Positions 1 through 57,297 of a stretch of DNA of 57,297 nucleotides are shown piece by piece. Below the pieces are notes generated by a model. It had not been told where the DNA came from, searched no databases, and saw nothing but the letters and a program-made list of their open reading frames with translations. Both the position numbers and the translations under genes were made by a program. The stretch comes from a virus: the IMG/VR virus record IMGVR_UViG_3300028146_000002, positions 1-57,297 of that record. The stretch is one strand, 5' to 3'. Each line of letters opens with the position of its first letter. Positions within the stretch are counted from its first letter, which is position 1.

Positions 1-127
1 TCAGCAGCAGGGCATCACCGACGCGCAGGAACATGCTGAACTCGCCTTCAGCACCCTCATGCTCGGCGTTCCGATTCAAGGCAAGCAGGGCCTTAATCCG
101 ATTGACCAGATTGACACGTTGCTCGGG
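1..127. repeat. Left copy of a 127-bp terminal direct repeat, the overlap of a circular assembly
   Basis: Bases 1..127 are identical to 57171..57297. An open reading frame continues through the junction. Confidence 0.95.
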
Positions 128-577
128 CTTACCGCTGGCGTCGTCACCCGCATCGCGAATACTGGCGGGATTGCAACGGATGGTGAGCTTGCTGGTCTTG
201 ATACGACGATGCAATACATCGGCGGTTTGGTTCAACAACTCGCGCAAGACCCGGCACAGAAGCAGCGCGTGAAGCTTTATGGCGATGCCTTGGGCAAGAT
301 GATGAACGAAATCAAAGGCATCGCTCAACGCTCACAGGAACAGAAGCAGGCAATGGCGCAGAACGGCAATGGCGACGGCGGAAAGACTCAGGCATTGCTC
401 ATTCAGGCGTCCACGAAGGCGAAGGTCAAAGAGGCTCAGACTGCACAACAGATGGAGCACAAGGAAATCGCCTTCAAGGAGCAGCAGCATCGCGAGGACC
501 AGAAAACGGTTCACGAGATTGCCCGGAAGAATGCGCTGGCGGAAGTCGAACGGAACAAGCCTGCGAATGGCGAGTGA
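1..577 (+). CDS. Portal protein, C-terminal part (wrap-around continuation; first full codon starts at 2)
   Basis: Same frame as 55546..57297 once the 127-bp overlap is collapsed. Stop TGA at 575..577. Confidence 0.6.
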   Translation, partial: QQQGITDAQEHAELAFSTLMLGVPIQGKQGLNPIDQIDTLLGLTAGVVTRIANTGGIATDGELAGLDTTMQYIGGLVQQLAQDPAQKQRVKLYGDALGKMMNEIKGIAQRSQEQKQAMAQNGNGDGGKTQALLIQASTKAKVKEAQTAQQMEHKEIAFKEQQHREDQKTVHEIARKNALAEVERNKPANGE

Positions 578-578
578 A

Positions 579-1367
579 TTAGAAAAGCATTCGCTGCCCA
601 CCACATTCAGGTCCGCATGAAATGTTATCCATCCGCGAACTTTTCAGGAACCTTGACGGGATTTGGTCATCTGGCGGAATTTCATCGAGATAGATTCTGC
701 GTCCTTTCCATCGAGTCATCTTCGCGCCAAATCGTCTTGATTGCTCTGCTCTCCTGTTGAAAGCATCCCGGTTCAATCTTCGCGTCAACACCCAATATGC
801 CAACCCGGTTGCCTTGCAGCACGCTTCGCAGTTGTTGTTTTTGAATCCCTGCTGGTAGCGAATCGGCAAAGCGATCCCAGCTGCTAATAGCATCTTAAAG
901 CAGTCTTTTTTCTTTAACCCTCGGTCGCGGAGAATCCATTCCAGAATCAGGTCTGGATTGTATTTCTCAAACTCTGCGATGCGGTCCTTTTCTCCAACCC
1001 GATAGGGAGCGGTTTCATCAGCCGTGAATCCGAAGTAGTGGATGTCGTCAGCCAGTTGAAATTCAAAGCGTGGAATCTTCTTCAGTTCAACCGTGCAGGG
1101 CGCACCCTTGATGCCCGCCACGTATTTCCTCGCCTCAATCACATCGTCAACGGTCTTATATTTCTCGGACCCGATCATGTGAACCTTAACCCCGGTCCAC
1201 TGTTCAACTTCAGCCCGAAATCGGAAGTTGTCCTTATCTTCTGATGCAGACACGTCGCAGTTCACGGGGACCAATCCACTGACCCCAAACTGCTCAACTC
1301 CAATTTTCAAAGCACATGCCGATGCTGCACCATGAGAAAACCAAAACAGACGACGCTGCTCGCTCAT
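579..1367 (-). CDS. PP-loop ATPase / PAPS-reductase-family protein
   Basis: The N-terminal LFWFSHGAASACA resembles the SGGxDS PP-loop. It also has a GFKNNNCEACC cysteine cluster and a C-terminal CGPECGG that resembles the ECG(L/I)H motif of CysH-like enzymes. Confidence 0.5.
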   Translation of the reverse strand: MSEQRRLFWFSHGAASACALKIGVEQFGVSGLVPVNCDVSASEDKDNFRFRAEVEQWTGVKVHMIGSEKYKTVDDVIEARKYVAGIKGAPCTVELKKIPRFEFQLADDIHYFGFTADETAPYRVGEKDRIAEFEKYNPDLILEWILRDRGLKKKDCFKMLLAAGIALPIRYQQGFKNNNCEACCKATGLAYWVLTRRLNRDAFNRRAEQSRRFGAKMTRWKGRRIYLDEIPPDDQIPSRFLKSSRMDNISCGPECGGQRMLF

Positions 1368-1837
1368 GTGAATGTCATCGCCCCAACCTTCGTGTTCGTC
1401 AGCCCCATCCCATCTGAATAGACCACATCATACGGCCCGCCAGCCGCAATCAGGTTCGCTGAATAACTCAGCATCAGAACGACGCTGCTGATGAAGTTCG
1501 TTGGCACCGCCGTTCCATTGATGGCGATGGCTGCCGTCCGGTCGAATCCAACCCCACTCACAATCAATGTAGTTGCCGCGCCATGCGGTGTAGTCGTCGG
1601 CGTGATTTGCCGGATGAGCGGAACACCATCCCAATACGAACTGCCACTTGATGGGTTGGTCGCAGAGAACGACAGCACATTGGCCACGCCTGATGCGACG
1701 GCAGGGCTGTTGTAAGTGACAGTGACATTGCTTCCGTCAAACATTTTAAGGATGAGCACATTGCCCTGTGTAGTGATGGATTGCACGAGATCGAGATTTA
1801 TCGGCGTGCCGCCTGGAACGAGAACCCAATTTGCCAT
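1364..1837 (-). CDS. Hypothetical protein with an IPT/TIG-like Ig domain
   Basis: Start chosen at MANWVLVPGG. ITPTTTPHGAATTLIVSGVGFD is typical of IPT/TIG repeats. The stop overlaps the downstream start. Confidence 0.45.
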   Translation of the reverse strand: MANWVLVPGGTPINLDLVQSITTQGNVLILKMFDGSNVTVTYNSPAVASGVANVLSFSATNPSSGSSYWDGVPLIRQITPTTTPHGAATTLIVSGVGFDRTAAIAINGTAVPTNFISSVVLMLSYSANLIAAGGPYDVVYSDGMGLTNTKVGAMTFT

Positions 1838-1870
1838 GGGATGATTTGGCCATGGTTTGGATCGTCTGTC

Positions 1871-1910
1871 AATTGAAAAGAAATAATTGCAAATAATTGA
1901 AAATAGTTCT
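1871..1910. promoter_or_regulatory. AT-rich, 10-bp-phased repeat in a divergent promoter region
   Basis: The sequence aattgaaaag/aaataattgc/aaataattga/aaatagttct contains aaataattg twice, exactly 10 bp apart. It lies between divergent genes at 1837(-) and 1945(+). Confidence 0.4.
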
Positions 1911-1944
1911 TGCACAAAGTGAGTAAGGGTGGTTCACTCTGCTT

Positions 1945-2115
1945 GTGAGTAAGAAATACGACTCTTTCAAAACAATTCGCCTGACCCCAAAGAACCACGA
2001 AAAGCTTCAACTCATCGTCGCACAACTGCCCATCTCCACGTCCATCGTGAAGTTGGCGAACAAGGCGATTGAAGAATGGCCGGGGTTCCAATGGGTCCGG
2101 AGGGCAAAGCGATGA
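1945..2115 (+). CDS. Small ribbon-helix-helix-like DNA-binding protein (56 aa, GTG start)
   Basis: Translates as VSKKYDSFKTIRLTPKNHEKLQLIVAQLPISTSIVKLANKAIEEW. Its stop overlaps the next start (ATGA at 2112). Too short to appear in the ORF track. Confidence 0.45.
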   Translation: MSKKYDSFKTIRLTPKNHEKLQLIVAQLPISTSIVKLANKAIEEWPGFQWVRRAKR

Positions 2116-2423
2116 CAAACACAACTCAAGACTACGACCGTTACTGGCGCGAACATGCGCAGTTCTTTCCGCCGTGCGATAAGCTGGCCGGCGAGTCACT
2201 TGAACCATTCAAAGCGTTCGGGGCGCATCTCCACGAAGAAGTCAGGGCGGAATTTGAACAAGCCGTGAATATCGCGGTGAGTGAGAAGGAGGCTATTGAC
2301 GAGCGGTATGATTATGTGAGGGATGCCTTTGAAGAATTAAAAAGGTCGCTCAGGGTTGCGGTTGAAGAATCTGACGCCGACACAATCAAGGTGAAAATCC
2401 TCCAATTAGTGGACGCCGCATGA
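2112..2423 (+). CDS. Hypothetical protein
   Basis: ATGA overlap with the upstream ORF and ATGA overlap with the clamp gene. Confidence 0.5.
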   Translation: MTNTTQDYDRYWREHAQFFPPCDKLAGESLEPFKAFGAHLHEEVRAEFEQAVNIAVSEKEAIDERYDYVRDAFEELKRSLRVAVEESDADTIKVKILQLVDAA

Positions 2424-3475
2424 ACATCAAATCCGCCGATCTCAAATCCGCCCTGTCGCGTGTTTCATCGCTCGCCACTGGACGCACAACGATGCCTGTG
2501 TTGAATTGCCTGCGGCTGGAGGCGAAGGCGAACACGCTGGAAATCGCGGCGACCAATCTTAATGTCTACGCCACAATCAAATGCCCGTGCGATGGCGACC
2601 TTCCCGCCATTTGTGTGCCTGCTGTGCCGATGGTTGGGCTGACTGACGGTGCTGCTGAGTCCATCAGCCTTGAGATGGACGGCGAACGGCTGGTATTCAA
2701 ATCCAACGGCACGGCATCACTCGGGACAATTGCGGCAGCGACATTCCCCGAGACGCCTGCGGAGAAGTCAGAGAACCTTGGCCTATCGCTCTGCGGGGTC
2801 GCTGACGGACTCGACGCCTGCAAGTGGGCGATGGATGACGACACATCTTCCGAGCCTTGGAAACAGGGCGTGTGGGTTCGTGGCAAGGCCAATCAATTGA
2901 ACTTCTTCGCGAGCAACCGCACGATGCTCGCACATCTCAAACAGGATTTGATTTCAGCGGAGTGCGACTTTCAGGTTCCAGCGCACGGCATGGCTTACGC
3001 GATTCCAGCACTGCGCAGTGATGACGCCATCCTGGCCCTTGGCGACAAGTATCTTTCCATCATTTGGCCGATGGGCTCAGTGTTCATCCTGCGGCACGAC
3101 TGCAAAGCACCTGATTTCAATGTCATCCTGAACCAGCAACGCGATCTCGTCGGCGATGTTGACCTGAATCAGCTTCGCAAGCCCTTCGAGACGATGAAGA
3201 TGCTGGCCAATGGCGATTTGTTTCCAATGGCGCTAGTCAGTCCCGGAATGACCGGCATCCAGCTTGATTTCGCGGGAAAGTCCAATCACTTCTCGTATCT
3301 GTTCCCCGGCGTTTACGGCGGCAAGGAGTTCAAAATTGACATTGAGAAAACCATCAACGCAATCGCGCATACGCCGCGTGAGAAGCCTGTGAAAACGAGT
3401 CGCTCAATCGGCGCCCTGTTCTTTGAATCAGGCGATTACACGGCAGCCATCGCGCTCATCAATAACAACGCATGA
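2420..3475 (+). CDS. dnaN: DNA polymerase III beta sliding-clamp homologue
   Basis: 351 aa. The N-terminus LKSALSRVSSLATGRTTMPVLNCLRLEAKANTLEIAATNLNVYA matches the DnaN pattern. Confidence 0.7.
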   Translation: MNIKSADLKSALSRVSSLATGRTTMPVLNCLRLEAKANTLEIAATNLNVYATIKCPCDGDLPAICVPAVPMVGLTDGAAESISLEMDGERLVFKSNGTASLGTIAAATFPETPAEKSENLGLSLCGVADGLDACKWAMDDDTSSEPWKQGVWVRGKANQLNFFASNRTMLAHLKQDLISAECDFQVPAHGMAYAIPALRSDDAILALGDKYLSIIWPMGSVFILRHDCKAPDFNVILNQQRDLVGDVDLNQLRKPFETMKMLANGDLFPMALVSPGMTGIQLDFAGKSNHFSYLFPGVYGGKEFKIDIEKTINAIAHTPREKPVKTSRSIGALFFESGDYTAAIALINNNA

Positions 3476-4011
3476 TTTACGCCCAAGAGACCAGTGTTTC
3501 GGTCGAGAAGTCTCGCGCCGAACTGGAAACGATCCTTACCCGCTACGGGGCCAACTGTTTCGGCTATATGACCAATGAGACGCACGCGGCGATTGGTTTC
3601 AGGGCGAAGAATCGCAATGTAAAATTCGTGCTGCCTTTGCCGCGCAGGGATGAAAAGCGGTTCTGGTACACACCCGCCCGTCGCAACAGGCGCACCGACC
3701 AAGAGGCGTATCGCGAATGGGAACAAGCCTGCCGGTCCGCTTGGCGCTCGCTGCTGCTGTGTGTTAAAGCCAAACTGGAAGCGGTTTCGGCTGGCATCAC
3801 GACATTCGAAGCTGAGTTCCTCGCGCACTTCGTTCTGAATGACGGCAGAACGTTTGGCGAGATGGCCATACCAAGCCTCGATGGCACGATCTCAAGCGGG
3901 GCATTGCCGCTATTGCTGCCGGAATCAACGGAATCAAAAGCCGAGCGCAACGACCACAATCGTGATGCGATTGTTGATGCTGTTTTCACGCCATTGGAGA
4001 AAGCGACATGA
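3472..4011 (+). CDS. Hypothetical protein (recombination module)
   Basis: Start is coupled to the clamp stop. Composition is protein-like. No motif recognised. Confidence 0.5.
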   Translation: MIYAQETSVSVEKSRAELETILTRYGANCFGYMTNETHAAIGFRAKNRNVKFVLPLPRRDEKRFWYTPARRNRRTDQEAYREWEQACRSAWRSLLLCVKAKLEAVSAGITTFEAEFLAHFVLNDGRTFGEMAIPSLDGTISSGALPLLLPESTESKAERNDHNRDAIVDAVFTPLEKAT

Positions 4012-4087
4012 CACTCATCCTCTTCCTCTTTTTCGCCTTGCTGATACTCAAGGCGCTCGTGTGTGCGGTAAATCAAACTGACGATAT

Positions 4088-4927
4088 ATGACTAAATCTG
4101 AATCTACGGAATTGATGACATCTGCGGTGGAGCTTCCCAATCGGAGCATCTCCATTAACCCGGATGACGCGACAACCACCGTTCTGCAAATGTTGCAGGC
4201 CAGCATTCAGGGTGGCGTCACGGCTGAGAATGTGGCGGTCACGAAGGAGCTGGTCGCCCTGTTCGAGCGCATGGACGCACGCAAGGCTGAGAAGATTTTC
4301 AACGATGAACTGGTCGCCGTGCAGATGGAATGTCGTCAGATGGGCATTGAGGCGGTGCGCGAAGTTCTCAACCGTGACGGCTCGCATCGGTATTGGTACG
4401 CGTCAAAGGCTGACATCTTGAAGGTGGCGGGGCCAATCCTCGACCGGCATGGATTCAGTGTCTCGTTTGATGTGGAGTATGACGGCCCACGCTGCTTTGC
4501 CATCTGCGAGTTCAGGCACCGCGCCGGCCACAAGGAGAAGAAGCGTTATGGTGTGCGACCAGGCAGCGGACCACCCGGCGCGAATGAGCCACAGGCTGAC
4601 GGTAGCGGCATCACTTACGCCCAGCGTGGCGCCCTCACCGGCTGGCTCAATCTCACCATCGGAAAGGACGCTGATGCCGATCCTAATGATGCCACCCAAA
4701 TCGGCGACACGATTGCGCCCAACAAGGCGATGGAATTACAGAAGCGCCTGCACGCCTGCGGTGCTGATGAGGCGAAGTTCCTCAAGCACGCTGGCGCTGG
4801 CGACATTCCTGATACCGCGACAGCCGCCGAAGTGTTCGCCGCTTATCTGCGCATTCCACAAAATCGCATCGCAGAGTTGGAGCAGGGCATTGCGGGTAAA
4901 GAAGCGAAGGCAAAGGCGAAGAAGTGA
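4088..4927 (+). CDS. erf: Erf-family single-strand annealing protein
   Basis: YASKADILKVAGPILDRHGF ... GSGITYAQRGALTGWLNL ... DADADPND is the ERF pattern. An exonuclease gene follows. Confidence 0.65.
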   Translation: MTKSESTELMTSAVELPNRSISINPDDATTTVLQMLQASIQGGVTAENVAVTKELVALFERMDARKAEKIFNDELVAVQMECRQMGIEAVREVLNRDGSHRYWYASKADILKVAGPILDRHGFSVSFDVEYDGPRCFAICEFRHRAGHKEKKRYGVRPGSGPPGANEPQADGSGITYAQRGALTGWLNLTIGKDADADPNDATQIGDTIAPNKAMELQKRLHACGADEAKFLKHAGAGDIPDTATAAEVFAAYLRIPQNRIAELEQGIAGKEAKAKAKK

Positions 4928-5595
4928 TCCTCCACGACCAATTTCCCCAAGGCTCAGTCGAATGGCTATGGATGCGTGCAGGCATCCCCACAGCCAGCGA
5001 GTTCGGCCATCTCGTGACACCTAAGACATTCAAGGTGCGCGACGGCAAGGAAATGGACTCGTATGTCGCACGCAAGCTGGCTGAGGCGTGGGGCGGTCCA
5101 ATCATGGGCTTTCAGGGTGGCGTGATGGATCAGGGCACGATTCTTGAGAGTGAGGCAATCCCCTGGTTTGAGTTCGAGTTTGACACTCAGGTTCGCCGCG
5201 TCGGTTTCATCACCAGCGATGACGGCAAGATGGGTTGCTCGCCCGATGGATGGGTGGATGGTGATTACGGCATAGAAATCAAGTGCCCACAACCCGAGCA
5301 GCACGTCCGCAACCTGCTCGCCGGAAAAGTGCCCGACAATTATCTCATGCAAGTCCACGGCTCGATGCTCATCACGAAAACCGGACTCTGGAAGTTCATC
5401 AGCTATCGCCGTGGATTCCCCAAGCTCATTCTCAACGTCCAGCGTGACGAAGCGATTGAGGAAGCCCTGACAGATGCGCTCGAATTGTTCCACATGAAGT
5501 TCAAAGTCGGCTGGGATTATCTGTGCGAACTGAACGGTGGCGCACCCGAGCCGCGCACCAAACCAGTTTCCGCCGACGACTCCGTTCCTGTCTGA
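4924..5595 (+). CDS. YqaJ-type (lambda Exo-like) recombination exonuclease
   Basis: QGSVEWLWMRAGIPTASE, CSPDGWV and GIEIKCP motifs. Confidence 0.85.
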   Translation: MILHDQFPQGSVEWLWMRAGIPTASEFGHLVTPKTFKVRDGKEMDSYVARKLAEAWGGPIMGFQGGVMDQGTILESEAIPWFEFEFDTQVRRVGFITSDDGKMGCSPDGWVDGDYGIEIKCPQPEQHVRNLLAGKVPDNYLMQVHGSMLITKTGLWKFISYRRGFPKLILNVQRDEAIEEALTDALELFHMKFKVGWDYLCELNGGAPEPRTKPVSADDSVPV

Positions 5596-5599
5596 TTTT

Positions 5600-5941
5600 A
5601 TGAATGCTGAAATCATTGCCATAAGTGTCCCAACTGTCACCAAGCTTCGCGCTCTGACTGATTCGTTCGAGCAAATCTTGGGTAACGGCGTTTACTGTGA
5701 TGTGCTCCGCGAGGCGGCAACTGAACTGGCAAAGGCGCAACAGGACACGTTGCGACTGGACTGGCTCGACAAGCATAAGTTTGTAGAGGAACGGTTCTGC
5801 CGGTGGGGGCTTCAGGCATACAACCGGAATCAGTCCATTCACGAGGCTATTGACGCTTACGCAGAAGTAGAATTTCCACAACAAAACAACCAACCAAAGG
5901 AAACCAGTGATAACCAAAACCCAATCCTTCCAAACATCTGA
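5600..5941 (+). CDS. Hypothetical protein
   Basis: In-frame ATG at 5600, directly after the exonuclease stop. Confidence 0.45.
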   Translation: MNAEIIAISVPTVTKLRALTDSFEQILGNGVYCDVLREAATELAKAQQDTLRLDWLDKHKFVEERFCRWGLQAYNRNQSIHEAIDAYAEVEFPQQNNQPKETSDNQNPILPNI

Positions 5942-6200
5942 CGGCACGATCCACGCAACGATTGACGATGCGCAGGCGTGGGAACTCAAGACCCTGCTCA
6001 TGCAGGACACGCTCGGATTGAACAAAGAGCAGCAGGAGCAGACCTCCAAAATGTTCGTCACCTATCGCGACAAGGTGGTGGACATTTTGACGACGGGGCC
6101 AAAGAGTCGCCCGAAGGCTCGCGTTTCAAATGGCGCAACTCGCGCCAAGCGAAAGAAAGCCACACCGACACCAACCGCCGATCTTGGTTTGAGCAAATGA
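5907..6200 (+). CDS. Hypothetical protein
   Basis: 97-aa ORF with a basic C-terminus. Confidence 0.4.
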   Translation: MITKTQSFQTSDGTIHATIDDAQAWELKTLLMQDTLGLNKEQQEQTSKMFVTYRDKVVDILTTGPKSRPKARVSNGATRAKRKKATPTPTADLGLSK

Positions 6201-6538
6201 ATCCAAAGCATCTCCATATTCTCCAACACTCGCTTGGAGTTGACCAATACGGTCGCGGCAATCAATACCGAAATCACTACGCCGTCGGGCCTGGTTGCGA
6301 TGGGTTTGAAGATTGTCGTGAACTTGTTGACCTCGGATTCATGCAGGACCACGGGGCACAGGAGATGTGGGGCAATATGCACGGGTTCACAGTCACAGAA
6401 TCGGGCAAGCAAGCGATGGAAAAAGCGAGTCCACCGCCTCCTAAAATCTCACCCGGACGGAAACGCTATCTTGATTTTCTTCATGCCGATTCCGGGATGT
6501 CGTTCATTGATTGGTTAAAAGTAAGAAAAAGTTGTTGA
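6197..6538 (+). CDS. Hypothetical protein
   Basis: ATGA overlap with the upstream stop. Begins MNPKHLHILQHSLGVDQYG. Confidence 0.45.
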   Translation: MNPKHLHILQHSLGVDQYGRGNQYRNHYAVGPGCDGFEDCRELVDLGFMQDHGAQEMWGNMHGFTVTESGKQAMEKASPPPPKISPGRKRYLDFLHADSGMSFIDWLKVRKSC

Positions 6539-6703
6539 CGACTTCGCCGCCGCATGAGTGAATGGCATTGGGCTTGACCGCCCTACAGAAAATGCAGCCA
6601 ATCAAATCTTCACATCGGCTCCCTGAGCAATGGGGTTCTTCGTCGTGCGCTCGCGCGTCGTTCTGTCCCGCGGTCACTCAGGGGGTCGAATTGAAGGTTT
6701 GAT

Positions 6704-6898
6704 ATGGACGCGGGCGAGCGACAGCAAATCGAACAAGACCTTACGAATTTAATTCGTAGAATATCGGTCCTGGAACCTGACGAAGACTACGAGCTTGTGT
6801 TCAATCACGCAGTTGAAGCTTTCCCTGATGTCAGAGAAGCATTGGTAATTCTTCGGGCATTATTCAAAGCAACTCGCGGTCGTCCATCTTCAAATTGA
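6704..6898 (+). CDS. Hypothetical small protein
   Basis: 64-aa ORF that follows a 165-nt intergenic region. Confidence 0.4.
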   Translation: MDAGERQQIEQDLTNLIRRISVLEPDEDYELVFNHAVEAFPDVREALVILRALFKATRGRPSSN

Positions 6899-6907
6899 CC
6901 ACCATCA

Positions 6908-7735
6908 ATGAACATAACAACGCAGGACGAACTCGACGAATGTGAAAAGGGCATAGCAGACACGATTGATTCATTTTGGAACTGTGCAAGCTACTTCGCT
7001 CGCATCCGAAACAAGAAGCTCTGGCCGAAGGACAAATACTCCTCATTTGAGGACTATTGCGAACGGAGATGGGATGTTACCGCGAGCCGTGCGCGGCAAA
7101 TAACCGACGCCGAAAGCGTTCGGGCATCCCTTCCAAATGCGGTAGCCAATCTGATAACCAATGAGCGGCAAGCCCGCGAGCTTGGCAAGGTTCCAGAGGC
7201 ACTCCGAAAGGACGTTGTAAACGAGGCAAAAAAGAACGGTCCTTTGACCGCAAAATCCATCCAAACAGCAGCCCAAAGCGTTACCATGGTAACGCCGCCG
7301 CAGCCGCTAAAAATGGGGAAAACAGACCTTCCGACCTCGAAAAACGGCCCCACGAAACGCCCCCCTGTTTATGATGAAATAGGATGGGTGATTCCGGACC
7401 CTGCTTTGCCTTTCTGGGACCGCCGCGAGGAGATTCAAGACGCCCTCAACGATGTCAGCCGAATCAAGTGCATGGTTGCAGATGCCAAGGAGGCACAAGA
7501 CCCAATGTTTGGCAAAGTCGGCAATGGGGTCATCAACGATCTGAAGGCCGCTTACACCCACCTTTTGGAAGCCAAACCCTACGCCGTGTGCACGACCTGT
7601 GGCGGGTTCTTCAACGTCCAGCCCACAGGTTGCTCTTTCTGTGGAAACAAGGGTCTCATCTCCAAGTGGCAATGGGACACTCAATCGCGCAAAGAGGTTA
7701 AGGATATGAGGATGAAACAGGTGGCCAAGCAATGA
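6908..7735 (+). CDS. Putative DNA-binding protein (ParB/KorB-like HTH plus a C-terminal zinc ribbon)
   Basis: YSSFEDYCERRWDVTASRARQITDAESV is the ParB-like HTH pattern. The C-terminus has CTTCGG...CSFCGNKG. Confidence 0.4.
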   Translation: MNITTQDELDECEKGIADTIDSFWNCASYFARIRNKKLWPKDKYSSFEDYCERRWDVTASRARQITDAESVRASLPNAVANLITNERQARELGKVPEALRKDVVNEAKKNGPLTAKSIQTAAQSVTMVTPPQPLKMGKTDLPTSKNGPTKRPPVYDEIGWVIPDPALPFWDRREEIQDALNDVSRIKCMVADAKEAQDPMFGKVGNGVINDLKAAYTHLLEAKPYAVCTTCGGFFNVQPTGCSFCGNKGLISKWQWDTQSRKEVKDMRMKQVAKQ

Positions 7736-8220
7736 GCGCGCAACCGATATTGGACGCCTGCTGCGGCTCACGCATGTTTTGGTTCGACCGCAAGAACCCT
7801 GCGGCGGTGTTCGTGGACAATCGGCGGGAGCGCCACGAGTTGGTGGATAAGTCGAGCACAGGCGGCAGCCGGTCGCTGATTGTGGACCCGGATATTTTGG
7901 CGGATTTCACTTCGCTGCCATTCCCTGACGGCCGCTTTGCCCTTGTAGTGTTCGACCCTCCACATCTTGTCCGAAACGGCAAGAGTGGTTGGCAGGCAAA
8001 GAAATACGGCAAGCTGGAAGGCGATTGGAAAGAGATATTACGCCGTGGATTTGCTGAGTGCTTCCGGGTGTTGAAACCTGACGGCGTTTTGATTTTCAAG
8101 TGGAATGAGCACGAGATTCCCGTATCGCAAATCTTGGCACTAACGCCCGCCAAGCCCTTGTTCGGAAACCGATGCGGGAAGGTGGCTAAATCACATTGGA
8201 TTGTGTTTATGAAGGAATAA
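7732..8220 (+). CDS. DNA amino-methyltransferase (N6-adenine or N4-cytosine class)
   Basis: Motif I ILDACCGS and motif IV FDPPH. Confidence 0.7.
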   Translation: MSAQPILDACCGSRMFWFDRKNPAAVFVDNRRERHELVDKSSTGGSRSLIVDPDILADFTSLPFPDGRFALVVFDPPHLVRNGKSGWQAKKYGKLEGDWKEILRRGFAECFRVLKPDGVLIFKWNEHEIPVSQILALTPAKPLFGNRCGKVAKSHWIVFMKE

Positions 8221-8222
8221 CC

Positions 8223-9857
8223 ATGGACCTTCGTTGTTACCAAGATAAGGCTCACGCCGCGATCTTTGAGGCGTGGAAACGATTCGCGTCAACGTTGTTG
8301 GTGATGGCCACGGGGACAGGCAAGACCATCGTGCTCGCGCATGTCATCAAATCCATGTGGCTGAAGCGGGCGATGGTGCTCGCACATCGCACTGAACTGA
8401 TCCTCCAAGCGAAGGAGAAAATCATGGCCGTGACGGGCTTTGATGTGGAGATTGAGAAGGCTGACCTGTATGCCTGCGAGAGCCTTTACCATCGTATGCC
8501 GGTCGTTGTCAGTAGTATCCAGACCCAAATCAGCGGCCCGAAGGACAAGCGGCGGTATCTGCGGTTCAATCCTATGGACTTCGGAGTGCTCATCTGTGAT
8601 GAGGCGCATCACAGCACGAGCAAGAGTTGGAAGGAAGTCATCGCACATTATCGGCAGAATCCAGACCTGAAGGTGCTCGGGGTAACTGCGACACCCGACC
8701 GTTCGGACGGTGAGGCGATGGGTCAAATCTTTGAATCAGTCGCCTTTGAATACGGCATCCTGGACGCCATTCGCGATGGCTACCTAGTGGACATTACGCA
8801 GCAATTCGTGCGCGTCTCCACGCTGGACTATTCACATGTGCGGACGACGGCGGGCGATCTGAATGAGGGCGACCTGTCGAAGGTGATGGAGATGGAGGAA
8901 AATGTTCAGGGGCTTTGCCAGCCGTCGCTCGAAGCAATGTTTGGGCTTGCGCCCAAGACGCTGAGTGCCGTCCCGGTTCCTGATTGGAAACAGTATCTCT
9001 CGGGGCTTGGAAGGAAGCCGCGGCGAACCATCGTGTTTACGGTCTCGGTGGCACAGGCTGAGATGTGCGCCAGTGTGTTCAGCCGCGCACTGGATGGCGT
9101 TGAGTGGGTATGTGGTGAGACGAACAAGGAGAAGCGGGCGGCGATAGTTTCTCGCTTTGCGAGTGGAGACACGCATGTAGTTACAAATTGCGGCGTATTT
9201 TTAGAAGGGTTTGACAACGCTGGAGTAGAGCTAATCGTAATGGGTCGCCCAACCAAATCACGGGCGCTTTATACACAGGCCGTTGGCCGCGCCACTCGTC
9301 CGCTTCCCGGCATCGTGGATGGATTGGCGACCGCCGAAGAACGCCGTTCCGCTATTGCCGCCAGCCCAAAGCCCTTCGCCAGGATTTTAGACCCAGTGGG
9401 CAACAGCGGTCGCCATAAACTAATAAATTGCACAGACATCCTCGGTGGCCACATCTCCGAAGAAGCCCGCGAGGCAGCGGTCAAAAAGGCGATGGATGAA
9501 GGCAAGCCCGTCCGCATCATGGTCACGATGAACAATGCGGAGGCTGAGCTTGAGCGCAAAAAGCAGGAAGCGGCTGAACTCGCCCGCAAACGTGCCGATG
9601 CCCGCAAGGCTCATCTGTTGGCGCGTGCTGATTACGACATTCGTGACGTTGACGCCTTTGGCCAAACTGAGCGCATTCCGATGGGCCGTATGAGCCGAGA
9701 TGGGCGACAGTTCTCGGAGAAGCAGGCCAACGTTCTCCGTCGAGCGGGCATTGACCCGAACAAATTCGGATACCGTCAAGGGCAGGCAATTATCGGAAAA
9801 TTGATCGCAAAATGGAAGAAGGAATCAAATGAACGTCAAATGGCGACGGGTTACTAA
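8223..9857 (+). CDS. SF2 DEAH-box helicase
   Basis: Walker A ATGTGKT, motif II CDEAHH, and TATP. Confidence 0.85.
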   Translation: MDLRCYQDKAHAAIFEAWKRFASTLLVMATGTGKTIVLAHVIKSMWLKRAMVLAHRTELILQAKEKIMAVTGFDVEIEKADLYACESLYHRMPVVVSSIQTQISGPKDKRRYLRFNPMDFGVLICDEAHHSTSKSWKEVIAHYRQNPDLKVLGVTATPDRSDGEAMGQIFESVAFEYGILDAIRDGYLVDITQQFVRVSTLDYSHVRTTAGDLNEGDLSKVMEMEENVQGLCQPSLEAMFGLAPKTLSAVPVPDWKQYLSGLGRKPRRTIVFTVSVAQAEMCASVFSRALDGVEWVCGETNKEKRAAIVSRFASGDTHVVTNCGVFLEGFDNAGVELIVMGRPTKSRALYTQAVGRATRPLPGIVDGLATAEERRSAIAASPKPFARILDPVGNSGRHKLINCTDILGGHISEEAREAAVKKAMDEGKPVRIMVTMNNAEAELERKKQEAAELARKRADARKAHLLARADYDIRDVDAFGQTERIPMGRMSRDGRQFSEKQANVLRRAGIDPNKFGYRQGQAIIGKLIAKWKKESNERQMATGY

Positions 9858-10620
9858 GCAGTGCAAATGCCAGATCTGCCAGAAGGATGGATGGTGCACC
9901 GTGAGTGAGATGGGTCATTGCTGCATGAGAATTTCAAGCGACCGCCCAATGCGAAATGGCGGGTGGCTGCATCCACTGAATGGCAAGCGCGTCGAACTTC
10001 CGCCACCTGAACCTGAAAAGCCTTCCATCAACTGCACCGCTATCATGCGCGATCTTTGGCGCAAGACCACTGACACGCAACGCAGTGAACTTGCCGAACG
10101 ATTGGGCGTCTCATTGTTCGCCATTCGTTGCGTCGGTGCGTGCTGGCATCCTGCCTTCAACGCGTGGGCATTCCCGATGGCTGATGCTTTCGGTTGTATA
10201 GTGGGCATTCGTCTGCGCAATGATTCAGGTCGCAAATGGGCAGTCTGCGGGAGCAGGCAGGGGATCTTCATCCCGGTTCATTGCCCACCGCAGCCTTTGG
10301 TGTTCGTGTGTGAAGGACCGACAGATACCGCAGCCGCACTCACCATCGGATTGTTCGCCATTGGCCGGCCAAGCTGCTCGGGTGCTGTGGAGCAAACCGC
10401 ACAGGCAATCTCCCGCTTTCGTTGCCAGCGTGCCGTGCTCATTTCAGACAATGACAACGCAGGCAGCGTGGGCGCAAGGACACTCGCCGAGCGATTGCCC
10501 ATTCCAAGCTGCATCACGGTTCTGCCCGCGAAGGACATGCGTGAATTCGTGCGGATGGGCGGCACATCGGAACTCCTGGAATCACTCACAAATTCGCTTG
10601 TATGGAATCAACCACATTGA
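9829..10620 (+). CDS. DNA primase (zinc finger plus Toprim domain)
   Basis: N-terminal CKCQIC...CC zinc cluster. Toprim motifs VCEGPTD and SDNDNAG. Confidence 0.7.
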   Translation: MNVKWRRVTKQCKCQICQKDGWCTVSEMGHCCMRISSDRPMRNGGWLHPLNGKRVELPPPEPEKPSINCTAIMRDLWRKTTDTQRSELAERLGVSLFAIRCVGACWHPAFNAWAFPMADAFGCIVGIRLRNDSGRKWAVCGSRQGIFIPVHCPPQPLVFVCEGPTDTAAALTIGLFAIGRPSCSGAVEQTAQAISRFRCQRAVLISDNDNAGSVGARTLAERLPIPSCITVLPAKDMREFVRMGGTSELLESLTNSLVWNQPH

Positions 10621-10925
10621 AGCTATTGAAACGCCTTAGCCAACCGCATCCGCGCCCTGAAGAAAGGAACCAAGTGAGAAACGGTCACTTGCGAATGCCG
10701 ATGACGAAACGCATTGCTGAAATGGAGATCGGTCAATCAATCCTTGTGGATACCCACAAAGACCGATGCCACGCGCTTAACTTTGGACGGCTGAACGGAA
10801 TAACGCTGTCCACACGCAAAGAAAACGGCGCCGGCTATCGCATCTGGAAAACCTCAGATGAGCCAGCCAAACGAAAATCAGGCAAACCACGGAGCGAACG
10901 ACGGGTGTACGTGTTGAACCCATGA
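10602..10925 (+). CDS. Hypothetical protein (start uncertain)
   Basis: 107-aa ORF. An alternative ATG lies near 10696. Confidence 0.4.
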   Translation: MESTTLKLLKRLSQPHPRPEERNQVRNGHLRMPMTKRIAEMEIGQSILVDTHKDRCHALNFGRLNGITLSTRKENGAGYRIWKTSDEPAKRKSGKPRSERRVYVLNP

Positions 10926-10928
10926 CAA

Positions 10929-11951
10929 ATGAATTTCTACAATGAAATTGACCCTGGAAAAGCAGCCTGGTTGCGTGAACTCATCCGGCGCGACGTTATC
11001 AGCCCCGGCAGAGTTGAGGAGCGGTCCGTCCTCGAACTCTCAGACGCTGGACTTGTTCGCTACCGACAGTTCCATTTCTTCGCCGGGATCGGTATCTGGT
11101 CCTACGCCCTCAGACTCGCCGGCTGGCCAGATGACCGCGAAGTCTGGACCGGAAGCTGCCCCTGCCAGCCCTTCTCCGTCGCCGGCCAAGGTAAAGGCAC
11201 GGCAGACGAGAGACACCTTTGGCCAGCTTGGTTTCGACTTATCAGCCTCCGACGCCCTGTCGTGGTCTTTGGCGAGCAGGTTGCGGACGGTGACGGACAG
11301 ACTTGGCTCGACGCTGTTCAATCTGACATGGAATCAATTGACTACCGCTTCGGGTCGGTTGCGCTTCCGGCTGCGGGCTTCGGTGCGCCGCACGGCAGGC
11401 ACAGGACTTTCTTCGTGGCCGACACCGCAGACCGTGGAACCATCGAGCGCAGACAGGCCATCACGCGCGGCAACGGGCCGGAAGTCGGAATACCTCGGGA
11501 GAACGGCGAATCTAGCATCCTGGCCAACGCCTCAGAGTTCGGACATGACGGGCGGCGGGCAAGCGAAGCGAACGGAGCAGGCAGGTACATCAAAGAACCT
11601 GAACGACTTTGCACTGCTGGCGAGTTGGGCGACGCCAACGAAGCGGGACTGGCGCAGCAACGAAGCAACCGAGGAATATCACAAGGCCAGGCGCAGCCAC
11701 ACACGCGGCAAAGCACTGAACGAGCAGGTTCACCAACTAACGGCTTCTGGCACGATGCCGAATGGCTCCCCTGCACAGACGGAAAAGCGCGGGCAGTTGA
11801 ACCCGGCACATTCCCGCTGGCTCATGGCGCTCCCGCCCGTGTTCTGCGACTGCGCGGTTTCGGCGATGGCATCGTTGCGAGCGTTGCGGCGGAATTCATC
11901 AAAGCGTACATCGAAACCCAACAACCCCTAACCCCTTTAAACGATGCGTAA
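10929..11951 (+). CDS. dcm: DNA (cytosine-5)-methyltransferase
   Basis: Motif I FAGIG (11079), motif IV PCQPFS (11160..11177), motif VI GEQV, motif VIII GAPHGRHRTFFVA (11382..11420), and motif X-like GFGDGIV (11856..11876). Confidence 0.85.
   Translation: MNFYNEIDPGKAAWLRELIRRDVISPGRVEERSVLELSDAGLVRYRQFHFFAGIGIWSYALRLAGWPDDREVWTGSCPCQPFSVAGQGKGTADERHLWPAWFRLISLRRPVVVFGEQVADGDGQTWLDAVQSDMESIDYRFGSVALPAAGFGAPHGRHRTFFVADTADRGTIERRQAITRGNGPEVGIPRENGESSILANASEFGHDGRRASEANGAGRYIKEPERLCTAGELGDANEAGLAQQRSNRGISQGQAQPHTRQSTERAGSPTNGFWHDAEWLPCTDGKARAVEPGTFPLAHGAPARVLRLRGFGDGIVASVAAEFIKAYIETQQPLTPLNDA
10942..11931 (+). CDS. 329-codon ORF in the +1 frame of dcm, encoding a WPTP-repeat protein (candidate overprinted gene)
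   Basis: The frame is stop-free along the whole dcm gene. It contains GSTLFNLTW..LRASVRRT..SSWPTPQ, then ASWPTPQSSD, ASWATPTKRDW and LNPAHSRWLMALPP. I recognise these as recurrent motifs of phage methylase-associated proteins. Confidence 0.45.
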   Translation: MKLTLEKQPGCVNSSGATLSAPAELRSGPSSNSQTLDLFATDSSISSPGSVSGPTPSDSPAGQMTAKSGPEAAPASPSPSPAKVKARQTRDTFGQLGFDLSASDALSWSLASRLRTVTDRLGSTLFNLTWNQLTTASGRLRFRLRASVRRTAGTGLSSWPTPQTVEPSSADRPSRAATGRKSEYLGRTANLASWPTPQSSDMTGGGQAKRTEQAGTSKNLNDFALLASWATPTKRDWRSNEATEEYHKARRSHTRGKALNEQVHQLTASGTMPNGSPAQTEKRGQLNPAHSRWLMALPPVFCDCAVSAMASLRALRRNSSKRTSKPNNP

Positions 11952-12144
11952 GAGTGTAACCTTTTCAGCGCGGTTGAATGACGACGGTTCGTGGCGTGGA
12001 ATGGTTTGGGATGCCAGCCACGAGGTCAAAAGCCCGCTGTTAATTGTGGGGCACTCAAACGGCGAATATTTCTACAGCCGAAAAGATGCCATCCGCGCAG
12101 CTAAACAACGGTTTGAAAACCCACCTGAGACGAAAAGAAAGTGA
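11944..12144 (+). CDS. Hypothetical small protein
   Basis: 66-aa ORF. Confidence 0.45.
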   Translation: MRKSVTFSARLNDDGSWRGMVWDASHEVKSPLLIVGHSNGEYFYSRKDAIRAAKQRFENPPETKRK

Positions 12145-12147
12145 AGA

Positions 12148-12554
12148 ATGAAATCACAGTCACCGGGCGAAAGCTCGTCATCTCGGAAGCGACTAAAAGG
12201 CGCAATCCCCACCTGTTTAATCCTGGTGGACTGGAAGCCGGTCAGCCCGAACCAACTCCTGCGAAAGCATTGGTCCGCAATCACCCGAAACAAGAACGCC
12301 GCAAAGACGGCCTGGCAGTCTGCATTAGCCTTACGGCCATTCGCCGCAGATTGCTTGATGATGATAATAACGTCGGCAGTTTCAAACCCTTACGAGACGC
12401 CATCGCCGAAACCATCGGGATTGATGACGGGTCAGACCGCATCCAATGGCGATACTTCCAGCAGCAAACCACAGGGCGGGAGTGTGTAGCCGTGCTCATC
12501 ACACTAACCAAAAGCCAAACCGGAACGAAGCCGACTACAGGCCAGAGAAATTGA
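12148..12554 (+). CDS. rusA: RusA-like Holliday-junction resolvase whose N- and C-terminal motifs lie in different frames (needs a -1 shift near 12290..12335)
   Basis: The frame of ATG 12148 gives WKPVSPNQLLRKHWSAITRNKNAAKTAW, an N-terminal RusA-like motif. The frame of 12141 gives VCISLTAIRRRLLDDDNNVGSFKPLRDAIAETIGIDDGSD, the catalytic D.DN ... DD pattern. Confidence 0.5.
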
Positions 12555-12594
12555 GCCACATGAAATCCACCCCCAACACAGAACGAAAGGAAAT

Positions 12595-13272
12595 ATGAGT
12601 GAGGACGAAGAAATCAGCCCGTATGCGTTAATCGGCACATTGCAGCAACGCATCGCCGAGCTTGAGGCGCAGTTGGAATTGTCGCGTATGCAAGTCGCCG
12701 CCGTGATGACCGCAACGGTTCAAAACAGCGAATCAACCATCAAAGACCGAATCGGGAGAGACCACCATTATTGGACTCAAGCTTACGCTGACGTGTGCAT
12801 AGCCGTTGACCGCGAGGTGGCACATCGGAAAGAACGAGAACGCCTTGAGAAAGAGAACGCGGAGCTGCGGGCTACGAACGAGCATTTGAGCGAAAATCTC
12901 CGACTCAAAATAGCAGCCTACCAAGAGTGCGACCAACTCCGCGCCCAAGTCGTGCGGTTGCGGGAGGCGCTGAAGGAGATAAATACCATTGGCGCTGGCT
13001 CGCAGTTCTCGCTTGCAATGCACATGGCCTGTCGCGCGAAGGACTATCTCTCCGAATCACCCCAACAGGCCGCCAAAGAGATGTTGGGGCCGATGCATGT
13101 TGCCCTGAGCAATTGGCATTCATTCGGACCAGACCTCGCGCAACTATTGGATGGATGGCACAACGACGGGACCGTATGGAGCGAGCACGACGAATCAATC
13201 AGGAAGAAATTGGCGCTACTGCAAGCGACCACACAGAAAGAGATCGAAAGGATCGAGCGCGTGTTGGGGTGA
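12595..13272 (+). CDS. Hypothetical coiled-coil protein
   Basis: 225 aa with heptad-rich ELEAQLE and ERLEKENAELRA segments. Confidence 0.5.
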   Translation: MSEDEEISPYALIGTLQQRIAELEAQLELSRMQVAAVMTATVQNSESTIKDRIGRDHHYWTQAYADVCIAVDREVAHRKERERLEKENAELRATNEHLSENLRLKIAAYQECDQLRAQVVRLREALKEINTIGAGSQFSLAMHMACRAKDYLSESPQQAAKEMLGPMHVALSNWHSFGPDLAQLLDGWHNDGTVWSEHDESIRKKLALLQATTQKEIERIERVLG

Positions 13273-13502
13273 AGACTGATCGCTATTCCATCCACGTCTT
13301 CAATGGACGCTACCGCATCTCCATTGATGGCGTGGTCATGCTCTCGTTCAACCAGATTGATTTCAAGGGGTATTACGCGTTCAAGGACGACCACCTGCTT
13401 TACGGGATCGACTTTTACCTCAAGGATACCACCATCGAAACGTCATACAAAACCAAGGAAGTGTGGCTGGGCGTTCTGGAATTGCTGGATAAAACGATAT
13501 GA
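13269..13502 (+). CDS. Hypothetical small protein (GTG start)
   Basis: GTGA overlap with the upstream stop. Confidence 0.4.
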   Translation: MKTDRYSIHVFNGRYRISIDGVVMLSFNQIDFKGYYAFKDDHLLYGIDFYLKDTTIETSYKTKEVWLGVLELLDKTI

Positions 13503-13681
13503 ACTGGAAGCCAAACATTCAAGAGGGTGGGCGTCTCGGCGAAATTATTGACCTTTGCCATGATGCCTTAATTGGCCAGGGGCCGGCTGACCGGCAGACG
13601 TTCTGCATGGCTTTGCGCGCGGCGGCCGATAAGATTGATGCGATGCCGGCGAAGTTAAAACCCGATGAACTGGTTCCTTAG
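13499..13681 (+). CDS. Hypothetical small protein
   Basis: ATGA overlap with the upstream stop. Confidence 0.4.
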   Translation: MNWKPNIQEGGRLGEIIDLCHDALIGQGPADRQTFCMALRAAADKIDAMPAKLKPDELVP

Positions 13682-14159
13682 CCATCGCGCGGATAGGCGA
13701 GCCTTGCCACTGGCCGACCGGCATTACAACCGGCAAAAGGTTGGTTCGCCGCAGTTCGTTCCGCCCGGTCGCTGTATCGTTCTGCTGACAAATGACGCCG
13801 ATGCTCTGTGGGTGTCGTCGTGGCCATTCGCTGAATACGTGAAGCACGCTTGGGCTGGTGCATGGATTTGCAGCTGTTTCAGGAATGAGTCGGAAGTTCT
13901 GTCGTCGGTGCTGATTGCCGAGGCGGTGGCTGTCACCCGCAGCATCTGGGGAATCCCGCCACCACTCGGAATGGTAACGTTCGTGGACACGGCCAAGACC
14001 CGCCCGAAGCGCGACCCCGGAAGGTGCTACCGGCGCGCTGGATTCGTCCCCTGCGGACACACCAAGGGCGGATTATTCGCCCTCCGATTGACCCCGGAAT
14101 CCATGCCATTGCCAGCCAATCCAGTGAACTTTCAACCATCCCTTGAAATCTCCGCTTGA
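13665..14159 (+). CDS. Conserved phage protein of unknown function
   Basis: The FRNES..SSVLIAEAV...GMVTFVD...PGRCYRRAGF pattern recurs in phage proteins. Function unknown. Confidence 0.45.
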   Translation: MNWFLSHRADRRALPLADRHYNRQKVGSPQFVPPGRCIVLLTNDADALWVSSWPFAEYVKHAWAGAWICSCFRNESEVLSSVLIAEAVAVTRSIWGIPPPLGMVTFVDTAKTRPKRDPGRCYRRAGFVPCGHTKGGLFALRLTPESMPLPANPVNFQPSLEISA

Positions 14160-14201
14160 CAAAAAGGCGGAATCGTAGGAAATGTTGCGCGTGTCAAATA
14201 C

Positions 14202-14299
14202 GGGCTTGAGCCTTCAAGAATCTGACCGAAAGGTCGGAAGTCGCAAGCCCGTGACTTCAATTGCCCCCGTTCTCGACACAAGAACGGGGGACTCTTTCC
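14202..14299 (+). ncRNA. Candidate small structured RNA or attenuator: a 49-nt compound hairpin followed by a terminator-like hairpin
   Basis: GGGCTTG(14202)...CAAGCCC(14250) encloses CTTC/GAAG and GACC-GAAA-GGTC. Next comes CCCCCGTTCT-cgacaca-AGAACGGGGG (14264..14290) followed by ACTCTTTCC. A TTGACA lies at 14156. Confidence 0.35.
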
Positions 14300-14693
14300 G
14301 TGGTGTAACCGACCAGCACATCAAGGGTCTGCCCTTGAAGGACGTGGTGCAACTCCACGCGGGAAACAAATACCCAAACAAAGCCGGGGCTGGTCAGCAA
14401 CGGCGAAAGGCGACAGCAGCGAGACGGGTTATAACCATGTGCAGGGAGTCTGCCTTGTATCGTGGCCAGATCGTTTGCCGGGAGGGGCGAGATTGCAACT
14501 CCGCTCCGATGTCGAAAACCCCACTTTGGAAAGGCTTAGCGGCCAATTCTTGTGGCAAAACCGGATATGTGGCTGCCGAGAATAGCCGCCAAGTGACCAG
14601 CCCCAATGATTTCCCGCTCCCAAGGCACCCCGGCAGGGGAAATAATCGGCGGTGGATTGCAACCCATCGTGAGCTAAAGGGCGGGATCTTTGT

Positions 14694-14915
14694 ATGAGCA
14701 CGGGCACCATCCAGGAAGTCGTCGTCACCACTCCGGATGGGCGGAAGCACAAATCACAATGGGAACGGCATGGCAAAATCTGGATTTGCTTCTATGCCGA
14801 GCGTGCCGTCCGGCAGCTTTCCGAGAGATTGGCGACCGGCGCCAGGATGAGGCACCTGCGGGACATGTACGGATACAGGTTCCGTCCGGATTTAAGCACG
14901 ACGAATCCGCTATGA
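14694..14915 (+). CDS. Hypothetical small protein
   Basis: 73-aa ORF with an ATGA overlap to the next ORF. Confidence 0.4.
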   Translation: MSTGTIQEVVVTTPDGRKHKSQWERHGKIWICFYAERAVRQLSERLATGARMRHLRDMYGYRFRPDLSTTNPL

Positions 14916-15394
14916 CCATCGGCTCAACAGTTGTTCTCGCCCATGACCACTCCATCCGGGGCGTAGTCGAGGACATCGCCGGTGGCACCGTCCGGGTTTG
15001 CCTCACTGACAGCCGAAAAGTCGTCAACCTAGCATCCAATCACGTTTGCCTTGCCCCGCAGCGCCGGCCACCCAACGCCCATCGGCACCGAAAACACCGC
15101 CGCAGCGCCAAGGCGCCCAATCGTACGCATCCCCGTTCGGTCCAGATTGACGCCATCATCGAAGCCACCCACCCAAAGGCATCGGGGCGCGCCCTGTGGA
15201 CGTTCGAGCAAGTGGGCCATCCAGGCCACGAGCCCGAATATCACTTTCATCGCTGGCGCTGTGTCGCCGCCGAGCCCGCCATCCGATGGATGCGCGGCCG
15301 AACCAATGTCAATGCCTGCCTGAACGAAGCGGAAAATTGCGGGTTCTCCTGCAACTTCCTCGACGCTCTCGAAGGCCAGAAAATCGATCTTTGA
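14912..15394 (+). CDS. Hypothetical protein
   Basis: In-frame ATG at 14912 (MTIGSTVVLAHD). Confidence 0.4.
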   Translation: MTIGSTVVLAHDHSIRGVVEDIAGGTVRVCLTDSRKVVNLASNHVCLAPQRRPPNAHRHRKHRRSAKAPNRTHPRSVQIDAIIEATHPKASGRALWTFEQVGHPGHEPEYHFHRWRCVAAEPAIRWMRGRTNVNACLNEAENCGFSCNFLDALEGQKIDL

Positions 15395-16062
15395 CAGTAC
15401 ATGCACGGCTCGTGTCCCGAGAGATCGGGGGGCCTGTCAACCTTGCCGCGGACTAAATATCCCCGCAGGTTGGTCGCGCCGGGAATTGGTAGCCCGGAAC
15501 GGCGTTCTACTACGCAGGTGAGCCAAACTCTAATATACCCGCCAGGTGCTTTAGCCAGCTAATTACTTGCTAGGCGGCCATGGCTGACGGCGCGCAATTC
15601 GGCGCCTCCGGTTGCCACAAGCACTTCCAACCGACAGCAGCCATGGACCAGTCCCGCTATTACCGTCGCCGTGCCTCTAACTGCCAAAATCTTAAATCCA
15701 GGAACGCAGGCGGGGTGCGTACATCCACGGTTCCCGCATATCCGTCCCGGAATCCAGCCAAGCTATCGCCTTTTCTCCAAACCGCAGAATAGCCCGCATC
15801 TGCCGAAACTCCGATTGACCCAAAGGCCACACTTCAATGCGACCCGAAGTTTACCATATCCACCTTGTGATAAAACGAGACTCCCACGGCGGCGACTCCA
15901 GCCTGGTTCCGGGGTGGCCGGGTGCACCCCGTGGGCACGGTCGCCGAAAAAGAGATTCCTTTCCTCGCCGGCGCCCACCTTGGACGGCGGAAATAGCGTC
16001 CGGATTGTGCGCAAGTCATTGCAACCTCAACGCTAACCCACAAATGGACTACATTTGTAGTG

Positions 16063-16410
16063 CTATTCGGGCGCTGGTTCCGCGCTGCTCGAGCTCGAGA
16101 CGGCCCGTCGTTTGGCCGTGGGCTTCAGGTTTCCAGGGTTTGGAATGTCCGCCAGATGAGACCATATCTTGTGCAATCGCTCGCGCGCCATTGTCAGATC
16201 CCGCCAGCCTGTCGGCTCGAGTTTGGGATTGTCCAGAAGGTCATCAAGCCGCGCTATCTGCTTTTCTACCCGCACAAGCGCACGAGCCCTTTCACGGTCT
16301 GGCTCCGGTTTTGGTATCGGTTCGACCGGAGGCTTCAGGGCATTGGCGCGTCTGACTTCGATTGCGAGTTTGGCCATTTCCCGGGCGTTTTCACTGGTGA
16401 TCAATGCCAT
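16063..16410 (-). CDS. Hypothetical protein (MALITSENAREMAKLA...)
   Basis: Internal ATG at 16410 chosen as the start. The upstream part of the ORF overlaps the repeat region. Confidence 0.4.
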   Translation of the reverse strand: MALITSENAREMAKLAIEVRRANALKPPVEPIPKPEPDRERARALVRVEKQIARLDDLLDNPKLEPTGWRDLTMARERLHKIWSHLADIPNPGNLKPTAKRRAVSSSSSAEPAPE

Positions 16411-16420
16411 GCGGTACGCA

Positions 16421-16462
16421 TAACGGCATTTAACGGGATAATCAAGGGTTTTAACGGGATAA
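16421..16462. repeat. Three TAACGG(G/C)AT direct repeats, including two 13-bp TTTAACGGGATAA copies 21 bp apart
   Basis: taacggcatt (16421), taacgggata (16431) and taacgggata (16452). They lie between two minus-strand genes. Confidence 0.6.
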
Positions 16463-16529
16463 CCTCGGGATGGACAGCAACAAAAAACCCCAGCGTTTGG
16501 CCGGGGTGAAATGTGGGCGGGAAAGTGGG

Positions 16530-16814
16530 CTATCGTTTGACGCCAACTCGGAGCGCGCAATCAGGGAATGCTGGTTCAATTCCGCTCGTGAGTCTGGACA
16601 ATGCGGTTGTGTAATCATCATCGCGGATTATCGCGCACAGTTGCTCCGCCGCATCCTGGATGCTTCGGCAATGCCGCACAAACGTTGCGGGATACGCTCC
16701 GATTGCGGTTGACCAAACTTCGTTGCCGCGAACTATATACCCATTGCGCAACATCAGGGTCACAAGCTTGCGGTCGAACGATGACAGGCGATTATATTCA
16801 GAGACTTTCATCAT
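16530..16814 (-). CDS. Hypothetical protein
   Basis: 94-aa ORF. Confidence 0.4.
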   Translation of the reverse strand: MMKVSEYNRLSSFDRKLVTLMLRNGYIVRGNEVWSTAIGAYPATFVRHCRSIQDAAEQLCAIIRDDDYTTALSRLTSGIEPAFPDCALRVGVKR

Positions 16815-16841
16815 TTTCCCTTTCGTGTTGTGGCGTGTGGG

Positions 16842-17420
16842 TTAAACCGTCGCGATGTCAGCACAAGCGCAACGGTGTGCTTCCGTTGTCTCTTGTTCGC
16901 GCTTCTTGGCGATGCGCTCTGCTGATTCGCGCGCTTGTTCCTCGCAGTATTCCAGACCGTAAAAACCCCAGCACGAATCTTCGTGTAGTCCGTCGTCGTC
17001 ACACACAAAGCCATAGACTTCGCCTCCGAGGTATTGATTCCATGTTTCAAGCAGACCTTCGGCCGCCTTGCGTGCTTTGGCTGACAATCGCCACTCGCTT
17101 TTAGCTGCGAAGATTGCGCCCACTTGCGACACGTCCCATTGTCGGTCCGGGAAGTTGCCAACATGCGAGAACGCCAGACAAACGCCAGAGTGTATGTAAG
17201 CTTCAATCGGAAACACCCAATGAGTTTTCTTGTAACGAGCGTGCAATGTTTCCCAGTCGTCGCCGATTCGCTTTTGTCCGGGCTCTGGCACATAGAATTC
17301 CCGGTGATTCGCCACAAGGAAAAGACCGTTGTCAGCGTCTTCCTGGGGTGACTGCGCGTCTTCATCTATGATGATTTTAACGCTAACGCCTTTGTGCTCG
17401 AATGTATTTACAGTGTTCAT
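16842..17420 (-). CDS. Conserved phage/plasmid protein of unknown function
   Basis: IIIDEDAQSPQED.DNG ... YLGGEVYGF...DSCWGFYG is a family pattern I recognise. No function is known for it. Confidence 0.55.
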   Translation of the reverse strand: MNTVNTFEHKGVSVKIIIDEDAQSPQEDADNGLFLVANHREFYVPEPGQKRIGDDWETLHARYKKTHWVFPIEAYIHSGVCLAFSHVGNFPDRQWDVSQVGAIFAAKSEWRLSAKARKAAEGLLETWNQYLGGEVYGFVCDDDGLHEDSCWGFYGLEYCEEQARESAERIAKKREQETTEAHRCACADIATV

Positions 17421-17440
17421 CTCTTAATCCTTAAAAGCCG

Positions 17441-17491
17441 TTGCCCCACGGGTGAAACCTGATACTCGGGAAGCATCAGACCGTGGGGCAA
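17441..17491. promoter_or_regulatory. Perfect 11-bp inverted repeat hairpin in a divergent control region
   Basis: TTGCCCCACGG (17441) pairs with CCGTGGGGCAA (17481), with an inner CTGAT/ATCAG. On the minus strand it is followed by CGGCTTTT, just upstream of the ATG at 17420. Confidence 0.5.
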
Positions 17492-17601
17492 TCGGCAGAT
17501 TGTTTGTTATTTGCTGATGAGGTTTCACGTTCATCTAAGACCATTCAACCACACTCCGAATTGCGAGTCAACATTTATTTTCAACTATTTGATAATTTCT
17601 G

Positions 17602-17630
17602 TTGACAAGCTTTCGTCACTGTGATTTAGT
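17602..17630 (+). promoter_or_regulatory. Sigma70-like promoter
   Basis: TTGACA (17602..17607), a 17-nt spacer, and an extended -10 TGaTTTAGT (17622..17630). Confidence 0.5.
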
Positions 17631-17636
17631 AGTGTC

Positions 17637-17727
17637 GTGAGCAGCGAAAACTTTAACCTCCCGCGCGGTAGCCGGCTGAATGCTGCTCACACTTCATTTA
17701 CAGTCGGCGCCGCGCGCGGGGGTTTTT
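17637..17727 (+). promoter_or_regulatory. Structured 5' leader with interleaved stems ending in a G/C stem plus T5
   Basis: GTGAGCAGC (17637) pairs with GCTGCTCAC (17682). CCTCCCGCGCG (17658) pairs with CGCGCGGGGG (17713). TTTTT follows at 17723. The ATG is at 17743. Confidence 0.4.
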
Positions 17728-17742
17728 CAATAAGGCTAAAAC

Positions 17743-18231
17743 ATGCAAACGTATTCCCAATTCCGCCCCACTGGTTTTGATGCCCGCGGGCTCAGCTTGC
17801 CCGATCAGCAAAATTGGCTTGTGGCACCTTGCGGCCGTAATCGCGACAGCGATGCTCTGACAGAATCAAACTTTCGTTGCTGCCTTAAAGCATTGGGCGG
17901 AGAGTCTGATACTGTTGAAGTGCATCGCTTTGGACATTGGGCTTGCGGTTGGCTTGAAATTATCATCGTCCAACCTGGCAGCGATGCCGAACGCATTGCA
18001 AACGAGATTGAATCATCGCTTGCGGACTACCCGGTATTGGATGATATGGATTTTTCAGAGTTGGAAAACGAGCAAGCCAATGAAGTGTGGCGGAACTGCT
18101 ATCGCCCCAAAGAACGCATTGCCTACATCCGCAAACACCGGAGTCAATTTGAATTTCAGGGCATCCGTGATTTGCTCGGATGTGTGCGCGGCAATTACTT
18201 TGCCGGATACGCTTCCGAACTACTCCATTAA
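17743..18231 (+). CDS. Conserved hypothetical protein
   Basis: 162-aa ORF. The RNRDSDALTESN...HWACGW..YPVLDD pattern recurs in phage and plasmid proteins. Confidence 0.5.
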   Translation: MQTYSQFRPTGFDARGLSLPDQQNWLVAPCGRNRDSDALTESNFRCCLKALGGESDTVEVHRFGHWACGWLEIIIVQPGSDAERIANEIESSLADYPVLDDMDFSELENEQANEVWRNCYRPKERIAYIRKHRSQFEFQGIRDLLGCVRGNYFAGYASELLH

Positions 18232-18257
18232 CCCCTTAACCCTGAAAGGATACCAAT

Positions 18258-18539
18258 ATGCAAATCGGCAGAATGACATTACACCGTGTTGTGGAATTAG
18301 CGGTCAAAGAAATCTTCGAGACCTTTGTCCCGGCCCACTCATGCGAACGCATTTTCAAGCCAGAGGCGAAAGACTTCTTTTGCATCCGGCATTCTGTGTT
18401 CGCTGCTTGGTCTTTGGCTGACAGTAAGGGCGAAGCGATTCTGAAGGAATTCACCCACACGGAAATGTCTCAATGGCTGGCCAGCGTGGACTATTGCGAA
18501 CTGAACAAAGATCCGCGCGCGGAAAGGCAGGCAGCATGA
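18258..18539 (+). CDS. Hypothetical protein
   Basis: 93-aa ORF. Confidence 0.4.
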   Translation: MQIGRMTLHRVVELAVKEIFETFVPAHSCERIFKPEAKDFFCIRHSVFAAWSLADSKGEAILKEFTHTEMSQWLASVDYCELNKDPRAERQAA

Positions 18540-18871
18540 GCACCCAAACAAAGCACACTCCTGGCCCATGGCAGGCTAACAAGTGGGCGCCCGGTTTCGA
18601 GGTTTGCGCACCTGGCAGTCATTACACAATTTGCAGCTTGGCGGGCTACAATAACGAAGAAGCCAATGCGCAGCTAATCGCCGCCGCACCCGATCTGCTC
18701 GAAGCGTGCAAAATGGCACTGGCGACGATTGAGCGCCTCACCGTGCGGCACGGTCCATTCAGTTCCACCGATGGCACGCATTCAGTTCTCAATGAGGCCA
18801 TCGCCAAAGCCGAAGCAACCGCAAACCCTAACGCCAGCGTCAAGCAGGCGTATCCGAAAGGCAGGTGGTAG
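18536..18871 (+). CDS. Hypothetical protein (HTPGPW N-terminus)
   Basis: ATGA overlap with the upstream stop. Confidence 0.45.
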   Translation: MSTQTKHTPGPWQANKWAPGFEVCAPGSHYTICSLAGYNNEEANAQLIAAAPDLLEACKMALATIERLTVRHGPFSSTDGTHSVLNEAIAKAEATANPNASVKQAYPKGRW

Positions 18872-18872
18872 G

Positions 18873-19154
18873 ATGAGGCTTAAACCTTCCATTCAAAAGC
18901 GCATGGCGTGGCGCGATCTGAAAGGCGACGGCACGCCCGCGCACTGGCTCGGCGATGACGTGCTAGAATCGGTCACGCCCCGAATGGTGAGCGTCAGGGA
19001 AATAAAGCGAGCGGTCGCCTTGGCCAATGCCGCACCCGAAATGCTTGCCCTAATTGAGTCGCTGCTGCCCCTGCTTTGGGAGAGATGCGACAAAAGCCCC
19101 GAATGCTCCGCGATTTACCAAGACGCGGCAAACATCATCAAACGATTCAAATGA
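18873..19154 (+). CDS. Hypothetical protein
   Basis: In-frame ATG at 18873, directly after the upstream stop. Confidence 0.4.
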   Translation: MRLKPSIQKRMAWRDLKGDGTPAHWLGDDVLESVTPRMVSVREIKRAVALANAAPEMLALIESLLPLLWERCDKSPECSAIYQDAANIIKRFK

Positions 19155-19161
19155 ACCCTTT

Positions 19162-19220
19162 GGGCGCGCGTATGCCGCAAGATGGCGAGATGGTTCACAT
19201 CGGCGCGCGCCCGCTCTTTT
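19162..19220 (+). terminator. Possible intrinsic terminator with a large loop
   Basis: GGGCGCGCG (19162) pairs with CGCGCGCCC (19204), followed by GCTCTTTT. Confidence 0.35.
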
Positions 19221-19225
19221 GAACT

Positions 19226-19438
19226 ATGAGAAAACCCTGCATCATTCTCGCCAAGGCCGCCGTTGAGCGCGTCAACGCAGATCATTATGACGCATTCAAC
19301 GAGGACGGGCGCAAACTCATCTCAACTTACTCCTACCGCAACATCGTTGAATATCTCAAAGGGCAGGAGTTTGAATCTGTGCCGCTCAATTCGAGATGTG
19401 GCAGGACGATTTTAGACAAACTCGAAGCGAACCATTGA
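19226..19438 (+). CDS. Hypothetical small protein upstream of the integrase (possible directionality factor)
   Basis: 70-aa ORF. The call rests on position only. Confidence 0.3.
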   Translation: MRKPCIILAKAAVERVNADHYDAFNEDGRKLISTYSYRNIVEYLKGQEFESVPLNSRCGRTILDKLEANH

Positions 19439-20331
19439 AATTCCACTTCGAGCAATTCCTTGAGTTCCGCCGCGCGGCAATCAAGGCGTCCACCGCTGAG
19501 ACCTACCGCACAGACCAAGCGGCATTCTTTCGTTGGGCCGATGCACGGGGTCTGACGGTTCAATCCATCACGCGATCCAACATCGCGGAGTGGATGGCTC
19601 ACGCGCAGTCCAGCCAGTCAAACGGCACGATCATGTCGAGACTGGCGATTCTCCGCTCATTTTTAGCCTGGGCGGAGGATCAAGGGCTGCGCGTGGGCAA
19701 CCCCGTCGAGATAAAGAAGCTGCCGCGGCTCAAATCGCCACCAGCAGATCGGCAACCGTTCACCGAGGATGAGTTTCGGAGGTTGCTGCAGGCTGCCGAA
19801 GGGCATCCATTCTGGGCACCCGCAATCCAAATCGGCTGGTTCTCAGGATTGAGAATGGGCGACGTGGCCGGCCTGCTTTGGGCTGAAGTGGACCTTCAGG
19901 CTGGCATTATCACCCGCCGAGCGATGAAAACGAGCCAAACGCACGCTCCAAAGGTTGTTCCCATTGACCCGGAATTGCGATTTGTGCTTATACGCCTCTA
20001 CAACGGGCCGGAGCGAGAGGGCAGCCTGTTTGTATTGCCTGCCATGCAATCGCTTTACCAGCAAGCCCGCACGCAACTCTGTGAGGGGTTTAAGAGGCTT
20101 TCCGGGAGAGCAGGCGTCCAAAATGGCCATTTCCACCGCCTGAGGCACTCATTTGTCTCAAAATTGATAAATGCGGGGGTATCAACGGTCACAATCCAAT
20201 CAATGACCGGGCAAAGCCTGCCCGTGCTCGCCAAATACGCCCACGTCTCAACCGAGGCGAAGCGCGAAGCATTGGCGAAGGCATCATCGCTGCCACAAAA
20301 TGCAATTTCCCTCTTGACGAATGAGGCGTGA
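19396..20331 (+). CDS. int: Tyrosine recombinase / phage integrase
   Basis: The C-terminus has HRLRHSFVSKLINAGV...LAKYAH (the R..H.R.Y catalytic pattern). A SAM-like N-terminal domain is present. Confidence 0.9.
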   Translation: MWQDDFRQTRSEPLKFHFEQFLEFRRAAIKASTAETYRTDQAAFFRWADARGLTVQSITRSNIAEWMAHAQSSQSNGTIMSRLAILRSFLAWAEDQGLRVGNPVEIKKLPRLKSPPADRQPFTEDEFRRLLQAAEGHPFWAPAIQIGWFSGLRMGDVAGLLWAEVDLQAGIITRRAMKTSQTHAPKVVPIDPELRFVLIRLYNGPEREGSLFVLPAMQSLYQQARTQLCEGFKRLSGRAGVQNGHFHRLRHSFVSKLINAGVSTVTIQSMTGQSLPVLAKYAHVSTEAKREALAKASSLPQNAISLLTNEA

Positions 20332-20478
20332 CATGAAAAATTTGACGCGTTCAATACTTGGTCGTAATGAGCGCGTATCGAAATTCGAATCCATCCTGTA
20401 ACGGCTGCCCATGTGGGATCACGCCGGTTATTGCTTCGCTTACGCGAGTCATTGACGACCAAGCAGCGATGGCATTCA

Positions 20479-20518
20479 CCCCGTAGGCTTTCGAAGGCTT
20501 GCGGGGGCTTTTTGTTTT
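20479..20518 (+). terminator. Rho-independent terminator downstream of int
   Basis: CCCCGTAGGCTT...AAGGCTTGCGGGG stem followed by CTTTTTGTTTT. Confidence 0.6.
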
Positions 20519-20698
20519 CGCATTGAACCGCGCAGTTGTTCGGCTCAAAACCTTTGGGCTGCGTGGACGGATCGGGAAACAAAGTGCCTGCTTCCCGACG
20601 CGTGGGTGCGAAAGCCTAGAGCGCGAGGCGGACGGTGAAACTCCACCGGCAATAGTCTGGGCAACCCGAGAACAGAGCTTTTAAGTGCCTCGGGGCCA

Positions 20699-20745
20699 AA
20701 GCGAAGCGACACGCTCCCCCAAGGGGGTGCTCTGCCTTTCGCTTC
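20699..20745 (-). terminator. Hairpin at the end of the minus-strand late operon
   Basis: AAGCGAAGCG...GCTCCCCCAAGGGGGTGC...TTCGCTT forms a nested stem. The U-tract is weak. Confidence 0.3.
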
Positions 20746-20821
20746 AGCTCACTCACTCCCCCAGCGTTCACTTAGTACAGAAGGGAGCGAGGCTGGAAAA
20801 TTCGGAAAATTCCTGAAAGTT

Positions 20822-21157
20822 TCAAAGCAAATCTGCAATCGTCCGATTATACCACCGCTGCTTATCCGTGTTGTCAGCCCTGAGTAACGCCGTCGGCCTG
20901 GAATTCGCTCGCAACCTTGGTGCATGGACCCGGCAACGCTCGCCGCGGCAAGCTTCTCCGCAATCCCGGCAACGTCCGCGCTTGAACTTGACCGTCTCCT
21001 TGATCTGGCTGAGTTCGGCGGCAACTGAATCATTGCCGGCCATCCGTGCCTCGACCAGCTTCTCCTTCACGAGGGCGGCCGCCTCGTTTCGGCGCATCCC
21101 TCGCAATGAGCGCCCGAGCAGATGCTTCTGGCGCATTTGGTGGACTGCTCGACTCAC
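20822..21157 (-). CDS. Hypothetical basic protein with a Cys cluster
   Basis: 111-aa ORF containing CRDCGEACRGERCRVH. Confidence 0.4.
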   Translation of the reverse strand: MSRAVHQMRQKHLLGRSLRGMRRNEAAALVKEKLVEARMAGNDSVAAELSQIKETVKFKRGRCRDCGEACRGERCRVHAPRLRANSRPTALLRADNTDKQRWYNRTIADLL

Positions 21158-21679
21158 TCAGGGCAGCAGCAGATTATTCCAGGACACGCCCATCATTTTG
21201 AAGAAACCAGCGCCATTCGTGCCGGTTTCAACCGTAAACGACGTGCCGGGGACATAAATCCAGACAGGATTGACGAGGGTTGAGGACTGGGCCACGCGGC
21301 CAGACAGGTAATTGGTCCGGGTAAGGAGTTGGGACATGTCGCTTTCGCCAGCATCATTGAACGCAGTAACGCCGAACCACGGGTTGGCATTGGTCGCAGG
21401 CACCTTAACTGGCGCGGTGGTATTGGTCGCAGTGGCCGCAACAGACATGGCAGCCGGGGTGCTTCCCAGCCAAACATGATAGCCGGAAGCCGCGGCGGAA
21501 GCGTCCCAGCCGAGCGTCAATGTGTAGGTGTTGGTATTCGGCGGTGGTATCACGACGACGGCTGCCGCAGGAACTTTGACCATCAACTGCGAGGATTTGG
21601 CGGCCCCAAGACAAAGCAGGCAAAGCAGAAGCAAAGGTGCCGTTCGGGTTCCTTTTTCTTGGTTTCCAGTTTGGATCAT
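21158..21679 (-). CDS. Secreted protein with a fibronectin type III-like domain
   Basis: N-terminal signal peptide APLLLLCLLCLGAAKS. LGWDASAAASGYHVWLGS is the FN3 pattern. Confidence 0.5.
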   Translation of the reverse strand: MIQTGNQEKGTRTAPLLLLCLLCLGAAKSSQLMVKVPAAAVVVIPPPNTNTYTLTLGWDASAAASGYHVWLGSTPAAMSVAATATNTTAPVKVPATNANPWFGVTAFNDAGESDMSQLLTRTNYLSGRVAQSSTLVNPVWIYVPGTSFTVETGTNGAGFFKMMGVSWNNLLLP

Positions 21680-21709
21680 AGTCAGACCAATCGGGATTGA
21701 ATTCGGGCA

Positions 21710-22018
21710 TCATTTGGGCGCCATGTACTCGAGCGCGCCCTTGGTTGCCCCGGCGCTCACCGCATTGATTAGCCCGATGACGTTCGTACCGCTCGCCTCC
21801 TGGTTCAGCGCACCGACCGAACTGCTCTGGGTTTTATCGGTCTGCGTGACCCGGCTCTTGACGATCTCGGACTGCGAGTCAAAGAACGTCGTGACCGAGA
21901 CTTTCGTGGAGATTTGGCGGGACGGCTGACCGTTCGTGCCATACGAGGTATCGGTTTGGTGGGTGGAATAGTGGGCACAACCGCAGAGAAGCAAAAGGGC
22001 AAGCGCAGAACGAATCAT
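21710..22018 (-). CDS. Lipoprotein (possible outer-membrane spanin component)
   Basis: The sequence MIRSALALLLLCGC contains a lipobox. Confidence 0.45.
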   Translation of the reverse strand: MIRSALALLLLCGCAHYSTHQTDTSYGTNGQPSRQISTKVSVTTFFDSQSEIVKSRVTQTDKTQSSSVGALNQEASGTNVIGLINAVSAGATKGALEYMAPK

Positions 22019-22051
22019 TGCTGAACGTTCTACGCTTGCCTTTGAACCGTG

Positions 22052-22285
22052 TCAAGCCGTCGGTGGCGGCGTCACAGCGTCGGGAACCTTGTCGTCCACG
22101 ACCTTGAGTTGCGCGACGAGCGCATCGGTCGCAGCAACGAGTTCCGGCGAGGCGCTGCTTTGATTGGCGACGGCATCCTGCAAGTCTTTGATGAGCAGCA
22201 GGCTTTTGTCCGTCTCGGCGCCGATCTTGTTGATGGTATCAACGGCGGCTTTCAGTTGGGCTACGATTTCAGTCTGTGTGGCCAT
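22052..22285 (-). CDS. Hypothetical coiled-coil protein
   Basis: ATG at 22285 is preceded by AAGGAAAATC. Begins MATQTEIVAQLKAAVD. Confidence 0.45.
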   Translation of the reverse strand: MATQTEIVAQLKAAVDTINKIGAETDKSLLLIKDLQDAVANQSSASPELVAATDALVAQLKVVDDKVPDAVTPPPTA

Positions 22286-22367
22286 GATTTTCCTTAGTGT
22301 TTTCTCCACCCATTCGCGGGTGGTCTTTGGTTTGACGTGTTTACAGTGCAAGGGCCAGAAAATCATG

Positions 22368-22541
22368 TCAAGGGTGGACCGGCGAGCCGAACACCTTCCA
22401 ACCAATGAGCAGGAACAAGATGAACAGTAGGAGTGTATTGCCAAGCGGGCGGAAGGCGCTCCCGGTAGCCGGCCAATTTGACCACAAGCCGAACACGAGC
22501 CAAATCAACATCAAGACCCAGTATAAAAGTGCAAAGGACAT
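22368..22541 (-). CDS. 57-aa protein with two transmembrane segments (holin-like)
   Basis: Translated by hand as MSFALLYWVLMLIWLVFGLWSNWPATGSAFRPLGNTLLLFILFLLIGWKVFGSPVHP. Below the ORF-track length cutoff. Confidence 0.45.
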   Translation of the reverse strand: MSFALLYWVLMLIWLVFGLWSNWPATGSAFRPLGNTLLLFILFLLIGWKVFGSPVHP

Positions 22542-22547
22542 ATCGCA

Positions 22548-23117
22548 CTATCTCACGGTCGGGCTTTTTGGCAACTGGGGGCTTTTCCGGTGGGGAATGG
22601 GAAATTGCGGTAACCGCCGATTCTGAAATAGATTCGTGTGCGCTTCCTGCGGAATCCAGAGCATCCGGCTCACAGTCAGATGCGTCTTGCAAACCGGGCA
22701 GCGAAGATCCAGCACCTGCGTCCGCATGACGCCGCCGAGCTCGAGCGTGCCGGTATCCCGGACCACTTTGTTTGTAACCATCGTTACGACGTTTGTATGG
22801 GCGAAGCAAAAGGCGAGACCATTGGACTGAGCGCGCGCCCCGACGGGCAGCAGCAATGCCAGCAGCAGTCCTTTAGTAAGCGCGTGCTGTTTCAGCTTGC
22901 GCATCGCCTTGCGGGCAACTTGGCTGATGTTCGCTTCCGAGCAACCACACCAGGCGGCAATCTCCCAAAGCGTAATCCGTGGATGCGCACGAGTGTCCAC
23001 GCCGAGCCGGCGCTCGATTAGCAGCCGTCGCTTGAGTATCTCCAACCCGAGGTCAATGCGTGAACCCTTCTTCGCTCGAAGTGGGCCGATGCGTTCGACT
23101 TTGATAAAGCGACTCAT
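22548..23117 (-). CDS. Sigma-70 region-4-like HTH fused to a hydrophobic segment and a C-terminal domain
   Basis: LEILKRRLLIERRLG...RITLWEIAAWCGCSEANISQVARKAMRKLK is followed by LLLALLLPVGARA. Confidence 0.4.
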   Translation of the reverse strand: MSRFIKVERIGPLRAKKGSRIDLGLEILKRRLLIERRLGVDTRAHPRITLWEIAAWCGCSEANISQVARKAMRKLKQHALTKGLLLALLLPVGARAQSNGLAFCFAHTNVVTMVTNKVVRDTGTLELGGVMRTQVLDLRCPVCKTHLTVSRMLWIPQEAHTNLFQNRRLPQFPIPHRKSPQLPKSPTVR

Positions 23118-23419
23118 ACTTGTTTAATCGCGTTCCTGACAGCATCGTCGTAAATCTTTTGCGCCTCTTGGGCAAGGGCAATATCCTTCGGGTCTTTTGT
23201 CGCGTCAGCCACACGGGCGGCGAACATGGCGGTAATCCGCTTTTGCTCCGTCATGGCTGAGTTCACGAGTCCATGGACTTCCTCAATCTTGACTGACTGA
23301 TTCTTGCGCTCTGCCCTGCCGTTGATGCCGTTGGTAACCGTGACAATCGCCCCGGCTAGGGACGCAATTGCAGCCGTTACGATTCCAGTGATGATTAGCG
23401 CGTCCGAGGATGAGAGCAT
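23114..23419 (-). CDS. N-terminally membrane-anchored protein (possible inner-membrane spanin or holin partner)
   Basis: ALIITGIVTAAIASLAGAIVTV transmembrane segment followed by a charged helical tail. Confidence 0.4.
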   Translation of the reverse strand: MLSSSDALIITGIVTAAIASLAGAIVTVTNGINGRAERKNQSVKIEEVHGLVNSAMTEQKRITAMFAARVADATKDPKDIALAQEAQKIYDDAVRNAIKQV

Positions 23420-23549
23420 CGTTTACGCTTTCTTTTCGGCACATACGTCTTGCCCCTTAGTGCAAGCTCCACGTAACACATAGCGCACCGGATTGGTTCT
23501 CCATTGCGCACGATGACAGTTGGGTGTTTGCACTTTTTCTGAAAGGCGG

Positions 23550-23843
23550 TCACTTGGCCGGCGGGACGGGGTTCTCCAATCGATCAGTGTTTCCAGTCTT
23601 GATTGCCTCCACGGTCGCGCTCTTTACAACCGCCGCCTCGTCCTTGGTCTGAGACTTCGACGCATCCCCCGCCGCCAATAATCCAACTCCGCCCACGATT
23701 GTCCCGAGCGAGGCGGTCCACACTCCCTCCGTCGCATTGTGCTCTTTGACAGCAAAGATAAGATGGACAACGCTGCCGATAATCATTCCGAGGCCAACGC
23801 TGGTGGTCTTCCAATTGGTGAGCAGATTCTTGATCATAATCAT
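23550..23843 (-). CDS. Membrane protein with two transmembrane segments (holin-like)
   Basis: SVGLGMIIGSVVHLIFAV and LGTIVGGVGLLAAG. Confidence 0.45.
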   Translation of the reverse strand: MIMIKNLLTNWKTTSVGLGMIIGSVVHLIFAVKEHNATEGVWTASLGTIVGGVGLLAAGDASKSQTKDEAAVVKSATVEAIKTGNTDRLENPVPPAK

Positions 23844-24169
23844 GGCTTCAGGTTCTTACCATTGGCGACGATGAAATCCCAGACCCATTTGCAGACCACA
23901 GCAATGAAGCCGCCAATGACTGCACGCATTTGCCACTTGCGAGCGTCCTGAACCTGCTCAACGCGGTCCAGCCGAGTAATAATACCAATCACCGCCTTTC
24001 CGTCTCCAAGTAACGCCTCGCGTAGCTGCCGCACATCATCGCGAATATCCTCCATGCTCCTTGAGAGCCCTTCGCGCCAATGGTCGCCTTGTTCCACTTC
24101 GGTCATGCGTATGTCCAAGCCTTGCAGGTGCGCCCTAATGGCGTTGATCTGGTCGTTTGATGGGGGCAT
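23840..24169 (-). CDS. Coiled-coil protein with a C-terminal transmembrane anchor
   Basis: The C-terminus contains AVIGGFIAVVCKWVWDFIV. Confidence 0.4.
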   Translation of the reverse strand: MPPSNDQINAIRAHLQGLDIRMTEVEQGDHWREGLSRSMEDIRDDVRQLREALLGDGKAVIGIITRLDRVEQVQDARKWQMRAVIGGFIAVVCKWVWDFIVANGKNLKP

Positions 24170-24173
24170 AAAG

Positions 24174-24617
24174 TCATGTTAAAGCCCAAACCAAGAACCA
24201 GCTTCCCCGCTTCGCGGTTATCGCGCTGCCGTCGCTGGTGTTTTGCGCGAACTGCATGGCGAGGTTGCCCGCGTTCGCACCGTTTTCAATCACGCCATGC
24301 AGCCGCGCAGCGTGAAGTCCGGTCGTGGCGAGCGCTCCCGCTACGCCTGCACTAAGCCCCAAAGCAACGATGGACAGTCCGGTTCCATTGAGAACCTCAA
24401 TTGTGTAAAGCGCATTCGCTGGAGATGCAGGAGTGGACACGCCGAATTTCTGACCACTAATAATTCCGGCCAAGTTGAATTGGACATTGGCATGAAACCC
24501 ATATGCCCGATTCGCCTCCATCGGAAAGGAAAATCCAGTTATCGTGGTCAACGTCGCGCTGGACGTTATTGACTGGTCCGCCGCGAGGAACGCCGCCCAT
24601 GTTTGAGTTGTTACCAT
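24174..24617 (-). CDS. Hypothetical structural protein
   Basis: 147-aa ORF with beta-rich composition, next to the fibre genes. Confidence 0.4.
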   Translation of the reverse strand: MVTTQTWAAFLAADQSITSSATLTTITGFSFPMEANRAYGFHANVQFNLAGIISGQKFGVSTPASPANALYTIEVLNGTGLSIVALGLSAGVAGALATTGLHAARLHGVIENGANAGNLAMQFAQNTSDGSAITAKRGSWFLVWALT

Positions 24618-24632
24618 AAGCGTTGCATCAAC

Positions 24633-26312
24633 CTAGTTTGGACCCGACCACGTACCAGCCAACGTGTCCACTACCCAAAGATTGGCCTTTGGGCTAAACA
24701 GATGAAGCGTGCTTCCAATCGTTGATGAGAAGATCGTCCCGTCAGTGGACGAAACTGTTGAGGTATACCGAATCACATCCGATGCCGCTGCCCCATTCGT
24801 CTTGACGCACAAAATCTGAGCGGCATCAACATAGAATGAGTAATGCAAACCAACCGCAGCAGTCGGAAGTGTGTTGGTTCTTGCCCCCACTGCGCCAGTG
24901 TTGTTGAAGAACGTTCCACTATCAGTTGTGAGCACTGTGTAATTTGCTGTTTTTGCCGCTACAACCACTTGTATCCCAGAACCTCCGTACGTTTCGATGT
25001 TGATATTGGTGTATAACCCCTGCTTCCACTCAACGCGCAGTTTGACGTAAGTTCCGTTTGGAAACGTGCGACTGGTGCCCTTGTCGCTGGAGTTAATGGA
25101 AGCTGGATTGGTAAACACAACGTCCCCATTGGTGCAGATCAGTGAGACAATACCATACCTTACGTCGTTTACTGTGCCCGTGCCGCTGACTCCCGTAATA
25201 CCACAGGCGGCATTGGCGCTCAGGTTTGCTATTCCGTTAGTGGCTCCAAGCGGAAACGCTGTGTTCGTTGTCCACGCATTCGTCCGAGAGTCAAAGTAGC
25301 CTATCCAGTACTTCGAGTTGATGCCAATATCTGCGGTCACTGTCCCGTTGTCCAATGCAGCGATATTGCCCCCAGTATCGGAGTAAACCTGAAACAATCC
25401 GGACACGTTGGTAACGACTATTCTATTAAGAGTCGCGTCCAACATCTTAAGAAAGACACCACTAGAATTAGTCGCGGCCAGGACGATACCCCCACCCGTA
25501 AGCTCAGATGCGGTGATAGAACCCTTGGTCCCAGCCGCGCTGATTATGTTAATCACGTGGCTGTTATTGTTGGCGAGGGTAAGGCTATTACTCAACGCGG
25601 CTGCGATGCTGTAGTTATTGGTAAGCACTCCCGCGGGAAGGGTGGCTACTGCCGTGGGCGCTCCATTCGTAAACTGACTTCCATCCCAGAAGTAGCCATC
25701 GCCCGCCGCCAATGCTGTTCCGGCCATATGCGAGTGATTCGACAATTCCAAGAGCGGAAGGTTGGTAACGCCCGAGCCGTCTCCCGTAAACACACCGGCA
25801 AAAGCTGTGAATCCACCGGTTGAAGTCAACCCGTATGGCCCGATTGTGACAGGCCCAGCCGTAGCTGGAAACTTCCAGCCGACAGTGTTGTCAGCGTAAC
25901 GCCACGTGTAAGCTCCATTGACCATTTGAATCGTCGTATCAGTGGTTATTCGCTGAGACAGATTCGTCGCCGTCGTATTCGGCCAGTTCGTAAGTGCAGC
26001 CGCATTGAACGTGCCCGAGCCAGATCCGCTGCTATTCGTTGAAACCTGACTCAGCAAGTAAGTCTGAGCCACCAAAAGGTCCCGGTCACTCAGGGCATAG
26101 AATGCCGCGCCGTTAGACAGGATTGACGAAGGGGAAACCACCGTGCCGTAAACCAGAAGCGAGAGCAGGGTTGATTGCGAGATTTCCAACTCGCGCGGAC
26201 CTAATGCATAGAACGCTGCGCCTGACGAAAGGATTGAGGAAGGCGTTTGCTGGCTCGTTCCAATCCCGACAATCAGCATCAGGCATAATAGTACCGATGC
26301 GACGCGCCTCAT
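24633..26312 (-). CDS. Tail fibre or tailspike paralogue 1
   Basis: 559 aa, rich in S/T/N/G. Its roughly 95-aa N-terminal module is shared with 27064..28788. Confidence 0.55.
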   Translation of the reverse strand: MRRVASVLLCLMLIVGIGTSQQTPSSILSSGAAFYALGPRELEISQSTLLSLLVYGTVVSPSSILSNGAAFYALSDRDLLVAQTYLLSQVSTNSSGSGSGTFNAAALTNWPNTTATNLSQRITTDTTIQMVNGAYTWRYADNTVGWKFPATAGPVTIGPYGLTSTGGFTAFAGVFTGDGSGVTNLPLLELSNHSHMAGTALAAGDGYFWDGSQFTNGAPTAVATLPAGVLTNNYSIAAALSNSLTLANNNSHVINIISAAGTKGSITASELTGGGIVLAATNSSGVFLKMLDATLNRIVVTNVSGLFQVYSDTGGNIAALDNGTVTADIGINSKYWIGYFDSRTNAWTTNTAFPLGATNGIANLSANAACGITGVSGTGTVNDVRYGIVSLICTNGDVVFTNPASINSSDKGTSRTFPNGTYVKLRVEWKQGLYTNINIETYGGSGIQVVVAAKTANYTVLTTDSGTFFNNTGAVGARTNTLPTAAVGLHYSFYVDAAQILCVKTNGAAASDVIRYTSTVSSTDGTIFSSTIGSTLHLFSPKANLWVVDTLAGTWSGPN

Positions 26313-27064
26313 GGTGCCTGCTTGATTTCAATCGCCATCGCCGCCCAAGCAGTAGATGTGCCTGTAATCGCGACAGTATTGTCAGTTGTCGCCAATCGGA
26401 AAACCCCGTAGATGCCGTCAAAGGGTGTGGCGAAGTTGGCGGCATAGTCCGTGGTCCATCCAGACTCAGGAGAGCCATTGAAAGTGGCCGCCGTCACATT
26501 AAAGTTCGCGACGGCATAAACCGCATTGGCTGATCCAATTAAGGATGCCAACGTGATATTCGGATTCGTGCTCGCATCATTGCCATTAAACCCGACCTGG
26601 ACAATCGCTCCGCTTCCATTTGCTCCACTAGTATCAGCGTTGACGAACTGAAACACGCGAATATGGCAGCCCGCCTGATTCACGCCACCAAAGTCAGCAG
26701 TGCCGGCTGTCGTCGTTGGAGAGGCGCCCATTGCGCGAAAGAAGGTCAGGCGCAGAGTCGGGCTGGCCAACGTATTGAAGTTCGTCGTGCCGATTTGGAC
26801 CCACGTAAGGCCGTTGCCTGAGAATGTTGGAGTGGTCGAAGGTGTGTTCGCGCTGGCGACTATCGCTATCACCAGAGCATTTGCCGTGGGGGTGTAAGTG
26901 GCCGCAGTCGAATAGCTATTCGCCGCACTAGTGGTATTGAGGACACCCAGATTGGTCGTTATCGTCATCGTCGGCGTTGCAGCGGCCGCGCCAGCTTTTT
27001 GTAGTTGAGGCATGCGAAACGTGAACGCCTGACAAATGAGTAAAATGGCTAGTGGCCAATTCAT
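26309..27064 (-). CDS. Hypothetical protein between the fibre paralogues
   Basis: 251 aa with a hydrophobic N-terminus and beta-rich composition. Confidence 0.4.
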   Translation of the reverse strand: MNWPLAILLICQAFTFRMPQLQKAGAAAATPTMTITTNLGVLNTTSAANSYSTAATYTPTANALVIAIVASANTPSTTPTFSGNGLTWVQIGTTNFNTLASPTLRLTFFRAMGASPTTTAGTADFGGVNQAGCHIRVFQFVNADTSGANGSGAIVQVGFNGNDASTNPNITLASLIGSANAVYAVANFNVTAATFNGSPESGWTTDYAANFATPFDGIYGVFRLATTDNTVAITGTSTAWAAMAIEIKQAP

Positions 27065-28788
27065 TAATTAAGGGGGAAGTAGTTGTAGTTGGTAACTACA
27101 CTACCATACACCCACACAGTGACGACGGTTTGATTGGTGACGAATGGAACGCCAGTGGTTACGACTCCCGCAGGGGAAGTCAAAGTCCATGGGCTGGAGC
27201 CGACTCCATTGGTTTTTATGAGGAACACAGTCGTCTCTACTTTAGTCTTGCCTGAGGTTTGGTTGATAGGGCCTCCCAGGGTATATGACGCCCCCACGTT
27301 CGTCATACTATACCCGAGGGCTAAATCCGGGAAGTTCGACATATTGGTAGGATATATGGTTTGGTTCACCACAAGATTGTTCCATGTAACAAACTCAGGG
27401 TTTGAAAAATTGGCAGGTTGGAGGTTGCCTCCGGTCACGGTAACCGCGCACGCATTGGAGTTTATGATGATAACCCCGTTTGTGTAAGGAGAGTATATCA
27501 CATTATTGAATTCCAATGTTCCACCAGGCACCACCAAAACAGCAAGCTTCGTCATCCCATGACCAGCATGAGCGGCCAAGTTAAAGGTCGAGTTGCTTAC
27601 CTTCCAAAACGAGGGATTGTTAAGATTAATCCCCGTCGAGAACCAGATAACAGCATCCCCGGTTAAGCCGTGCACATCGCCCCCAGTGGGGTTGTTCGTG
27701 TCAATCACTATGGGGTGGTCTGACGCTGAGTATTTGAAATGGCAACTGTCAATGACGACCTTGGAACTGCCTTGGTCGAATAGACCGATGTTTGAATTGG
27801 TCCCACCGACTCCCTCAAATGTGTCGCCAAAAAAGAGATTGGTATTGTCGCCGACAAAAGACAACCCAGTCAAATCCGCCCCGTTCGTGCCCAACACTCG
27901 ATTCACGAAAGTGCTATTTATCCATGTTCCATTGCCAGACAAGTAACCGAAGTTTCCAGTGGTTCTCGGGCTATTGGTCAAGTTGTCTTGAACGAATACC
28001 GAATTGTAAGACGAAACCGAACCATTAGGCGCGGTGACATCTAAACCGAGGACAGTCTCATGTCCGTATGACTTACAATTCAAAAATGATATGTCAAAGA
28101 ACCCGATGCTCACTGTGTTGTTATATAAGTAGTGAGAGGTGAAGGCGTACCTCTGAGTCACGATCAGGTCATACAGGGTGACGTTCCCATGCATGATTAT
28201 GGCGTCGGTGTTGGTATAGTCAGTCGTGATGGTCTTGCCGTTGCCGTACACCGTAATGTTGGTCCAATTCAATGCCGAAGCGGGATCGCCATTGTTGATT
28301 GCGTTGGTAAAAGACGTGTTGCTCCTAAGGAAAATACTATCTCCGAACATGTTATTCGACGATGCCAAGCCTATTGATGGATATGGAGAGGTTATCAACC
28401 CTCGCTGGCCAGTTGTCCCGCTTGTGTTGACATACAAGTAAGCAGCGTTACCGATAGGGGCGAAACCAAGGGTATTGGTGATGTTTGATACCGTGACTCC
28501 TCCGGTCGCCGAAACCACGCTTAACAAGTAAGTCTCGGCCACTTCCAGGTCGTGCGGACTCATCGCGTAAAACGGCGCAGCGTTCGAAAGAATGGTGTTC
28601 GGGGACATCACCGTGCCGTAAACCAGGATGGACAAAAAGGACGACTGCGCGATTTGAAGATCTCGGTCAGACAGCGCGTAATACGCCGAGCCGGCAGCTA
28701 GGATTTGTGAAGGGGTTTGCTGGCTGACGGTTATCCCGACTACCAGCATCAGGGCCAGAATTGCGGCGGCAAGTTTTCTCATAAACAA
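27064..28788 (-). CDS. Tail fibre or tailspike paralogue 2 (possible beta-helix receptor-binding domain)
   Basis: 574 aa. It shares the N-terminal module. N/T/G-rich periodic strands suggest a parallel beta-helix. Confidence 0.55.
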   Translation of the reverse strand: MFMRKLAAAILALMLVVGITVSQQTPSQILAAGSAYYALSDRDLQIAQSSFLSILVYGTVMSPNTILSNAAPFYAMSPHDLEVAETYLLSVVSATGGVTVSNITNTLGFAPIGNAAYLYVNTSGTTGQRGLITSPYPSIGLASSNNMFGDSIFLRSNTSFTNAINNGDPASALNWTNITVYGNGKTITTDYTNTDAIIMHGNVTLYDLIVTQRYAFTSHYLYNNTVSIGFFDISFLNCKSYGHETVLGLDVTAPNGSVSSYNSVFVQDNLTNSPRTTGNFGYLSGNGTWINSTFVNRVLGTNGADLTGLSFVGDNTNLFFGDTFEGVGGTNSNIGLFDQGSSKVVIDSCHFKYSASDHPIVIDTNNPTGGDVHGLTGDAVIWFSTGINLNNPSFWKVSNSTFNLAAHAGHGMTKLAVLVVPGGTLEFNNVIYSPYTNGVIIINSNACAVTVTGGNLQPANFSNPEFVTWNNLVVNQTIYPTNMSNFPDLALGYSMTNVGASYTLGGPINQTSGKTKVETTVFLIKTNGVGSSPWTLTSPAGVVTTGVPFVTNQTVVTVWVYGSVVTNYNYFPLN

Positions 28789-28822
28789 AAAGGCACTACA
28801 CCGCCGAAATGGAAGGGTGGAG

Positions 28823-29212
28823 TTAGCTCAATATGGACAGGTAAACACCAAAGTCCCACAGGGCCAGTCGCATCAAAGCATCATCGTCCATTGCCAGCAG
28901 GTAAGCGTAGGCAACTGATTGTGTTTTCGTGGTGATGCTGGTGTTGGCCAAATCCTGCCCACCGCCTCCGGCGTTAAGGGCGGCAAACACCAACGACGTA
29001 AAAATCGGCAATAGTTTCTGGCGAGGGATTCCGCGCATTGCGGTTTCGGCGGCCGCCAGATCGGTCTTCACCGTCGCCGCGGTGGTTGTCAGGGCATTTG
29101 AATGAGCGAGGCTATAAAGGCCGAGCGCCAGCATGGCCAACTGCGCGTGATGGTCCAGCAATTGCGGCCCGTAAGGGCCGGCCTGCGTGATGATGTAGTC
29201 AGAATTCGCCAT
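28823..29212 (-). CDS. Hypothetical head-associated protein
   Basis: 129-aa ORF two genes downstream of the putative capsid gene. Confidence 0.35.
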   Translation of the reverse strand: MANSDYIITQAGPYGPQLLDHHAQLAMLALGLYSLAHSNALTTTAATVKTDLAAAETAMRGIPRQKLLPIFTSLVFAALNAGGGGQDLANTSITTKTQSVAYAYLLAMDDDALMRLALWDFGVYLSILS

Positions 29213-29215
29213 AAA

Positions 29216-29512
29216 TCAGTAATCTCCCGACGGGGTGTTGGGCACGCTCTCGCGCAGATCGGTTTTCCAATCCTTCTCGCCGCCCTTGGGATGGACGCAT
29301 TCGACTTCCAAGTCGCCGTCGGCGTCTTCGCCCACGACCTTGAGAGTGATTGTGTCGCCCGCCTTGTAATTCTCCCGTCCGGGAAAACTGTCCGGCAGGA
29401 AAAATGTCTGGTCGCCCTGGTCGGAGCTTTCACTCTCGCCCATCTCGGAAGGATCGCCAGTGTTGGTTGGGCCGCTGGCGTCCGCGGCGTCCATTGCTCG
29501 AAGGATTCGCAT
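29216..29512 (-). CDS. Hypothetical acidic protein
   Basis: 98-aa ORF immediately downstream of the putative capsid gene. Confidence 0.35.
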   Translation of the reverse strand: MRILRAMDAADASGPTNTGDPSEMGESESSDQGDQTFFLPDSFPGRENYKAGDTITLKVVGEDADGDLEVECVHPKGGEKDWKTDLRESVPNTPSGDY

Positions 29513-29519
29513 AAGTCAT

Positions 29520-29547
29520 CCCTCGCCGATCTTTCGACCGGCGAGGG
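29520..29547 (-). promoter_or_regulatory. 9-bp G/C hairpin directly after the putative capsid gene
   Basis: CCCTCGCCG pairs with CGGCGAGGG. No U-tract follows. Confidence 0.45.
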
Positions 29548-29560
29548 TTCAAGTTTAAGA

Positions 29561-30898
29561 CTACGACTCGTCGCAGAACGAGTTGTAAGGTGTGATGTTC
29601 TGGTAGCCCGTGCCAGTGGTGATGCTAGTCGGCCAGGTGATGGTCGCCGAGCGCGGCACGTCAGCAACAGGAGTCGGTTCGCGCAACGCAAGAATCCACA
29701 TCTCGATTGCCGGGAAAATGGTCTTGGTGCCCATCTCGTATTCGCCCAAAAAGTAACCCTTGTTCTTCTTGTCGTTGTAGATGGTGCAGACGCCACCCGT
29801 GTTCGGGTCGGTGGACTGGAACGCATCTGGGTTCTTCCAACTCCATTTGCCCATCAAATTGCGGGCCAGGAACGGCATGTCGGAATTGACGCTCTCGGTC
29901 TCGCCGACATAAACCTCGCGCGCTGCTCGGTTGTAAATGTGGAACAACTGGTAAGGCGCATTCTCGTATTCCGGATCGAACACAGGCTTGAGGCCAACCG
30001 TCGCCGCGCTGTTCTGGAAAGGCCAAATGCGCTTGTAACTGCCACCGCCAAGCCCGGTGAACCGGAGCGGTGTCGCGTCCACGTGGAACAGGAAATTGCC
30101 GCATCCCATCATGGCACCGAACTTGAAGAACTTGCCGCCCTTCGCGAAGTCAGCCGCATTGTACATCATCGTCAGCGCCGGATTTGCCGCGCCCAACTCC
30201 TGGAAGGTGCTGATGTCGCCCATCAATTCAAACATGCCGGTCGGCGTGTAGGCGTTGGCGAAGTAGCCCTGATAAAGCAACTGCGGGGCGAAGTGCTGGA
30301 GATACTGCATCGAAAGCTTGCTCGTCGGAACGCCGCTCGAACCAAGGACCAGCTTCGTGCAGTTCTGCTGGAACATGCTGGCGGTAGTCGCGATCTTCGT
30401 GAAGCCCGAACCGCAGATGTGAATGTAGTCACTCTGCCGCAAGGAAAGCAGCCGCAGGAAATCACTCGTGATGTTGTCGGGCACCTTCTTCAGCCCGTCA
30501 ATGATTCCACCCAACTGCGCTTCCGCTTCTTCGATGTGCCGCAGGCGGTCAAAGCAGAACGGCGGCGTCGAGTAATCGCGGTGATACTTGACGTAGGTTG
30601 AGCGAGTGCTGCCCCAGCCAAGCATCAGGCGCGTCGGATCGCACATCGGCTGAACGGCACAATGACCGCCCGTCGAATCGCTCGCATCCATCGCGTCCCA
30701 ACAACCATCGTCGTTGGGCATCGTGACGTGAATCTTGTCCCAGGTGTGCGTGGTGCCGGTGAAGGATGGCCACGGTTTGGAGGGATAAAGACCGGCGTAC
30801 GTGTAATCAATGGGGAAGCGATCTTTGGAAAGCTCCTTATCCCAGTCCGGAATTCTGCGAAAGAGAAATTCGTTGAACCTGCGACAATCTATGGCCAT
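29561..30898 (-). CDS. Putative major capsid protein
   Basis: 445 aa. It is the first gene of its minus-strand operon and is followed by a hairpin. The call rests on position and size only. Confidence 0.45.
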   Translation of the reverse strand: MAIDCRRFNEFLFRRIPDWDKELSKDRFPIDYTYAGLYPSKPWPSFTGTTHTWDKIHVTMPNDDGCWDAMDASDSTGGHCAVQPMCDPTRLMLGWGSTRSTYVKYHRDYSTPPFCFDRLRHIEEAEAQLGGIIDGLKKVPDNITSDFLRLLSLRQSDYIHICGSGFTKIATTASMFQQNCTKLVLGSSGVPTSKLSMQYLQHFAPQLLYQGYFANAYTPTGMFELMGDISTFQELGAANPALTMMYNAADFAKGGKFFKFGAMMGCGNFLFHVDATPLRFTGLGGGSYKRIWPFQNSAATVGLKPVFDPEYENAPYQLFHIYNRAAREVYVGETESVNSDMPFLARNLMGKWSWKNPDAFQSTDPNTGGVCTIYNDKKNKGYFLGEYEMGTKTIFPAIEMWILALREPTPVADVPRSATITWPTSITTGTGYQNITPYNSFCDES

Positions 30899-31046
30899 GT
30901 TAAAAGTAAGTTGTGCGCAATGCGCGATTTACTGCTGGTTATCACGAAGTCGGATGACTCGGTTGTTTTTACGAGACTCTCTCGAAGGGTTGGCGAACCC
31001 AGAACTAACAGCCGATTAAGGCTTACACCTCATTCAACTTTTTGTA

Positions 31047-31265
31047 TTGACAAAAGATGTGCCCACTGGGAACACTCGCAATGTGTTGTTCAAAGATGCG
31101 CTCAAACTGTGGCGGGGTTCCCGCTCACTGAAAGAAGCGGCTGCGGACCTTGGGATTGATTACCCGAGCTACCGAAAATACGAGACGGGCAAAAGGACTC
31201 CAGTGAAGTTGGCGCAGATCGAAATCGAAAGGCGAATGAATGCGAACCCTGACGGAAAAAGATAA
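31047..31265 (+). CDS. Small HTH protein (start uncertain)
   Basis: SLKEAAADLGIDYPSYRKYETGKRTP is an XRE-like HTH. Confidence 0.45.
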   Translation: MTKDVPTGNTRNVLFKDALKLWRGSRSLKEAAADLGIDYPSYRKYETGKRTPVKLAQIEIERRMNANPDGKR

Positions 31266-31542
31266 GCAACGATATTGGTCAAAGGTTGATGTGCGCGGCC
31301 TTGATGAATGCTGGCCGTGGATAGGATTGATTACGCGCAAAGGATATGGATTCTTTTCGGTCGGCGGAGCACGCGGCGAGCGTGGCGGCAATCACGTTCT
31401 GACCGAAGAACAGGTCCGCAGCATTCGGCGTGAGTATGTTCCGGGGCAAATCAGAATGAAGGACATCGCCATTCGCTACGGCGTTGGCTGGAAGGCAATT
31501 CAGAAAATCATTCAGCGCACTCGCTGGGGCCATCTCACGTGA
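31240..31542 (+). CDS. HNH-endonuclease paralogue lacking the catalytic core
   Basis: It keeps ECWPWIG..KGYGFF and the C-terminal EEQVRSIRREY...IAIRYGV..KAIQKII of its neighbour, but the H-N-H segment is absent. Confidence 0.5.
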   Translation: MRTLTEKDKQRYWSKVDVRGLDECWPWIGLITRKGYGFFSVGGARGERGGNHVLTEEQVRSIRREYVPGQIRMKDIAIRYGVGWKAIQKIIQRTRWGHLT

Positions 31543-31718
31543 AGATCGATCTCCAAAAAGCCCGCACTCTCTGCAATCTTCGCGCCTCCAAAGGCATCAA
31601 GGCTTCTTGGGTCGCAAAGCAAATGGGCATCTCTGCGCCTCATCTGTGCCTGATGGAAAGCGGCAAGCGCACATGGTCTGAGAAGTTGGAAAAGAAGTTC
31701 AGAGCAATCGTTGGATGA
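31539..31718 (+). CDS. XRE-family HTH protein (59 aa, GTG start)
   Basis: GTGA overlap upstream and ATGA overlap downstream. Contains ASWVAKQMGISAPHLCLMESGKR. Confidence 0.5.
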   Translation: MKIDLQKARTLCNLRASKGIKASWVAKQMGISAPHLCLMESGKRTWSEKLEKKFRAIVG

Positions 31719-32305
31719 GTGCTAAGCCACAACAAGGAACTGTGTTGCGCCAAATCGGGCAGGCGTGGCTGATGAAGTGTGATCGCTGTGGAAAAGAGTT
31801 TCTCGCCTATGCGCCCACTCGACATTTTTGCTCTCGGGCTTGTTATCGCCCGAAGGATTTCGCCGAAAGATTTTGGAAAAACGTGGACATAAAAGGACCA
31901 GACGATTGCTGGCTTTGGACATCGCCATCAGTAATCAAGGGCTATCCATCGTTTTACTGTTGCGGAAGGGGGCGGCGTGGTGGTCAGGTCGCGTGGATGT
32001 TGGAGCATGGAGAATTTCCGAAGCTTTGGGTTCTTCATAAGTGTGACGTGCCGCTTTGTGTTAACCCAAAACATCTATTCTTGGGGACGGCGATGGATAA
32101 CAATGCGGACATGATTCGGAAAGGACGCGCCAACCCCCCGCGAGGCGAGCGTTCAGGCAATGCAAAACTTAAACAGGCACAGGTTGATGAGATACGACAA
32201 CGGCATTCTTTGGGGAATATTACGCAACGCAAACTTGCTTTGGAATTTGGTGTCAGTTTTAAAACGATAAACAAAATAGTTCTGAACCAGAGGTGGGCGG
32301 TATGA
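31715..32305 (+). CDS. HNH endonuclease (HNH_3 type, homing-endonuclease-like)
   Basis: DCWLWTS..KGY, VLHKCDVPLCVNPKHLFLGTAMDNNADM, and a C-terminal HTH. Confidence 0.75.
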   Translation: MSAKPQQGTVLRQIGQAWLMKCDRCGKEFLAYAPTRHFCSRACYRPKDFAERFWKNVDIKGPDDCWLWTSPSVIKGYPSFYCCGRGRRGGQVAWMLEHGEFPKLWVLHKCDVPLCVNPKHLFLGTAMDNNADMIRKGRANPPRGERSGNAKLKQAQVDEIRQRHSLGNITQRKLALEFGVSFKTINKIVLNQRWAV

Positions 32306-34659
32306 TTCCCCTTATTTGGGTGCTTCTTGGGCGTACGGGTGATTTGATTTCAGTTCTTCCCCTTCTCCGCGAAGAAGCGCAAGCAGGTCGCCGCCCAACA
32401 CTCATGGTTGCCAAGGAGTTCCTTGGCGTGATGACTGGCGTAAGTTATTGCGATGTGGTTCCGTTTGATGGCGCGTTCGATGACTTGGATGGTGCAGTTG
32501 CCAAGGCGAAGGAGATTGCGGTCGAAGTGAAATGCGTTCAAGTCACAGGGCCGCCTGATGCGGTGAAGCGCTTGACCTACGATCCCACGAACACTGATTC
32601 TGCTAAGACGGATTGTTTCCAGAAAGAGGTTTGGCGGTTCATGGGCAGGTTCGATAGGTGGAAGGACCAGCCACCGCTCATGTTTGATGGACGCGATCCT
32701 GAACGTGAAGTTGCCTTGCTGAATTCAATTGTCCGCCCTGCTAAGAAGAAGATTCTCCTTGTCGCTCTCGGCGGGAACAATGCGCCGTTTCCATATCCAG
32801 ACCTGTGCTTTGAACTCCTGCGTCTCAAGTTCCCGAAGATGCACATTATTGACTTATCGAAGATAAAGGCGAAACAGGTTTACGATCTACTCGGTCTTTA
32901 TGAGATGGCGCATTGCCTTGTGGCCTGTGATAGCGCCCCGCTTCATCTGGCGTATGCACTCGTAAAGACGCTACCGGTGGTCGCGCTCATCAATGACAAG
33001 CCTTCGCTGTGGCACGGGTCCGCATGGCGCGCGAATCACATCGCCCACATTCGCTACACCGATTTTCCAAAGGCTGCGGTGGAGATGCTGGACGCGATTG
33101 AGAACATCGGCAAACCCGGCTCGCCATTTGACCCATCGTTGAGCACACCGAAGATTGTGCATGTCTGGTCCTGCTACGAAATCTCAAGCGAGAACGAAGA
33201 ACGCACTGCCAACGCCGCCGACCTGTGGTATGAGCAGTCGAACGTCGTCGCGTGTCCGGTGGAAGTCGGTTCCGTCGGCCAGGATTCCGCCAACGTGCTC
33301 AAGGATGATAAGCGATTCCCGATGGTCCGCGATGTCATCCGCAAAGCCTGTTATCGCGCTGAGCCTGATGACGTGATTTGCCTCACACGTTGCGATACGT
33401 CTCCGACACCTGGACTTGCCGAGCGAATCCTTTCAGGGCCGCTCCCGGCATACGCCCATCGCACCATCCGCAATGGCGACGGCGACACCTTCCATCCCGC
33501 GGTGGACTTGTTCGCCTTCACGCGGGCGTGGTGGGACGCGCACGGTTCAGAGATGCCGCCGATGGTGCTGGCGATGGACACTTACTGGAATCGCGTGCTG
33601 CTTGATGTGGTGAAGAAGCACGGCGCCCATGAGTTGCCATTTGCTATCCATCGCGAACCAGGCACGCCCGCAGCAGTATCACCTGTGGCCACCAAGCGTT
33701 TGCTCCACAACGAGAATGAAGCCCTGAAATGGTGGCAGAAGAACGGCAGCAAGATTGAGCCTGAGCCGGCCACACAACAAACGTCCGAGGGTTGGATGGT
33801 CAACCGCCATGCGCTCCTGCAATACGGCTACAATCCGAGCATCATTCGCGTTGGTGACCGGCTGCTGATGGCCTACCGCTGGCATCCAGAACACGAAAGC
33901 CGCACGAGGCTGGCCGTCGCTGAACTGGACGCAACCTTTGGCGTCATGGTGAACAAGCAGATTCAGGTCGAAGCGAAGTCAGCCGAAGATCCGCGGCTGT
34001 TCATCTTTGGAGGTGCGCTCTGGATTTGTTACGTGGACAGCACCTTCCCTGACAGAGATCCGAAGTGCATCACGCGATATGGGCGGTTGCGCGAATATGA
34101 GAATCATTGGGCAGTCGAGGATATTTACCAGCCGATGATTGGGAAGAATGACGGATCATCGCTCGAAAAGAATTTCGTTCCGTTTGCCTTTGAGGACAAG
34201 CTGCTTTGCATCTACCAAACGCACGGCGAACAAATCGTCCACGTCCTCGAAGGCGACAAGTCGGTTCTCACACATCGCGCGCTCGGCCCACGCTGGCCAT
34301 ACGGTCCTATGCGCGGTGGCACTGTGCCGCTTCCTTACAAGGGAAAATTTCTGCGCTTCTTCCACTCTGGCTTGGATAACGAACCCCCACCGTGGCGACG
34401 GCGTTATTACGTTGGTGCGATGCTTATGGAACCAACGCCACCATTCCAGACTGTCGCCATCAGCAGTGAACCAATCCTTCGCGGCAGTGAGCGCGACGAA
34501 TTGAGCGATGTCGAGCGGCAGGGTTGTCAGCAATATAAGGCCAAGGTCGTGTTCCCCTGCGGCGTGCTGGCTTATGAAAAGGATTGGCTGCTCTCAATCG
34601 GAGTGAACGATAGTGCGTGCGCGTTGGTGAAGATAACGGAGGATGATCTGCATCTATGA
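32302..34659 (+). CDS. Multidomain glycosyltransferase (N-terminal GT9-like, central domain, C-terminal GH130/DUF377-like beta-propeller)
   Basis: LLGRTGDLISVLPLL and ACDSAPLHLAYAL are the GT9 pattern. The C-terminal NPSIIRVGDRLLMAYR ... EDPRLF ... FVPF is a glycosylase-like propeller pattern. Confidence 0.5.
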   Translation: MIPLIWVLLGRTGDLISVLPLLREEAQAGRRPTLMVAKEFLGVMTGVSYCDVVPFDGAFDDLDGAVAKAKEIAVEVKCVQVTGPPDAVKRLTYDPTNTDSAKTDCFQKEVWRFMGRFDRWKDQPPLMFDGRDPEREVALLNSIVRPAKKKILLVALGGNNAPFPYPDLCFELLRLKFPKMHIIDLSKIKAKQVYDLLGLYEMAHCLVACDSAPLHLAYALVKTLPVVALINDKPSLWHGSAWRANHIAHIRYTDFPKAAVEMLDAIENIGKPGSPFDPSLSTPKIVHVWSCYEISSENEERTANAADLWYEQSNVVACPVEVGSVGQDSANVLKDDKRFPMVRDVIRKACYRAEPDDVICLTRCDTSPTPGLAERILSGPLPAYAHRTIRNGDGDTFHPAVDLFAFTRAWWDAHGSEMPPMVLAMDTYWNRVLLDVVKKHGAHELPFAIHREPGTPAAVSPVATKRLLHNENEALKWWQKNGSKIEPEPATQQTSEGWMVNRHALLQYGYNPSIIRVGDRLLMAYRWHPEHESRTRLAVAELDATFGVMVNKQIQVEAKSAEDPRLFIFGGALWICYVDSTFPDRDPKCITRYGRLREYENHWAVEDIYQPMIGKNDGSSLEKNFVPFAFEDKLLCIYQTHGEQIVHVLEGDKSVLTHRALGPRWPYGPMRGGTVPLPYKGKFLRFFHSGLDNEPPPWRRRYYVGAMLMEPTPPFQTVAISSEPILRGSERDELSDVERQGCQQYKAKVVFPCGVLAYEKDWLLSIGVNDSACALVKITEDDLHL

Positions 34660-34985
34660 GCAACGAGGAAATACGGCTAGCAATAGCGCAAGTTTTGGAA
34701 CCACAGCAGGAGTGGGAGATTTTTGAGGACATCTATCTCAATGCCCCGCAGCCTTACAGAAAGGATGTCGGCTTCCGTTATCCAGCGCATTCGGGTTGGA
34801 TTATAGCAAAGAATTACCCCGAAGACCTGAACGCGATGCACGAGGCGGCTATGTCAATGACGACAGCCGAGCGGAAGGAAATGAGGTTTTGGCTTTATGA
34901 ATTGACAGATCAAATGAGTGCCCACGATGCCACTGCCAAGCAGCGTGCAGTGGCATTCCTTCGGGTGAAGGGGCTTTGGAAATGA
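34656..34985 (+). CDS. Hypothetical conserved phage protein
   Basis: ATGA-coupled start. Contains NYPEDLNAMHEA...ATAKQRAVAFLRVKGLW. Confidence 0.45.
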   Translation: MSNEEIRLAIAQVLEPQQEWEIFEDIYLNAPQPYRKDVGFRYPAHSGWIIAKNYPEDLNAMHEAAMSMTTAERKEMRFWLYELTDQMSAHDATAKQRAVAFLRVKGLWK

Positions 34986-35587
34986 GCGACCTTGATCTAT
35001 TCGTCCGCATCGCCCGCCTGCATCCAAATGTGGATGGCTGGTGCCCGTTGCCAAAGGCGCAGACGATGGCGGCTGCTGTGCTCGCCTTGCGTCCCGATGT
35101 CACTGTTGAAATCGGCATCTACGGCGGCAAGTCGTTCCTGCCGATGGCACTGGCGCATAAGGAAATTGGCCATGGCGTTTGCCTTGGCATTGACCCGTGG
35201 AACCCGACTGAATCAGCGAAGGATCAGGAGCATCCTGCCGACCGCAAGTATTGGGGCGAACTGAATCACGAAGCGGTGATGAACAAGTTCTTCAAACTGA
35301 TGAACGATCTCAAACTGCATGATTGCACGAAGATAATCCGCCAGCCGAGCGACCAAGTGATTCCACCTGAGAACATCGGCATCCTGTCACTCGATGGCAA
35401 CCATGGTGAGGCATCCATTCGTGATGCCAAACGGTTTGGCCCCAAGGTGCGCGTCGGCGGTTTGGTCTTCGTGGACGACATTGGATGGACAGGCGGCAAG
35501 GTCCGCATCGCTGTGCACGAACTGATCGAAATGGGATTCAAGCGGATGTATGACCTTGGTAGCGGTATTGTGATGCAACGAACATGA
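34982..35587 (+). CDS. Class I SAM-dependent methyltransferase (Methyltransf_24-like)
   Basis: VEIGIYGGKS, LDGNH, and VFVDDIGW. Confidence 0.55.
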   Translation: MSDLDLFVRIARLHPNVDGWCPLPKAQTMAAAVLALRPDVTVEIGIYGGKSFLPMALAHKEIGHGVCLGIDPWNPTESAKDQEHPADRKYWGELNHEAVMNKFFKLMNDLKLHDCTKIIRQPSDQVIPPENIGILSLDGNHGEASIRDAKRFGPKVRVGGLVFVDDIGWTGGKVRIAVHELIEMGFKRMYDLGSGIVMQRT

Positions 35588-35727
35588 GCATTCTTGTTTT
35601 ATTCGTAGGGCTAGGCGGTCTCATTGTCATGGTTTCATTCATACTGTCATGTAGGCTTAACGATCTTGAGGACAGAATTGTGACTTGCGAGAGAAAATTG
35701 AAAGAGATGTTTCCTGATATAACATAG
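35584..35727 (+). CDS. 47-aa single-pass membrane protein
   Basis: ATGA-coupled start. Translates as MSILVLFVGLGGLIVMVSFILSC. The region is locally AT-richer. Confidence 0.4.
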   Translation: MSILVLFVGLGGLIVMVSFILSCRLNDLEDRIVTCERKLKEMFPDIT

Positions 35728-35728
35728 T

Positions 35729-36460
35729 ATGCCGCTGCTTCAATTCAACCTCACGGGACGCTTTGGGAATCTGCTTTTTCAGACAGCCTATGCTTTTGCT
35801 TGGTGCCAGCAGAGCGGCTACGATCTATGCCTTCACCCATGGATTGGCGAGCAAATATTTTCAGGGCTTCCAAAGGTCGTGCGCCCCGAGAACCACACCC
35901 CTGACCTTGTGTGGAATGACCGATTGTTTCAGTGCCAACTTGATCTGATTTACACGCGCAAGCAGGTGCGTGAATGGTTCAAGCTCAAGCCCGAGGTTGA
36001 GAAGATGCTCGTGCCTGCCAGATTCCCAAATCGCGTGTGTTTGAATGTTCGGCAAGGGCAGGACTATCGCGATGCAGGACTTGTGACACTTTCAGAGAAG
36101 TGCTATGCGAATGCCGCGATACGACTTGGTTTCAGTCCGGGTGATTGCCGATTCGAGACGGACCTGAACCCAATCACGCTGCCCGCATTTCCAGGAGATT
36201 TGAGATCCAGTGGTCATTGCGTCTCGGCGGTTGGCCTGCCGTCGTTCTATCGGCTGATGACTGCGCCGGTTTTGCTGAGGGCAAATTCTACGTTCAGTTA
36301 TTGGGCTCATGTTCTGTCTGAGAATCAGGTCGTTTACTCACCTGTGATTCGTGGACTACCCGGTGGAGTGCCAAATGTGGACTGCCAAACTTTCCTTCGC
36401 GGCAACTTCCCCGCGATGGTGGATTCGCCTGACCATTCGGATCTTTATCTACAAGAATGA
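35729..36460 (+). CDS. GT11-like (fucosyltransferase-type) glycosyltransferase
   Basis: The N-terminal GRFGNLLFQTAYAFA resembles the GT11 motif GRLGNQ(L/M)FQYA. Confidence 0.45.
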   Translation: MPLLQFNLTGRFGNLLFQTAYAFAWCQQSGYDLCLHPWIGEQIFSGLPKVVRPENHTPDLVWNDRLFQCQLDLIYTRKQVREWFKLKPEVEKMLVPARFPNRVCLNVRQGQDYRDAGLVTLSEKCYANAAIRLGFSPGDCRFETDLNPITLPAFPGDLRSSGHCVSAVGLPSFYRLMTAPVLLRANSTFSYWAHVLSENQVVYSPVIRGLPGGVPNVDCQTFLRGNFPAMVDSPDHSDLYLQE

Positions 36461-37041
36461 CCCTCGAAGAAATCTATCGCCAGAAGTGCAACGAGCCGTC
36501 GGACATCAATGAGCATTTGCCGGTTCTTCGGGAGTATGCCTCAATGTGCCAGCACGCGACTGAGTTTGGCGTCCGGGGCATTGTCTCGACGTGGGCACTT
36601 CTTTGCGGCCTTGCGTGGGGTGCATGGAGATGTGGGTGGGATGGCGGCAACAAGCACACGAGAACCCTTGTGTCATACGATCTTACCCATCCGGGGAAAA
36701 GTGCAATTGATCAGGTGCAGGCGTTAGCGATTGATTCCGGAGTTCGGTTCAAGTTCCTTGTCGGGGACACTCGAAAAATCACTATTGATGAGACGGACCT
36801 GTTATTCATTGATACCTTCCATACCTACAACCAACTCAACGCCGAACTCAGGTTGCACAGCACTAAGGCTCGCAAGTTCATCATCCTGCACGATACTGAA
36901 ACCTTCGGGCGCAGGGGCGAAGCGGGCGACGAGGCTGGGTTGCTTGTTGCGATGGACCTGTTCCTCGCAGAAAACCTGCACTGGAAAATGAGGGCGCAAT
37001 TCTACAACAACAACGGACTGACCATTCTCGAACGCAAATGA
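36457..37041 (+). CDS. Class I SAM-dependent methyltransferase-like protein
   Basis: SDINEHLPVL..EFGVRGIVST ... LLFIDTFHTY ... ILHDT. Confidence 0.45.
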   Translation: MTLEEIYRQKCNEPSDINEHLPVLREYASMCQHATEFGVRGIVSTWALLCGLAWGAWRCGWDGGNKHTRTLVSYDLTHPGKSAIDQVQALAIDSGVRFKFLVGDTRKITIDETDLLFIDTFHTYNQLNAELRLHSTKARKFIILHDTETFGRRGEAGDEAGLLVAMDLFLAENLHWKMRAQFYNNNGLTILERK

Positions 37042-37448
37042 ACTGGGAATATTTGAATCGCTGCCGTCTCCAGCCCGAAAAGGATCGACAATTCGGAACT
37101 ACCCCATCGGACGGGTTCAACGGATTCTTTTGCCTAATCCTTAATGGACTTCCGATCAAGTGCATTGCCAGTGATGGCATGGGGTGGCAGCACGTTTCGG
37201 TGTCCATCGCTAACAGCACCAACACCCCATCATGGTCCATTATGTGTCAGGTCAAAGACTTGTTCTGGAATGACGAGGACTGGGTTGTTCAATTTCATCC
37301 CGCGAAATCTGAGTATGTAAACAATCATCCCGGCGTGCTCCACTTGTGGCGATGCACGACTCAGGCTTTCCCGCAGCCGGATCGGATAATGGTCGGATAC
37401 AAAAATCAAGCCGACCTTGATCGAGTGGCCGCCATGTCAAACCCATGA
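37038..37448 (+). CDS. Conserved hypothetical protein
   Basis: ATGA-coupled start. Contains IASDGMGWQHVSVS...QFHPAKSEYVNNHP. Confidence 0.45.
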   Translation: MNWEYLNRCRLQPEKDRQFGTTPSDGFNGFFCLILNGLPIKCIASDGMGWQHVSVSIANSTNTPSWSIMCQVKDLFWNDEDWVVQFHPAKSEYVNNHPGVLHLWRCTTQAFPQPDRIMVGYKNQADLDRVAAMSNP

Positions 37449-38014
37449 GCAAACTTATCTCCATACTCATGCCCACTCGCGGAAACATCGGCGGGCTGAT
37501 GCTTGCCCTCGGGTCAATCAAGCGCACGGCGACCAATATGGACGAGGTTGAAATCCTGCTGCGGATGGACGACGACGACCCCAATCGAACCGCTATAGCC
37601 GATGGACTTGCGGCTGACTTCGGCGCGCGCACCATTGTTGGCCCTCGCGGACGCGGCTACATTGACATGGGTGTGTTCATCAATGATTTGGCTAAAGAGG
37701 CGACTGGTCAATGGTGCTGGCTGATGGACGATGACGCATGGATTGAAGGCAATTGGCAGCCGCAGATCGCCGCCATTCCCGCCGATCCCGCCAATGGTCC
37801 GTGCCTCAACGCTGAGTTCTATCAGCTTGGCCCGAGCCATTACGTCACGCCGCAAGACAGTCCAGTTGGACTCATTATGCCGACGGCGCTCGTGAAGAAG
37901 ATTTCACACAACAATCCAGTGGACGCTCAATGGTGGAGCATCTCGCGGCAGATGGGCTGGACGACGCACTTTCTGAAAGGTGTCACGTACTATCACGAAG
38001 GGAGAGCACGATGA
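37445..38014 (+). CDS. GT2-family glycosyltransferase
   Basis: ISILMPTRGN, MDDDD, and WLMDDDAW (DxD). Confidence 0.55.
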   Translation: MSKLISILMPTRGNIGGLMLALGSIKRTATNMDEVEILLRMDDDDPNRTAIADGLAADFGARTIVGPRGRGYIDMGVFINDLAKEATGQWCWLMDDDAWIEGNWQPQIAAIPADPANGPCLNAEFYQLGPSHYVTPQDSPVGLIMPTALVKKISHNNPVDAQWWSISRQMGWTTHFLKGVTYYHEGRAR

Positions 38015-39003
38015 CTCTCAATATTTCGTGGCTAACGTCGCGCAAGGCACCATGTTTCGAGTGGTTTATTTCTTCGCTCCTGCGTCAACTCAAAGGCGAT
38101 TTCACCGACATTCAGATCATCGTCGTGGATTATTGGTTGCAGGAGATTCCGCATCACAACTGGACCACCGATGATGCGACGAAGCGGCGGACGGCATGGC
38201 AGGCGATGATTCCCAGTGGCCTTCAATGCGTGCTCACAAATCCTAAGCCTACACCGTGGCAGGGTCCGCATCGCCTAACGAAGAACGACTACTTTGCCGC
38301 AGCGAATACACGCAATACCGCCATCTGTTTCGCCAAGGATGGGCACCTTGCTTACGTGGACGATCTATCCGTGCTCTGTTCTGAGTGGCTACAAGCCGTG
38401 CGCGAGGCGTGCGGGGCGAATCGCATCACCGCTGGCGCATTCAAGAAGCACAAGAACCTCGTGGTTGAGAACGGCGAGGCAAAGAGTTTCGATGTGTATG
38501 AGCCGGGAATGGATAGCCGATGGTCGCATGGCAGAGACTACGCCATCCCGTGCCCGCCAACATGGTTGTTTGGATGCTCGCTCGTCGCGCCAGTTGAGCG
38601 GTTCTTGGAAGTTAACGGATGGGCAGAAATCTGCGACTCGGGCGGGTTGGGACTTGAGGATTGTTCGATGGGTATCGCGTGGGCAAATCATGGACACCAA
38701 CTTTGGTACGATCGCCGGATGCTCACCTACGAGAGCGAGGAACGCCACTTCCAGCAACCGAGTATGAGGCGGATAGACAAGAAGAAGGATGGCACTGTGA
38801 CGATTCCAGGATATGGCACACATCCCGACGAGAAAGGGCATCATCTCGTCCGCGTGCTGTCCAAGGCCAAACGATTCACGAACTACTTTGAACCGGGTGG
38901 CATCGAGCGTCTCCGACAACGAATCTTGTCAGGCGAACCGTTTCCAGTTATCCTTGAACCTCGCCACGACTGGCATGACTCGCAACCTTTGGAACAACTA
39001 TGA
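38011..39003 (+). CDS. Putative GT-A-like glycosyltransferase
   Basis: ATGA-coupled start. Contains IQIIVVDYW and AYVDDLS. The evidence is weak. Confidence 0.35.
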   Translation: MTLNISWLTSRKAPCFEWFISSLLRQLKGDFTDIQIIVVDYWLQEIPHHNWTTDDATKRRTAWQAMIPSGLQCVLTNPKPTPWQGPHRLTKNDYFAAANTRNTAICFAKDGHLAYVDDLSVLCSEWLQAVREACGANRITAGAFKKHKNLVVENGEAKSFDVYEPGMDSRWSHGRDYAIPCPPTWLFGCSLVAPVERFLEVNGWAEICDSGGLGLEDCSMGIAWANHGHQLWYDRRMLTYESEERHFQQPSMRRIDKKKDGTVTIPGYGTHPDEKGHHLVRVLSKAKRFTNYFEPGGIERLRQRILSGEPFPVILEPRHDWHDSQPLEQL

Positions 39004-39272
39004 CAAACACCGACAAGCCCATGGAACTTAACGACGCCATCTCCCGCCTGCTCAAGAGCGGCGTGGTCAAGGTCACCTTCGGCCAGCGTGACGACAATAC
39101 CATCGGCGTGATGGCTGAGCAGATGCTCAATGCAGGTGAGCAACATTTCATGCACCAAGCGAGCGATGTGACCGCCGAAGAAGGATTCAACAAAGTCCTG
39201 CGCTCGGTCGAACATGCGGCTCAACTTCAAGACACGATCCTCAAAATCCCGCGCAACGGGAAACTCAAGTAA
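39000..39272 (+). CDS. Hypothetical protein
   Basis: 90-aa coupled ORF. Confidence 0.4.
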   Translation: MTNTDKPMELNDAISRLLKSGVVKVTFGQRDDNTIGVMAEQMLNAGEQHFMHQASDVTAEEGFNKVLRSVEHAAQLQDTILKIPRNGKLK

Positions 39273-39577
39273 TGGGCGACACGAAAGAACTATTCCTTCG
39301 GCAGACTGAACTCTGCGAGCAGTTGAATGCCGTAGTTACCACGGACTGGTTTAAGAAGTGCCTCGCCTTCGCCTGTGCTGAATTGATGGAGCGCCCCGGT
39401 GTCACATCGGAGCATTTGGCCGGCGTCCAGCGATTCAAGGTTGTCCTACTGTCCATGACTGATGATGACGATGATGAGTCTGTGGCGTTGCCGTCCAGTG
39501 GACTCATCCACAATTTAGACATTCCTTCCCGAGATGTTCCGCCTCAACCAAAGCCTAAACGAAAGAAGAAAACATGA
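39272..39577 (+). CDS. Hypothetical protein
   Basis: 101-aa coupled ORF. Confidence 0.4.
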   Translation: MGDTKELFLRQTELCEQLNAVVTTDWFKKCLAFACAELMERPGVTSEHLAGVQRFKVVLLSMTDDDDDESVALPSSGLIHNLDIPSRDVPPQPKPKRKKKT

Positions 39578-40794
39578 AGATTCTGCTCGCTCCTGATTCC
39601 GGCGCTGCCGTCGCAGCTCCACCTGCGCCCGCTACTCCCGCGCCTGCCAAACCAACCGCCCCGGCGCCAGCCGAAGGCGGGGATGACTTTTCCAGCGTGG
39701 ACGCGCTCGCCAAAGCGCCGAAGCCGAAAGCCGCTCCCGTCAAGCCTGAGTCGCCGAAGGACACGAAGGATGCCCCCAAGCCAAAGGACGAGAAGTCTGC
39801 TCCTGCCGAGCCTGCCTTTGACGATCCGGACGATAACAAGTTCCAAACCCCGAAGGCATTGCGCGAGGCACGCAAGCGGGCTTTGAATGAACTCAACAAC
39901 ACGAACCAAAAGCTTCGTGAGTATGAGCGCAAGATCGCGGATGCCGATGGTAAAGGCAAAGACACATCGGCATTGGCCAAACGTGTCGAGGCGTTGGAGA
40001 AAGAGAAAGAGGATCTGCACGCTAGCCTGCGGGCCGCCAAGCAGGAGGTCTCACCTGACTTCAAGCAGAAGTATGAGGCACCGCTTGAAAAGGCGATTAA
40101 ACGTGCTCATGCCCGCATTGGAGAGTTGAAAATTTTGGATGAAGCGGGAACTCCGGTGGCCAATGCTGACTGGAAGGTATTCAGTAAAATCTATGGCATG
40201 GAGCGCGAAGTGGCCAAGCAAGAGGCAAAGCGCCTATTTGGTGATGATGCTGACCTTGTGATGGATTATCGCGCTGAGATCCAGCGGCTCACCGAAGATC
40301 GCAATGAAGCGTTGGAGTCTGAGAAAGAGAACTGGAAAGCCCGCCAGGAAAAGGAACGTGCCGACCAGGCATTGCAAGCCGAGCAATGGGAGACCGCCCA
40401 ACAGGAAGCCATCCGCGAAGTGGCTGAGCGCAATGCCGAATGGTTCCAGGATGGCAAGGACGCTGACGAGAACGCCATTCGCAAGGCATCCATGACCGTA
40501 CTCGAGAATGGCGTCAAGGGTTTGGACAAGGACGGCAACCCGTTAACGCCAAAGAAACTGGCTCAATTCGTCGCTACAGTGCGTCACCGCGCGGCCAACT
40601 TCCCCGTAATGGTCCGCAGGCTCACCGATGCACTGGAGCGCGTTTCAGAGCTTGAGGGCGTGCTTGCCGAGAAGAATGGCAGTGCGCCGGGTGCAACGGC
40701 TCATCCTGCGTCCGGGGTTGACGAACGAAAGCCTGAGACTGATTGGCGGGATGATTTGCGCAAGAGTGTGCCGACAGTCAATGACGGTGGCTAG
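39574..40794 (+). CDS. Putative scaffolding protein
   Basis: 406 aa with an A/P/K-rich N-terminus followed by long charged coiled coils. Confidence 0.4.
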   Translation: MKILLAPDSGAAVAAPPAPATPAPAKPTAPAPAEGGDDFSSVDALAKAPKPKAAPVKPESPKDTKDAPKPKDEKSAPAEPAFDDPDDNKFQTPKALREARKRALNELNNTNQKLREYERKIADADGKGKDTSALAKRVEALEKEKEDLHASLRAAKQEVSPDFKQKYEAPLEKAIKRAHARIGELKILDEAGTPVANADWKVFSKIYGMEREVAKQEAKRLFGDDADLVMDYRAEIQRLTEDRNEALESEKENWKARQEKERADQALQAEQWETAQQEAIREVAERNAEWFQDGKDADENAIRKASMTVLENGVKGLDKDGNPLTPKKLAQFVATVRHRAANFPVMVRRLTDALERVSELEGVLAEKNGSAPGATAHPASGVDERKPETDWRDDLRKSVPTVNDGG

Positions 40795-43700
40795 TCACTG
40801 AGAGACCTCCCAATCCTTCGATATTCGGGCGCCTGTGACGCCCATCGCAGTTGCCTTTGCAATGGCGGGCATCCACATATCCATGAGACTGATTTGACTA
40901 TCAGTCATCCCGAGCCCTTCGCGCCATACATCGTGCATCGCTTCGGCGGCCGGGATTGGCAATGCGGTCTGCGTGATGTATTCCGGCCACGTATAAGGCT
41001 CAACGCCCTGCGCCCGTAGCCGCTTTGGCAATTGCGTCTTGCCGGGAAGCATTCCAAATCCCGCCGCAGGAAGCGGACGCTGCTGGAAGTCCCGCCCAAA
41101 GGCCAAGTCGGCCGTCATTCCCGCAAATGGACTGAGCTGCGTACGGGCATACTGGAAAAGCGTGTTTGCTGTGTTCTCATCCTCGTAAACGATCTTGTTG
41201 AGTTTGCCTTCATTCTTGATTCCAGACCACAGGCGCAATGGCAATCTGGCCATCGCAAGCATCGGTCCCCCATAGGCGATGTTCTGGCCTGCGATTTTGA
41301 ACTTCAGGAAGTCACTACGATTTGGGTCAGTGAAATTGATTTCCTGATCGCTTCCCATTGCGGAAAGTAGACCTTGGTTGATAGCCAAGAGCCCATACAG
41401 AGTGCCAACCACCCACGCCTTCTCTTTGACCTGCTGGACAGCGAACCACTTCTCTGCGTCTGTGGACTTCTTCCAGCGCAGGAATGTATCAGCCGCCCTG
41501 ACTGGATCGCCAACGAGCCACATAGCACGCGATGCTTCCAGTCGAGGGGCAAATAGAAGGACGTTCGTAAACTTGGGGGCGCTCTTTGCAGTGATTCCGG
41601 TGATGTGATTTACGTCATCGGCAATAGCCGCAGCCATGTCGGCTGTCTGCTTGTGCTTCGGTAGTTGGTCCCAATGATGGTTGAATATGTCCTGCCGAAG
41701 ATTCTTAAGCACGGCGTAACCACGATTACCTGCCCCTGTAACGGCGTTGAAATATTCTGCCACCTTGGGTGATATTCTATCTGCACCACTCCTGATGGCG
41801 CCAGTAATCTCGGGAATATTATATTCCTCAATTGCGTCGGGGTTGTTTTGAAGTCCCGCACGCCTCGCAACTGTGTAGTTTGGATCACTCAACAAATCCT
41901 TGCGCATCATCTGGAAGAAGGCAGGACTTTTCAGCATCCTCACCATGCGCCCGTAATTCTTGAAATACGTGCCCCAGTGCTTGGGCATATAGAACAGTGC
42001 TGGGGCATGGGTTCCAAGAGCAACAAGCCCATGAAGACCGCCACCAATCTTGAGCGAGAACATGGCTCTTGGAATGGTAGCGAGTGCTCGGAGATACATC
42101 GGAACCTGCGTGGACTTGAGCCATGTCTTGGCTTGCAGCTTGTAGCGCCACAGTGCTTCCTGCTTTCGCCACGCTTCGTCAGCCAGGAACTTCGCTCGCT
42201 TGTTCTTCGTCATCAACTCCGTGACTTGCTTAGTGCTCAGCCCAAGGTCTGATGCAACCTTGCTGCGGATCGTATCGAAATCATCCTCGCCCTTATCGAG
42301 ATACTCTTTGACCTTTTCCCAGACGCGCTTCTCAGGATTGACGCGAGCATCCGTCTCGGCCTTGGCTGCGTCAATGGCTGCTTGGCGAACTCTGGCATTG
42401 GCCGCGTCGAGAGCTTTCTTTGTGGCGATCTCCTGATCATTCGGTGGACGCGCGGATGCTTCTTTGACCCTCGCTTGATTCTCTGCGTCTGCTAAACGTG
42501 TTGCTGCTTCGCGTGCTGTCTTCTGTGACGCCTCAAGCGCCTTGCGTGCAGCATCCTCTTGCACTTTCGCAACCTCACGCTCGCGCACTGTCTGAGCAAC
42601 GCGAGCCTTGTTCTCTGCGTCTGCTAAACGGACGGCATTCTCTCGGACGGTTTTATTGGCGGCATCAAGGGCACGCTTCTCGGCGTTGCTACTGCCTGCC
42701 TGCTTCTCAAGTTCGGCATTGAGCGCAGTCTTTGCACCCTCCGCTTCGCCTTCTGCCTTCTTCACGCGACCAGCAATGGACTTGGCGGTCTTGGTTTGCT
42801 GCGGCGTGAAATCCTTATCGGTGGCGTCAGTGTAAGCCTCGCGCAAGCCTGTGAACGTCCCGGTGTCAATGTCCTGCTCGCCCTGTTGTGCCATGCCCGA
42901 CTTGTGCCACTCGGTCTGCATCGGCTTAATGCGGGCCGCCCAATCCGAACGTGCCTTCCATGCCGCGCGGTATTCAGGTGAATCGGTGCCGAACTTTTCT
43001 TCCGTGCGCCTGGCCTCGAATGCGAGTTGCCTCAAACGAGCACGAGCAACAGCAATGCCTTCAGCGGAGACGGACTTAGTTGGGTCGGACTCAAACTTGG
43101 CCATTACTGCTTCGGCAGCATTCGGGTCTTTTGCCAGCAACGCCTCGCCGCTCTGAACCGATTCGGCGGCGGCGATTCCTTCGCCCGGTGGCGGTAATGC
43201 TTCTTGTCCAGACGCAGCAACCTTCTCTCGGACACGTTGAGCCACGCCGGTAACGTCGGCACCTTCATTGGGGCCGAACTCTGACGGAGTGGCCCCACCC
43301 ATGCCGACTATTTCACCTTGAACCGGCGCTTCTCCTTCTCGTGACTCCACGGGTTGGGATTGCTCGGGTGCAACTTGTTCCAAGTCATTGCTGCTAACTT
43401 TTTCGCCTCCTTCGATGACTTGCCCCGACGGAGGTAGCTGTCCCTGATTTCCTCGTATTGCTTCGGCATTTGGCACTCCTTTCTCTGGTGTTATGGCATC
43501 AAACTCTTTGTTTGGAAATACATTCTCGTCAATCCATTTGCCCAAAGCTGGATCTTTGTCGTAAACGTCCTGTCGTAAGTCAGCCCACTCCTGCGGGTCT
43601 TCAAACATTCTTGCGGGTGGATCAATTCCAATCTCTCGCACCCTGGCATTAGCAATCAGCGGGGCTTCCTCAATCTGCCTCGCACGCTTTTTAATTGCGT

Positions 43701-44616
43701 TCTGAATGATTGCCAGTTCGTCACCTGTCTTGCCTTTGCTCATCATCCCGCCGCCGACTCTATAAACCTCGCTGAGTGTTTTGGATGCAAGAATTGGGGA
43801 CACGTCAGGCTCGGCGGCTGGAGTTGGTTCTGTAACTGTTGTAGTTACATCGGGTTCTATCTCCCCCTCAATCGCAGGCGCTGCGGGCTTTGCGCCTGCC
43901 GGGGTTTGAAGAATTGCGCCGGTTGCCAGCGGGCCCTGAACTTCGGCAGGTGAAATCCTTCCCACCATTCTGCCAACGCCGTGAGCAATCGGAAGTGCGG
44001 TGAAAGCTGTTGTCTGCAACAACTGACTTTGTAACCGCGCAATCTCATTCGGGTCTTGATCGGCTTTATTCTTTCCAAGCTCCTGCCCAAGCTTCTCCAC
44101 AACGTCAGGCGCATCAGCAAGCATCTTTATGCCCATCGCAATCATCACTGGCGTCCCGCCTGCTGCGAGGGCTGGCGCGAGTGGGGCCAACCGCATCAAA
44201 TCTTGAGCGACATGCGCGGCGGTCGCCTGTGCCGGATTGGTCTTGGCTAATTCGGCGATGTCCGCATCAACTGGAAGTTCGTCGCGTCCTTGAATTGCCG
44301 CCCAGGTGTTTTCCCACGTCTTCTGCTGTGGGCGAGCGAGAGCAAGAGAGCCAATATCAGTGCCGACGCCGCGCGCGACATTGCCAACGTCTGAAAGATT
44401 CTGCTGAATCTGCTGCGACAATTCTGGAATATCAATCGCAGGCGGCTCGGGGTTGACCTTCCCGCTTTGTAGATAGGCGCGTTGATACGGGTCGAGCTTG
44501 ATTGTAGGCGGGGTGGGCGAAGAAAGGAAATCCTCAGCCTTCGTCTTGCTGCTCAGAAAGTCATCCGCACTTTGCTTTTCCTCAAGGAATGCCGATGCGC
44601 TTTGCATGTCATTCAA
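40795..44616 (-). CDS. Large internal virion / ejection protein (T7 gp16-like position)
   Basis: 1273 aa. It is last in a series of 275, 438 and 1273 aa. It has an internal RLADAEN(K/Q)ARV repeat and hydrophobic C-terminal segments. Confidence 0.5.
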   Translation of the reverse strand: MNDMQSASAFLEEKQSADDFLSSKTKAEDFLSSPTPPTIKLDPYQRAYLQSGKVNPEPPAIDIPELSQQIQQNLSDVGNVARGVGTDIGSLALARPQQKTWENTWAAIQGRDELPVDADIAELAKTNPAQATAAHVAQDLMRLAPLAPALAAGGTPVMIAMGIKMLADAPDVVEKLGQELGKNKADQDPNEIARLQSQLLQTTAFTALPIAHGVGRMVGRISPAEVQGPLATGAILQTPAGAKPAAPAIEGEIEPDVTTTVTEPTPAAEPDVSPILASKTLSEVYRVGGGMMSKGKTGDELAIIQNAIKKRARQIEEAPLIANARVREIGIDPPARMFEDPQEWADLRQDVYDKDPALGKWIDENVFPNKEFDAITPEKGVPNAEAIRGNQGQLPPSGQVIEGGEKVSSNDLEQVAPEQSQPVESREGEAPVQGEIVGMGGATPSEFGPNEGADVTGVAQRVREKVAASGQEALPPPGEGIAAAESVQSGEALLAKDPNAAEAVMAKFESDPTKSVSAEGIAVARARLRQLAFEARRTEEKFGTDSPEYRAAWKARSDWAARIKPMQTEWHKSGMAQQGEQDIDTGTFTGLREAYTDATDKDFTPQQTKTAKSIAGRVKKAEGEAEGAKTALNAELEKQAGSSNAEKRALDAANKTVRENAVRLADAENKARVAQTVREREVAKVQEDAARKALEASQKTAREAATRLADAENQARVKEASARPPNDQEIATKKALDAANARVRQAAIDAAKAETDARVNPEKRVWEKVKEYLDKGEDDFDTIRSKVASDLGLSTKQVTELMTKNKRAKFLADEAWRKQEALWRYKLQAKTWLKSTQVPMYLRALATIPRAMFSLKIGGGLHGLVALGTHAPALFYMPKHWGTYFKNYGRMVRMLKSPAFFQMMRKDLLSDPNYTVARRAGLQNNPDAIEEYNIPEITGAIRSGADRISPKVAEYFNAVTGAGNRGYAVLKNLRQDIFNHHWDQLPKHKQTADMAAAIADDVNHITGITAKSAPKFTNVLLFAPRLEASRAMWLVGDPVRAADTFLRWKKSTDAEKWFAVQQVKEKAWVVGTLYGLLAINQGLLSAMGSDQEINFTDPNRSDFLKFKIAGQNIAYGGPMLAMARLPLRLWSGIKNEGKLNKIVYEDENTANTLFQYARTQLSPFAGMTADLAFGRDFQQRPLPAAGFGMLPGKTQLPKRLRAQGVEPYTWPEYITQTALPIPAAEAMHDVWREGLGMTDSQISLMDMWMPAIAKATAMGVTGARISKDWEVSQ

Positions 44617-45925
44617 ACTGGTCCTTGAATTGGTCCTTGAGAATCTTAACGCCGTCGTCCTTGCTCAACTTTCTAGACTGCACATCGGCCTTAACTTCGT
44701 CGGGGGTTTTGTAAGTGGAAGTTGCGGCTGGCGCGGCTGCTGGTTTCGCGGCAGTGGTATTCGTGAATGCCTTCATTTGTGCCATTAGTCCAGACCGATC
44801 TGACTCCAACCGTTCAAGCCTATTTTGTTCAGTGGTCGTCAACTGAAGCTTGGCATTCTTCGGGTTCTGCTCTGCCTCAAGTTTCCGTTTGAGTAGCGGG
44901 GCAAGCTGGCCATTTAGTCCGGTGATCTTGAATTGTATTTCCCTCGCCTTGACCGTCTCTTTGTCGTCCAGAACTTTGAATCCACCACCTTTAGGGTTGT
45001 AGATAATGTTCATGTTCTTCCCATCTGGAAGCTGCACTGTTTTCAAAACTGGCTCCGTAGTGTTAGGTGGAGTTGTAATCTTCTCCGACCGCAACACGGT
45101 CATGTCAGCGTTCGGATGCCGAGCCTTTGCCTGAAACACTTGAGCCTGATTCGTGGCGCGCGACAGTTCGTCAAAGAGTGCGCTAGTATCCTGAAGGACC
45201 AATGCCTTTTGCGCGTCCTTAATCTTCTGCGCATCAGCCGAACGCTTGCCAATCGCCTCCTGTGTGACCATCGCCCGAATCGTCGGGTCGGATGTTGCTC
45301 CAGGATGCTGCGTCAGAAATTGTGAAACACTCGGCGGCGTTGACGCATCAACTGGAAGTGTGGCTGACGCACCCCTTGGAGTCGTTGGCGTGACTGGAAG
45401 CGTCGTTGGCGCTGCCGCCGAAAGTTCTCCTGCCATATCATCCGGATTGGTCGCAGGTGCCATCAACTCGCTTCCAGGATCGGATGCTGGCGCAGCGAGC
45501 GCGGGAAGATTCGCGGACAGTTCGCCAGCAGGATCGGAAGTATCCGAGGCTGCGGCGGGATTGGTCTGCGCCTTGTGAAGTTCGCCAAGCAAATCAGCGA
45601 CGGCTTGGGCTTGGTCCGCTTTGACCTTCGCGGCATCGGCGTATCGCTTCAACTCGCCTTGCCGCCACGCATCAATGGAGTTGTTGCGTGCACGTTCGAG
45701 TTCGGCCTGCGCGTCGGCGATGGCTTTGCGCTGGCTCAATTCCGCATTGAATTGCGTGCCTTGCTGCTGCATCTTGGCAGCGTCCACCACTGAACCAAGC
45801 AATAGTTTCTGCTGCGCGAGGGCTGAGTTCTCAAGCTGCTCTCGGAGGTTCAATCCAGCGGATGCGCCAGCGGATGCCGCAGGTATCGGTTCGGCTCGCC
45901 CAAGCCATGGAGCGGAAGTAAGCAT
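44609..45925 (-). CDS. Internal virion protein
   Basis: 438 aa. The call rests on coiled coils and position. Confidence 0.4.
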   Translation of the reverse strand: MLTSAPWLGRAEPIPAASAGASAGLNLREQLENSALAQQKLLLGSVVDAAKMQQQGTQFNAELSQRKAIADAQAELERARNNSIDAWRQGELKRYADAAKVKADQAQAVADLLGELHKAQTNPAAASDTSDPAGELSANLPALAAPASDPGSELMAPATNPDDMAGELSAAAPTTLPVTPTTPRGASATLPVDASTPPSVSQFLTQHPGATSDPTIRAMVTQEAIGKRSADAQKIKDAQKALVLQDTSALFDELSRATNQAQVFQAKARHPNADMTVLRSEKITTPPNTTEPVLKTVQLPDGKNMNIIYNPKGGGFKVLDDKETVKAREIQFKITGLNGQLAPLLKRKLEAEQNPKNAKLQLTTTEQNRLERLESDRSGLMAQMKAFTNTTAAKPAAAPAATSTYKTPDEVKADVQSRKLSKDDGVKILKDQFKDQFE

Positions 45926-46752
45926 TAGAAGAACCCACCAATCAGTTTACCGATGGCACCGCCGATGCCGCTTCCTGCGGTTGCACCAGCAGGGCCACCA
46001 AAGAACCCGCCAGCAGCGCCACCAAGCCCGGTTCCAATGAGCGAACCGATGGCATCGCTGCCTTTGTTCTTCTTGCCCTTCATTGAGTTTAGGTATCGTT
46101 GGAACAATGCGCTCGAGTACGCCGCTTGAGCCTCGGGATTGGGCGCGGCTGCATTGCTGGCGTTAGTTGCCGAGATTTCGGTTTGAAGCGCCGGATTGAC
46201 GGTCTGGGTTTGGGATGTGCTGCCGACTAGACTACCAAGCCGACTCAAACCCTCAGATTGCCCTTGCAGGCTGGTCAGGCCAAGATCGCGCAGGGTGCGG
46301 TTGGTGGCCAATTCACTTCCCGGCATTCCCGAACGCACGCCGAACGTCGCACCCTCATTTTCAATCTGCTGCTTTACGTCGCCAGGAAGCTCACCGCGAA
46401 GCAGTGGCAGGATGCCTGACATGGCCGCCGTATTGCCTTCACCAAGCCCCGGAAGTTTCGCCGCAAGGTCAGTGTAAGGGTCAGGGGCACCGATTGAGCC
46501 AGGGACCAAGCCAAACGCTCCCGTGCCTTGCTGTGGTCCAGGCGTGTTGCTGTAGCCGTTCGCCGGGAGTGCCGTTCCAGCCGCCCGGTTCCCCGGCGCC
46601 GTGGTGCTGCCAAGGAGCGCCAACACGCCATATGGGTCGCGCCAGTTCTGGAATGATGCTAGCGGGTCTTTGCCGGGGACCGGCTTGAGATTCTGAATGT
46701 AGTCATGCCACTGCGGTCCTTCGGCGGCGGGTGCGTAAATTGGTTTTGCCAT
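45925..46752 (-). CDS. Internal virion protein with a glycine-zipper C-terminus
   Basis: The C-terminus is GSLIGTGLGGAAGGFFGGPAGATAGSGIGGAIGKLIGGFF. Confidence 0.4.
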   Translation of the reverse strand: MAKPIYAPAAEGPQWHDYIQNLKPVPGKDPLASFQNWRDPYGVLALLGSTTAPGNRAAGTALPANGYSNTPGPQQGTGAFGLVPGSIGAPDPYTDLAAKLPGLGEGNTAAMSGILPLLRGELPGDVKQQIENEGATFGVRSGMPGSELATNRTLRDLGLTSLQGQSEGLSRLGSLVGSTSQTQTVNPALQTEISATNASNAAAPNPEAQAAYSSALFQRYLNSMKGKKNKGSDAIGSLIGTGLGGAAGGFFGGPAGATAGSGIGGAIGKLIGGFF

Positions 46753-46753
46753 A

Positions 46754-47728
46754 TCAGAAGCAGCGTTGTTCGCCGAGTGCAGTGCGGTTCATGCCGTCAA
46801 TATTAACAGGGATGGCATCGTTCTCATTGTCCTCATCGTAAAGTTGCAGGTTCCCTTCGCGGATAGCTTTCATCTCAAACTTGGAAGCTGATTCATCATC
46901 GCCCGCACGTTCAGAGCGAATGGCCTGAATCATCATTTCCAGTGCATCCACGTTCTGGACGATGACCAGATCGGAGTCGTGAGCGACCGGGATGAACTTC
47001 AGTTTCACGAGCGCAATCACTGGTTGCCCTGATGTGCAGGTTGAGTTCGTATGAAGATCGGTGCGCAGATAGTCAGGCGAAGTCTCAGACGGTTCATACA
47101 TCGCGAGGTCAATCATGTTCGTCCCGTCGGTGGCATAGACTCGCACTGGCCCATTGGTGGCATCCTTGAGCACTCGGTCAATGCGGCGGATGCTGGTCCA
47201 TTCGATGTAAGGCACATCAAGGGACTTCTGCTGCCCATCTACCCAAGGACCGTTGCCTTTGGTGCGGATGGTTTGCCCTGACGAATCCTCACCAAACAGC
47301 GTCATCGTCTTGTTCTTGTCCAACGGGCTTTCGAGGTAGGCTCGCACTGTCGTCCAGCCGTTGGGAATGGCGGCGTACGTGGGCGATGTGCCCTGCATGG
47401 AAATCTGGCAACGCTGGCCGAGATACGACCACCAATAACTGCGGTCCCAACCTGAGCGATCATACGGCAGGAAATCGCCCCACATATTCTTTACCGGGAT
47501 GGTGGTGCGGCAGAAGTTGAGCTTGCGGATTTGCCCGACGTAACGATTCCAGACGATGCAGCCATTGCGGACGCAGGTGTAAATCGGGACCACGGTGCCC
47601 TGCCACTCGCCACGCCGCATGAAACGACGGCACGCGTCATTGATCAGCCGGGCGAATTCCCTGCTGTTCGCCGGCACGGATGCAATCTCCGGAATGGAAG
47701 ACTGCTTGCAATCAAGAAGCGTCAGCAC
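46754..47728 (-). CDS. Putative tail tubular / adaptor protein
   Basis: 324 aa, adjacent to the 847-aa nozzle-like gene. Confidence 0.35.
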   Translation of the reverse strand: MLTLLDCKQSSIPEIASVPANSREFARLINDACRRFMRRGEWQGTVVPIYTCVRNGCIVWNRYVGQIRKLNFCRTTIPVKNMWGDFLPYDRSGWDRSYWWSYLGQRCQISMQGTSPTYAAIPNGWTTVRAYLESPLDKNKTMTLFGEDSSGQTIRTKGNGPWVDGQQKSLDVPYIEWTSIRRIDRVLKDATNGPVRVYATDGTNMIDLAMYEPSETSPDYLRTDLHTNSTCTSGQPVIALVKLKFIPVAHDSDLVIVQNVDALEMMIQAIRSERAGDDESASKFEMKAIREGNLQLYDEDNENDAIPVNIDGMNRTALGEQRCF

Positions 47729-47873
47729 GGTAAAAGAGTCACGCTGTTAGCGGTAAAGTCAAGAAGTAAGGTGCCTGCTTCCGTGGATGGCTGCGGCAGG
47801 CGCGCGGGAGGTGGATGAAGTCTCGCTGGTATGAATACCGAAATGTCCAGCCTACGCTCTCACGGATTACGAT

Positions 47874-50417
47874 TTATACGGCGTCGGCATTGAGTTTGGC
47901 AAATTCAGGCGTCGGGATTGTCACTGCCTTGAACCGCGCACCCTTGAATCGGCAGTTGCCCTCGACCACCAACCGGAATTGGAAGGTATAGCCTTCGCGC
48001 AATGGGCGACCGTTCACGTTGTCAGCATCCTCGGATGACGGCTCACCGAGGCCAAGGCGTGGGCGGAATTGCGGGTCGCTATCCGGATCGAATTTCTCCG
48101 TCCATGTGCGCCACTGGACCCACTCAGGCCACTCATCGGGCCTGTAGTATGCGGTGAAGGTCACATCCTCAGTCATCTCGTCAATGTAAAACTCACCATC
48201 CAGGAGGCGCAGGCAATCATGAATGCGTGGATCATCTTGATGGAAATTGAACTGGCTGCTTTGCAGATCGTAAGTCTTCTTGGCATCACCCTCGTCATGC
48301 GTGTCACTCAATGGGCCGTCGGTGGGCAGGATTTCCCAAAGCTCCATCTTAGAAAGGTCGCTGCTGACGCACACCGCGAATTGGCGCTGAACGCCAGCGA
48401 AGCTCCCGCCAATCAATTGCAGGATATTCAGGTCTTCCCAAATGCCATCGTAAACCGCCTGAGCCTTTCCCTGTAAGCTACTCAGTGGGTCAAAGTTCAA
48501 CGCAACCAACCGAGTATGGAACACGCCGAGCGAACTTTGCACCGGACTTGATGTCACTAGCAGGCGGTTATCGAACACTGCCGCACTGGAAAACGCTAAC
48601 AGGTCGGGCGCGTCTTCCCTGAGAGTCGCGTCCACTTCCCGGCTTTGCGGCACATTTCCCCAGGTCGAGAATTCGCGACGAGCGAGTATTTGGCTCCTGA
48701 TGCCATCCAGTGCGCGGTAGAAGAAATCACTGTTGGCGAGCACGGTAGAAACCTGTCCCTGGCCGCCACTTCCAATCACTGACGGTGGGAGGATTGGGTT
48801 GGTGATGTCCTGCCAACCGCCAGCACCAATTCTGTTTACTGGGGCGAGGCACGAGAATATGGTTGTGGCCGTCAGCACAGACAGTGGCCCTTGTCCGAGG
48901 CTTTCGTCAATGGCACTGGTGGGCATGATGGCGGTTATCTTTCCCGCCGAACTCGGAACTATGAAGAACCCGCCACCGGCCAAGAATGTGTTTTCAGTCA
49001 CTCGCAGAACGGCATCACGCTTGGAGTATGCCACCGTGCCGCTGGCACCAAGCACGATGTCGCTTGCGATGAATCTCCTTCCATCGGTCAATGCCATCCA
49101 ATTCCGCCCATGCCAGTAAGCCCCCATTCGACCTGAAGGCAACTCGTTCACCGAGTTAATGGCGGCCGGATTATCCATCGCGACCCCGACGGCTGGGTCG
49201 TTCAGGTTGACCAAAAAGACCGATGTGCTCGATGCTGGCGGAGGGGTAACTGACTTTACAACGTACGCTTTGGCTTCATCAAATTGGTATTCCAGCACAG
49301 TGCCCACAGGAAGCGTGAAGGCTTGCGTGAATGTGACCGTAACATCTGCGCCAATCGCCGGGGGCATGAAGGTGGTTCCGACGGTGAACTGAGTTACGTC
49401 AGGAATCGCCGTCAACTGCATTTGGTTGTTGTTGTTCAGGAATATTGACCACGGGAGTGGTTGAGGAAACGACTGAGACGGGTCCAGTTTCGCACGAACC
49501 GTGGTTGCTGTGCTGCTGACCACAATCCAGTAAACCCGGCGCGGGCTTATGGTAGGCCAGTTATTGATAACCGTATTTTCCGTGAAGAACGTCACTCCAT
49601 TATCTGGTGGATGGAGCATCGGGCTTACGGAAATATCTACCTCTGTGTTTGTATCAAATATGTTTGCACCAGGCGCACCGTTGATTGCGGTGGAGAACCC
49701 AATTAATCCCGGCTGATAGTTGAATATCTGGCCCGCTGGCCTGGACGCCGCATTATCGCTGAGATTCGTCAGAACAACCGTAGGACTTCCCAATTGAATC
49801 GCGTAAAGGTAATTGCCAGCGTTGTTGGTAATGGAAACAATCGCATTGTTCGGACCTGAATAGGCAGGGCTTATCGTCGCGGCCACGCTTGCCCCAAGTG
49901 CCGGAACCGTTGGGCCACCTGTAATGTTCCCAAGTGACGCCACCGCCCCGGTTGATCGCCGAGAAGTCGAGCCGTCAAAGAAGACAGGCAACCTCAGTCC
50001 ATCATTCCAAATCAAGAACTGCTCGGCCTGCCATAGCCAGTTTTGAGCTGCGGTGGTCGAATTCAAATCCCCTGCAATCGTGCGCTCGTAAAGCGTGGCG
50101 TTGTTGCCCGCGATGGAGAATTGGAATAGCCGACCTGACGCCGCAATCATCACGGATTCGTTTCCCACATCCGGTTTGTAATAGGCAGCACACTGGAACA
50201 GGGCCGTCTCGAATGCGCCTTGGAGTGTGCTGTTTCCAAGATTGACGATGCTTAACTTTCGGAATGCTCCCCTTGGTCGAACGAATTGCCCGCGCACGGT
50301 CCCGTTGGTCAGGTTCGCCAGTTGGTTGCGGGGAAGGTTCTGCGGGTCAATACCGCTGTTCATGCCGAGTTCAAAGGAACCCAGCGCATCGAACAGAGTC
50401 CTCGGGGTGAAGGCCAT
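47874..50417 (-). CDS. Putative tail tubular protein B (nozzle)
   Basis: 847 aa. The call rests on size and its order relative to the internal virion proteins. Confidence 0.4.
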   Translation of the reverse strand: MAFTPRTLFDALGSFELGMNSGIDPQNLPRNQLANLTNGTVRGQFVRPRGAFRKLSIVNLGNSTLQGAFETALFQCAAYYKPDVGNESVMIAASGRLFQFSIAGNNATLYERTIAGDLNSTTAAQNWLWQAEQFLIWNDGLRLPVFFDGSTSRRSTGAVASLGNITGGPTVPALGASVAATISPAYSGPNNAIVSITNNAGNYLYAIQLGSPTVVLTNLSDNAASRPAGQIFNYQPGLIGFSTAINGAPGANIFDTNTEVDISVSPMLHPPDNGVTFFTENTVINNWPTISPRRVYWIVVSSTATTVRAKLDPSQSFPQPLPWSIFLNNNNQMQLTAIPDVTQFTVGTTFMPPAIGADVTVTFTQAFTLPVGTVLEYQFDEAKAYVVKSVTPPPASSTSVFLVNLNDPAVGVAMDNPAAINSVNELPSGRMGAYWHGRNWMALTDGRRFIASDIVLGASGTVAYSKRDAVLRVTENTFLAGGGFFIVPSSAGKITAIMPTSAIDESLGQGPLSVLTATTIFSCLAPVNRIGAGGWQDITNPILPPSVIGSGGQGQVSTVLANSDFFYRALDGIRSQILARREFSTWGNVPQSREVDATLREDAPDLLAFSSAAVFDNRLLVTSSPVQSSLGVFHTRLVALNFDPLSSLQGKAQAVYDGIWEDLNILQLIGGSFAGVQRQFAVCVSSDLSKMELWEILPTDGPLSDTHDEGDAKKTYDLQSSQFNFHQDDPRIHDCLRLLDGEFYIDEMTEDVTFTAYYRPDEWPEWVQWRTWTEKFDPDSDPQFRPRLGLGEPSSEDADNVNGRPLREGYTFQFRLVVEGNCRFKGARFKAVTIPTPEFAKLNADAV

Positions 50418-51262
50418 TATTGATGGCGCAGTGCGGTGCGGAGTTGATTCTGCTTGAAGGCGATTGCGGCGATGGTCGCGGCAAGATCGAGATTGGTCAC
50501 GCTGAGTTCAACATGCCCGTAGCCCTCAGTGAAGGCAGTCACCGCACTGGCGATGATTTCTAGCGTTTGGCCGGCAGTGCCCGTGTTGGCCGCGGTGATT
50601 GCGGTTCCGGCTTGGCTTGCCCCGGTTGCGTATGTTCCAGACACCGATATGACGCCGCCAGTGGTTGCCGCAGTGTTGATTCGAGTCGTCAGTGTCGCGG
50701 CCTTCGCGCCTGTGGTAATGGCGATGTCGCAACGGAAGTTCGCGGAATTGACCTGAAAGGCGTACGGAATGACCGTCTCCCAAAGCTGGCTGTTCACCAA
50801 AAGCGCCATGCTGAATGGGCCAATGATGAGTGCATTGCGGACGCAGGTGGCGGCAATCGTGTCGGACTTCGTGCCGCCGCTGTTATCGGTGAATGCGGTG
50901 AGCGCGTCCAAGTCCCACGCCACGGTCTGATCGCCCATTCCCGGCATCACGAGTGCGCCTGATGCCACGGTGCCGCTGGCTGAATCGCCAACGAGTCCAA
51001 GGAATCGCCCCGTGATTGCGGTGGCCGAATCAACCGAAATGATGATGAAGTTCGCCTGCTTTGAGCCGTCGGAGATGAACAGGTTCTTGCCTGCCTTCAT
51101 CCAACTCGTGTCGCCGAGAGAGATACTGACGGTGCTGCCAATCGCGGGCAGCACGAAGCTTGCTGATGTGGTGGTTATGCCGCTGGCGCCAGTTGAGCCG
51201 GGAATGTTGGTCGTCGTGGGCGTGCTGCAACAACTCGGCACGCAAGGCGTAGTGGCACTCAT
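50417..51262 (-). CDS. Hypothetical structural protein
   Basis: 281 aa, T/S/A/G-rich. First gene of the minus-strand late operon. Confidence 0.4.
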   Translation of the reverse strand: MSATTPCVPSCCSTPTTTNIPGSTGASGITTTSASFVLPAIGSTVSISLGDTSWMKAGKNLFISDGSKQANFIIISVDSATAITGRFLGLVGDSASGTVASGALVMPGMGDQTVAWDLDALTAFTDNSGGTKSDTIAATCVRNALIIGPFSMALLVNSQLWETVIPYAFQVNSANFRCDIAITTGAKAATLTTRINTAATTGGVISVSGTYATGASQAGTAITAANTGTAGQTLEIIASAVTAFTEGYGHVELSVTNLDLAATIAAIAFKQNQLRTALRHQ

Positions 51263-51298
51263 GCAACGGCTTTACACCCTTTCTTGCGATGTGGCAAC

Positions 51299-51331
51299 CA
51301 AATAAAAAGCCGCAACCTTTCGGCTGCGGCT
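51299..51331 (-). terminator. Intrinsic-terminator-like hairpin on the minus strand, inside a divergent intergenic region
   Basis: AGCCGCA..CC-tttc-GG..TGCGGCT (51308..51331). On the minus strand it is followed by TTTTTATTT. Confidence 0.45.
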
Positions 51332-51469
51332 CTGGAGGGCGGCTTTGGGGACGCCAAGGATACCGCTTGCCACTTTGCTCGCATTGGCGTTAGTGTCAAG
51401 CCTACAGTGCCGATTTTCCGAAAATATTCTGTCGCCTTCCCGGATGGTTACGATCTGTTGAAGGCTGAG

Positions 51470-54283
51470 ATGTATATGATTCGGAACGGGGGCCAGTGGG
51501 CAGACAAGAAGACGGGCAAAATCTACGGCAACGGGCTTTCGTATCACTACGAGGAAATGCGTAAGCTGCTTTGGCCGCATCTGGATTCACACAGGTGGCA
51601 TGTGTTGTGTCGGGATGAAATCCTGAAGAATAAAATTACAGTCCTCATGGGGCCTGGCTCAAGTGCCAAAACGCATTCAGCGGCATGGATCTATTTGTGT
51701 GAATATTTGTGCCTGCCAGATGAGACGTTGGTTCTCGTAAGCTCCACAGATATGCGCGGGCTTCGGTTGCGTGTGTGGGGTGAGATTTCCGATCTGTGGC
51801 AAAAGGCGCTCGACAAATACGATTACCTTCCAGGGAACTTGCTTGATAGCCGAGTCGCAATCACGACGGACATGCTTGAAGATGACGATTACGACGATGT
51901 GCGCCGAGTGCGTGATATGCGCAAGGGCATCATTGGTATTCCAACAATTCAGGGCGGCAAAAATGTGGGCATCGGAAAATGGTGCGGGGTAAAGCAAAAG
52001 CGAGTGCGATTGGTCGCGGACGAAGCCTGCTTCCCTGCTGGTCAAATGGTAGATACCCCAACGGGCCGAAGGCCGATTGAATCCATCAAGGGTGGCGATT
52101 TGGTTTTCAGTGCTGCCGGAATCTGTTGCGTGCGTGCAACAATGTCGCGCACCGTTCATGCATTACTGCGAATCAAAACCAGAAGCGGGCAAACGATAAC
52201 CTGCACGCCGGCGCACCCAATTTTTACATCAAATGGGTGGAAATGTGCTTGCCATCTCAACCAAGGAGATATTATGGTAAGCACATATGAAGCAATGTCA
52301 ATTTTGCGGGAAGGAATACCAACCAGTCAGCAACAACAAGGCGTGTCCGGAGTGTCGCGAGAAGATGATATATCGGAACTGCAAGCAGTGTGGACAACGG
52401 TTCCAGAAATCTCGAATCAACGACACCGTGGAATTTTGCGGAAGGAGTTGCACCGGGAAATGGGCATTAACCAATCCAGAGCGACGGGCGAAGTTCTTCA
52501 CCGAGGCGCGCACTCAGAAAATTCAGCAGTCGCGCAAGGAGTTGTTTGCGGCCCACCCGGAACGCTTTGTCGAGATGCGAGCCAAGATTGGAGAGGGCGC
52601 GAGAAAGTTCAATGCGTCATTGACGATGGAGCAGCGGATCGAGCGCGGCAAGCAGTCGAGCCTTCGGATGAAGGCGCTCGGCCACAAACCGAAAGTGCGC
52701 GGCGGGAATGGAACTGGACCAACGCAAGCGGAGTCGCTGCTTCTCAAATTGCTTCCCGATGCAGCGTGGAACTATCCAGTCAGAACCGGGATGAAAAGCG
52801 GAAGCGGATTTCCAACTTCTTACAAACTGGATCTGGCGATGCCATCAATCAAGTTGGGGATCGAAGCCGATGGGGCATCTCACAAGATGTTTTCACGCGC
52901 ACAGCAGGACGCGAAGAAGGTTTCATTTCTGGCAACGATAGGGTGGATAGTGTTGAGGTTCTCAAACAAAAGGATTTTGAACGATACGGAGGCAGTGAAA
53001 GCGGAGTTGTCGTCTATAATCTTGAGATTGAAGGACACCCAAGTTACTCCGTAAACGGATTCTTGGTTCACAATTCACTGATGGGTCCATCGTTCCTCAG
53101 TGCTTTTTCAAATCTTAATAACAATGCAGATTTCAGAGCAATCATACTCGGAAATCCTGTTGATATAACCGATCCTCTCGGAATCGCTGCCGAACCCATT
53201 GATGGATGGGGCACCGCAACGATGGACACCGAAAAAACCATCGTGTGGGACACGAAGTTTATGAACGGTCGGTGCGTCAACTTAATCGGCACCGATAGCC
53301 CAAATTTCGACTACCCAGAAGGAGAAAAAGAAAAGTTCCCGTATCTTATCGGCCCTCGAAAGATTCGGGAAATTCTCAGCGGGTTCTCCAAAGACTCGCC
53401 CGAGTTTTACAGTCAAGCAGTCGGCAGCATGAAGATTAGCCAGATGGCTCGCCGCGTCATCACGCGGTTGCTCTGTCGTAAGTATGGCGCATTGGATCAA
53501 CCAATCTGGAAAGGCACCAGCCGCACCAAGATTTGCTCACTGGACGCAGCGTATGGTGGCGACCGCTGTATGATTGGGTGGGGCGAGTTCGGTGCTGACG
53601 TGAACGGCAAGGACATCCTGGCCGCATATCCGCCCGTAGTCGTGCCGATTATCGTGGGCAAGGATGATGTTGAGGATCAGATTTCAAAGTTCGTCAAACG
53701 CTTCTGCGAGGACAATGGCATCCCGCCTGAGAATTTCTTTCACGACTCAACGGGACGCGGCACGCTCGGCACCGCCCTTGCCCGCCATTGGTCGAATGCC
53801 TGTAACCCGGTTGAATTCGGCGGCAAGCCTACGGCGCGACCAGTGTCGCTGGATATGTTCGTCATGGATGAGGAAACGAAGGTGCGCCGGCTGAAACTCT
53901 CGTTCGAGCACTATTACAATTTCGTCAGCGAACTCTGGTATGCCGTGCGCTACACCATTGAGGCGAACCAGCTTCGGGCGCTCAGTGAGGAAGTGATGGA
54001 TGAGGGTTGCAAGCGCGAATGGGATTGGGTTCCCAAGGGTGGCATGAAGGTCATCCAGGTCGAGCCGAAGGAGATAATGAAGGAACGGACACGGCAATCC
54101 CCGGACCAGTTTGATCAGTTGGCGATTCTGGTCGAGGGCGCCCGTCGTAAGGGCTTCCAAATCTCCAAGCTGGCTAATTCATCGGTTGAGGTTGATGATG
54201 ATGCTCTGGACGCGGATGAAGAAGCGTACCAGAATGTATTGAAGAAATCGCTGCTACAACACGAACAGTATGCTATGGCTTAA
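51470..54283 (+). CDS. terL: Terminase large subunit interrupted by an intein
   Basis: Walker A GPGSSAKT. Walker B LVADEA is followed by an intein Cys. After HN|S the frame resumes SLMGPSFLSAFSNLNNNADFRAIILGNPVD. The start at 51470 is inferred. Confidence 0.85.
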   Translation: MYMIRNGGQWADKKTGKIYGNGLSYHYEEMRKLLWPHLDSHRWHVLCRDEILKNKITVLMGPGSSAKTHSAAWIYLCEYLCLPDETLVLVSSTDMRGLRLRVWGEISDLWQKALDKYDYLPGNLLDSRVAITTDMLEDDDYDDVRRVRDMRKGIIGIPTIQGGKNVGIGKWCGVKQKRVRLVADEACFPAGQMVDTPTGRRPIESIKGGDLVFSAAGICCVRATMSRTVHALLRIKTRSGQTITCTPAHPIFTSNGWKCACHLNQGDIMVSTYEAMSILREGIPTSQQQQGVSGVSREDDISELQAVWTTVPEISNQRHRGILRKELHREMGINQSRATGEVLHRGAHSENSAVAQGVVCGPPGTLCRDASQDWRGREKVQCVIDDGAADRARQAVEPSDEGARPQTESARREWNWTNASGVAASQIASRCSVELSSQNRDEKRKRISNFLQTGSGDAINQVGDRSRWGISQDVFTRTAGREEGFISGNDRVDSVEVLKQKDFERYGGSESGVVVYNLEIEGHPSYSVNGFLVHNSLMGPSFLSAFSNLNNNADFRAIILGNPVDITDPLGIAAEPIDGWGTATMDTEKTIVWDTKFMNGRCVNLIGTDSPNFDYPEGEKEKFPYLIGPRKIREILSGFSKDSPEFYSQAVGSMKISQMARRVITRLLCRKYGALDQPIWKGTSRTKICSLDAAYGGDRCMIGWGEFGADVNGKDILAAYPPVVVPIIVGKDDVEDQISKFVKRFCEDNGIPPENFFHDSTGRGTLGTALARHWSNACNPVEFGGKPTARPVSLDMFVMDEETKVRRLKLSFEHYYNFVSELWYAVRYTIEANQLRALSEEVMDEGCKREWDWVPKGGMKVIQVEPKEIMKERTRQSPDQFDQLAILVEGARRKGFQISKLANSSVEVDDDALDADEEAYQNVLKKSLLQHEQYAMA
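52028..53074 (+). mobile_element. Intein (349 codons) inserted after Walker B of terL
   Basis: Block A CFPAGQMVDT, block B TCTPAHP, and blocks F/G VYNLEIEGHPSYSVNGFLVHN followed by +1 Ser. Confidence 0.85.
52287..53054 (+). CDS. Zinc-ribbon plus Vsr/DUF559-like PD-(D/E)xK nuclease ORF in the +1 frame of the intein (candidate nested homing endonuclease)
   Basis: CQFCG..CPEC and CKQCG..CGRSC zinc ribbons. TQAESLLLKLL...YKLDLAMPSIKLGIEADGASH...DAKKVSFLATIGWIVLRFSN is the DUF559 pattern. Confidence 0.65.
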   Translation: MKQCQFCGKEYQPVSNNKACPECREKMIYRNCKQCGQRFQKSRINDTVEFCGRSCTGKWALTNPERRAKFFTEARTQKIQQSRKELFAAHPERFVEMRAKIGEGARKFNASLTMEQRIERGKQSSLRMKALGHKPKVRGGNGTGPTQAESLLLKLLPDAAWNYPVRTGMKSGSGFPTSYKLDLAMPSIKLGIEADGASHKMFSRAQQDAKKVSFLATIGWIVLRFSNKRILNDTEAVKAELSSIILRLKDTQVTP

Positions 54284-54572
54284 GAGTCTGTTGGCTTGCC
54301 CACCGGGCGAATTCAGTTATGCGCAAGGCAGCCGTCAATTTGATCGGACGCCGCTCATCCACGAGCTTGCGAAGGCTGTTGCCGATTTTCGGAAAGGAAA
54401 CAACCTTCCGCGTGCGACTAAAGTTGAAGCCCTCGAAGACATCATCGTTTACACTGTCGCGCGTATTGGGGGTAATCCGGAATTCTGCTATGAAACAGAT
54501 TTGTCGCCGGGGCAACTATTGCAAAGTGAAAGCCCCGGAGCATGTGCCGGATGTGGCGCGAGCCTAACATGA
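54270..54572 (+). CDS. Hypothetical protein (start uncertain)
   Basis: 100-aa ORF that overlaps the terL stop. Confidence 0.4.
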   Translation: MLWLKSLLACPPGEFSYAQGSRQFDRTPLIHELAKAVADFRKGNNLPRATKVEALEDIIVYTVARIGGNPEFCYETDLSPGQLLQSESPGACAGCGASLT

Positions 54573-54931
54573 TTCTGCATCGAATAGAGAAACGTGAGAA
54601 TGGTCCAGACTTAATGTTCTGGTGCCCCGGCTGCCAGTGCGGGCATGGCGTGCGGACGCGTAGTGAAAAAGGGCCGAAATGGACCTTCAATGGTAACTTT
54701 GAAAAACCTACGTTTTCTCCATCGCTTAAAGTAGAAGGAGTGGAGATGACTGCCGCAGGCAAGGCGGATTACGAAGCATGGTGCAAGGCTGGACATCCAG
54801 ATCGAAATGGGAAGGAATTCGAATCAAAGCCGACATGTTGCCATAGCGTTGTTACGGATGGCGTCATAAACTTCTGCGGAGATTGCACCCACCGACTATC
54901 TGGCCAATCCGTTCCGATGGAGGATTTCTAA
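54569..54931 (+). CDS. DUF6527-like zinc-binding protein
   Basis: ATGA-coupled start. FWCPGCQCGH ... WTFNGNFEKPTFSPS ... CHS.V.DG.I.F.GDC. Confidence 0.5.
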   Translation: MILHRIEKRENGPDLMFWCPGCQCGHGVRTRSEKGPKWTFNGNFEKPTFSPSLKVEGVEMTAAGKADYEAWCKAGHPDRNGKEFESKPTCCHSVVTDGVINFCGDCTHRLSGQSVPMEDF

Positions 54932-54932
54932 C

Positions 54933-55280
54933 ATGAGCGTCCTTCGTTCATGGCTGGGAGATGGCGGCTTACCCGTGGAAACTGAGTTGGCCAATCGTCG
55001 TGCGGGAATCTGTCGTAACTGCCCCGAGAACCGTTCGCCACGCTGGTGGGAATTGCATTCCAATTACATCGCCTCGTGGATTCGGATGGCTTTGGCGCTC
55101 AAGAACGGTCTCGGCTACGTCGTGGACCGTGAGGACGATCTGCACATGTGCCGCAAATGTGGGTGCGCGTTGCCGCTGAAGGTGCATGTGCCTATGTCTC
55201 ATATTCGCGCCCATGTGTCCGACGAAAACCTCAAGCAATATCCGGCATTCTGTTGGCAGCGAATCGAATCAAATCTATGA
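54933..55280 (+). CDS. Hypothetical Cys-rich protein
   Basis: 115 aa with CRNCPEN and CRKCGC. Confidence 0.4.
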   Translation: MSVLRSWLGDGGLPVETELANRRAGICRNCPENRSPRWWELHSNYIASWIRMALALKNGLGYVVDREDDLHMCRKCGCALPLKVHVPMSHIRAHVSDENLKQYPAFCWQRIESNL

Positions 55281-55549
55281 AAACTTCTGATAACACCACG
55301 ATCAAAGTCACGGGTATCAACATCAAGGTTAAGGGGCAATCACTGGCTTTGACGGTGGAAGAAGCGTGGGAATTAAAGAGAGAGTTGGACGGCTTGCTGG
55401 AGGTTAAGATGTATCAGCCGTGGGTTCCATACCACGTCCATCATATCCACCATTATCCGCTGCCGACATTTACTCGCCCCTACGAAATCACCTGCGGCGG
55501 ACTTGGAAATGGAATTGCAGGCTTCAACACAATGGAAAGACTGACATGA
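55277..55549 (+). CDS. Hypothetical protein
   Basis: ATGA-coupled at both ends. Confidence 0.4.
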   Translation: MKTSDNTTIKVTGINIKVKGQSLALTVEEAWELKRELDGLLEVKMYQPWVPYHVHHIHHYPLPTFTRPYEITCGGLGNGIAGFNTMERLT

Positions 55550-57297
55550 ATTTCGGGGACATGCAGAAAGTTTTGGCCACCATTCAGGCCACCGATAGCG
55601 CGGCATGGATTCGGGCCGAGAATCGCAAGCGGATTTACGCGCTGTTCAATGGCGACCCGCTCATCAGTGAAGCGGATGCTCAGCGCATGGGATTAAGGGT
55701 GAGGGTCAACTGGGGTGAGGCAGCGGTCCTCGGGCAGCATGGTCGTCGGCAATACACGAATGCGTTCCTGTCGCGCGGCAACTTCTTCAAGGTCAGCATC
55801 CCGGATGCGCCCGAGGACAAGGCGTCATCGTGGCAATCATTCATCACGCGCAAGATTAACAAGATCCTCAAGGACTGCGAAGCGTATCTGGACCTGCACG
55901 ACGAGCAATGGGGCAGCGTGCTCATCCAGGGTTACGGCATCAAGTTCAACGAGCACCCTGAGAATTGGTTGCCATCGTTCATTGCGATTGAAGATTTCCG
56001 CGTGCCCACCGATACCCAATGCAATCTAGAGAACCTCGTATGGTGCGCCATTCGCAAGAGCTACACCGAAGGCGAATTGTCCAAGAAAGTATTCGGCAAG
56101 AATTCCGACCCCGGTTGGCAAAAGCCGCTCATCTCGCAGATCCTCGACAAGTATCACAACTACAACACACAGGGCACGACCTACAATTGGAACACTGACC
56201 CGGAGAAGATGGCGGAACTCATCAAACAGAATGGTGGTTACTACGCCTCTGATGCCGTGCCGACAATTCCGCTGTGGCATTTCTATTTCAAGGCCGATGA
56301 TGGCAAATGGTATCTGAGGGTTGTGCCAGACCAGAACACGCTCGGATCGCCGCAAACTTCGGACTTCCTTTACACGTCCAAGAAGCCGTTTGCCCGCAAG
56401 CGTGAGCACTTCCTGCAAATCCAGTATGGCGATCTGAACACCAAGGCGCCGTACATGTATCACTCGGTTCGGTCGCTCGGGTTTCTGCTCATGGAGCCGT
56501 GCTTTTTCTCGAATCTCACCCGCTGCCGTGCGGTCCAGCACTTGCATGAGATGATGAATATCTGGCTGCGGTCGAGTGACCCGGCAGGCCGCGGCAAGGC
56601 TCGCAAGGTCGAACTGTACGATCGGTGCCACATTCCCGAAGGCGTCAGTATTGTGCCGCAGTCCGAGCGTCATCAGGTAGACCAGGCGTTTGCTGAATGG
56701 ATTACGCAAGACCTGAAAGGGCTACAACGCGAGGCGAGTGTCAGTTACACACAGGACACCGAGAGCCAGCAGGGTGACGAGACGGCCACGGCAGTCATGG
56801 CGCGCGTCTCGTCAGTCAATGCGATGATGAGCGGGCTGCTCGCCAAAGCGTATCGCAAGGAGAAGTTCGCTTACATCGAGATTTGCCGACGCTTGTGCCT
56901 CGCTGGCAGCCAGAACGAGGACGCTCGCCGGTTCCAAGCCGATTGCCGAAAGGCTGGCATCCCGCGCATGTTCGTCAACGTGGACATGTGGGAAGTCGAA
57001 CCGGAAATTCCAATGGGATCAGGCAACCCAACCATGGAGCAGGCCATCACACAGCAGCTTTTGGGAATGCGGCCGATGTTTGGAGGTCAGGCGCAGCAGG
57101 AGATTCTGCACGAGGCCACAATTGCCATCACGGGCGACTACCGAAAGGCTGACCGATGGGCACCCATTGATCAGCAGCAGGGCATCACCGACGCGCAGGA
57201 ACATGCTGAACTCGCCTTCAGCACCCTCATGCTCGGCGTTCCGATTCAAGGCAAGCAGGGCCTTAATCCGATTGACCAGATTGACACGTTGCTCGGG
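55546..57297 (+). CDS. Portal protein, N-terminal 584 codons; the frame continues across the circular junction to the stop at 577
   Basis: ATG at 55546 overlaps the upstream stop (ATGA). I translated it by hand and found no stop up to the window end. The frame is in phase with ORF 59..577, giving about 733 aa in total. It lies a few small genes downstream of terL. The call rests on size and position. Confidence 0.6.
   Translation, partial: MNFGDMQKVLATIQATDSAAWIRAENRKRIYALFNGDPLISEADAQRMGLRVRVNWGEAAVLGQHGRRQYTNAFLSRGNFFKVSIPDAPEDKASSWQSFITRKINKILKDCEAYLDLHDEQWGSVLIQGYGIKFNEHPENWLPSFIAIEDFRVPTDTQCNLENLVWCAIRKSYTEGELSKKVFGKNSDPGWQKPLISQILDKYHNYNTQGTTYNWNTDPEKMAELIKQNGGYYASDAVPTIPLWHFYFKADDGKWYLRVVPDQNTLGSPQTSDFLYTSKKPFARKREHFLQIQYGDLNTKAPYMYHSVRSLGFLLMEPCFFSNLTRCRAVQHLHEMMNIWLRSSDPAGRGKARKVELYDRCHIPEGVSIVPQSERHQVDQAFAEWITQDLKGLQREASVSYTQDTESQQGDETATAVMARVSSVNAMMSGLLAKAYRKEKFAYIEICRRLCLAGSQNEDARRFQADCRKAGIPRMFVNVDMWEVEPEIPMGSGNPTMEQAITQQLLGMRPMFGGQAQQEILHEATIAITGDYRKADRWAPIDQQQGITDAQEHAELAFSTLMLGVPIQGKQGLNPIDQIDTLLG
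57171..57297. repeat. Right copy of the 127-bp terminal direct repeat
   Basis: Identical to 1..127. Confidence 0.95.

Follow-up and report, generated by a model that had tools for sequence, protein, structure and literature searches.

A C5 cytosine DNA methyltransferase gene in a viral sequence probably encodes, by analogy with M.EcoHK31I, two chains (alpha and beta) of a split methyltransferase, with beta read from another frame of the same nucleotides as alpha. The sequence is a single stretch of 57,297 nucleotides (IMGVR_UViG_3300028146_000002:1-57297), and we refer to this whole stretch as the window. It makes up almost the whole of a metagenomic contig with 57,311 bases. Codon-level comparison with homologous genes showed both frames to be conserved, open, and under separate constraint. 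We infer that the two chains assemble and that beta recognizes the target.

The features of the locus are listed in the table. The first-pass annotation had described frame A as a Dcm with motifs I, IV, VI, VIII, and X, and the +1 frame (frame B) as open for 329 codons over the same DNA. All of the frame A motifs that it quoted are present in our translation, and our listing of open reading frames (ORFs) gives the same frame B. The stop codon of both ORFs is TAA. Its claim that the strongest motifs of the two frames share nucleotides was also verified: PCQPFS in frame A is PASPSPS in frame B, GAPHGRHRTFFVAD is RRTAGTGLSSWPTP, and PLAHGAP is RWLMALP. The motifs that it quoted from frame B are all there as well, and its positions for them fall on the tryptophan or a few bases inside the motif, which is immaterial.

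Features of the nested methyltransferase genes, in window coordinates
Feature	Position	Strand	Description	Basis
Start region	10923..10944	+	Upstream ORF stop TGA 10923-10925; alpha ATG 10929; beta ATG 10942	Read from sequence
Frame A gene (alpha)	10929..11951	+	340 aa, C5 cytosine DNA methyltransferase chain; motifs I, IV, VI, VIII, X	ORF listing
Frame B gene (beta), +1 frame	10942..11931	+	329 codons, wholly nested in alpha	ORF listing
Frame A motifs	FFAGIG 11076; PCQPFS 11160; GEQV 11271; GAPHGRHRTFFVAD 11382; PLAHGAP 11814; GDGIV 11862	+		Translation
Frame B motifs, N-terminal side	GSTLFNLTW 11305; RLRFRLRASVRRT 11356; SSWPTPQ 11410	+		Translation
Frame B motifs, C-terminal side	ASWPTPQSSD 11515; ASWATPTKRDW 11620; GQLNPAHSRWLMALPPVFCDC 11791	+		Translation
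Beta N-terminal part	10942..11168	+	Open, without constraint as protein; selection on frame A only	Synonymous identity at expectation; beta aa 1-100 disordered (AF2)
Dual-constraint block 1	11169..11438	+	End of alpha motif IV and motifs VI and VIII; opposite them, the beta helix-hairpin (aa 101-150) and the first WPTP	Codon alignment, AF2
Variable middle	11439..11738	+	Beta WPTP repeats 2 and 3 (11515-11544, 11620-11652); alpha is a disordered spacer	AF2, codon alignment
Dual-constraint block 2	11739..11858	+	Hairpin of alpha, FWxDAxW..PLAHGxPxRV, opposite the motif-IX-like GQLNPAHSRWLMALPPVFCDC of beta	Codon alignment
Alpha-only tail	11859..11948	+	Motif X (GFGDGIV) and its helix	Position 3 most variable again; helix 317-331 pLDDT ~96

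Frame A carries the catalytic motifs in one chain: FFAGIG (I), PCQPFS (IV), GEQV (VI), HGRHR (VIII), and GDGIV (X). Its motif X reads GFGDGIV, with D replacing the N of the family consensus GYGNAIV. The gene, whose GC content is 60%, sits in a phage replication module, where it is preceded by genes for a helicase (8196-9857) and a primase (9829-10620). We scanned eight neighboring ORFs and recognized no restriction enzyme among them, so we consider this an orphan phage methylase. Orphan phage methylases usually shield phage DNA from host restriction, and protection of the phage's DNA is the likely role of this one.

Both frames have relatives in the databases. Frame A matches Pfam PF00145 (E = 6e-15; 55.9 bits, with a cut-off of 22), with the match limited to amino acids 69-168, and it scores 37 bits against TIGR00675, which is under the cut-off of 100.65. 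The full length of frame A is matched by phrog_363 (8e-72, amino acids 1-332), and M.HhaI aligns to it across motifs IV-VIII (phmmer). A protein identical to that of frame A is present in public data. Frame B did not match any entry in Pfam, NCBIfam, PADLOC, or PDB in profile and sequence searches. The +1 translation does match phrog_1008, which is labeled "DNA methyltransferase" (4e-29, amino acids 41-310), as well as more than 4,567 called proteins; among the matches listed, the best had E = 5e-68 and none had a Pfam domain.

We then considered what the two products might look like. In an AF2 model of alpha built with 117 homologues, the pLDDT is above 90 for amino acids 1-165 and falls to 40-54 for amino acids 170-270; the hairpin at 278-290 has a value of ~80, and the helix at 317-331, which contains motif X, has one of 96. 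The top Foldseek matches of this model are M.HhaI (E = 1.8e-9) and M.HaeIII, with only ~190 aligned columns. Given this pLDDT profile and the short alignments, alpha has the large domain and lacks a folded small domain. The small domain comprises the target recognition domain (TRD) and motif IX and lies between motifs VIII and X, and it is absent from the alpha chain: amino acids 170-270 have an identity of just 0.09-0.22, and the middle of alpha is 17% glycine and 12% arginine, with few hydrophobic residues.

For beta, the AF2 model (121 homologues) has a mean pLDDT of 61, and the first 100 residues are disordered. The helix at 102-121 and the hairpin at 126-148 reach a pLDDT of 84-92 and lie exactly beneath the first dual-constraint block. 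No solved structure resembled beta, either when the AF2 model was compared to PDB with Foldseek or when the beta HMM was compared to PDB sequences. The B proteins contain 2-4 WxTP motifs each (2.7 on average), and the number increases with gene length (r = 0.49); the A proteins contain essentially none. A regular expression for a motif-IX-like sequence matches 155 of 176 B proteins. When we placed motif IX of E. coli Dcm (LTPRECARLMGF), gp57 of Paenibacillus phage Jacopo (LNPDWVECLMGF), and frame B of the window (LNPAHSRWLMAL) side by side, the resemblance of LNPAHSRWLMALP in the window to the E. coli motif was apparent by inspection. The comparison of the beta profile to E. coli Dcm with hhalign was not significant and was aligned at the wrong place, so the assignment of motif IX to beta is based on inspection of the motif and on its position.

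The closest precedent is M.EcoHK31I from E. coli, which recognizes YGGCCR. It is a two-polypeptide C5 methyltransferase whose beta subunit is encoded wholly inside another frame of the alpha gene; alpha contains motifs I-VIII, motif X, and a predicted TRD, beta contains motif IX, and methyltransferase activity requires the association of alpha and beta (PMC2836561, PMC3404938). The N-terminal 42 residues of its beta subunit are dispensable in vitro (PMC2836561, PMC3404938). Comparing architecture rather than sequence, our locus shares with M.EcoHK31I the nesting and a large chain that has motifs I-VIII plus X and lacks IX. The sizes are also alike: the plasmid names M38 and C23 can be read as ~38 and ~23 kDa, and here alpha has 340 amino acids and the constrained part of beta has ~230. 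There are two differences. First, M.EcoHK31I belongs to a restriction-modification system, while our gene is a phage orphan located within a replication module. Second, the papers on M.EcoHK31I put the predicted TRD in alpha, whereas here the conserved variable module is in beta, and the region between the motifs of alpha is unconserved and disordered.

Other known systems are less similar. M.AquI is also a natural two-chain C5 methylase with a break in the variable region, but its subunits are consecutive and not nested: motifs I-VIII and half of the variable region are followed by the rest of that region and motifs IX-X, and the small subunit carries motif X (PMC3404938). M.HhaI, M.HaeIII, and E. 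coli Dcm share the catalytic motifs of alpha and the fold of its large domain, and their motif IX resembles the C-terminal motif of beta, but their small domain (TRD and motif IX) is in the same chain. As for the gene arrangement itself, the Rz/Rz1 spanins of phage lambda are a case in which one gene lies wholly inside another, in its +1 frame, and the two products join as subunits in a single complex. Rz1 has ~60 codons and is unrelated in function, while the nested frame in the window has ~300 codons.

If our locus works like M.EcoHK31I, then alpha would provide the catalytic large domain with motifs I-VIII, followed by a disordered spacer of ~100 residues that would need only to stay free of stop codons. 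It would end with a short hairpin and then the motif X helix, which would close the AdoMet-binding domain. Beta would be translated independently from its own start, which in most relatives would be an internal AGGAG-N8-ATG ~100 bases into alpha, and it would provide the parts that alpha is missing: the helix-hairpin, the variable WPTP-repeat module, and the motif-IX-like LNPxxxRWLMGLP. The WPTP-repeat module would be the part most likely to recognize the target sequence, and alpha and beta would assemble to form the active enzyme.

Frame B might instead be translated separately and have nothing to do with completing the methyltransferase: it could encode, for example, a DNA-binding regulator, an anti-defense factor, or a replication accessory protein. 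This would fit with the lack of detectable homology between beta and entries in Pfam, NCBIfam, PADLOC, or PDB, the nonsignificant comparison to E. coli Dcm, and the low confidence of most of the AF2 model. We think that it is unlikely, because beta is seen only inside this lineage of Dcm and in a fixed register with the motifs of alpha. Also, beta has L-x-P-x5-LMG-F/L-P at the site where motif IX is missing from alpha, a folded small domain is missing from alpha too, and the sole gene of such architecture that has been studied encodes a two-chain methylase.

How the two frames are constrained bears on whether frame B is a gene of its own. We examined constraint along the gene with a codon alignment of 176 genes. 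From 10929 to 11168, the gene looks like ordinary single coding: position 3 of frame A is the most variable and the identity of synonymous codons matches expectation. When the part of this region that overlaps frame B (10942..11168) is compared to the closest relative (L194), 17 of the 27 substitutions are synonymous in frame A and nonsynonymous in frame B. In block 1 (11169..11438), frame A's synonymous codon identity rises to 0.52-0.81, versus 0.32-0.43 expected. In block 2 (11739..11858), it is 0.68-0.91, versus 0.25-0.39 expected, and the entropy of position 3 drops to as low as 0.27. Frame B is correspondingly conserved. Between the window and its relatives, frame B identity is 0.44 across block 1 (codons 80-169), as compared to 0.27 after synonymous shuffling of both genes; across block 2 (codons 270-309), it is 0.62, as compared to 0.29 for the shuffled null.

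The variable middle, which lies between these blocks, is poorly alignable across the 176 genes and has been replaced wholesale in L194 (11439..11738). Two patches within it, at 11499-11528 and 11619-11648, correspond to the second and third WPTP motifs; these patches are most variable at position 1 of frame A, which is position 3 of frame B. The comparison of L194 to the window also shows that substitutions become half as frequent once the dual region begins, going from 0.113 to 0.062 per site, and that the bias towards changes that are synonymous in frame A is weaker inside it.

The start of beta can be recognized in most relatives. In ~80% of the 176 genes, the first +1 ATG past the last upstream +1 stop is 75-109 bases into frame A. 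Some of the frame A codons in this area are unusual. The codon for the invariant Arg32 is AGG in 69 of 176 genes, as compared to 8% gene-wide; Ser33 is encoded by AGC or AGT in 110 genes; and Asp36 is encoded by GAT in 131 genes and by GAC in 26, with GAT at 38% gene-wide. Together, these choices yield AGGAGC-N8-ATG in the +1 frame. In most relatives, then, unusual frame A codons make a start signal for frame B (AGGAG-N8-ATG). The called B-type proteins in public data mostly start at the two methionines here (profile positions 88 and 94).

The window gene does not have the family's internal ribosome binding site and ATG, and the codons there are CGG, TCC, and GAA. Its +1 frame is free of stops back to 10933, with an ATG at 10942, and L194 has the same two ATGs. 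We saw no Shine-Dalgarno-like motif before the ATG at 10929 or the ATG at 10942. We suspect that beta in the window starts at the ATG at 10942, which is 13 bases past the ATG of alpha, and is probably reached by termination-reinitiation after the upstream ORF.

The first-pass annotation had offered two explanations for the double frame: an overprinted second gene that is conserved inside this dcm family, or a recoded protein that is read in frame A, then in B after a +1 shift, and then in A again after a -1 shift. It judged the latter unlikely, and the data bear out the former: the second frame is open in relatives, it is conserved beyond what frame A demands, it has start signals, and its translation matches database proteins. 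Under the other explanation, a single chain would run in frame A through motif VIII, in frame B through the WPTP motifs and motif IX, and in frame A again for motif X, to give a canonical monomeric methylase. The resulting order (I-VIII, a variable region, a IX-like motif, and X) is indeed canonical, and in Mycobacterium phage Papez, WLMGLPRGW is in frame with motif X and the +1 frame holds the LLPTP segment. Also, in two of the ~195 loci (L024 and L194), the frame changes mid-gene. Such changes are most simply indels or assembly errors.

We consider a recoded protein to be very unlikely. Frame A is free of stops through the middle in all of the genes, including those of 400-600 codons. Frame B is free of stops from about codon 30, and it is already open ~250 bases upstream of the places where a shift could occur. 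Recoding would require neither. Frame B is also constrained across 11169-11438, a segment in which motifs VI-VIII demand that frame A be read as well. In the family, frame B also has its own conserved ribosome binding site and ATG. Nor does the gene look like a case of programmed frameshifting: it contains no slippery heptamer (X XXY YYZ) and no homopolymer of 5 or more, and there is no zero-frame stop soon after a shift point, as both frames are open from end to end. We know of no precedent for two programmed shifts in one bacterial gene. The earlier judgment that recoding was improbable agrees with both frames staying open in relatives; dual constraint, the open frames, the start of beta, and the absence of a slippery site contradict the recoded protein itself.

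To quantify how open the +1 frame is, we gathered homologous loci, 193 in all, in phages as well as in viral contigs and bacterial genomes. Searching phage genomes with tblastn for each frame found the same loci (41-50% identity for frame A and 31-44% for frame B), with frame B always +1 relative to frame A. Openness was assessed for 181 full-length homologues, and stop codons were counted in the 176 non-identical genes that were also used for the codon alignment. As a null, we shuffled synonymous codons, which preserves the amino acids and the codon usage. For the window gene alone, just 2.5 +1 stops are expected (P = 0.03), which is weak by itself. Across 27 genes, we observed 6 +1 stops as compared to 105 expected. 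The nested second ORF is conserved in all 181 of the full-length homologues: on average, 91% of a gene lies within its longest +1 open stretch (61% at minimum), versus 20% for the +2 frame.

The position of the stops is also informative. Along the reference codons of the 176 genes, we observed 170 +1 stops in codons 0-19 (142 expected) and 87 in codons 20-29 (58 expected), or 257 versus 200 for codons 0-29 combined. There are 27 in codons 30-79 (113 expected), 2 in codons 80-169 (260 expected), none in codons 170-269 (171 expected), and 5 in codons 270-309 (88 expected); that is, codons 30-309 contain 34 stops as compared to ~630 expected, or ~18-fold fewer. From codon 310 to the end, there are 211 (117 expected). 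Stops are thus in excess toward both ends and almost missing in between, so the open frame has borders like those of a gene. As a control, E. coli dcm lacks a long +1 ORF (at most 88 open +1 codons of 473). The homologue in Paenibacillus phage Jacopo, where the GC content of the locus is 45%, retains 236 open +1 codons. The openness of the +1 frame is not due to chance; the case from a single gene is weak and the relatives settle the question. Chance or GC content as an explanation is ruled out by the synonymous-shuffle nulls, the +2 frame, and the low-GC homologue.

It is hardly credible that there is no second product, with the +1 frame held open by base composition, codon bias, or the amino acids of the methylase and with the database matches being miscalled ORFs that are conserved through frame A: the 60% GC of the window gene, the few +1 stops expected in it, and the origin of the 4,567+ B-like proteins as gene-caller output (with at least one contig where B was called in place of A) would all be compatible with this, but it is contradicted already by the comparative data, namely the ~18-fold departure from the shuffled null with enrichment immediately outside, a +2 frame that is broken everywhere, the open codons of the homologue at 45% GC, frame B identities that are 0.17-0.33 above the shuffled null, and codon choices that form a ribosome binding site and ATG for frame B.

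Beta-like proteins are common. The beta profile matches 25,470 representatives of clusters at 50% identity with E of 1e-3 or less, and 9,138 of them with E of 1e-30 or less. It appears that over 25,000 beta-like clusters without a Pfam family, from phages of Proteobacteria and Firmicutes, have gone unreported in the searchable literature. In particular, we did not find any paper in the open-access literature that describes nested genes in phage cytosine methylases. Several phage records in GenBank have both frames annotated. For example, the K1ind2 record has a "C-specific methylase" and a "Mte8-like protein" (the nested ORF), and the PhiXhv-5 record has two "methyltransferases." In Paenibacillus phage Jacopo, gp57 is nested in the +1 frame of gp56 and matches the B profile (hhalign probability 98.4%, E = 1e-14). 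One ENA contig has a called B and no called methylase.

In Mycobacterium phage Papez, a six-frame hmmsearch matched the hairpin-LLPTP part to a +1 ORF of only 107 codons; WLMGLPRGW there shares its frame with motif X. Given this reduced ORF and the frame of the motif, the partition between the chains may differ by lineage. The first-pass annotation had described WPTP and WLMG.P motifs as features of many phage cytosine methylases, which we can confirm only in part. In the records that we examined, this holds for the methylase frame only in Papez, where WLMGLP is found; otherwise, the motifs occur in nested +1 ORFs that are labeled as methyltransferases.

Overall, a nested alpha/beta C5 methyltransferase is of a known though little-noticed kind, and the scale of the family and the variable module in beta go beyond the papers that we consulted. 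There is perhaps an even chance that beta, rather than being peculiar to a single E. coli restriction system, is ancient and obligatory in a lineage of cytosine methylases that is very large and includes those of phages and prophages (from Proteobacteria and Firmicutes, with a reduced form in phages of Actinobacteria); that it carries the whole target-recognition module, both the WPTP repeats and motif IX, opposite a stop-free spacer in alpha; and that exchanges of the middle block swap specificity through both frames at once. If so, then these genes would be among the longest (~300 codons) and most widespread same-strand overlapping pairs in prokaryotic viruses, and standard annotation has missed them. 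Long same-strand overlaps in bacteria and phages are rare and are often disputed. Because of its very strong comparative support and the experimental precedent, this pair could serve as a reference case. Because gene callers retain a single frame, the annotation of thousands of loci either shows the methylase and omits the subunit that probably gives it specificity, or shows a hypothetical protein and omits the methylase. Across this lineage, predicting methylation specificity from the sequence of alpha alone would mislead.

The same nested, +1 arrangement as in the window gene is already annotated elsewhere: Paenibacillus phage Jacopo, a low-GC Firmicute phage, has the pair gp56 and gp57, and each coding sequence carries the label DNA methyltransferase. 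Several Fernvirus phages have proteins that are identical to gp57. Also, a nested ORF in Escherichia phage K1ind2 (ORF28) was annotated in 2010 as a "putative Mte8-like protein"; the open-access papers and source names that were searched did not show what "Mte8" stands for.

The nearest relative of the window gene is in a Logan contig (SRR29078258; locus L194). At the DNA level, the two genes are 91% identical across the first 499 bases and 85% identical across the last 177, while the middle block of the window gene corresponds to unrelated DNA in L194. In this substitute block, too, the +1 frame specifies WPTP-type repeats. The dual-coded region of the window also contains an antisense ORF of 155 codons, which may be a by-product of stop-poor composition.

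Among about 195 homologous loci, just two have a frame change in the middle of the gene. First, in L194, a -1 change splits both of the normal products. Because of this change, the called protein (P0124, 332 amino acids) is a chimera of the N terminus of the methylase chain (alpha) and the C terminus of the frame-B protein (beta). Second, L024 (IMGVR_UViG_3300045947_000082) has a +1 change, which places motif X, at the C terminus of alpha, in the same frame as the middle of beta. The change in L024 may be genuine or may come from an indel error. In the window gene, the sole X XXY YYZ heptamers in frame A (CCCTTTAAAC) lie past the frame-B stop and a few codons ahead of the frame-A stop; nothing suggests that they are important. 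Motif X of the window is GDGIV, versus GNAIV in the family consensus, with Asp for the Asn of GN; GDGIV is also found in the protein P0123, so it is not unique to the window.

Coordinates of features in the window and in homologous loci
Locus	Feature	Position	Frame, frame change or strand	Source
Window	block replaced in L194	11427-11732		
Window	antisense ORF	11342-11809	minus	
Window	motif X	11862-11876		
Window	heptamers	11933-11942	frame A	
L194	nearest relative (P0124)	3001-4020		
L194	frame change	near 3785	-1	
L024	gene with frame change	192-1380	+1	
L196	Jacopo gp56	1249-2304		record annotation
L196	Jacopo gp57	1451-2155	nested, +1	record annotation
L001	K1ind2 ORF28	1213-2010	nested	
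L197	Papez gp46	1312-2139		
L197	Papez ORF, 107 codons	1559-1879	+1	

Gene callers may keep the other frame. In a 50,338-base contig from ENA (ERZ1426841), the frame-B ORF was retained (P0006, 368 amino acids, no Pfam hit), and no methylase was called where it lies. Therefore, many public contigs probably hide a Dcm beneath a "hypothetical protein."

Finally, gp46 of Mycobacterium phage Papez is a short methylase (275 amino acids). The +1 ORF within its gene encodes ...SEPRTAGNGSSSLLPTPLARDSKG and, in a small search, was picked up by the beta profile at E = 1.6e-5. WLMGLPRGW is in the methylase frame of Papez, 17 residues ahead of GNGVVPQQA, which suggests that the actinophage enzymes partition the same elements differently.

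Follow-up and report, generated by a model that had tools for sequence, protein, structure and literature searches.

The closest described counterparts of this locus come from mycobacteriophages and chloroviruses. As PMC11600133 reports, citing Freeman et al. 2023, cluster O mycobacteriophages carry an O-methyltransferase gene followed by three tandem glycosyltransferase genes, whose products modify capsid and tail tube proteins, and cluster F1 phages carry two glycosyltransferases (Freeman et al. 2023, as cited in PMC11600133, PMC11256854, PMC12619734). In chlorovirus PBCV-1, capsid glycans are built in the cytoplasm by A111/114R, which has three glycosyltransferase domains, and A064R, which has two and a methyltransferase (PMC7826918). 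Among GH130 enzymes, Uhgb_MS, Teth514_1788/1789 and Lin0857 have transferase activity, and GT108 mannosyltransferases are related; it is exactly the beta-1,2-mannoside phosphorylase subgroup in which GDP-mannose transferase activity is known (PMC12814180). Phage GT-A and GT-B enzymes are also known to glycosylate 5hmC, heptose included (bioRxiv 10.1101/2023.12.21.572611).

The window analysed here, the whole stretch of 57,297 nucleotides, represents a 57-kb uncultivated phage and holds nine plus-strand open reading frames, g1 to g9, at 32302-39003. As the sequence-only reading had proposed, these are joined mostly by ATGA overlaps, which are 4 nt long and occur at seven of the eight internal junctions (g4 and g5 are separated by a 1-nt spacer), but the coupled chain proved longer than claimed: 15 plus-strand genes at 31240-40794, extending past the nine on both sides, with ATGA or GTGA overlaps at 12 of 14 junctions. 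It runs from an HNH remnant (31240-31542) through a 59-aa protein (31539-31718), HTH-like by sequence reading only, and an intact HNH endonuclease directly before g1 (31715-32305) to g1-g9, then d1 and d2 (90 and 101 aa; 39000-39577), two small conserved proteins at the end of the cassette, and finally a 406-aa scaffold-like protein (39574-40794). A start for g9 at 37930 was rejected, the frame beginning at 38011. The junctions of the chain head (31240-32305) are GTGA/ATGA overlaps, PHROG HNH endonuclease matches there go down to 7.8e-28, and relatives carry homologous HNH genes upstream of g1 or within it. Neither promoter-like sites (4 versus 6.9 in shuffles) nor terminator-like sites (13 versus 13.9) are in excess in the operon region. 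The reading frames of the cassette are intact, overlapping and coupled, and its G+C is that of the remaining genome, with no compositional anomaly.

On one side of the chain lie a putative capsid gene and then fibre or spike genes; on the other lies a block of large virion-type proteins with a terminase-like gene. That the operon lies between genes for capsid and scaffold, as proposed earlier, is plausible, although neither flank matches a known capsid or scaffold family. The putative major capsid protein (445 aa; 29561-30898, minus strand, divergent from the operon) gave no match to capsid families, PDB sequences or GenBank phages, and the putative scaffold protein, coiled-coil and A/P/K-rich, gave only weak matches of coiled-coil type; the flanking proteins showed no homology to known capsid, scaffold or portal families. 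The sources label both proteins "hypothetical protein". Both genes keep their places in relatives. A capsid-like homologue, 36-78% identical, is present in every related contig reaching that position, always about 1.5-3 kb from g1, and the scaffold-like gene, ATGA-coupled to d2 in this phage, keeps its position at 23-36% identity. Homologues of d2 stand immediately upstream of it in 13 of 15 cassettes; family searches with d1 and d2 gave no match.

The first cassette gene, g1 (32302-34659), encodes a 785-aa enzyme of three domains. The two claimed for it were upheld, and an additional middle domain, probably GT-A, had been overlooked. Residues 1-275 (32302-33126) form a GT9-like GT-B domain: PF01075 matches weakly in 26 of 53 family members (best 3.8e-6), Foldseek finds the GT9 structure 3tov (E 2.7e-6), and G13-D14 and D210-S-A-P-L-H-L-A, the DSAPLHLA motif quoted earlier, are invariant or nearly so among relatives. 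Residues 283-482 (33148-33747) form an alpha/beta domain with strand/helix alternation in the AF2 model and the conserved motifs LTRxDT and HPxxDLFAFTKxWW. Its best PDB profile match is weak (XXYLT1, GT8; E 0.097), it has no similarity to the g9 profile, and it is probably GT-A-like. Residues 495-785 (33784-34659), the source of the quoted NPSI..R and EDPRLF, form a GH130-type five-bladed beta-propeller, as predicted. Pfam PF04041 matches above cut-off (1.7e-9; 37.5 bits, cut-off 26), the PDB profile finds beta-1,2-mannobiose phosphorylase (6.8e-7) and also Lin0857 and Uhgb_MS, and Foldseek agrees (1.2e-12), the TM score against Teth514_1788 being as high as 0.69. The propeller is closest to beta-1,2-mannoside phosphorylases/synthases, and the residues aligned with theirs (D563 of EDPR, H688 and R701-Y702) are invariant among relatives. 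Unlike the GH130 enzymes, with which it shares only 12-17% identity, it is phage-borne, its role would be biosynthetic rather than catabolic, and in the g1 family it is fused to, or encoded directly beside, two other transferase-like domains. Catalytic-type residues of g1 are invariant across 16-53 relatives. The AF2 model is compact and confident across domains (pLDDT 94, pTM 0.91), as expected if the domains share one substrate. Among the BFVD entries that Foldseek listed for g1 are uncharacterised proteins of pithovirus, mimivirus and PBCV-1 (Q89398).

Both methyltransferases proposed earlier were recovered. The first, g3 (201 aa; 34982-35587), is a class I SAM enzyme by direct Pfam match to Methyltransf_24 (PF13578, 9.8e-12; 46.1 bits, cut-off 26.3); it follows g1 in most relatives, and a Methyltransf_24 gene adjoins the g1-like gene of a distant phage (L034). 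The second, the accessory g6 (194 aa; 36457-37041), has no direct Pfam match and appears CmcI/Methyltransf_24-like through its relatives. Its family comprises 3188 representative clusters, and the homologous stretch in relatives is overlapped by Methyltransf_24 or rhamnosyl O-methyltransferase/CmcI matches and fused to GT2, GT1 or GT17 domains. For g5 (243 aa; 35729-36460), in which the quoted motif GRFGNLLFQTAYA was found, the label "GT11-like" was too specific, although the fucosyltransferase-superfamily fold stands: the AF2 model (pLDDT 92.6) suggests a fold nearest NodZ/FUT8 (GT23), with NodZ (7.1e-5), FUT8, plant FUT1 and POFUT1 as top Foldseek matches. The best four PDB profile matches are POFUT1, aligned weakly (E about 0.7) over the GRFGN motif, and PF01531 is carried by one of 80 relatives. 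The GT2 identity of g8 (189 aa; 37445-38014), with its ISILMPTRGN and DDD motifs, was confirmed by PF00535 (5.5e-9; 36.6 bits, cut-off 23.3). That of g9 (330 aa; 38011-39003) as GT-A-like was borne out as GT2-like through relatives, since some of its 339 metagenome homologues have precomputed PF00535 or PF02709; its weak top PDB profile matches (all E about 1) include the GT-A enzymes GalT1, a PglI-type glucosyltransferase and chondroitin synthase. Among 15 cassettes, the accessory genes g5 and g8 each occur in six and g9 in ten, and four cassettes without g9 have a GT25-like gene.

The 47-aa g4 (35584-35727) is, as described before, a membrane peptide, with a single N-terminal hydrophobic helix (residues 3-21; Kyte-Doolittle 19-residue mean 2.88). 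It is the only cassette product with a stretch of transmembrane grade, every cassette enzyme scoring at most 1.64, and no g4 was found in related contigs. Pfam searches and the hydrophobicity scan revealed no flippase, polymerase or membrane transferase among the cassette products. Of the two supposed conserved unknowns, g7 (136 aa; 37038-37448) belongs to DUF7694 (PF24746, 4e-27; phrog_7839, 5.6e-22), and g2 (109 aa; 34656-34985) gave nothing in family searches and has no homologue in any fetched relative. Neither is conserved within related cassettes; a 50% identical g7 homologue lies immediately upstream of the g1-like gene of L031. The region takes up insertions, as seen from the two HNH genes and from g2, g4 and g7, which related cassettes lack.

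In every examined related contig (50-77 kb) that reaches it, g1 adjoins the divergently oriented capsid-like gene, at 37-62% identity, and it lies upstream of the scaffold-like gene in all relatives extending that far. Cassette gene order is kept, and 116 metagenome homologues of g1 and 80 of g5 were found; together these indicate that the cassette genes are not chance reading frames. Around the constant g1 the content varies (g9 or the GT25-like gene, g5, g8, g6, Methyltransf_21 genes), resembling a conserved core with variable decoration. In this respect the cassette is like that of PBCV-1, as it is in having three glycan-building domains per polypeptide and a methyltransferase that would cap the glycan; synthesis is cytoplasmic in PBCV-1 and would be so here. 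It differs in belonging to a bacteriophage rather than a eukaryotic giant virus, in its GT9-like GT-B domain and GH130 propeller, and in having the methyltransferase as a separate gene. With the mycobacteriophages it shares tandem glycosyltransferase and O-methyltransferase genes, soluble enzymes and a gene set that characterises the lineage instead of turning up sporadically as a moron. However, neither tblastn of g1 nor blastn of the cassette found a match among GenBank phages (50,697 records), so that no homology links it to the proven mycobacteriophage enzymes; the families here are GT9-like, GH130-type and fucosyltransferase-like, Gram-negative bacteria of the environment are the probable hosts instead of Actinobacteria, and glycosylation is a prediction.

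We tentatively place first the reading that the cassette glycosylates the virion with a methylated glycan, late and in the cytoplasm, on a putative phage structural acceptor; the likeliest candidate is the capsid protein encoded by the divergent gene next to the cassette. A short glycan would be built by g1: one sugar would come from its GT9-like GT-B domain and one from its probable GT-A domain, and its propeller, running in the direction of synthesis, would attach a beta-linked mannose with mannose-1-phosphate or GDP-mannose as donor. The g3 product may then O-methylate the glycan, and strain-variable elaboration would follow, in this phage by g9, g8, the fucosyltransferase-like g5 and the second methyltransferase, g6. 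Late timing is suggested by gene order alone; donor sugars and step order are offered as conjecture, and the acceptor above all. In its favour we count the coupling into a chain that ends at the scaffold-like gene without an excess of promoter- or terminator-like sites, the family-wide conservation of g1, the phage-only families, the soluble enzymes, the core with variable content, the mycobacteriophage and chlorovirus precedents, the GDP-mannose transferase activity of the propeller's nearest subgroup, and the compact g1 model. Against it we count the tentative capsid and scaffold identities, the absence from the putative capsid protein of any obvious Ser/Thr-rich extension at its ends, comparable to the termini glycosylated in mycobacteriophages, and of enrichment in N-x-S/T sequons, the association of GT9 with the LPS inner core, the integrase, and the lack of sequence kin in GenBank phages.

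Two of these points bear on the host envelope (LPS core, capsule or another surface glycan), which the enzymes might instead remodel at the cytoplasmic membrane face, blocking superinfection or preventing the adhesion of progeny particles to cell debris. The N-terminal domain of g1 resembles GT9 heptosyltransferases, whose classical acceptor is the LPS inner core. Since GT9 enzymes are soluble or peripheral, the absence of transmembrane segments is compatible with such a role. Many temperate phages alter the O-antigen, and the tyrosine integrase encoded by this phage makes prophage expression conceivable. Like the gtrABC and oac modules of temperate phages, the cassette is phage-borne and glycan-modifying and shares its genome with an integrase, but with 8-9 genes it is larger than those modules (1-3 genes), without a GtrA flippase or a bactoprenol-linked GtrB-type or GtrC-type membrane transferase, and it lies 12 kb from the integrase, chained by translation to the scaffold-like gene with no surplus of promoter- or terminator-like sites. 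It is also not sporadic, g1 being present in every examined family member, and homologues of g1 are confined to contigs of phage size. We regard envelope remodelling as less likely than virion glycosylation, and as the strongest of the rivals. Ranked slightly below it is another phage-made or host cytoplasmic acceptor, such as a fibre-like, spike, internal or ejection protein, or else a small molecule. The fibre-like proteins contain 21-23% Ser+Thr and their sequons are weakly enriched (17 versus 11.9+-2.9 and 14 versus 9.7+-2.7 expected), and in distant phages the g1-like gene adjoins a giant ORF of 2082-2541 aa. That ORF reads like a virion-internal protein, by composition and an HELGH motif only. 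Nothing points specifically to such an acceptor, however, and it is the capsid-like gene that is kept as neighbour throughout the family.

Glycosylation of hydroxymethylated bases in phage DNA is very improbable. The phage does encode a C5-cytosine methylase (10929-11951), and known DNA-hypermodifying clusters likewise contain GT-A and GT-B enzymes, at times several in a row; but those clusters adjoin C5-methylase/TET or ThyS genes (bioRxiv 10.1101/2023.12.21.572611), whereas the cassette lies 20 kb from the methylase, in the structural region, and the scanned ORFs include no TET/JBP-type dioxygenase, thymidylate-synthase-like hydroxymethylase or other 2OG oxygenase. None of the pathways described in that study offers a precedent for a GH130 propeller. 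Least probable of all, and disfavoured, is a captured host LPS island carried as silent or decaying cargo, a scenario that the sequence-only reading had named: the region does accept insertions, but frames are intact and coupled, catalytic-type residues are invariant, synteny holds down to 37% identity, and the matching G+C, with all listed g1, g9 and g5 homologues on contigs no longer than 77 kb and none chromosome-sized, makes recent capture unlikely.

Between the two functions first suggested for the cassette, the evidence leans towards modification of the virion over lysogenic conversion. The description of the cassette as unusual needs qualifying, since it is a standard syntenic feature across a whole family of uncultivated phages. 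The family-wide position of g1 fits a function intrinsic to these phages better than it fits a sporadic moron.

The nine plus-strand genes that the sequence-only reading had placed at 32302-39003 are all present, and the chain to which they belong is longer than proposed. They encode, in order, the 785-aa three-domain protein g1 (32302-34659), g2 (109 aa, 34656-34985), the Methyltransf_24 protein g3 (201 aa, 34982-35587), g4 (47 aa, 35584-35727), a protein of fucosyltransferase-superfamily type, g5 (243 aa, 35729-36460), g6, which is methyltransferase-like through its relatives (194 aa, 36457-37041), the DUF7694 protein g7 (136 aa, 37038-37448), the GT2 protein g8 (189 aa, 37445-38014) and the GT2-like g9 (330 aa, 38011-39003). 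Seven of the eight junctions are the ATGA overlaps that had been noted as the usual join, the exception being a one-base spacer between g4 and g5. The full coupled chain comprises 15 genes, with ATGA or GTGA overlaps at 12 of 14 junctions, and extends past both ends of g1-g9: an HNH remnant, a 59-aa protein and an intact HNH endonuclease lie upstream (31240-32305, plus strand), and two small proteins followed by a 406-aa coiled-coil protein lie downstream (39000-40794, plus strand). Promoter-like or terminator-like sites showed no excess over shuffled sequence in the chain region, and the G+C content of the cassette equals that of the remaining window. The 47-aa membrane peptide of the earlier reading, g4, is the sole cassette protein with a membrane-grade hydrophobic helix. 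A gtr-type module (GtrA, GtrB and GtrC beside an integrase/attP) was considered and rejected, there being no TM-grade segment in the enzymes and no such Pfam matches.

The HNH genes recur. Besides the remnant and intact copy in the window, they lie upstream of g1 in the related loci L002, L007, L014, L024 and L033, and in L008 and L012 an HNH gene (L008 11353-11826) sits between the two parts of a split g1. It looks as if a homing endonuclease were following a conserved gene.

At the centre of the cassette, g1 is a previously undescribed enzyme of three domains, modelled from a 53-sequence alignment with a mean pLDDT of 94.2 and a pTM of 0.91. Its N-terminal 275 residues are a remote relative of GT9. 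Enzymes of this family use an ADP-heptose donor and an LPS-core (or protein) acceptor, and carry a catalytic Gly-Asp near the N-terminus and a nucleotide-sugar motif, D-S-x-x-x-H-L-A, towards the C-terminus. In g1, G13, D14, D210, H215 and L216 are invariant in the 53 sequences, and S211, A212, L214 and A217 among the 16 closest relatives; the model has a GT-B fold like that of GT9 (Foldseek to the GT9 family protein 3tov, E 2.7e-6 over 318 columns, model pLDDT 94). PF01075 itself gave no match to the window protein at E<=0.1, short of the curated threshold, and weak matches in 26 of 53 relatives, the best at 3.8e-6. Because this homology is remote, membership of GT9 is unproven: the proposed GT9-like N-terminus stands in fold and motifs but falls below significance in Pfam. 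The following alpha/beta domain (residues 283-482) bears LTRxDT and DLFAFTKxWW motifs, and we think that it may be GT-A-like, from a single weak PDB profile match to XXYLT1 (E 0.097). It showed no similarity to the g9 profile in hhalign and had no matches of its own among the best 50 Foldseek rows for g1.

The GH130-like C-terminus that had been recognized by eye is borne out by Pfam, PDB profiles and Foldseek alike. This C-terminal third matches PF04041 over residues 510-782 (37.5 bits; cut-off 26), as do 25 of the 53 relatives, and its profile finds beta-1,2-mannobiose phosphorylase, Lin0857 and the "mannoside synthase" Uhgb_MS in the PDB. The model forms a five-bladed propeller (E 1.2e-12 to 3wau; target-normalised TM 0.68-0.69 to Teth514_1788 and 7fip). 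Residues D563 (EDPR), H688 (aligned with the His of YHG) and R701-Y702 (aligned with RY) do not vary among the 16 closest relatives. In GH130 enzymes loop L2 decides between phosphorylase and transferase activity; GDP-mannose can also act as mannose donor for the beta-1,2 subgroup, but not for the beta-1,4 phosphorylases, and GT108, a related family, consists of genuine mannosyltransferases (PMC12814180).

Of the two methyltransferases that had been proposed, g3 has a direct match to Methyltransf_24 (46.1 bits against a gathering score of 26.3), whereas g6, without a direct Pfam match, is methyltransferase-like through its relatives: matches to Methyltransf_24 or RMNT_CmcI (rhamnosyl-O-methyltransferase/CmcI) overlap the g6-homologous stretch in P0318, P0319, P0322, P0333 and P0338. 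The g6 family is very large, with relatives in which GT2, GT1 or GT17 domains are fused to this stretch. Assignment of g5 to GT11 was not upheld, with no Pfam match at E<=0.1 and a precomputed PF01531 match in one of 80 relatives. Its structure model (pLDDT 92.6) is nearest to NodZ (Foldseek 7.1e-5, TM 0.52), then FUT8, AtFUT1 (plant FUT1) and POFUT1; its profile aligns GRFGN and RxGxD motifs to POFUT1 without significance (E about 0.7), and R108 and D112 are invariant. As modelled, g5 belongs to the fucosyltransferase superfamily (a fold of the GT11/GT23/GT37/GT65/GT68 type), within which GT11 is not demonstrable. Single-sequence PDB searches with g5 and g6 returned nothing. The claimed GT2 protein is g8, which exceeds the cut-off for PF00535 (36.6 bits against 23.3). 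The further GT-A-like protein, g9, gave no direct PF00535 match; PF00535 or PF02709 is carried by about one-fifth of its relatives among the matches listed, and since these families are seen in relatives and not directly, we call g9 GT2-like and go no further. One of two supposed conserved unknowns, g7, has a Pfam family, DUF7694; the other, g2, has no family match. The g7 gene is absent from the cassettes of close relatives; a homologue with 50% identity directly precedes the g1-like gene of a distant phage contig of low GC (L031 9311-9703).

The cassette is not peculiar to this phage. For g1 we found 116 homologues; many of their contigs measure 50-60 kb, and among the matches listed no contig exceeds 77 kb, an upper limit that applies to the listed homologues of g5 and g9 as well. 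An exact search for the window's own g1 retrieved no entry. One relative of 54,711 bp was recovered from two samples, where its assemblies begin at different points. Among 35 related loci fetched, each that shares the capsid-like gene (445 aa, 29561-30898, minus strand in the window) and reaches beyond it has g1 on the opposite strand, 1.5-3 kb away. The scaffold-like gene (the 406-aa protein, 39574-40794) lies 4.5-8.7 kb 3' of the g1 start in the 14 distinct cassettes of which both borders are present. The content between g1 and the scaffold-like gene is mosaic. While g1 is constant, in about half of the cassettes two genes encode it, one for a GT9+middle protein and one for the GH130 part; most cassettes have g3, 10 of 15 have g9 (with a GT25-like gene in the four without g9), g5 and g8 each occur in six of 15 and g6 in three of 15, and Methyltransf_21 and many singleton genes occur in others. 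More distant phages with other neighbours also have a GT9+middle protein together with Methyltransf_24 and two more methyltransferases. In one such lineage (L026, L030 and L034; L034 1492-9117 and 9743-14489) the GT9+middle protein follows a 2082-2541-aa ORF with a HELGH zinc-peptidase-like motif and precedes Methyltransf_24 and two further class I methyltransferases. Against viral models, the best Foldseek matches of g1 are uncharacterised proteins of uncultured tailed phages and giant viruses. The cassette had been called unusual; it is a lineage hallmark and not a one-off. Calls of host from metagenome-assembled genomes (MAGs) are unreliable for this phage family, because one phage (L010 and L011, 92-98% identical DNA) was binned in both a Verrucomicrobiota and a Planctomycetota MAG.

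The identical 127 nt at the two ends of the window (1-127 and 57171-57297) point to a complete genome of about 57,170 bp, assembled as a circle (or terminally redundant); no tRNAs were found in it. The left arm encodes a sliding-clamp-like protein, an ERF recombinase, a helicase, a Toprim protein, a C5-cytosine DNA methylase (10929-11951, plus strand) and a tyrosine integrase (19396-20331, plus strand), and a pooled scan, which gives no positions, found a YqaJ nuclease, an N6/N4 DNA methylase and a Methyltransf_11/25 protein elsewhere among the ORFs. Two fibre-like proteins (24633-26312 and 27064-28788, minus strand), for which relatives show beta-helix or lyase domains, have an N-terminal region of about 100 aa in common; it opens with a signal-peptide-like hydrophobic stretch, unusual in a tail fibre, and includes a motif of about 35 aa repeated twice (ILSxGAAFYAL..R.L...Q..LLS). 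The putative large terminase (999 aa, 51284-54283, plus strand) has a Walker A motif (GPGSSAKT) at residue 123 and a DEA/C at 246-249 split by an intein of about 350 aa ending in HN/S (596-598); against GenBank phages, tblastn matched the intein alone, in Vibrio and Corynebacterium phage helicases. Six proteins of 1273, 438, 275, 324, 847 and 281 aa occupy 40795-51262 and have no homologue in the fetched flanks of the relatives; the minus-strand gene for the first converges on the scaffold-like gene, their stops abutting at 40794/40795 with zero intergenic space.

The 445-aa protein is probably the major capsid protein, judging from its size, composition, position and conservation across relatives, and the 406-aa protein probably the scaffold, from its size, composition and position. 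Neither identity was confirmed by homology: PHROGs, Pfam, a profile of eight relatives against the PDB and PHROGs on all eight gave no capsid match, source annotations of the capsid-like protein uniformly read "hypothetical protein", and tblastn against GenBank phages returned nothing for the 445-aa, 406-aa or 847-aa proteins. Five cysteines of the capsid-like protein (C4, C85, C114, C370 and C441) are invariant in the eight relatives. Two plus-strand ORFs nearby do not have the appearance of genes, one of 499 aa antisense to the capsid-like gene (29102-30601) and one of 165 aa over its 5' end and into the divergent intergenic region (30662-31159).

The reading that we favour, at somewhat less than an even chance, is virion glycosylation, by a glycan built on one of the phage's structural proteins. 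What the analysis shows is a co-oriented, overlapping chain of soluble transferase-like and methyltransferase-like proteins, conserved residues of catalytic type, phage-only families, a fixed position and variable accessories; the cassette is chained to the putative scaffold gene and divergent from the putative capsid gene, which may place it beside a structural module. The chain would be transcribed late in infection together with the scaffold-like gene; g1 would build a short core glycan in three steps, its GH130 domain acting synthetically; g3 would methylate this glycan and the variable enzymes would decorate it. The acceptor would be a structural protein, most likely the neighbouring capsid protein. 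Because we infer the acceptor, the biological role ascribed to the cassette is likewise a proposal. The capsid-like protein has no Ser/Thr-rich tail, and Ser/Thr and sequon statistics singled out no acceptor. Two precedents support this reading. In cluster O mycobacteriophages an O-methyltransferase and three glycosyltransferases encoded in tandem act on the capsid and tail tube (PMC11600133, PMC12619734), and the window cassette likewise combines methyltransferase and glycosyltransferase genes. Chloroviruses make their capsid glycan in the cytoplasm with the multidomain A111/114R and A064R (PMC7826918); g1 is also multidomain. A blastn search with the cassette DNA and a tblastn search with g1 gave no match among 50,697 GenBank phage records, and thus no sequence homology to the proven enzymes of the mycobacteriophage type.

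The cassette could instead remodel the host envelope, a possibility that we consider unlikely but take seriously, given the association of GT9 with LPS and the presence of an integrase. Yet that integrase is 12 kb from the cassette, there is no flippase or membrane transferase, the cassette is coupled to the scaffold-like gene and its conservation is family-wide. Somewhat less likely again is another cytoplasmic acceptor, such as the fibres or internal proteins. Sugar hypermodification of DNA is very improbable: among 51 further window ORFs there was no TET/JBP 5mC dioxygenase or ThyS-type hydroxymethylase, although very divergent ones may escape, and 20 kb separate the cassette from the C5 methylase, unlike the clustered genes of known pathways. 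Passive captured cargo, which the sequence-only reading had named as its own undoing, is the least credible of all, being at odds with the conservation and coupling of the genes, their composition and the sizes of the contigs.

The initial observation is thus confirmed and extended, and its interpretation in part supported. The cassette is best filed as a real lineage hallmark that fits virus-encoded glycan-building cassettes and is centred on an undescribed g1. To our knowledge, virus-encoded virion glycosylation has been shown experimentally in few systems (chloroviruses, other giant viruses and mycobacteriophages). The capsid-like gene and the 4.5-8.7 kb cassette form a concrete, cloneable test set, and the natural mix-and-match cassettes could be used to tie enzymes to glycan structure. 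A GH130-type propeller seems to have been recruited for biosynthesis, and the GT9-like domain may have a non-LPS acceptor. Were the envelope the target, the cassette would also be new, as phage surface remodelling of unusual size, encoded by core genes in a late operon. Virion glycosylation, if true, would here be family-wide, syntenic and different in its enzymes, in uncultivated phages whose complete genomes measure about 55-60 kb. Taken to its full extent, which we regard as possible but doubtful, the reading would extend virus-encoded capsid glycosylation past actinobacteriophages and giant viruses: a tailed-phage family of environmental, possibly PVC-group, hosts would build a methylated, strain-variable glycan coat on its capsids at assembly, through an enzyme whose GH130 "phosphorylase" propeller would act in biosynthesis, as a mannosyltransferase, beside GT9-like and GT-A-like domains.

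Follow-up and report, generated by a model that had tools for sequence, protein, structure and literature searches.

A Vsr-like nuclease gene overprinted in the +1 frame of a terminase intein

The Walker B site of the large terminase subunit gene (terL) in the viral DNA analysed here (57,297 nucleotides, hereafter the window) is very probably interrupted by a contiguous class-1 intein which, together with a homing endonuclease gene read in the +1 frame of the same nucleotides, forms a composite mobile element relying on a spliced precursor, internal initiation and homing. Translation of terL would yield a precursor, the splicing of which would restore the DEA-S junction and an active terminase, while separate internal initiation at the AUG at 52287 would make the nuclease. 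During co-infection, the nuclease would cut intein-less terL alleles near their Walker B codons, and repair would then copy both the intein and the nuclease gene into the cut allele, completing the homing event. The original prediction, made from the sequence alone, had placed the host frame, the intein and the +1 open reading frame (ORF), and all of these positions hold on re-reading of the sequence (Table 1).

Table 1. Features of the interrupted terL gene and of the nuclease gene overprinted on its intein.
Feature	Position	Strand	Remarks
Large terminase subunit (terL) precursor gene	51407..54283	+	958 aa from probable GTG start 51407
N-extein	51407..52027	+	ATPase domain, Walker A GPGSSAKT, terminates in Walker B VRLVADEA; read from sequence
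Class-1 intein, 349 aa	52028..53074	+	Cys1, block B TPAH, C-terminal His-Asn, +1 Ser
Intein N-terminal splicing domain (blocks A, B)	52028..52285	+	Intein N-domain HMM score 146
Predicted RNA hairpin	52243..52286	+	Abuts nuclease AUG; the only SD-like motif, AAGGAG (52263-52268), lies inside
Host-frame read-through linker, about 215 codons	52286..52930	+	Motif-free, stop-free
Overprinted homing endonuclease gene, 255 aa, DUF559/EDxHD (Vsr-like) family	52287..53054	+	+1 frame relative to terL
Two CxxC...CxxC zinc ribbons of nuclease	52296..52448	+	C4, C7, C21, C24 and C32, C35, C50, C54
RGGNGTG loop of nuclease, R138-G144	52698..52718	+	Between helical region and catalytic domain
Nuclease catalytic domain, about residues 147-251	52725..53039	+	D182, E193, D195, H199, D208 invariant (EDxHD signature)
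Dual-coding segment: nuclease C-terminal strand and helix versus intein C-terminal splicing domain	52931..53054	+	Conserved motifs in both frames
Intein C-terminal splicing domain (blocks F, G, ...VVVYNLEIEGHPSYSVNGFLVHN)	52931..53074	+	Intein C-domain HMM score 87; aligns to solved inteins
C-extein	53075..54283	+	Remaining ATPase domain and RNase-H-like nuclease domain of TerL; first residue is the Ser +1 nucleophile

The host-frame ORF runs from 51284 to 54283 (999 codons counted from TTG) without a single stop in the ORF list, and the publicly available gene call P0017, of 958 aa, takes GTG 51407 as its start; the third reading frame holds 14 stops. The terminal direct overlap of 127 bp mentioned in the original prediction is likewise present in the window sequence. 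The identity of the host protein had to be established by structure, because Pfam and PHROGs fail to recognise the extein as a terminase: the spliced extein gave no match at all in either collection, and nothing significant was returned by a profile search against the PDB. In the AlphaFold model of the precursor, the exteins are predicted with pLDDT above 90, with values of about 80-98 across most of the C-extein, and a Foldseek search with the extein model retrieved the Sf6 gp2 large terminase (E 2e-8), the E217 TerL nuclease domain (TMt 0.63), T4 gp17, and the HK97 and P74-26 TerL proteins. As modelled, the host gene is a divergent phage large terminase of the two-domain fold, in which an ASCE ATPase with Walker A and B motifs is joined to an RNase-H-like nuclease. 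The original assignment of the gene as terL is therefore upheld by structure, and not by the profile families.

The intein splits the Walker B site at VADEA/S (a slash marks the junction), and its landmarks follow one another in the terL frame as CFPAGQMVDT ... TCTPAHP ... VVVYNLEIEGHPSYSVNGFLVHN/S. All catalytic residues are present, namely C1 (52028), TPAH within TCTPAHP, the terminal ...LVHN and the +1 Ser at 53075, and the inteins of relatives retain the same residues, with the +1 position being mostly Cys. The host frame scored 42.4 bits against Intein_splicing PF14890 in a Pfam profile search (cut-off 35.8), bearing out the class and the Hint blocks first read by eye, and, once the linker is taken out, the splicing domain matches the solved inteins of Pyrococcus CDC21, PhoRadA, DnaB, the DnaX mini-intein and gp41-1. 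The middle of the intein had been described as motif-less but stop-free filler, and so it proved, with no domain match, no in-frame nuclease domain by Pfam search of the host frame, and no stops. AlphaFold gave this linker a pLDDT of 25-40 and no secondary structure, from an alignment that held only four intein-bearing sequences; such shallowness could account for part of the low pLDDT. The hydrophobic fraction of the linker is 0.24 versus 0.34 in the extein. The host-frame linker is unconserved and, judging by the model, probably unstructured.

In the +1 frame, a TAA at 52278 precedes the ATG at 52287, and the ORF closes with the stop at 53052-53054. Its product matches DUF559 PF04480 in Pfam (E 9e-12, 45.3 bits, cut-off 20.6) and 3hrl among PDB profiles (E 3.5e-12). 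The structure model has a mean pLDDT of 85, and the best Foldseek match to it is the catalytic domain of I-Bth0305I (3r3p_B, prob 1.0, TMt 0.70), with 3hrl also being retrieved (prob 1.0, TMt 0.72), so that the Vsr/DUF559 identity proposed at the outset is sustained by sequence profiles and by structure alike. Using the EDxHD motif as defined in PMC3239194, E193, D195, H199 and D208, together with D182, are invariant across 11 family members (alignments A1 and A4). The two predicted zinc ribbons are also present, with weak Pfam DZR_2/DZR matches at about residues 3-55, and are modelled as beta-hairpins with pLDDT 82-91; these Cys4 ribbons and the helices that follow make up the N-terminus, where no NUMOD module was matched by Pfam. 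Within the RGGNGTG loop, R138, G139, G140, N141 and G142 are invariant and T143 and G144 at least 90% conserved in the same alignments, and residues 136-142 are modelled with pLDDT below 50. Translation of the same stretch in the host frame yields the recurring string RREWNW. By profile and model, the +1 ORF is a complete EDxHD/Vsr-like nuclease of the PD-(D/E)xK type with its signature residues intact.

The openness of the host frame over the nuclease gene is not an accident of composition. At 70 nuclease codon junctions (the next codon beginning with AA, AG or GA), a T in third position would put a stop in the host frame, and T occurs at none of them, as against 37 of the 184 remaining junctions. 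Among 100,000 synonymous permutations within the ORF, none left the host frame open, the mean being 8.3 stops. The same avoidance was found in three relatives (L001-L003), T being found at 0/70, 0/68, 0/70 and 0/53 at-risk junctions in the window and these three respectively, or at none of 261 when pooled. Chance is excluded as the cause of the open frame, as the original prediction had held, and its further surmise that selection keeps the frame open is borne out by the repetition in these relatives. Substitutions among relatives fall on host codon positions 1, 2 and 3 within the overlap in the proportion 450/183/208 (n=841), peaking at the position that is the third of the nuclease codon, whereas the peak lies at host position 3 in the N-intein (68/47/152, n=267) and in the 5' extein (525 of 1,024 substitutions). 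For the same nucleotides in the TerL group, amino acid identity is 44.5% in the nuclease frame versus 29% in the host frame. Towards the 3' end conserved motifs occur in both, GW.VLRFSN being that of the nuclease frame and RVD.VEVL...VYNLE that of the host frame, and over the last 15 codons conservation is higher in the host frame (0.79) than in the nuclease frame (0.64). Selection in the overlap preserves the nuclease protein and at the same time purges host-frame stops. From the genetic code, we infer that this dual constraint is nearly costless, since the +1 register places host codon position 1 on nuclease codon position 3, all stops begin with T, and a change from NNT to NNC is always synonymous.

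The same-strand +1 overprint is found at 102 of 103 loci encoding full-length relatives of the nuclease, comprising 87 of 88 in a first set and all 15 in a second, which includes Corynebacterium phage phi673 gp43, Pseudomonas phage MR14 gp44 and Vibrio phage 1.194.O; the GenBank records of three sequenced phages, when inspected, have the same layout with the nuclease left unannotated. No long frame extending well past both ends of the nuclease ORF was found in a control of 54 ordinary DUF559 genes. The register is identical in independent assemblies, with the ATG 259 nt after Cys1, and the nuclease stop lies 8-65 nt ahead of the intein end across loci and exactly 20 nt before it in the four closest TerL loci. 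The inteins invariably sit at or beside the Walker B DE of a P-loop NTPase, the five host gene types including TerL, ResIII/DEAD or SNF2 helicases and a clamp loader. The +1 register is essentially universal for the nuclease family, which has about 700 cluster representatives, and the layout persists down to about 30% nuclease identity and over the five host gene types. Common descent offers the simplest account of the fixed register, given that intein and nuclease appear to travel as a single unit from one Walker B site to another among TerL, SF2 helicases and the clamp loader. A free-standing type of nuclease lodged in a contiguous terL intein, as originally proposed, is thus a recurrent arrangement, and the host frame, which would have been expected to be broken in homologues had the proposal been wrong, is continuous at 102 of 103 loci. 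The accompanying suggestion of an intermediate on the way to a split or fractured gene, if meant as a transient state, finds no support at this depth of conservation, the sole possible frameshifted variant being one relative (L158) in which the N-intein is in frame with the nuclease, giving an N-extein/N-intein/nuclease fusion ORF. Judged from these sequences, the +1 overprint is a stable state and not a transient intermediate.

Homologues of the extein number more than 1,100, and among the best 120 of these four have the intein, while 116 are taken to be intein-less because they measure 585-656 aa and have no intein domain. A precise empty site was found in the allele of a syntenic contig (L157, 74% identical), which reads RLIADEA/ALMGPSF where the spliced window would read RLVADEA/SLMGPSF. 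At another locus (L009), a free-standing relative of the nuclease abuts an intein-less terL. Such sporadic presence and absence at a precise site is, as far as sequences can tell, the classic signature of homing, and I-Bth0305I is known to cleave the uninterrupted host gene beside its own insertion site (PMC3239194). The insertion point varies by 0-3 codons among TerL loci (DE/C, DEA/S, DEAQ/C and DELSF/C), which complicates a model of homing to a single target.

The only SD-like motif in the window lies 18 nt from the nuclease AUG within the predicted hairpin, which has an MFE of -24.1 kcal/mol (z = -3.2, with one of 200 shuffles folding equally well) and is absent as a conserved feature in L001, L002, L003 and L008. 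Across the TerL group no start signal or ribosome-binding site is conserved. An ATG at the corresponding position (M-K/I-x-C) is kept throughout the group.

Several other explanations were weighed against the proposed composite element. It is vanishingly improbable that two compensating indels displaced a nuclease that is truly in frame in a canonical intein. Indels do occur in short-read metagenome assemblies, and the relative L158 has its N-intein in frame with the nuclease, but the host frame has no stops where an unselected frame should carry about eight (P < 1e-5), the nuclease frame is closed by a stop of its own two codons upstream of the ATG, and the identical register recurs at 102 of 103 loci, the GenBank phages included. 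The expected stops and the recurrence in about 100 independent assemblies together exclude the artefact and dispel the worry over paired indels voiced at the outset. A decaying relic, whereby the nuclease ORF is an unexpressed or inactive remnant and the intein is kept only through the need to splice, is very unlikely. The lack of a conserved ribosome-binding site in the TerL group and the predicted hairpin over the start in the window would suit such a relic, as would the homing-cycle model, in which the endonuclease decays once it is fixed. Against this, the nuclease frame is intact at every locus examined with its catalytic residues invariant, substitutions cluster at nuclease third codon positions, amino acid identity is higher in the nuclease frame than in the host frame, and targets for homing still exist because intein-less alleles remain the majority.

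Equally improbable is that the nuclease is made as a fusion by programmed frameshifting from the terL frame, or that the intein is split and acts by trans-splicing despite the open frame. The fusion ORF of L158 demonstrates that such a form can exist, at several loci the nuclease frame stays open ahead of the ATG, and the fractured genes described by Dassa et al. have related nucleases and a similar 3' overlap; in the window, however, the TAA stands two codons ahead of the ATG, the M-K/I-x-C start is conserved over the TerL group, and no slippery heptamer was seen by eye upstream of the nuclease. Moreover, some 215 stop-free linker codons are sensible only if ribosomes read through to the C-intein. 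Somewhat less remote, though still unlikely, is co-option, in which the nuclease cleaves the terL or helicase genes of competing phages and so excludes them, or serves in DNA processing, with the intein as its safe harbour. The stability of the layout over deep divergence is compatible with this, and the free-standing relative beside terL at L009 resembles nuclease genes of inter-phage competition, but the sporadic occupancy of a precise site points to homing, and cutting rival alleles while being copied into them is mechanistically homing itself; co-option would therefore be more an added benefit than an alternative to the composite homing element.

The arrangement has more precedent than the original prediction had assumed. 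Contiguous inteins with alternative-frame or antisense homing endonucleases were described for DnaX of Synechocystis and other cyanobacteria (Gorbalenya 1998, as cited in bioRxiv 10.64898/2026.09.14.751524) and for actinobacteriophages, TerL inteins and antisense EDxHD enzymes included (bioRxiv 10.1101/2025.01.02.630785). The window resembles these non-canonical inteins in being contiguous, in a host frame that is stop-free yet unstructured over the endonuclease, in an endonuclease ORF with its own start and stop, in purifying selection that tracks the endonuclease frame, and in TerL being a frequent host; it has been proposed that such inteins arose when a free-standing endonuclease gene invaded a mini-intein. 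The cases described comprise LAGLIDADG in +2 (DnaX), antisense LAGLIDADG, antisense VSR-like/EDxHD and frame-3 EndoVII-like enzymes, whereas the window has an EDxHD nuclease in the +1 frame of the same strand, a register near-universal for its family, over five host gene types and invariably at or beside Walker B DE codons. With I-Bth0305I (Taylor et al. 2011, PMC3239194), its best structural match, the nuclease shares the catalytic fold, the E, D, H, D signature, a multidomain build with a putative DNA-binding N-terminal part, carriage by phages, and association with a self-splicing element in an essential gene of DNA metabolism. I-Bth0305I, however, resides within a recA group I intron and has NUMOD/HTH modules, while the nuclease of the window, the activity of which is predicted, combines two zinc ribbons and a helical region with the RGGNGTG loop and is overprinted on an intein.

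In fractured genes (Dassa et al. 2009, PMC2677866), split inteins flank a free-standing Vsr-like or GIY-YIG endonuclease gene, and a phage origin was inferred for these loci. The nuclease superfamily and some host gene types (terminase, helicase) are shared with the present loci, and the nuclease 3' end overlaps C-intein coding in both, by 6-69 bp in fractured genes and here through block F, with the stop 8-65 nt before the intein end. The host gene of a fractured locus consists of two ORFs that need trans-splicing, whereas here it is continuous and actively kept stop-free: the stop after the N-intein that defines fractured genes is absent from the host frame between 51284 and 54283, and likewise at 102 loci. 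The model of Dassa et al. contains no state that is out of frame but contiguous. The ShiLan-type out-of-frame HNH insertions in phage methylase genes (Arsenault et al. 2025, PMC11855218) also hide a nuclease beneath a stop-free host read-through, but lack splicing domains and stay as a loop in the mature host protein, whereas the linker here would be removed by the intein.

Alternative-frame homing endonucleases in contiguous inteins were thus already known (Gorbalenya 1998; the 2025 and 2026 preprints), and what is new here is the same-strand +1 EDxHD form, together with its scale and stability. We tentatively suggest, with a little less than even confidence, that these loci represent a large lineage of such composite elements, not described in the literature searched. 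Each would combine a mini-intein with an EDxHD nuclease invariably overprinted in +1, the two being joined in the DNA and not as proteins. The lineage would be specialised on the Walker B DE of P-loop NTPases and would move as one element among terminases, SF2 helicases and clamp loaders, with the overprint being both stable and adaptive. If this is true, the overprint would be adaptive because NNT to NNC changes can clear stops from the host frame without any penalty for the nuclease and because nuclease translation is subordinated to read-through of the host gene, and the layout would be no fleeting step between the free-standing, fractured and in-frame states.

The host frame, both intein ends and the limits of the +1 ORF were re-found in the window exactly where the original prediction had placed them (see the table below), the third frame carrying 14 stops over the same stretch. 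The profile searches proposed at that time for the two frames identified the +1 ORF as Pfam DUF559 (E 9e-12, 45.3 bits vs a cut-off of 20.6), with weak double-zinc-ribbon Pfam matches at the N-terminus, and the host frame as Pfam Intein_splicing (42.4 bits vs a cut-off of 35.8), while the in-frame reading matched no nuclease family in Pfam. The ends of the contig share a 127-bp repeat.

Coordinates of the features in the window and in related contigs (↓ in the text marks an intein junction)
Feature	Contig	Position	Details
Host (terL) frame, open	window	51284-54283
P0017, public gene call	window	51407 (start)	GTG start, 958 aa
Intein	window	52028-53074	CFPAGQMVDT... to ...SYSVNGFLVHN, then Ser; insertion point 52027/53075
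+1 frame, upstream stop	window	52278	TAA
+1 ORF (nuclease)	window	52287-53054	ATG at 52287, stop at 53052-53054; 255 aa; DUF559 match at residues 178-242
RGGNGTG loop	window	52698-52718	nuclease residues 138-144
Segment functional in both frames	window	about 52931-53054	includes the last 15 codons
Predicted RNA hairpin	window	52243-52286	ends at nuclease AUG; -24.1 kcal/mol, z = -3.2
Gap upstream of terL	window	51263-51406	between minus-strand gene 50417..51262 and probable terL start 51407
GC-rich inverted repeat	window	51303-51333	AAAAAGCCGCAACCTTTCGGCTGCGGCTCT; inside the gap
Likely structural genes	window	40795-51262	minus strand
Helicase	window	8196-9857
HNH endonuclease gene	L157	5417-6022	201 aa, PF01844; three genes downstream of terL
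Locus with free-standing nuclease gene and intein-less terL	L009	2995-5458	nuclease of 217 aa
Helicase locus, N-intein in frame with nuclease	L158	420-2890	496-aa ORF P0231

The structural model of the nuclease (11 sequences, mean pLDDT 85) found its best PDB match in the catalytic domain of I-Bth0305I (3r3p_B, prob 1.0, TMt 0.70) and also matched the DUF559 protein 3hrl (TMt 0.72), to which the sequence profile likewise led (E 3.5e-12). Its invariant residues D182, E193, D195, H199, and D208 fit the EDxHD signature, the prototype of which, I-Bth0305I, cuts an uninterrupted host gene beside its own insertion site (PMC3239194). Unlike I-Bth0305I, with its NUMODs, the window nuclease has an N-terminal half made up of two Cys4 ribbons and helices, and it adds a conserved RGGNGTG loop, modelled with low confidence, between the helical region and the catalytic domain; R138 to G142 are invariant and T143 and G144 at least 90% conserved across the family, and no counterpart of the loop was identified in Vsr or I-Bth0305I. 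The designation “HNH endonuclease” returned by PHROGs for the N-terminus (E 1e-5, residues 2-63) was put down to zinc-ribbon resemblance, because an HNH catalytic motif is absent and the C-terminal domain is clearly DUF559/EDxHD.

Solved class-1 inteins align with the splicing domain once the linker has been taken out, and Cys1, TPAH, His-Asn, and Ser+1 are all present. The spliced extein had no terminase match in Pfam, in PHROGs, or with a 9-sequence profile against PDB sequences; in the precursor model (53 sequences), the extein reached pLDDT values above 90 and Foldseek recovered the large terminases Sf6 gp2 (E 2e-8), E217 TerL (nuclease domain, TMt 0.63), T4 gp17, HK97, and P74-26, which identifies the host gene as a divergent terL interrupted at its Walker-B motif (VRLVADEA↓S). 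The host-frame linker was modelled at pLDDT 25-40 without secondary structure, only four sequences covering the region, and its hydrophobic fraction is 0.22-0.29 vs 0.32-0.35 in the exteins. Since very long insertions are evidently tolerated, the splicing domains are possible engineering candidates. The inverted repeat upstream of terL looks terminator-like, which argues against TTG 51284 as the real start. The phage itself is poorly characterised, as nine of the ten large ORFs tested, likely structural genes among them, lack a functionally annotated PHROG match (one of the nine matching only a family of unknown function), the sole ORF recognised being a helicase; related contigs cluster at about 54-58 kb.

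In the +1 register, a host codon consists of position 3 of one nuclease codon plus positions 1 and 2 of the next, so that a host stop can arise only where a T-ending nuclease codon precedes one that begins with AA, AG or GA. The window ORF contains 70 such at-risk junctions, none of which is preceded by a codon ending in T (0/70 vs 37/184 elsewhere), and within-ORF shuffling of synonymous codons yielded a stop-free host frame in 0 of 100,000 permutations, with a mean of 8.3 stops; the proposal that the host frame is open beyond chance was thereby borne out. The same zero-T rule was observed in the terL-like relatives L001-L003 (0 of 68, 70 and 53 junctions; permutation means 6.8-11.4 stops). 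These counts also dispose of a pair of compensating indels as the source of the layout: such an artefact would leave an unselected frame full of stops, and zero were present vs the mean of 8.3 expected, so it is ruled out. An origin of the open frame in some intrinsic feature of DUF559 coding sequence was likewise rejected, given that none of 54 ordinary DUF559 genes (mostly from Brevundimonas, and matching the catalytic domain only) had a long frame reaching well beyond both ORF ends. A host protein in the +2 or an antisense frame was discarded as well, these frames being closed in all loci of an 88-locus set. The locus is also a clean natural case of dual coding over a long stretch, about 255 codons, and one that can be explained simply at the level of codons.

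To which frame selection attends was read from mismatches between seven pairs of related loci, classed by host codon position. The counts at positions 1/2/3 were 300/199/525 in the 5' extein and 68/47/152 in the intein N-domain, 450/183/208 in the overlap, and 509/356/946 in the C-intein plus 3' extein; the wobble phase thus follows the nuclease frame precisely over the overlap and reverts beyond it. Over 66 pairs among 12 loci of the terL group, one and the same set of nucleotides gave 44.5% identity in the nuclease frame vs 29.0% in the host frame. The relation is reversed in the last 15 codons, where the host frame, coding for intein blocks F and G, is better conserved (0.79 vs 0.64), indicating a short segment that is functional in both frames. 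Upstream of it, the pattern of sequence conservation suggests that the approximately 215 host codons are merely kept open, and the host-frame RREWNW recurs because the conserved nuclease motif RGGNGTG is read one base early.

A search of a large protein database returned ten relatives (38-63% identity), and the contigs of seven were inspected, namely the terL-like L001, L002, L003, and L007, the helicases L004 and L005, and a short fragment, L006. In all seven, the nuclease lies in the +1 frame of a stop-free, intein-containing host frame; in the window and L001-L003, its ATG falls exactly 259 nt after the first intein codon and its stop 20 nt before the intein end. The single nuclease protein as query found no relatives in IMG/VR, and an alignment-based scan of the same resource found at least 294, the best 80 of which were fetched to form, with the earlier loci, the 88-locus set. 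The overprint was present in 87 of the 88, with host frames of 390-2228 codons running hundreds of bases to both sides wherever the contig does, and intein HMMs located junctions of the form hhhhDE↓CF.(A/S)GT..DT ... NG.LVHN↓(C/S) in nearly all loci. The host genes encode ResIII/DEAD helicases (32 loci), SNF2 helicases (30), a terL-like group including the window (14), a second terminase-like group (4), giant SNF2 proteins (2), and a clamp-loader AAA+ protein (1). A species-representative genome collection added 12 MAG contigs with full-length relatives, all +1; with these and the three GenBank phage records described below, the comparison of both frames among homologues, proposed at the outset, found the +1 layout with an open host frame in 102 of 103 full-length loci. 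An exhaustive HMM search collected 707 representatives of 50%-identity clusters (E <= 1e-30), nearly all of 135-340 aa, a size showing that they had been called as separate small ORFs. Two loci carry a further intein-like insertion besides that at Walker B: one at the P-loop of the terL-like L011 (GCAG↓CVRGDTKLL...FIHHN↓SGKS) and one, with LAGLIDADG-like motifs, late in the helicase L068 (...FVVHN↓CEEG).

In GenBank, the intein-bearing helicase is one long CDS hiding the nuclease in the three records inspected (L088-L090). The CDS of Corynebacterium phage phi673 gp43 (NC_042354.1, “DNA helicase”), Pseudomonas phage MR14 gp44 (MT104474.1, “putative helicase”), and Vibrio phage 1.194.O (MG592563.1, NVP1194O_69, “coil containing protein”) all contain the +1 nuclease ORF unannotated, and the nuclease was matched by 37 Vibrio phage records. 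Metagenome gene calls show the reverse, with a called nuclease and a truncated host gene. In the contigs inspected, and this is the lesson for annotation, gene callers leave either a single long CDS that conceals the nuclease or a host gene in pieces.

The element is distributed sporadically, with precise empty sites, and the intein-nuclease unit is carried in different Walker-B-containing genes. Over 1,100 members were counted in the extein family, and among the top 120 homologues, 116 are 585-656 aa long without an intein domain, for which reasons they were taken as intein-less, the other four, the window included, having an intein. In L157, a syntenic 56.9-kb contig, the encoded TerL is 74% identical and its gene has a precise empty site (...CGACTCATCGCCGACGAAGCC↓GCGCTTATGGGG...), reading ...RLIADEA↓ALMGPSFLSAFSNLN vs ...RLVADEA↓SLMGPSFLSAFSNLN in the window after splicing. 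Downstream of its terL, in a place taken up in the window by nothing but small unrelated ORFs, stands an HNH endonuclease gene, a further sign of HEG traffic near terL in this phage group. The single family member without an overprint, L009, has a free-standing nuclease gene, its product 52% identical to the window nuclease, the 3' end of which overlaps the start of an intein-less terL by 11 nt; a free-standing HEG of a phage classically sits in this way next to the gene it targets. The Walker-B region of this terL reads LIGDELAQMGG vs ADEAQFMG or ADEAALMG in close relatives, and could be a target-site immunity variant. In the helicase locus L158, the nuclease shares its frame with the N-extein and N-intein, and the frame of the C-intein and C-extein is still stop-free back across the entire nuclease. 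A single indel separates this locus from the usual layout, reflecting either an error of sequencing or a nascent state, be it a fractured gene or an N-intein-HEN fusion. Comparison of the window with L001, L002, L003, L008, L010, L012, L015, and L026 showed that insertion points in the terL group vary (DE↓C, DEA↓S in the window, DEAQ↓C, DELSF↓C), and the window has Ser as its +1 residue where most of the other loci have Cys, which suggests independent insertions at neighbouring codons or sliding of the junction.

Dual coding, the purging of stops, the switch of selected frame, and intact catalytic residues in both intein and nuclease are thus on record for this unit. In the proposed mechanism, terL would be translated through the linker and then spliced, the nuclease would be made from its own AUG, and it would cut the empty alleles of co-infecting phages, with repair copying the element in. 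The +1 register may be maintained cheaply, because host stops begin with T at the nuclease wobble position and a change from NNT to NNC is always synonymous, and the simplest explanation of its uniformity is common descent of a unit moving whole. At the nuclease start, a conserved RNA hairpin or SD motif of the kind described for fractured genes was sought. The only SD-like motif in the window (AAGGAG) lies 18 nt upstream of the AUG within the predicted hairpin, a strong one similar to those that are reported to attenuate translation ahead of free-standing HEGs; the hairpin was conserved in none of the four relatives examined. SD-like runs stand 6-10 nt ahead of the nuclease in many helicase-hosted loci; in the terL group, such runs were looked for and not found.

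Alternative-frame or antisense HENs in contiguous inteins have already been described, recently and sparsely. The LAGLIDADG nuclease of the cyanobacterial (Synechocystis) DnaX intein lies in the +2 frame, and selection on it was analysed frame by frame (Gorbalenya 1998, cited in bioRxiv 10.64898/2026.09.14.751524), and actinobacteriophage inteins, several of them in TerL, harbour antisense LAGLIDADG, antisense VSR-like/EDxHD, or frame-3 EndoVII-like nucleases, the in-frame part being unstructured (bioRxiv 10.1101/2025.01.02.630785). A hidden out-of-frame HNH was reported in a non-splicing methylase insertion (PMC11855218). Dassa et al. described Vsr-like HEGs between split-intein halves, including those of a terminase, with a 3' overlap of 6-69 bp, in a model without an out-of-frame contiguous state, which is the state of the window (PMC2677866). 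No same-strand +1 EDxHD nuclease in a contiguous intein was found in the literature searched, coverage of which was incomplete. What is new is the combination of an EDxHD nuclease, the same strand, the +1 frame, and Walker-B sites, together with the overprint as the near-universal, long-lived state of a large nuclease family. The finding is real and the main reading of the original prediction was right; its notion of an intermediate was not supported, the overprint being neither a transient intermediate nor a curiosity.

Because sequenced GenBank phages with named hosts have the unit (Corynebacterium phi673, Pseudomonas MR14, and phages of Vibrio lentus and V. cholerae), four steps are open to direct tests if the phages can be obtained: the splicing of a precursor whose linker is about 215 residues long, initiation within the gene, cleavage of the target, and homing. 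The acquisition of HENs by inteins is an old question, for which the model of a free-standing HEG invading a mini-intein has so far had few intermediates to show. To this question the nuclease family offers many states, from the free-standing gene beside an empty terL (L009), through about 100 contiguous +1 inteins and a possible one-indel fusion or fractured variant (L158), to abundant empty sites.
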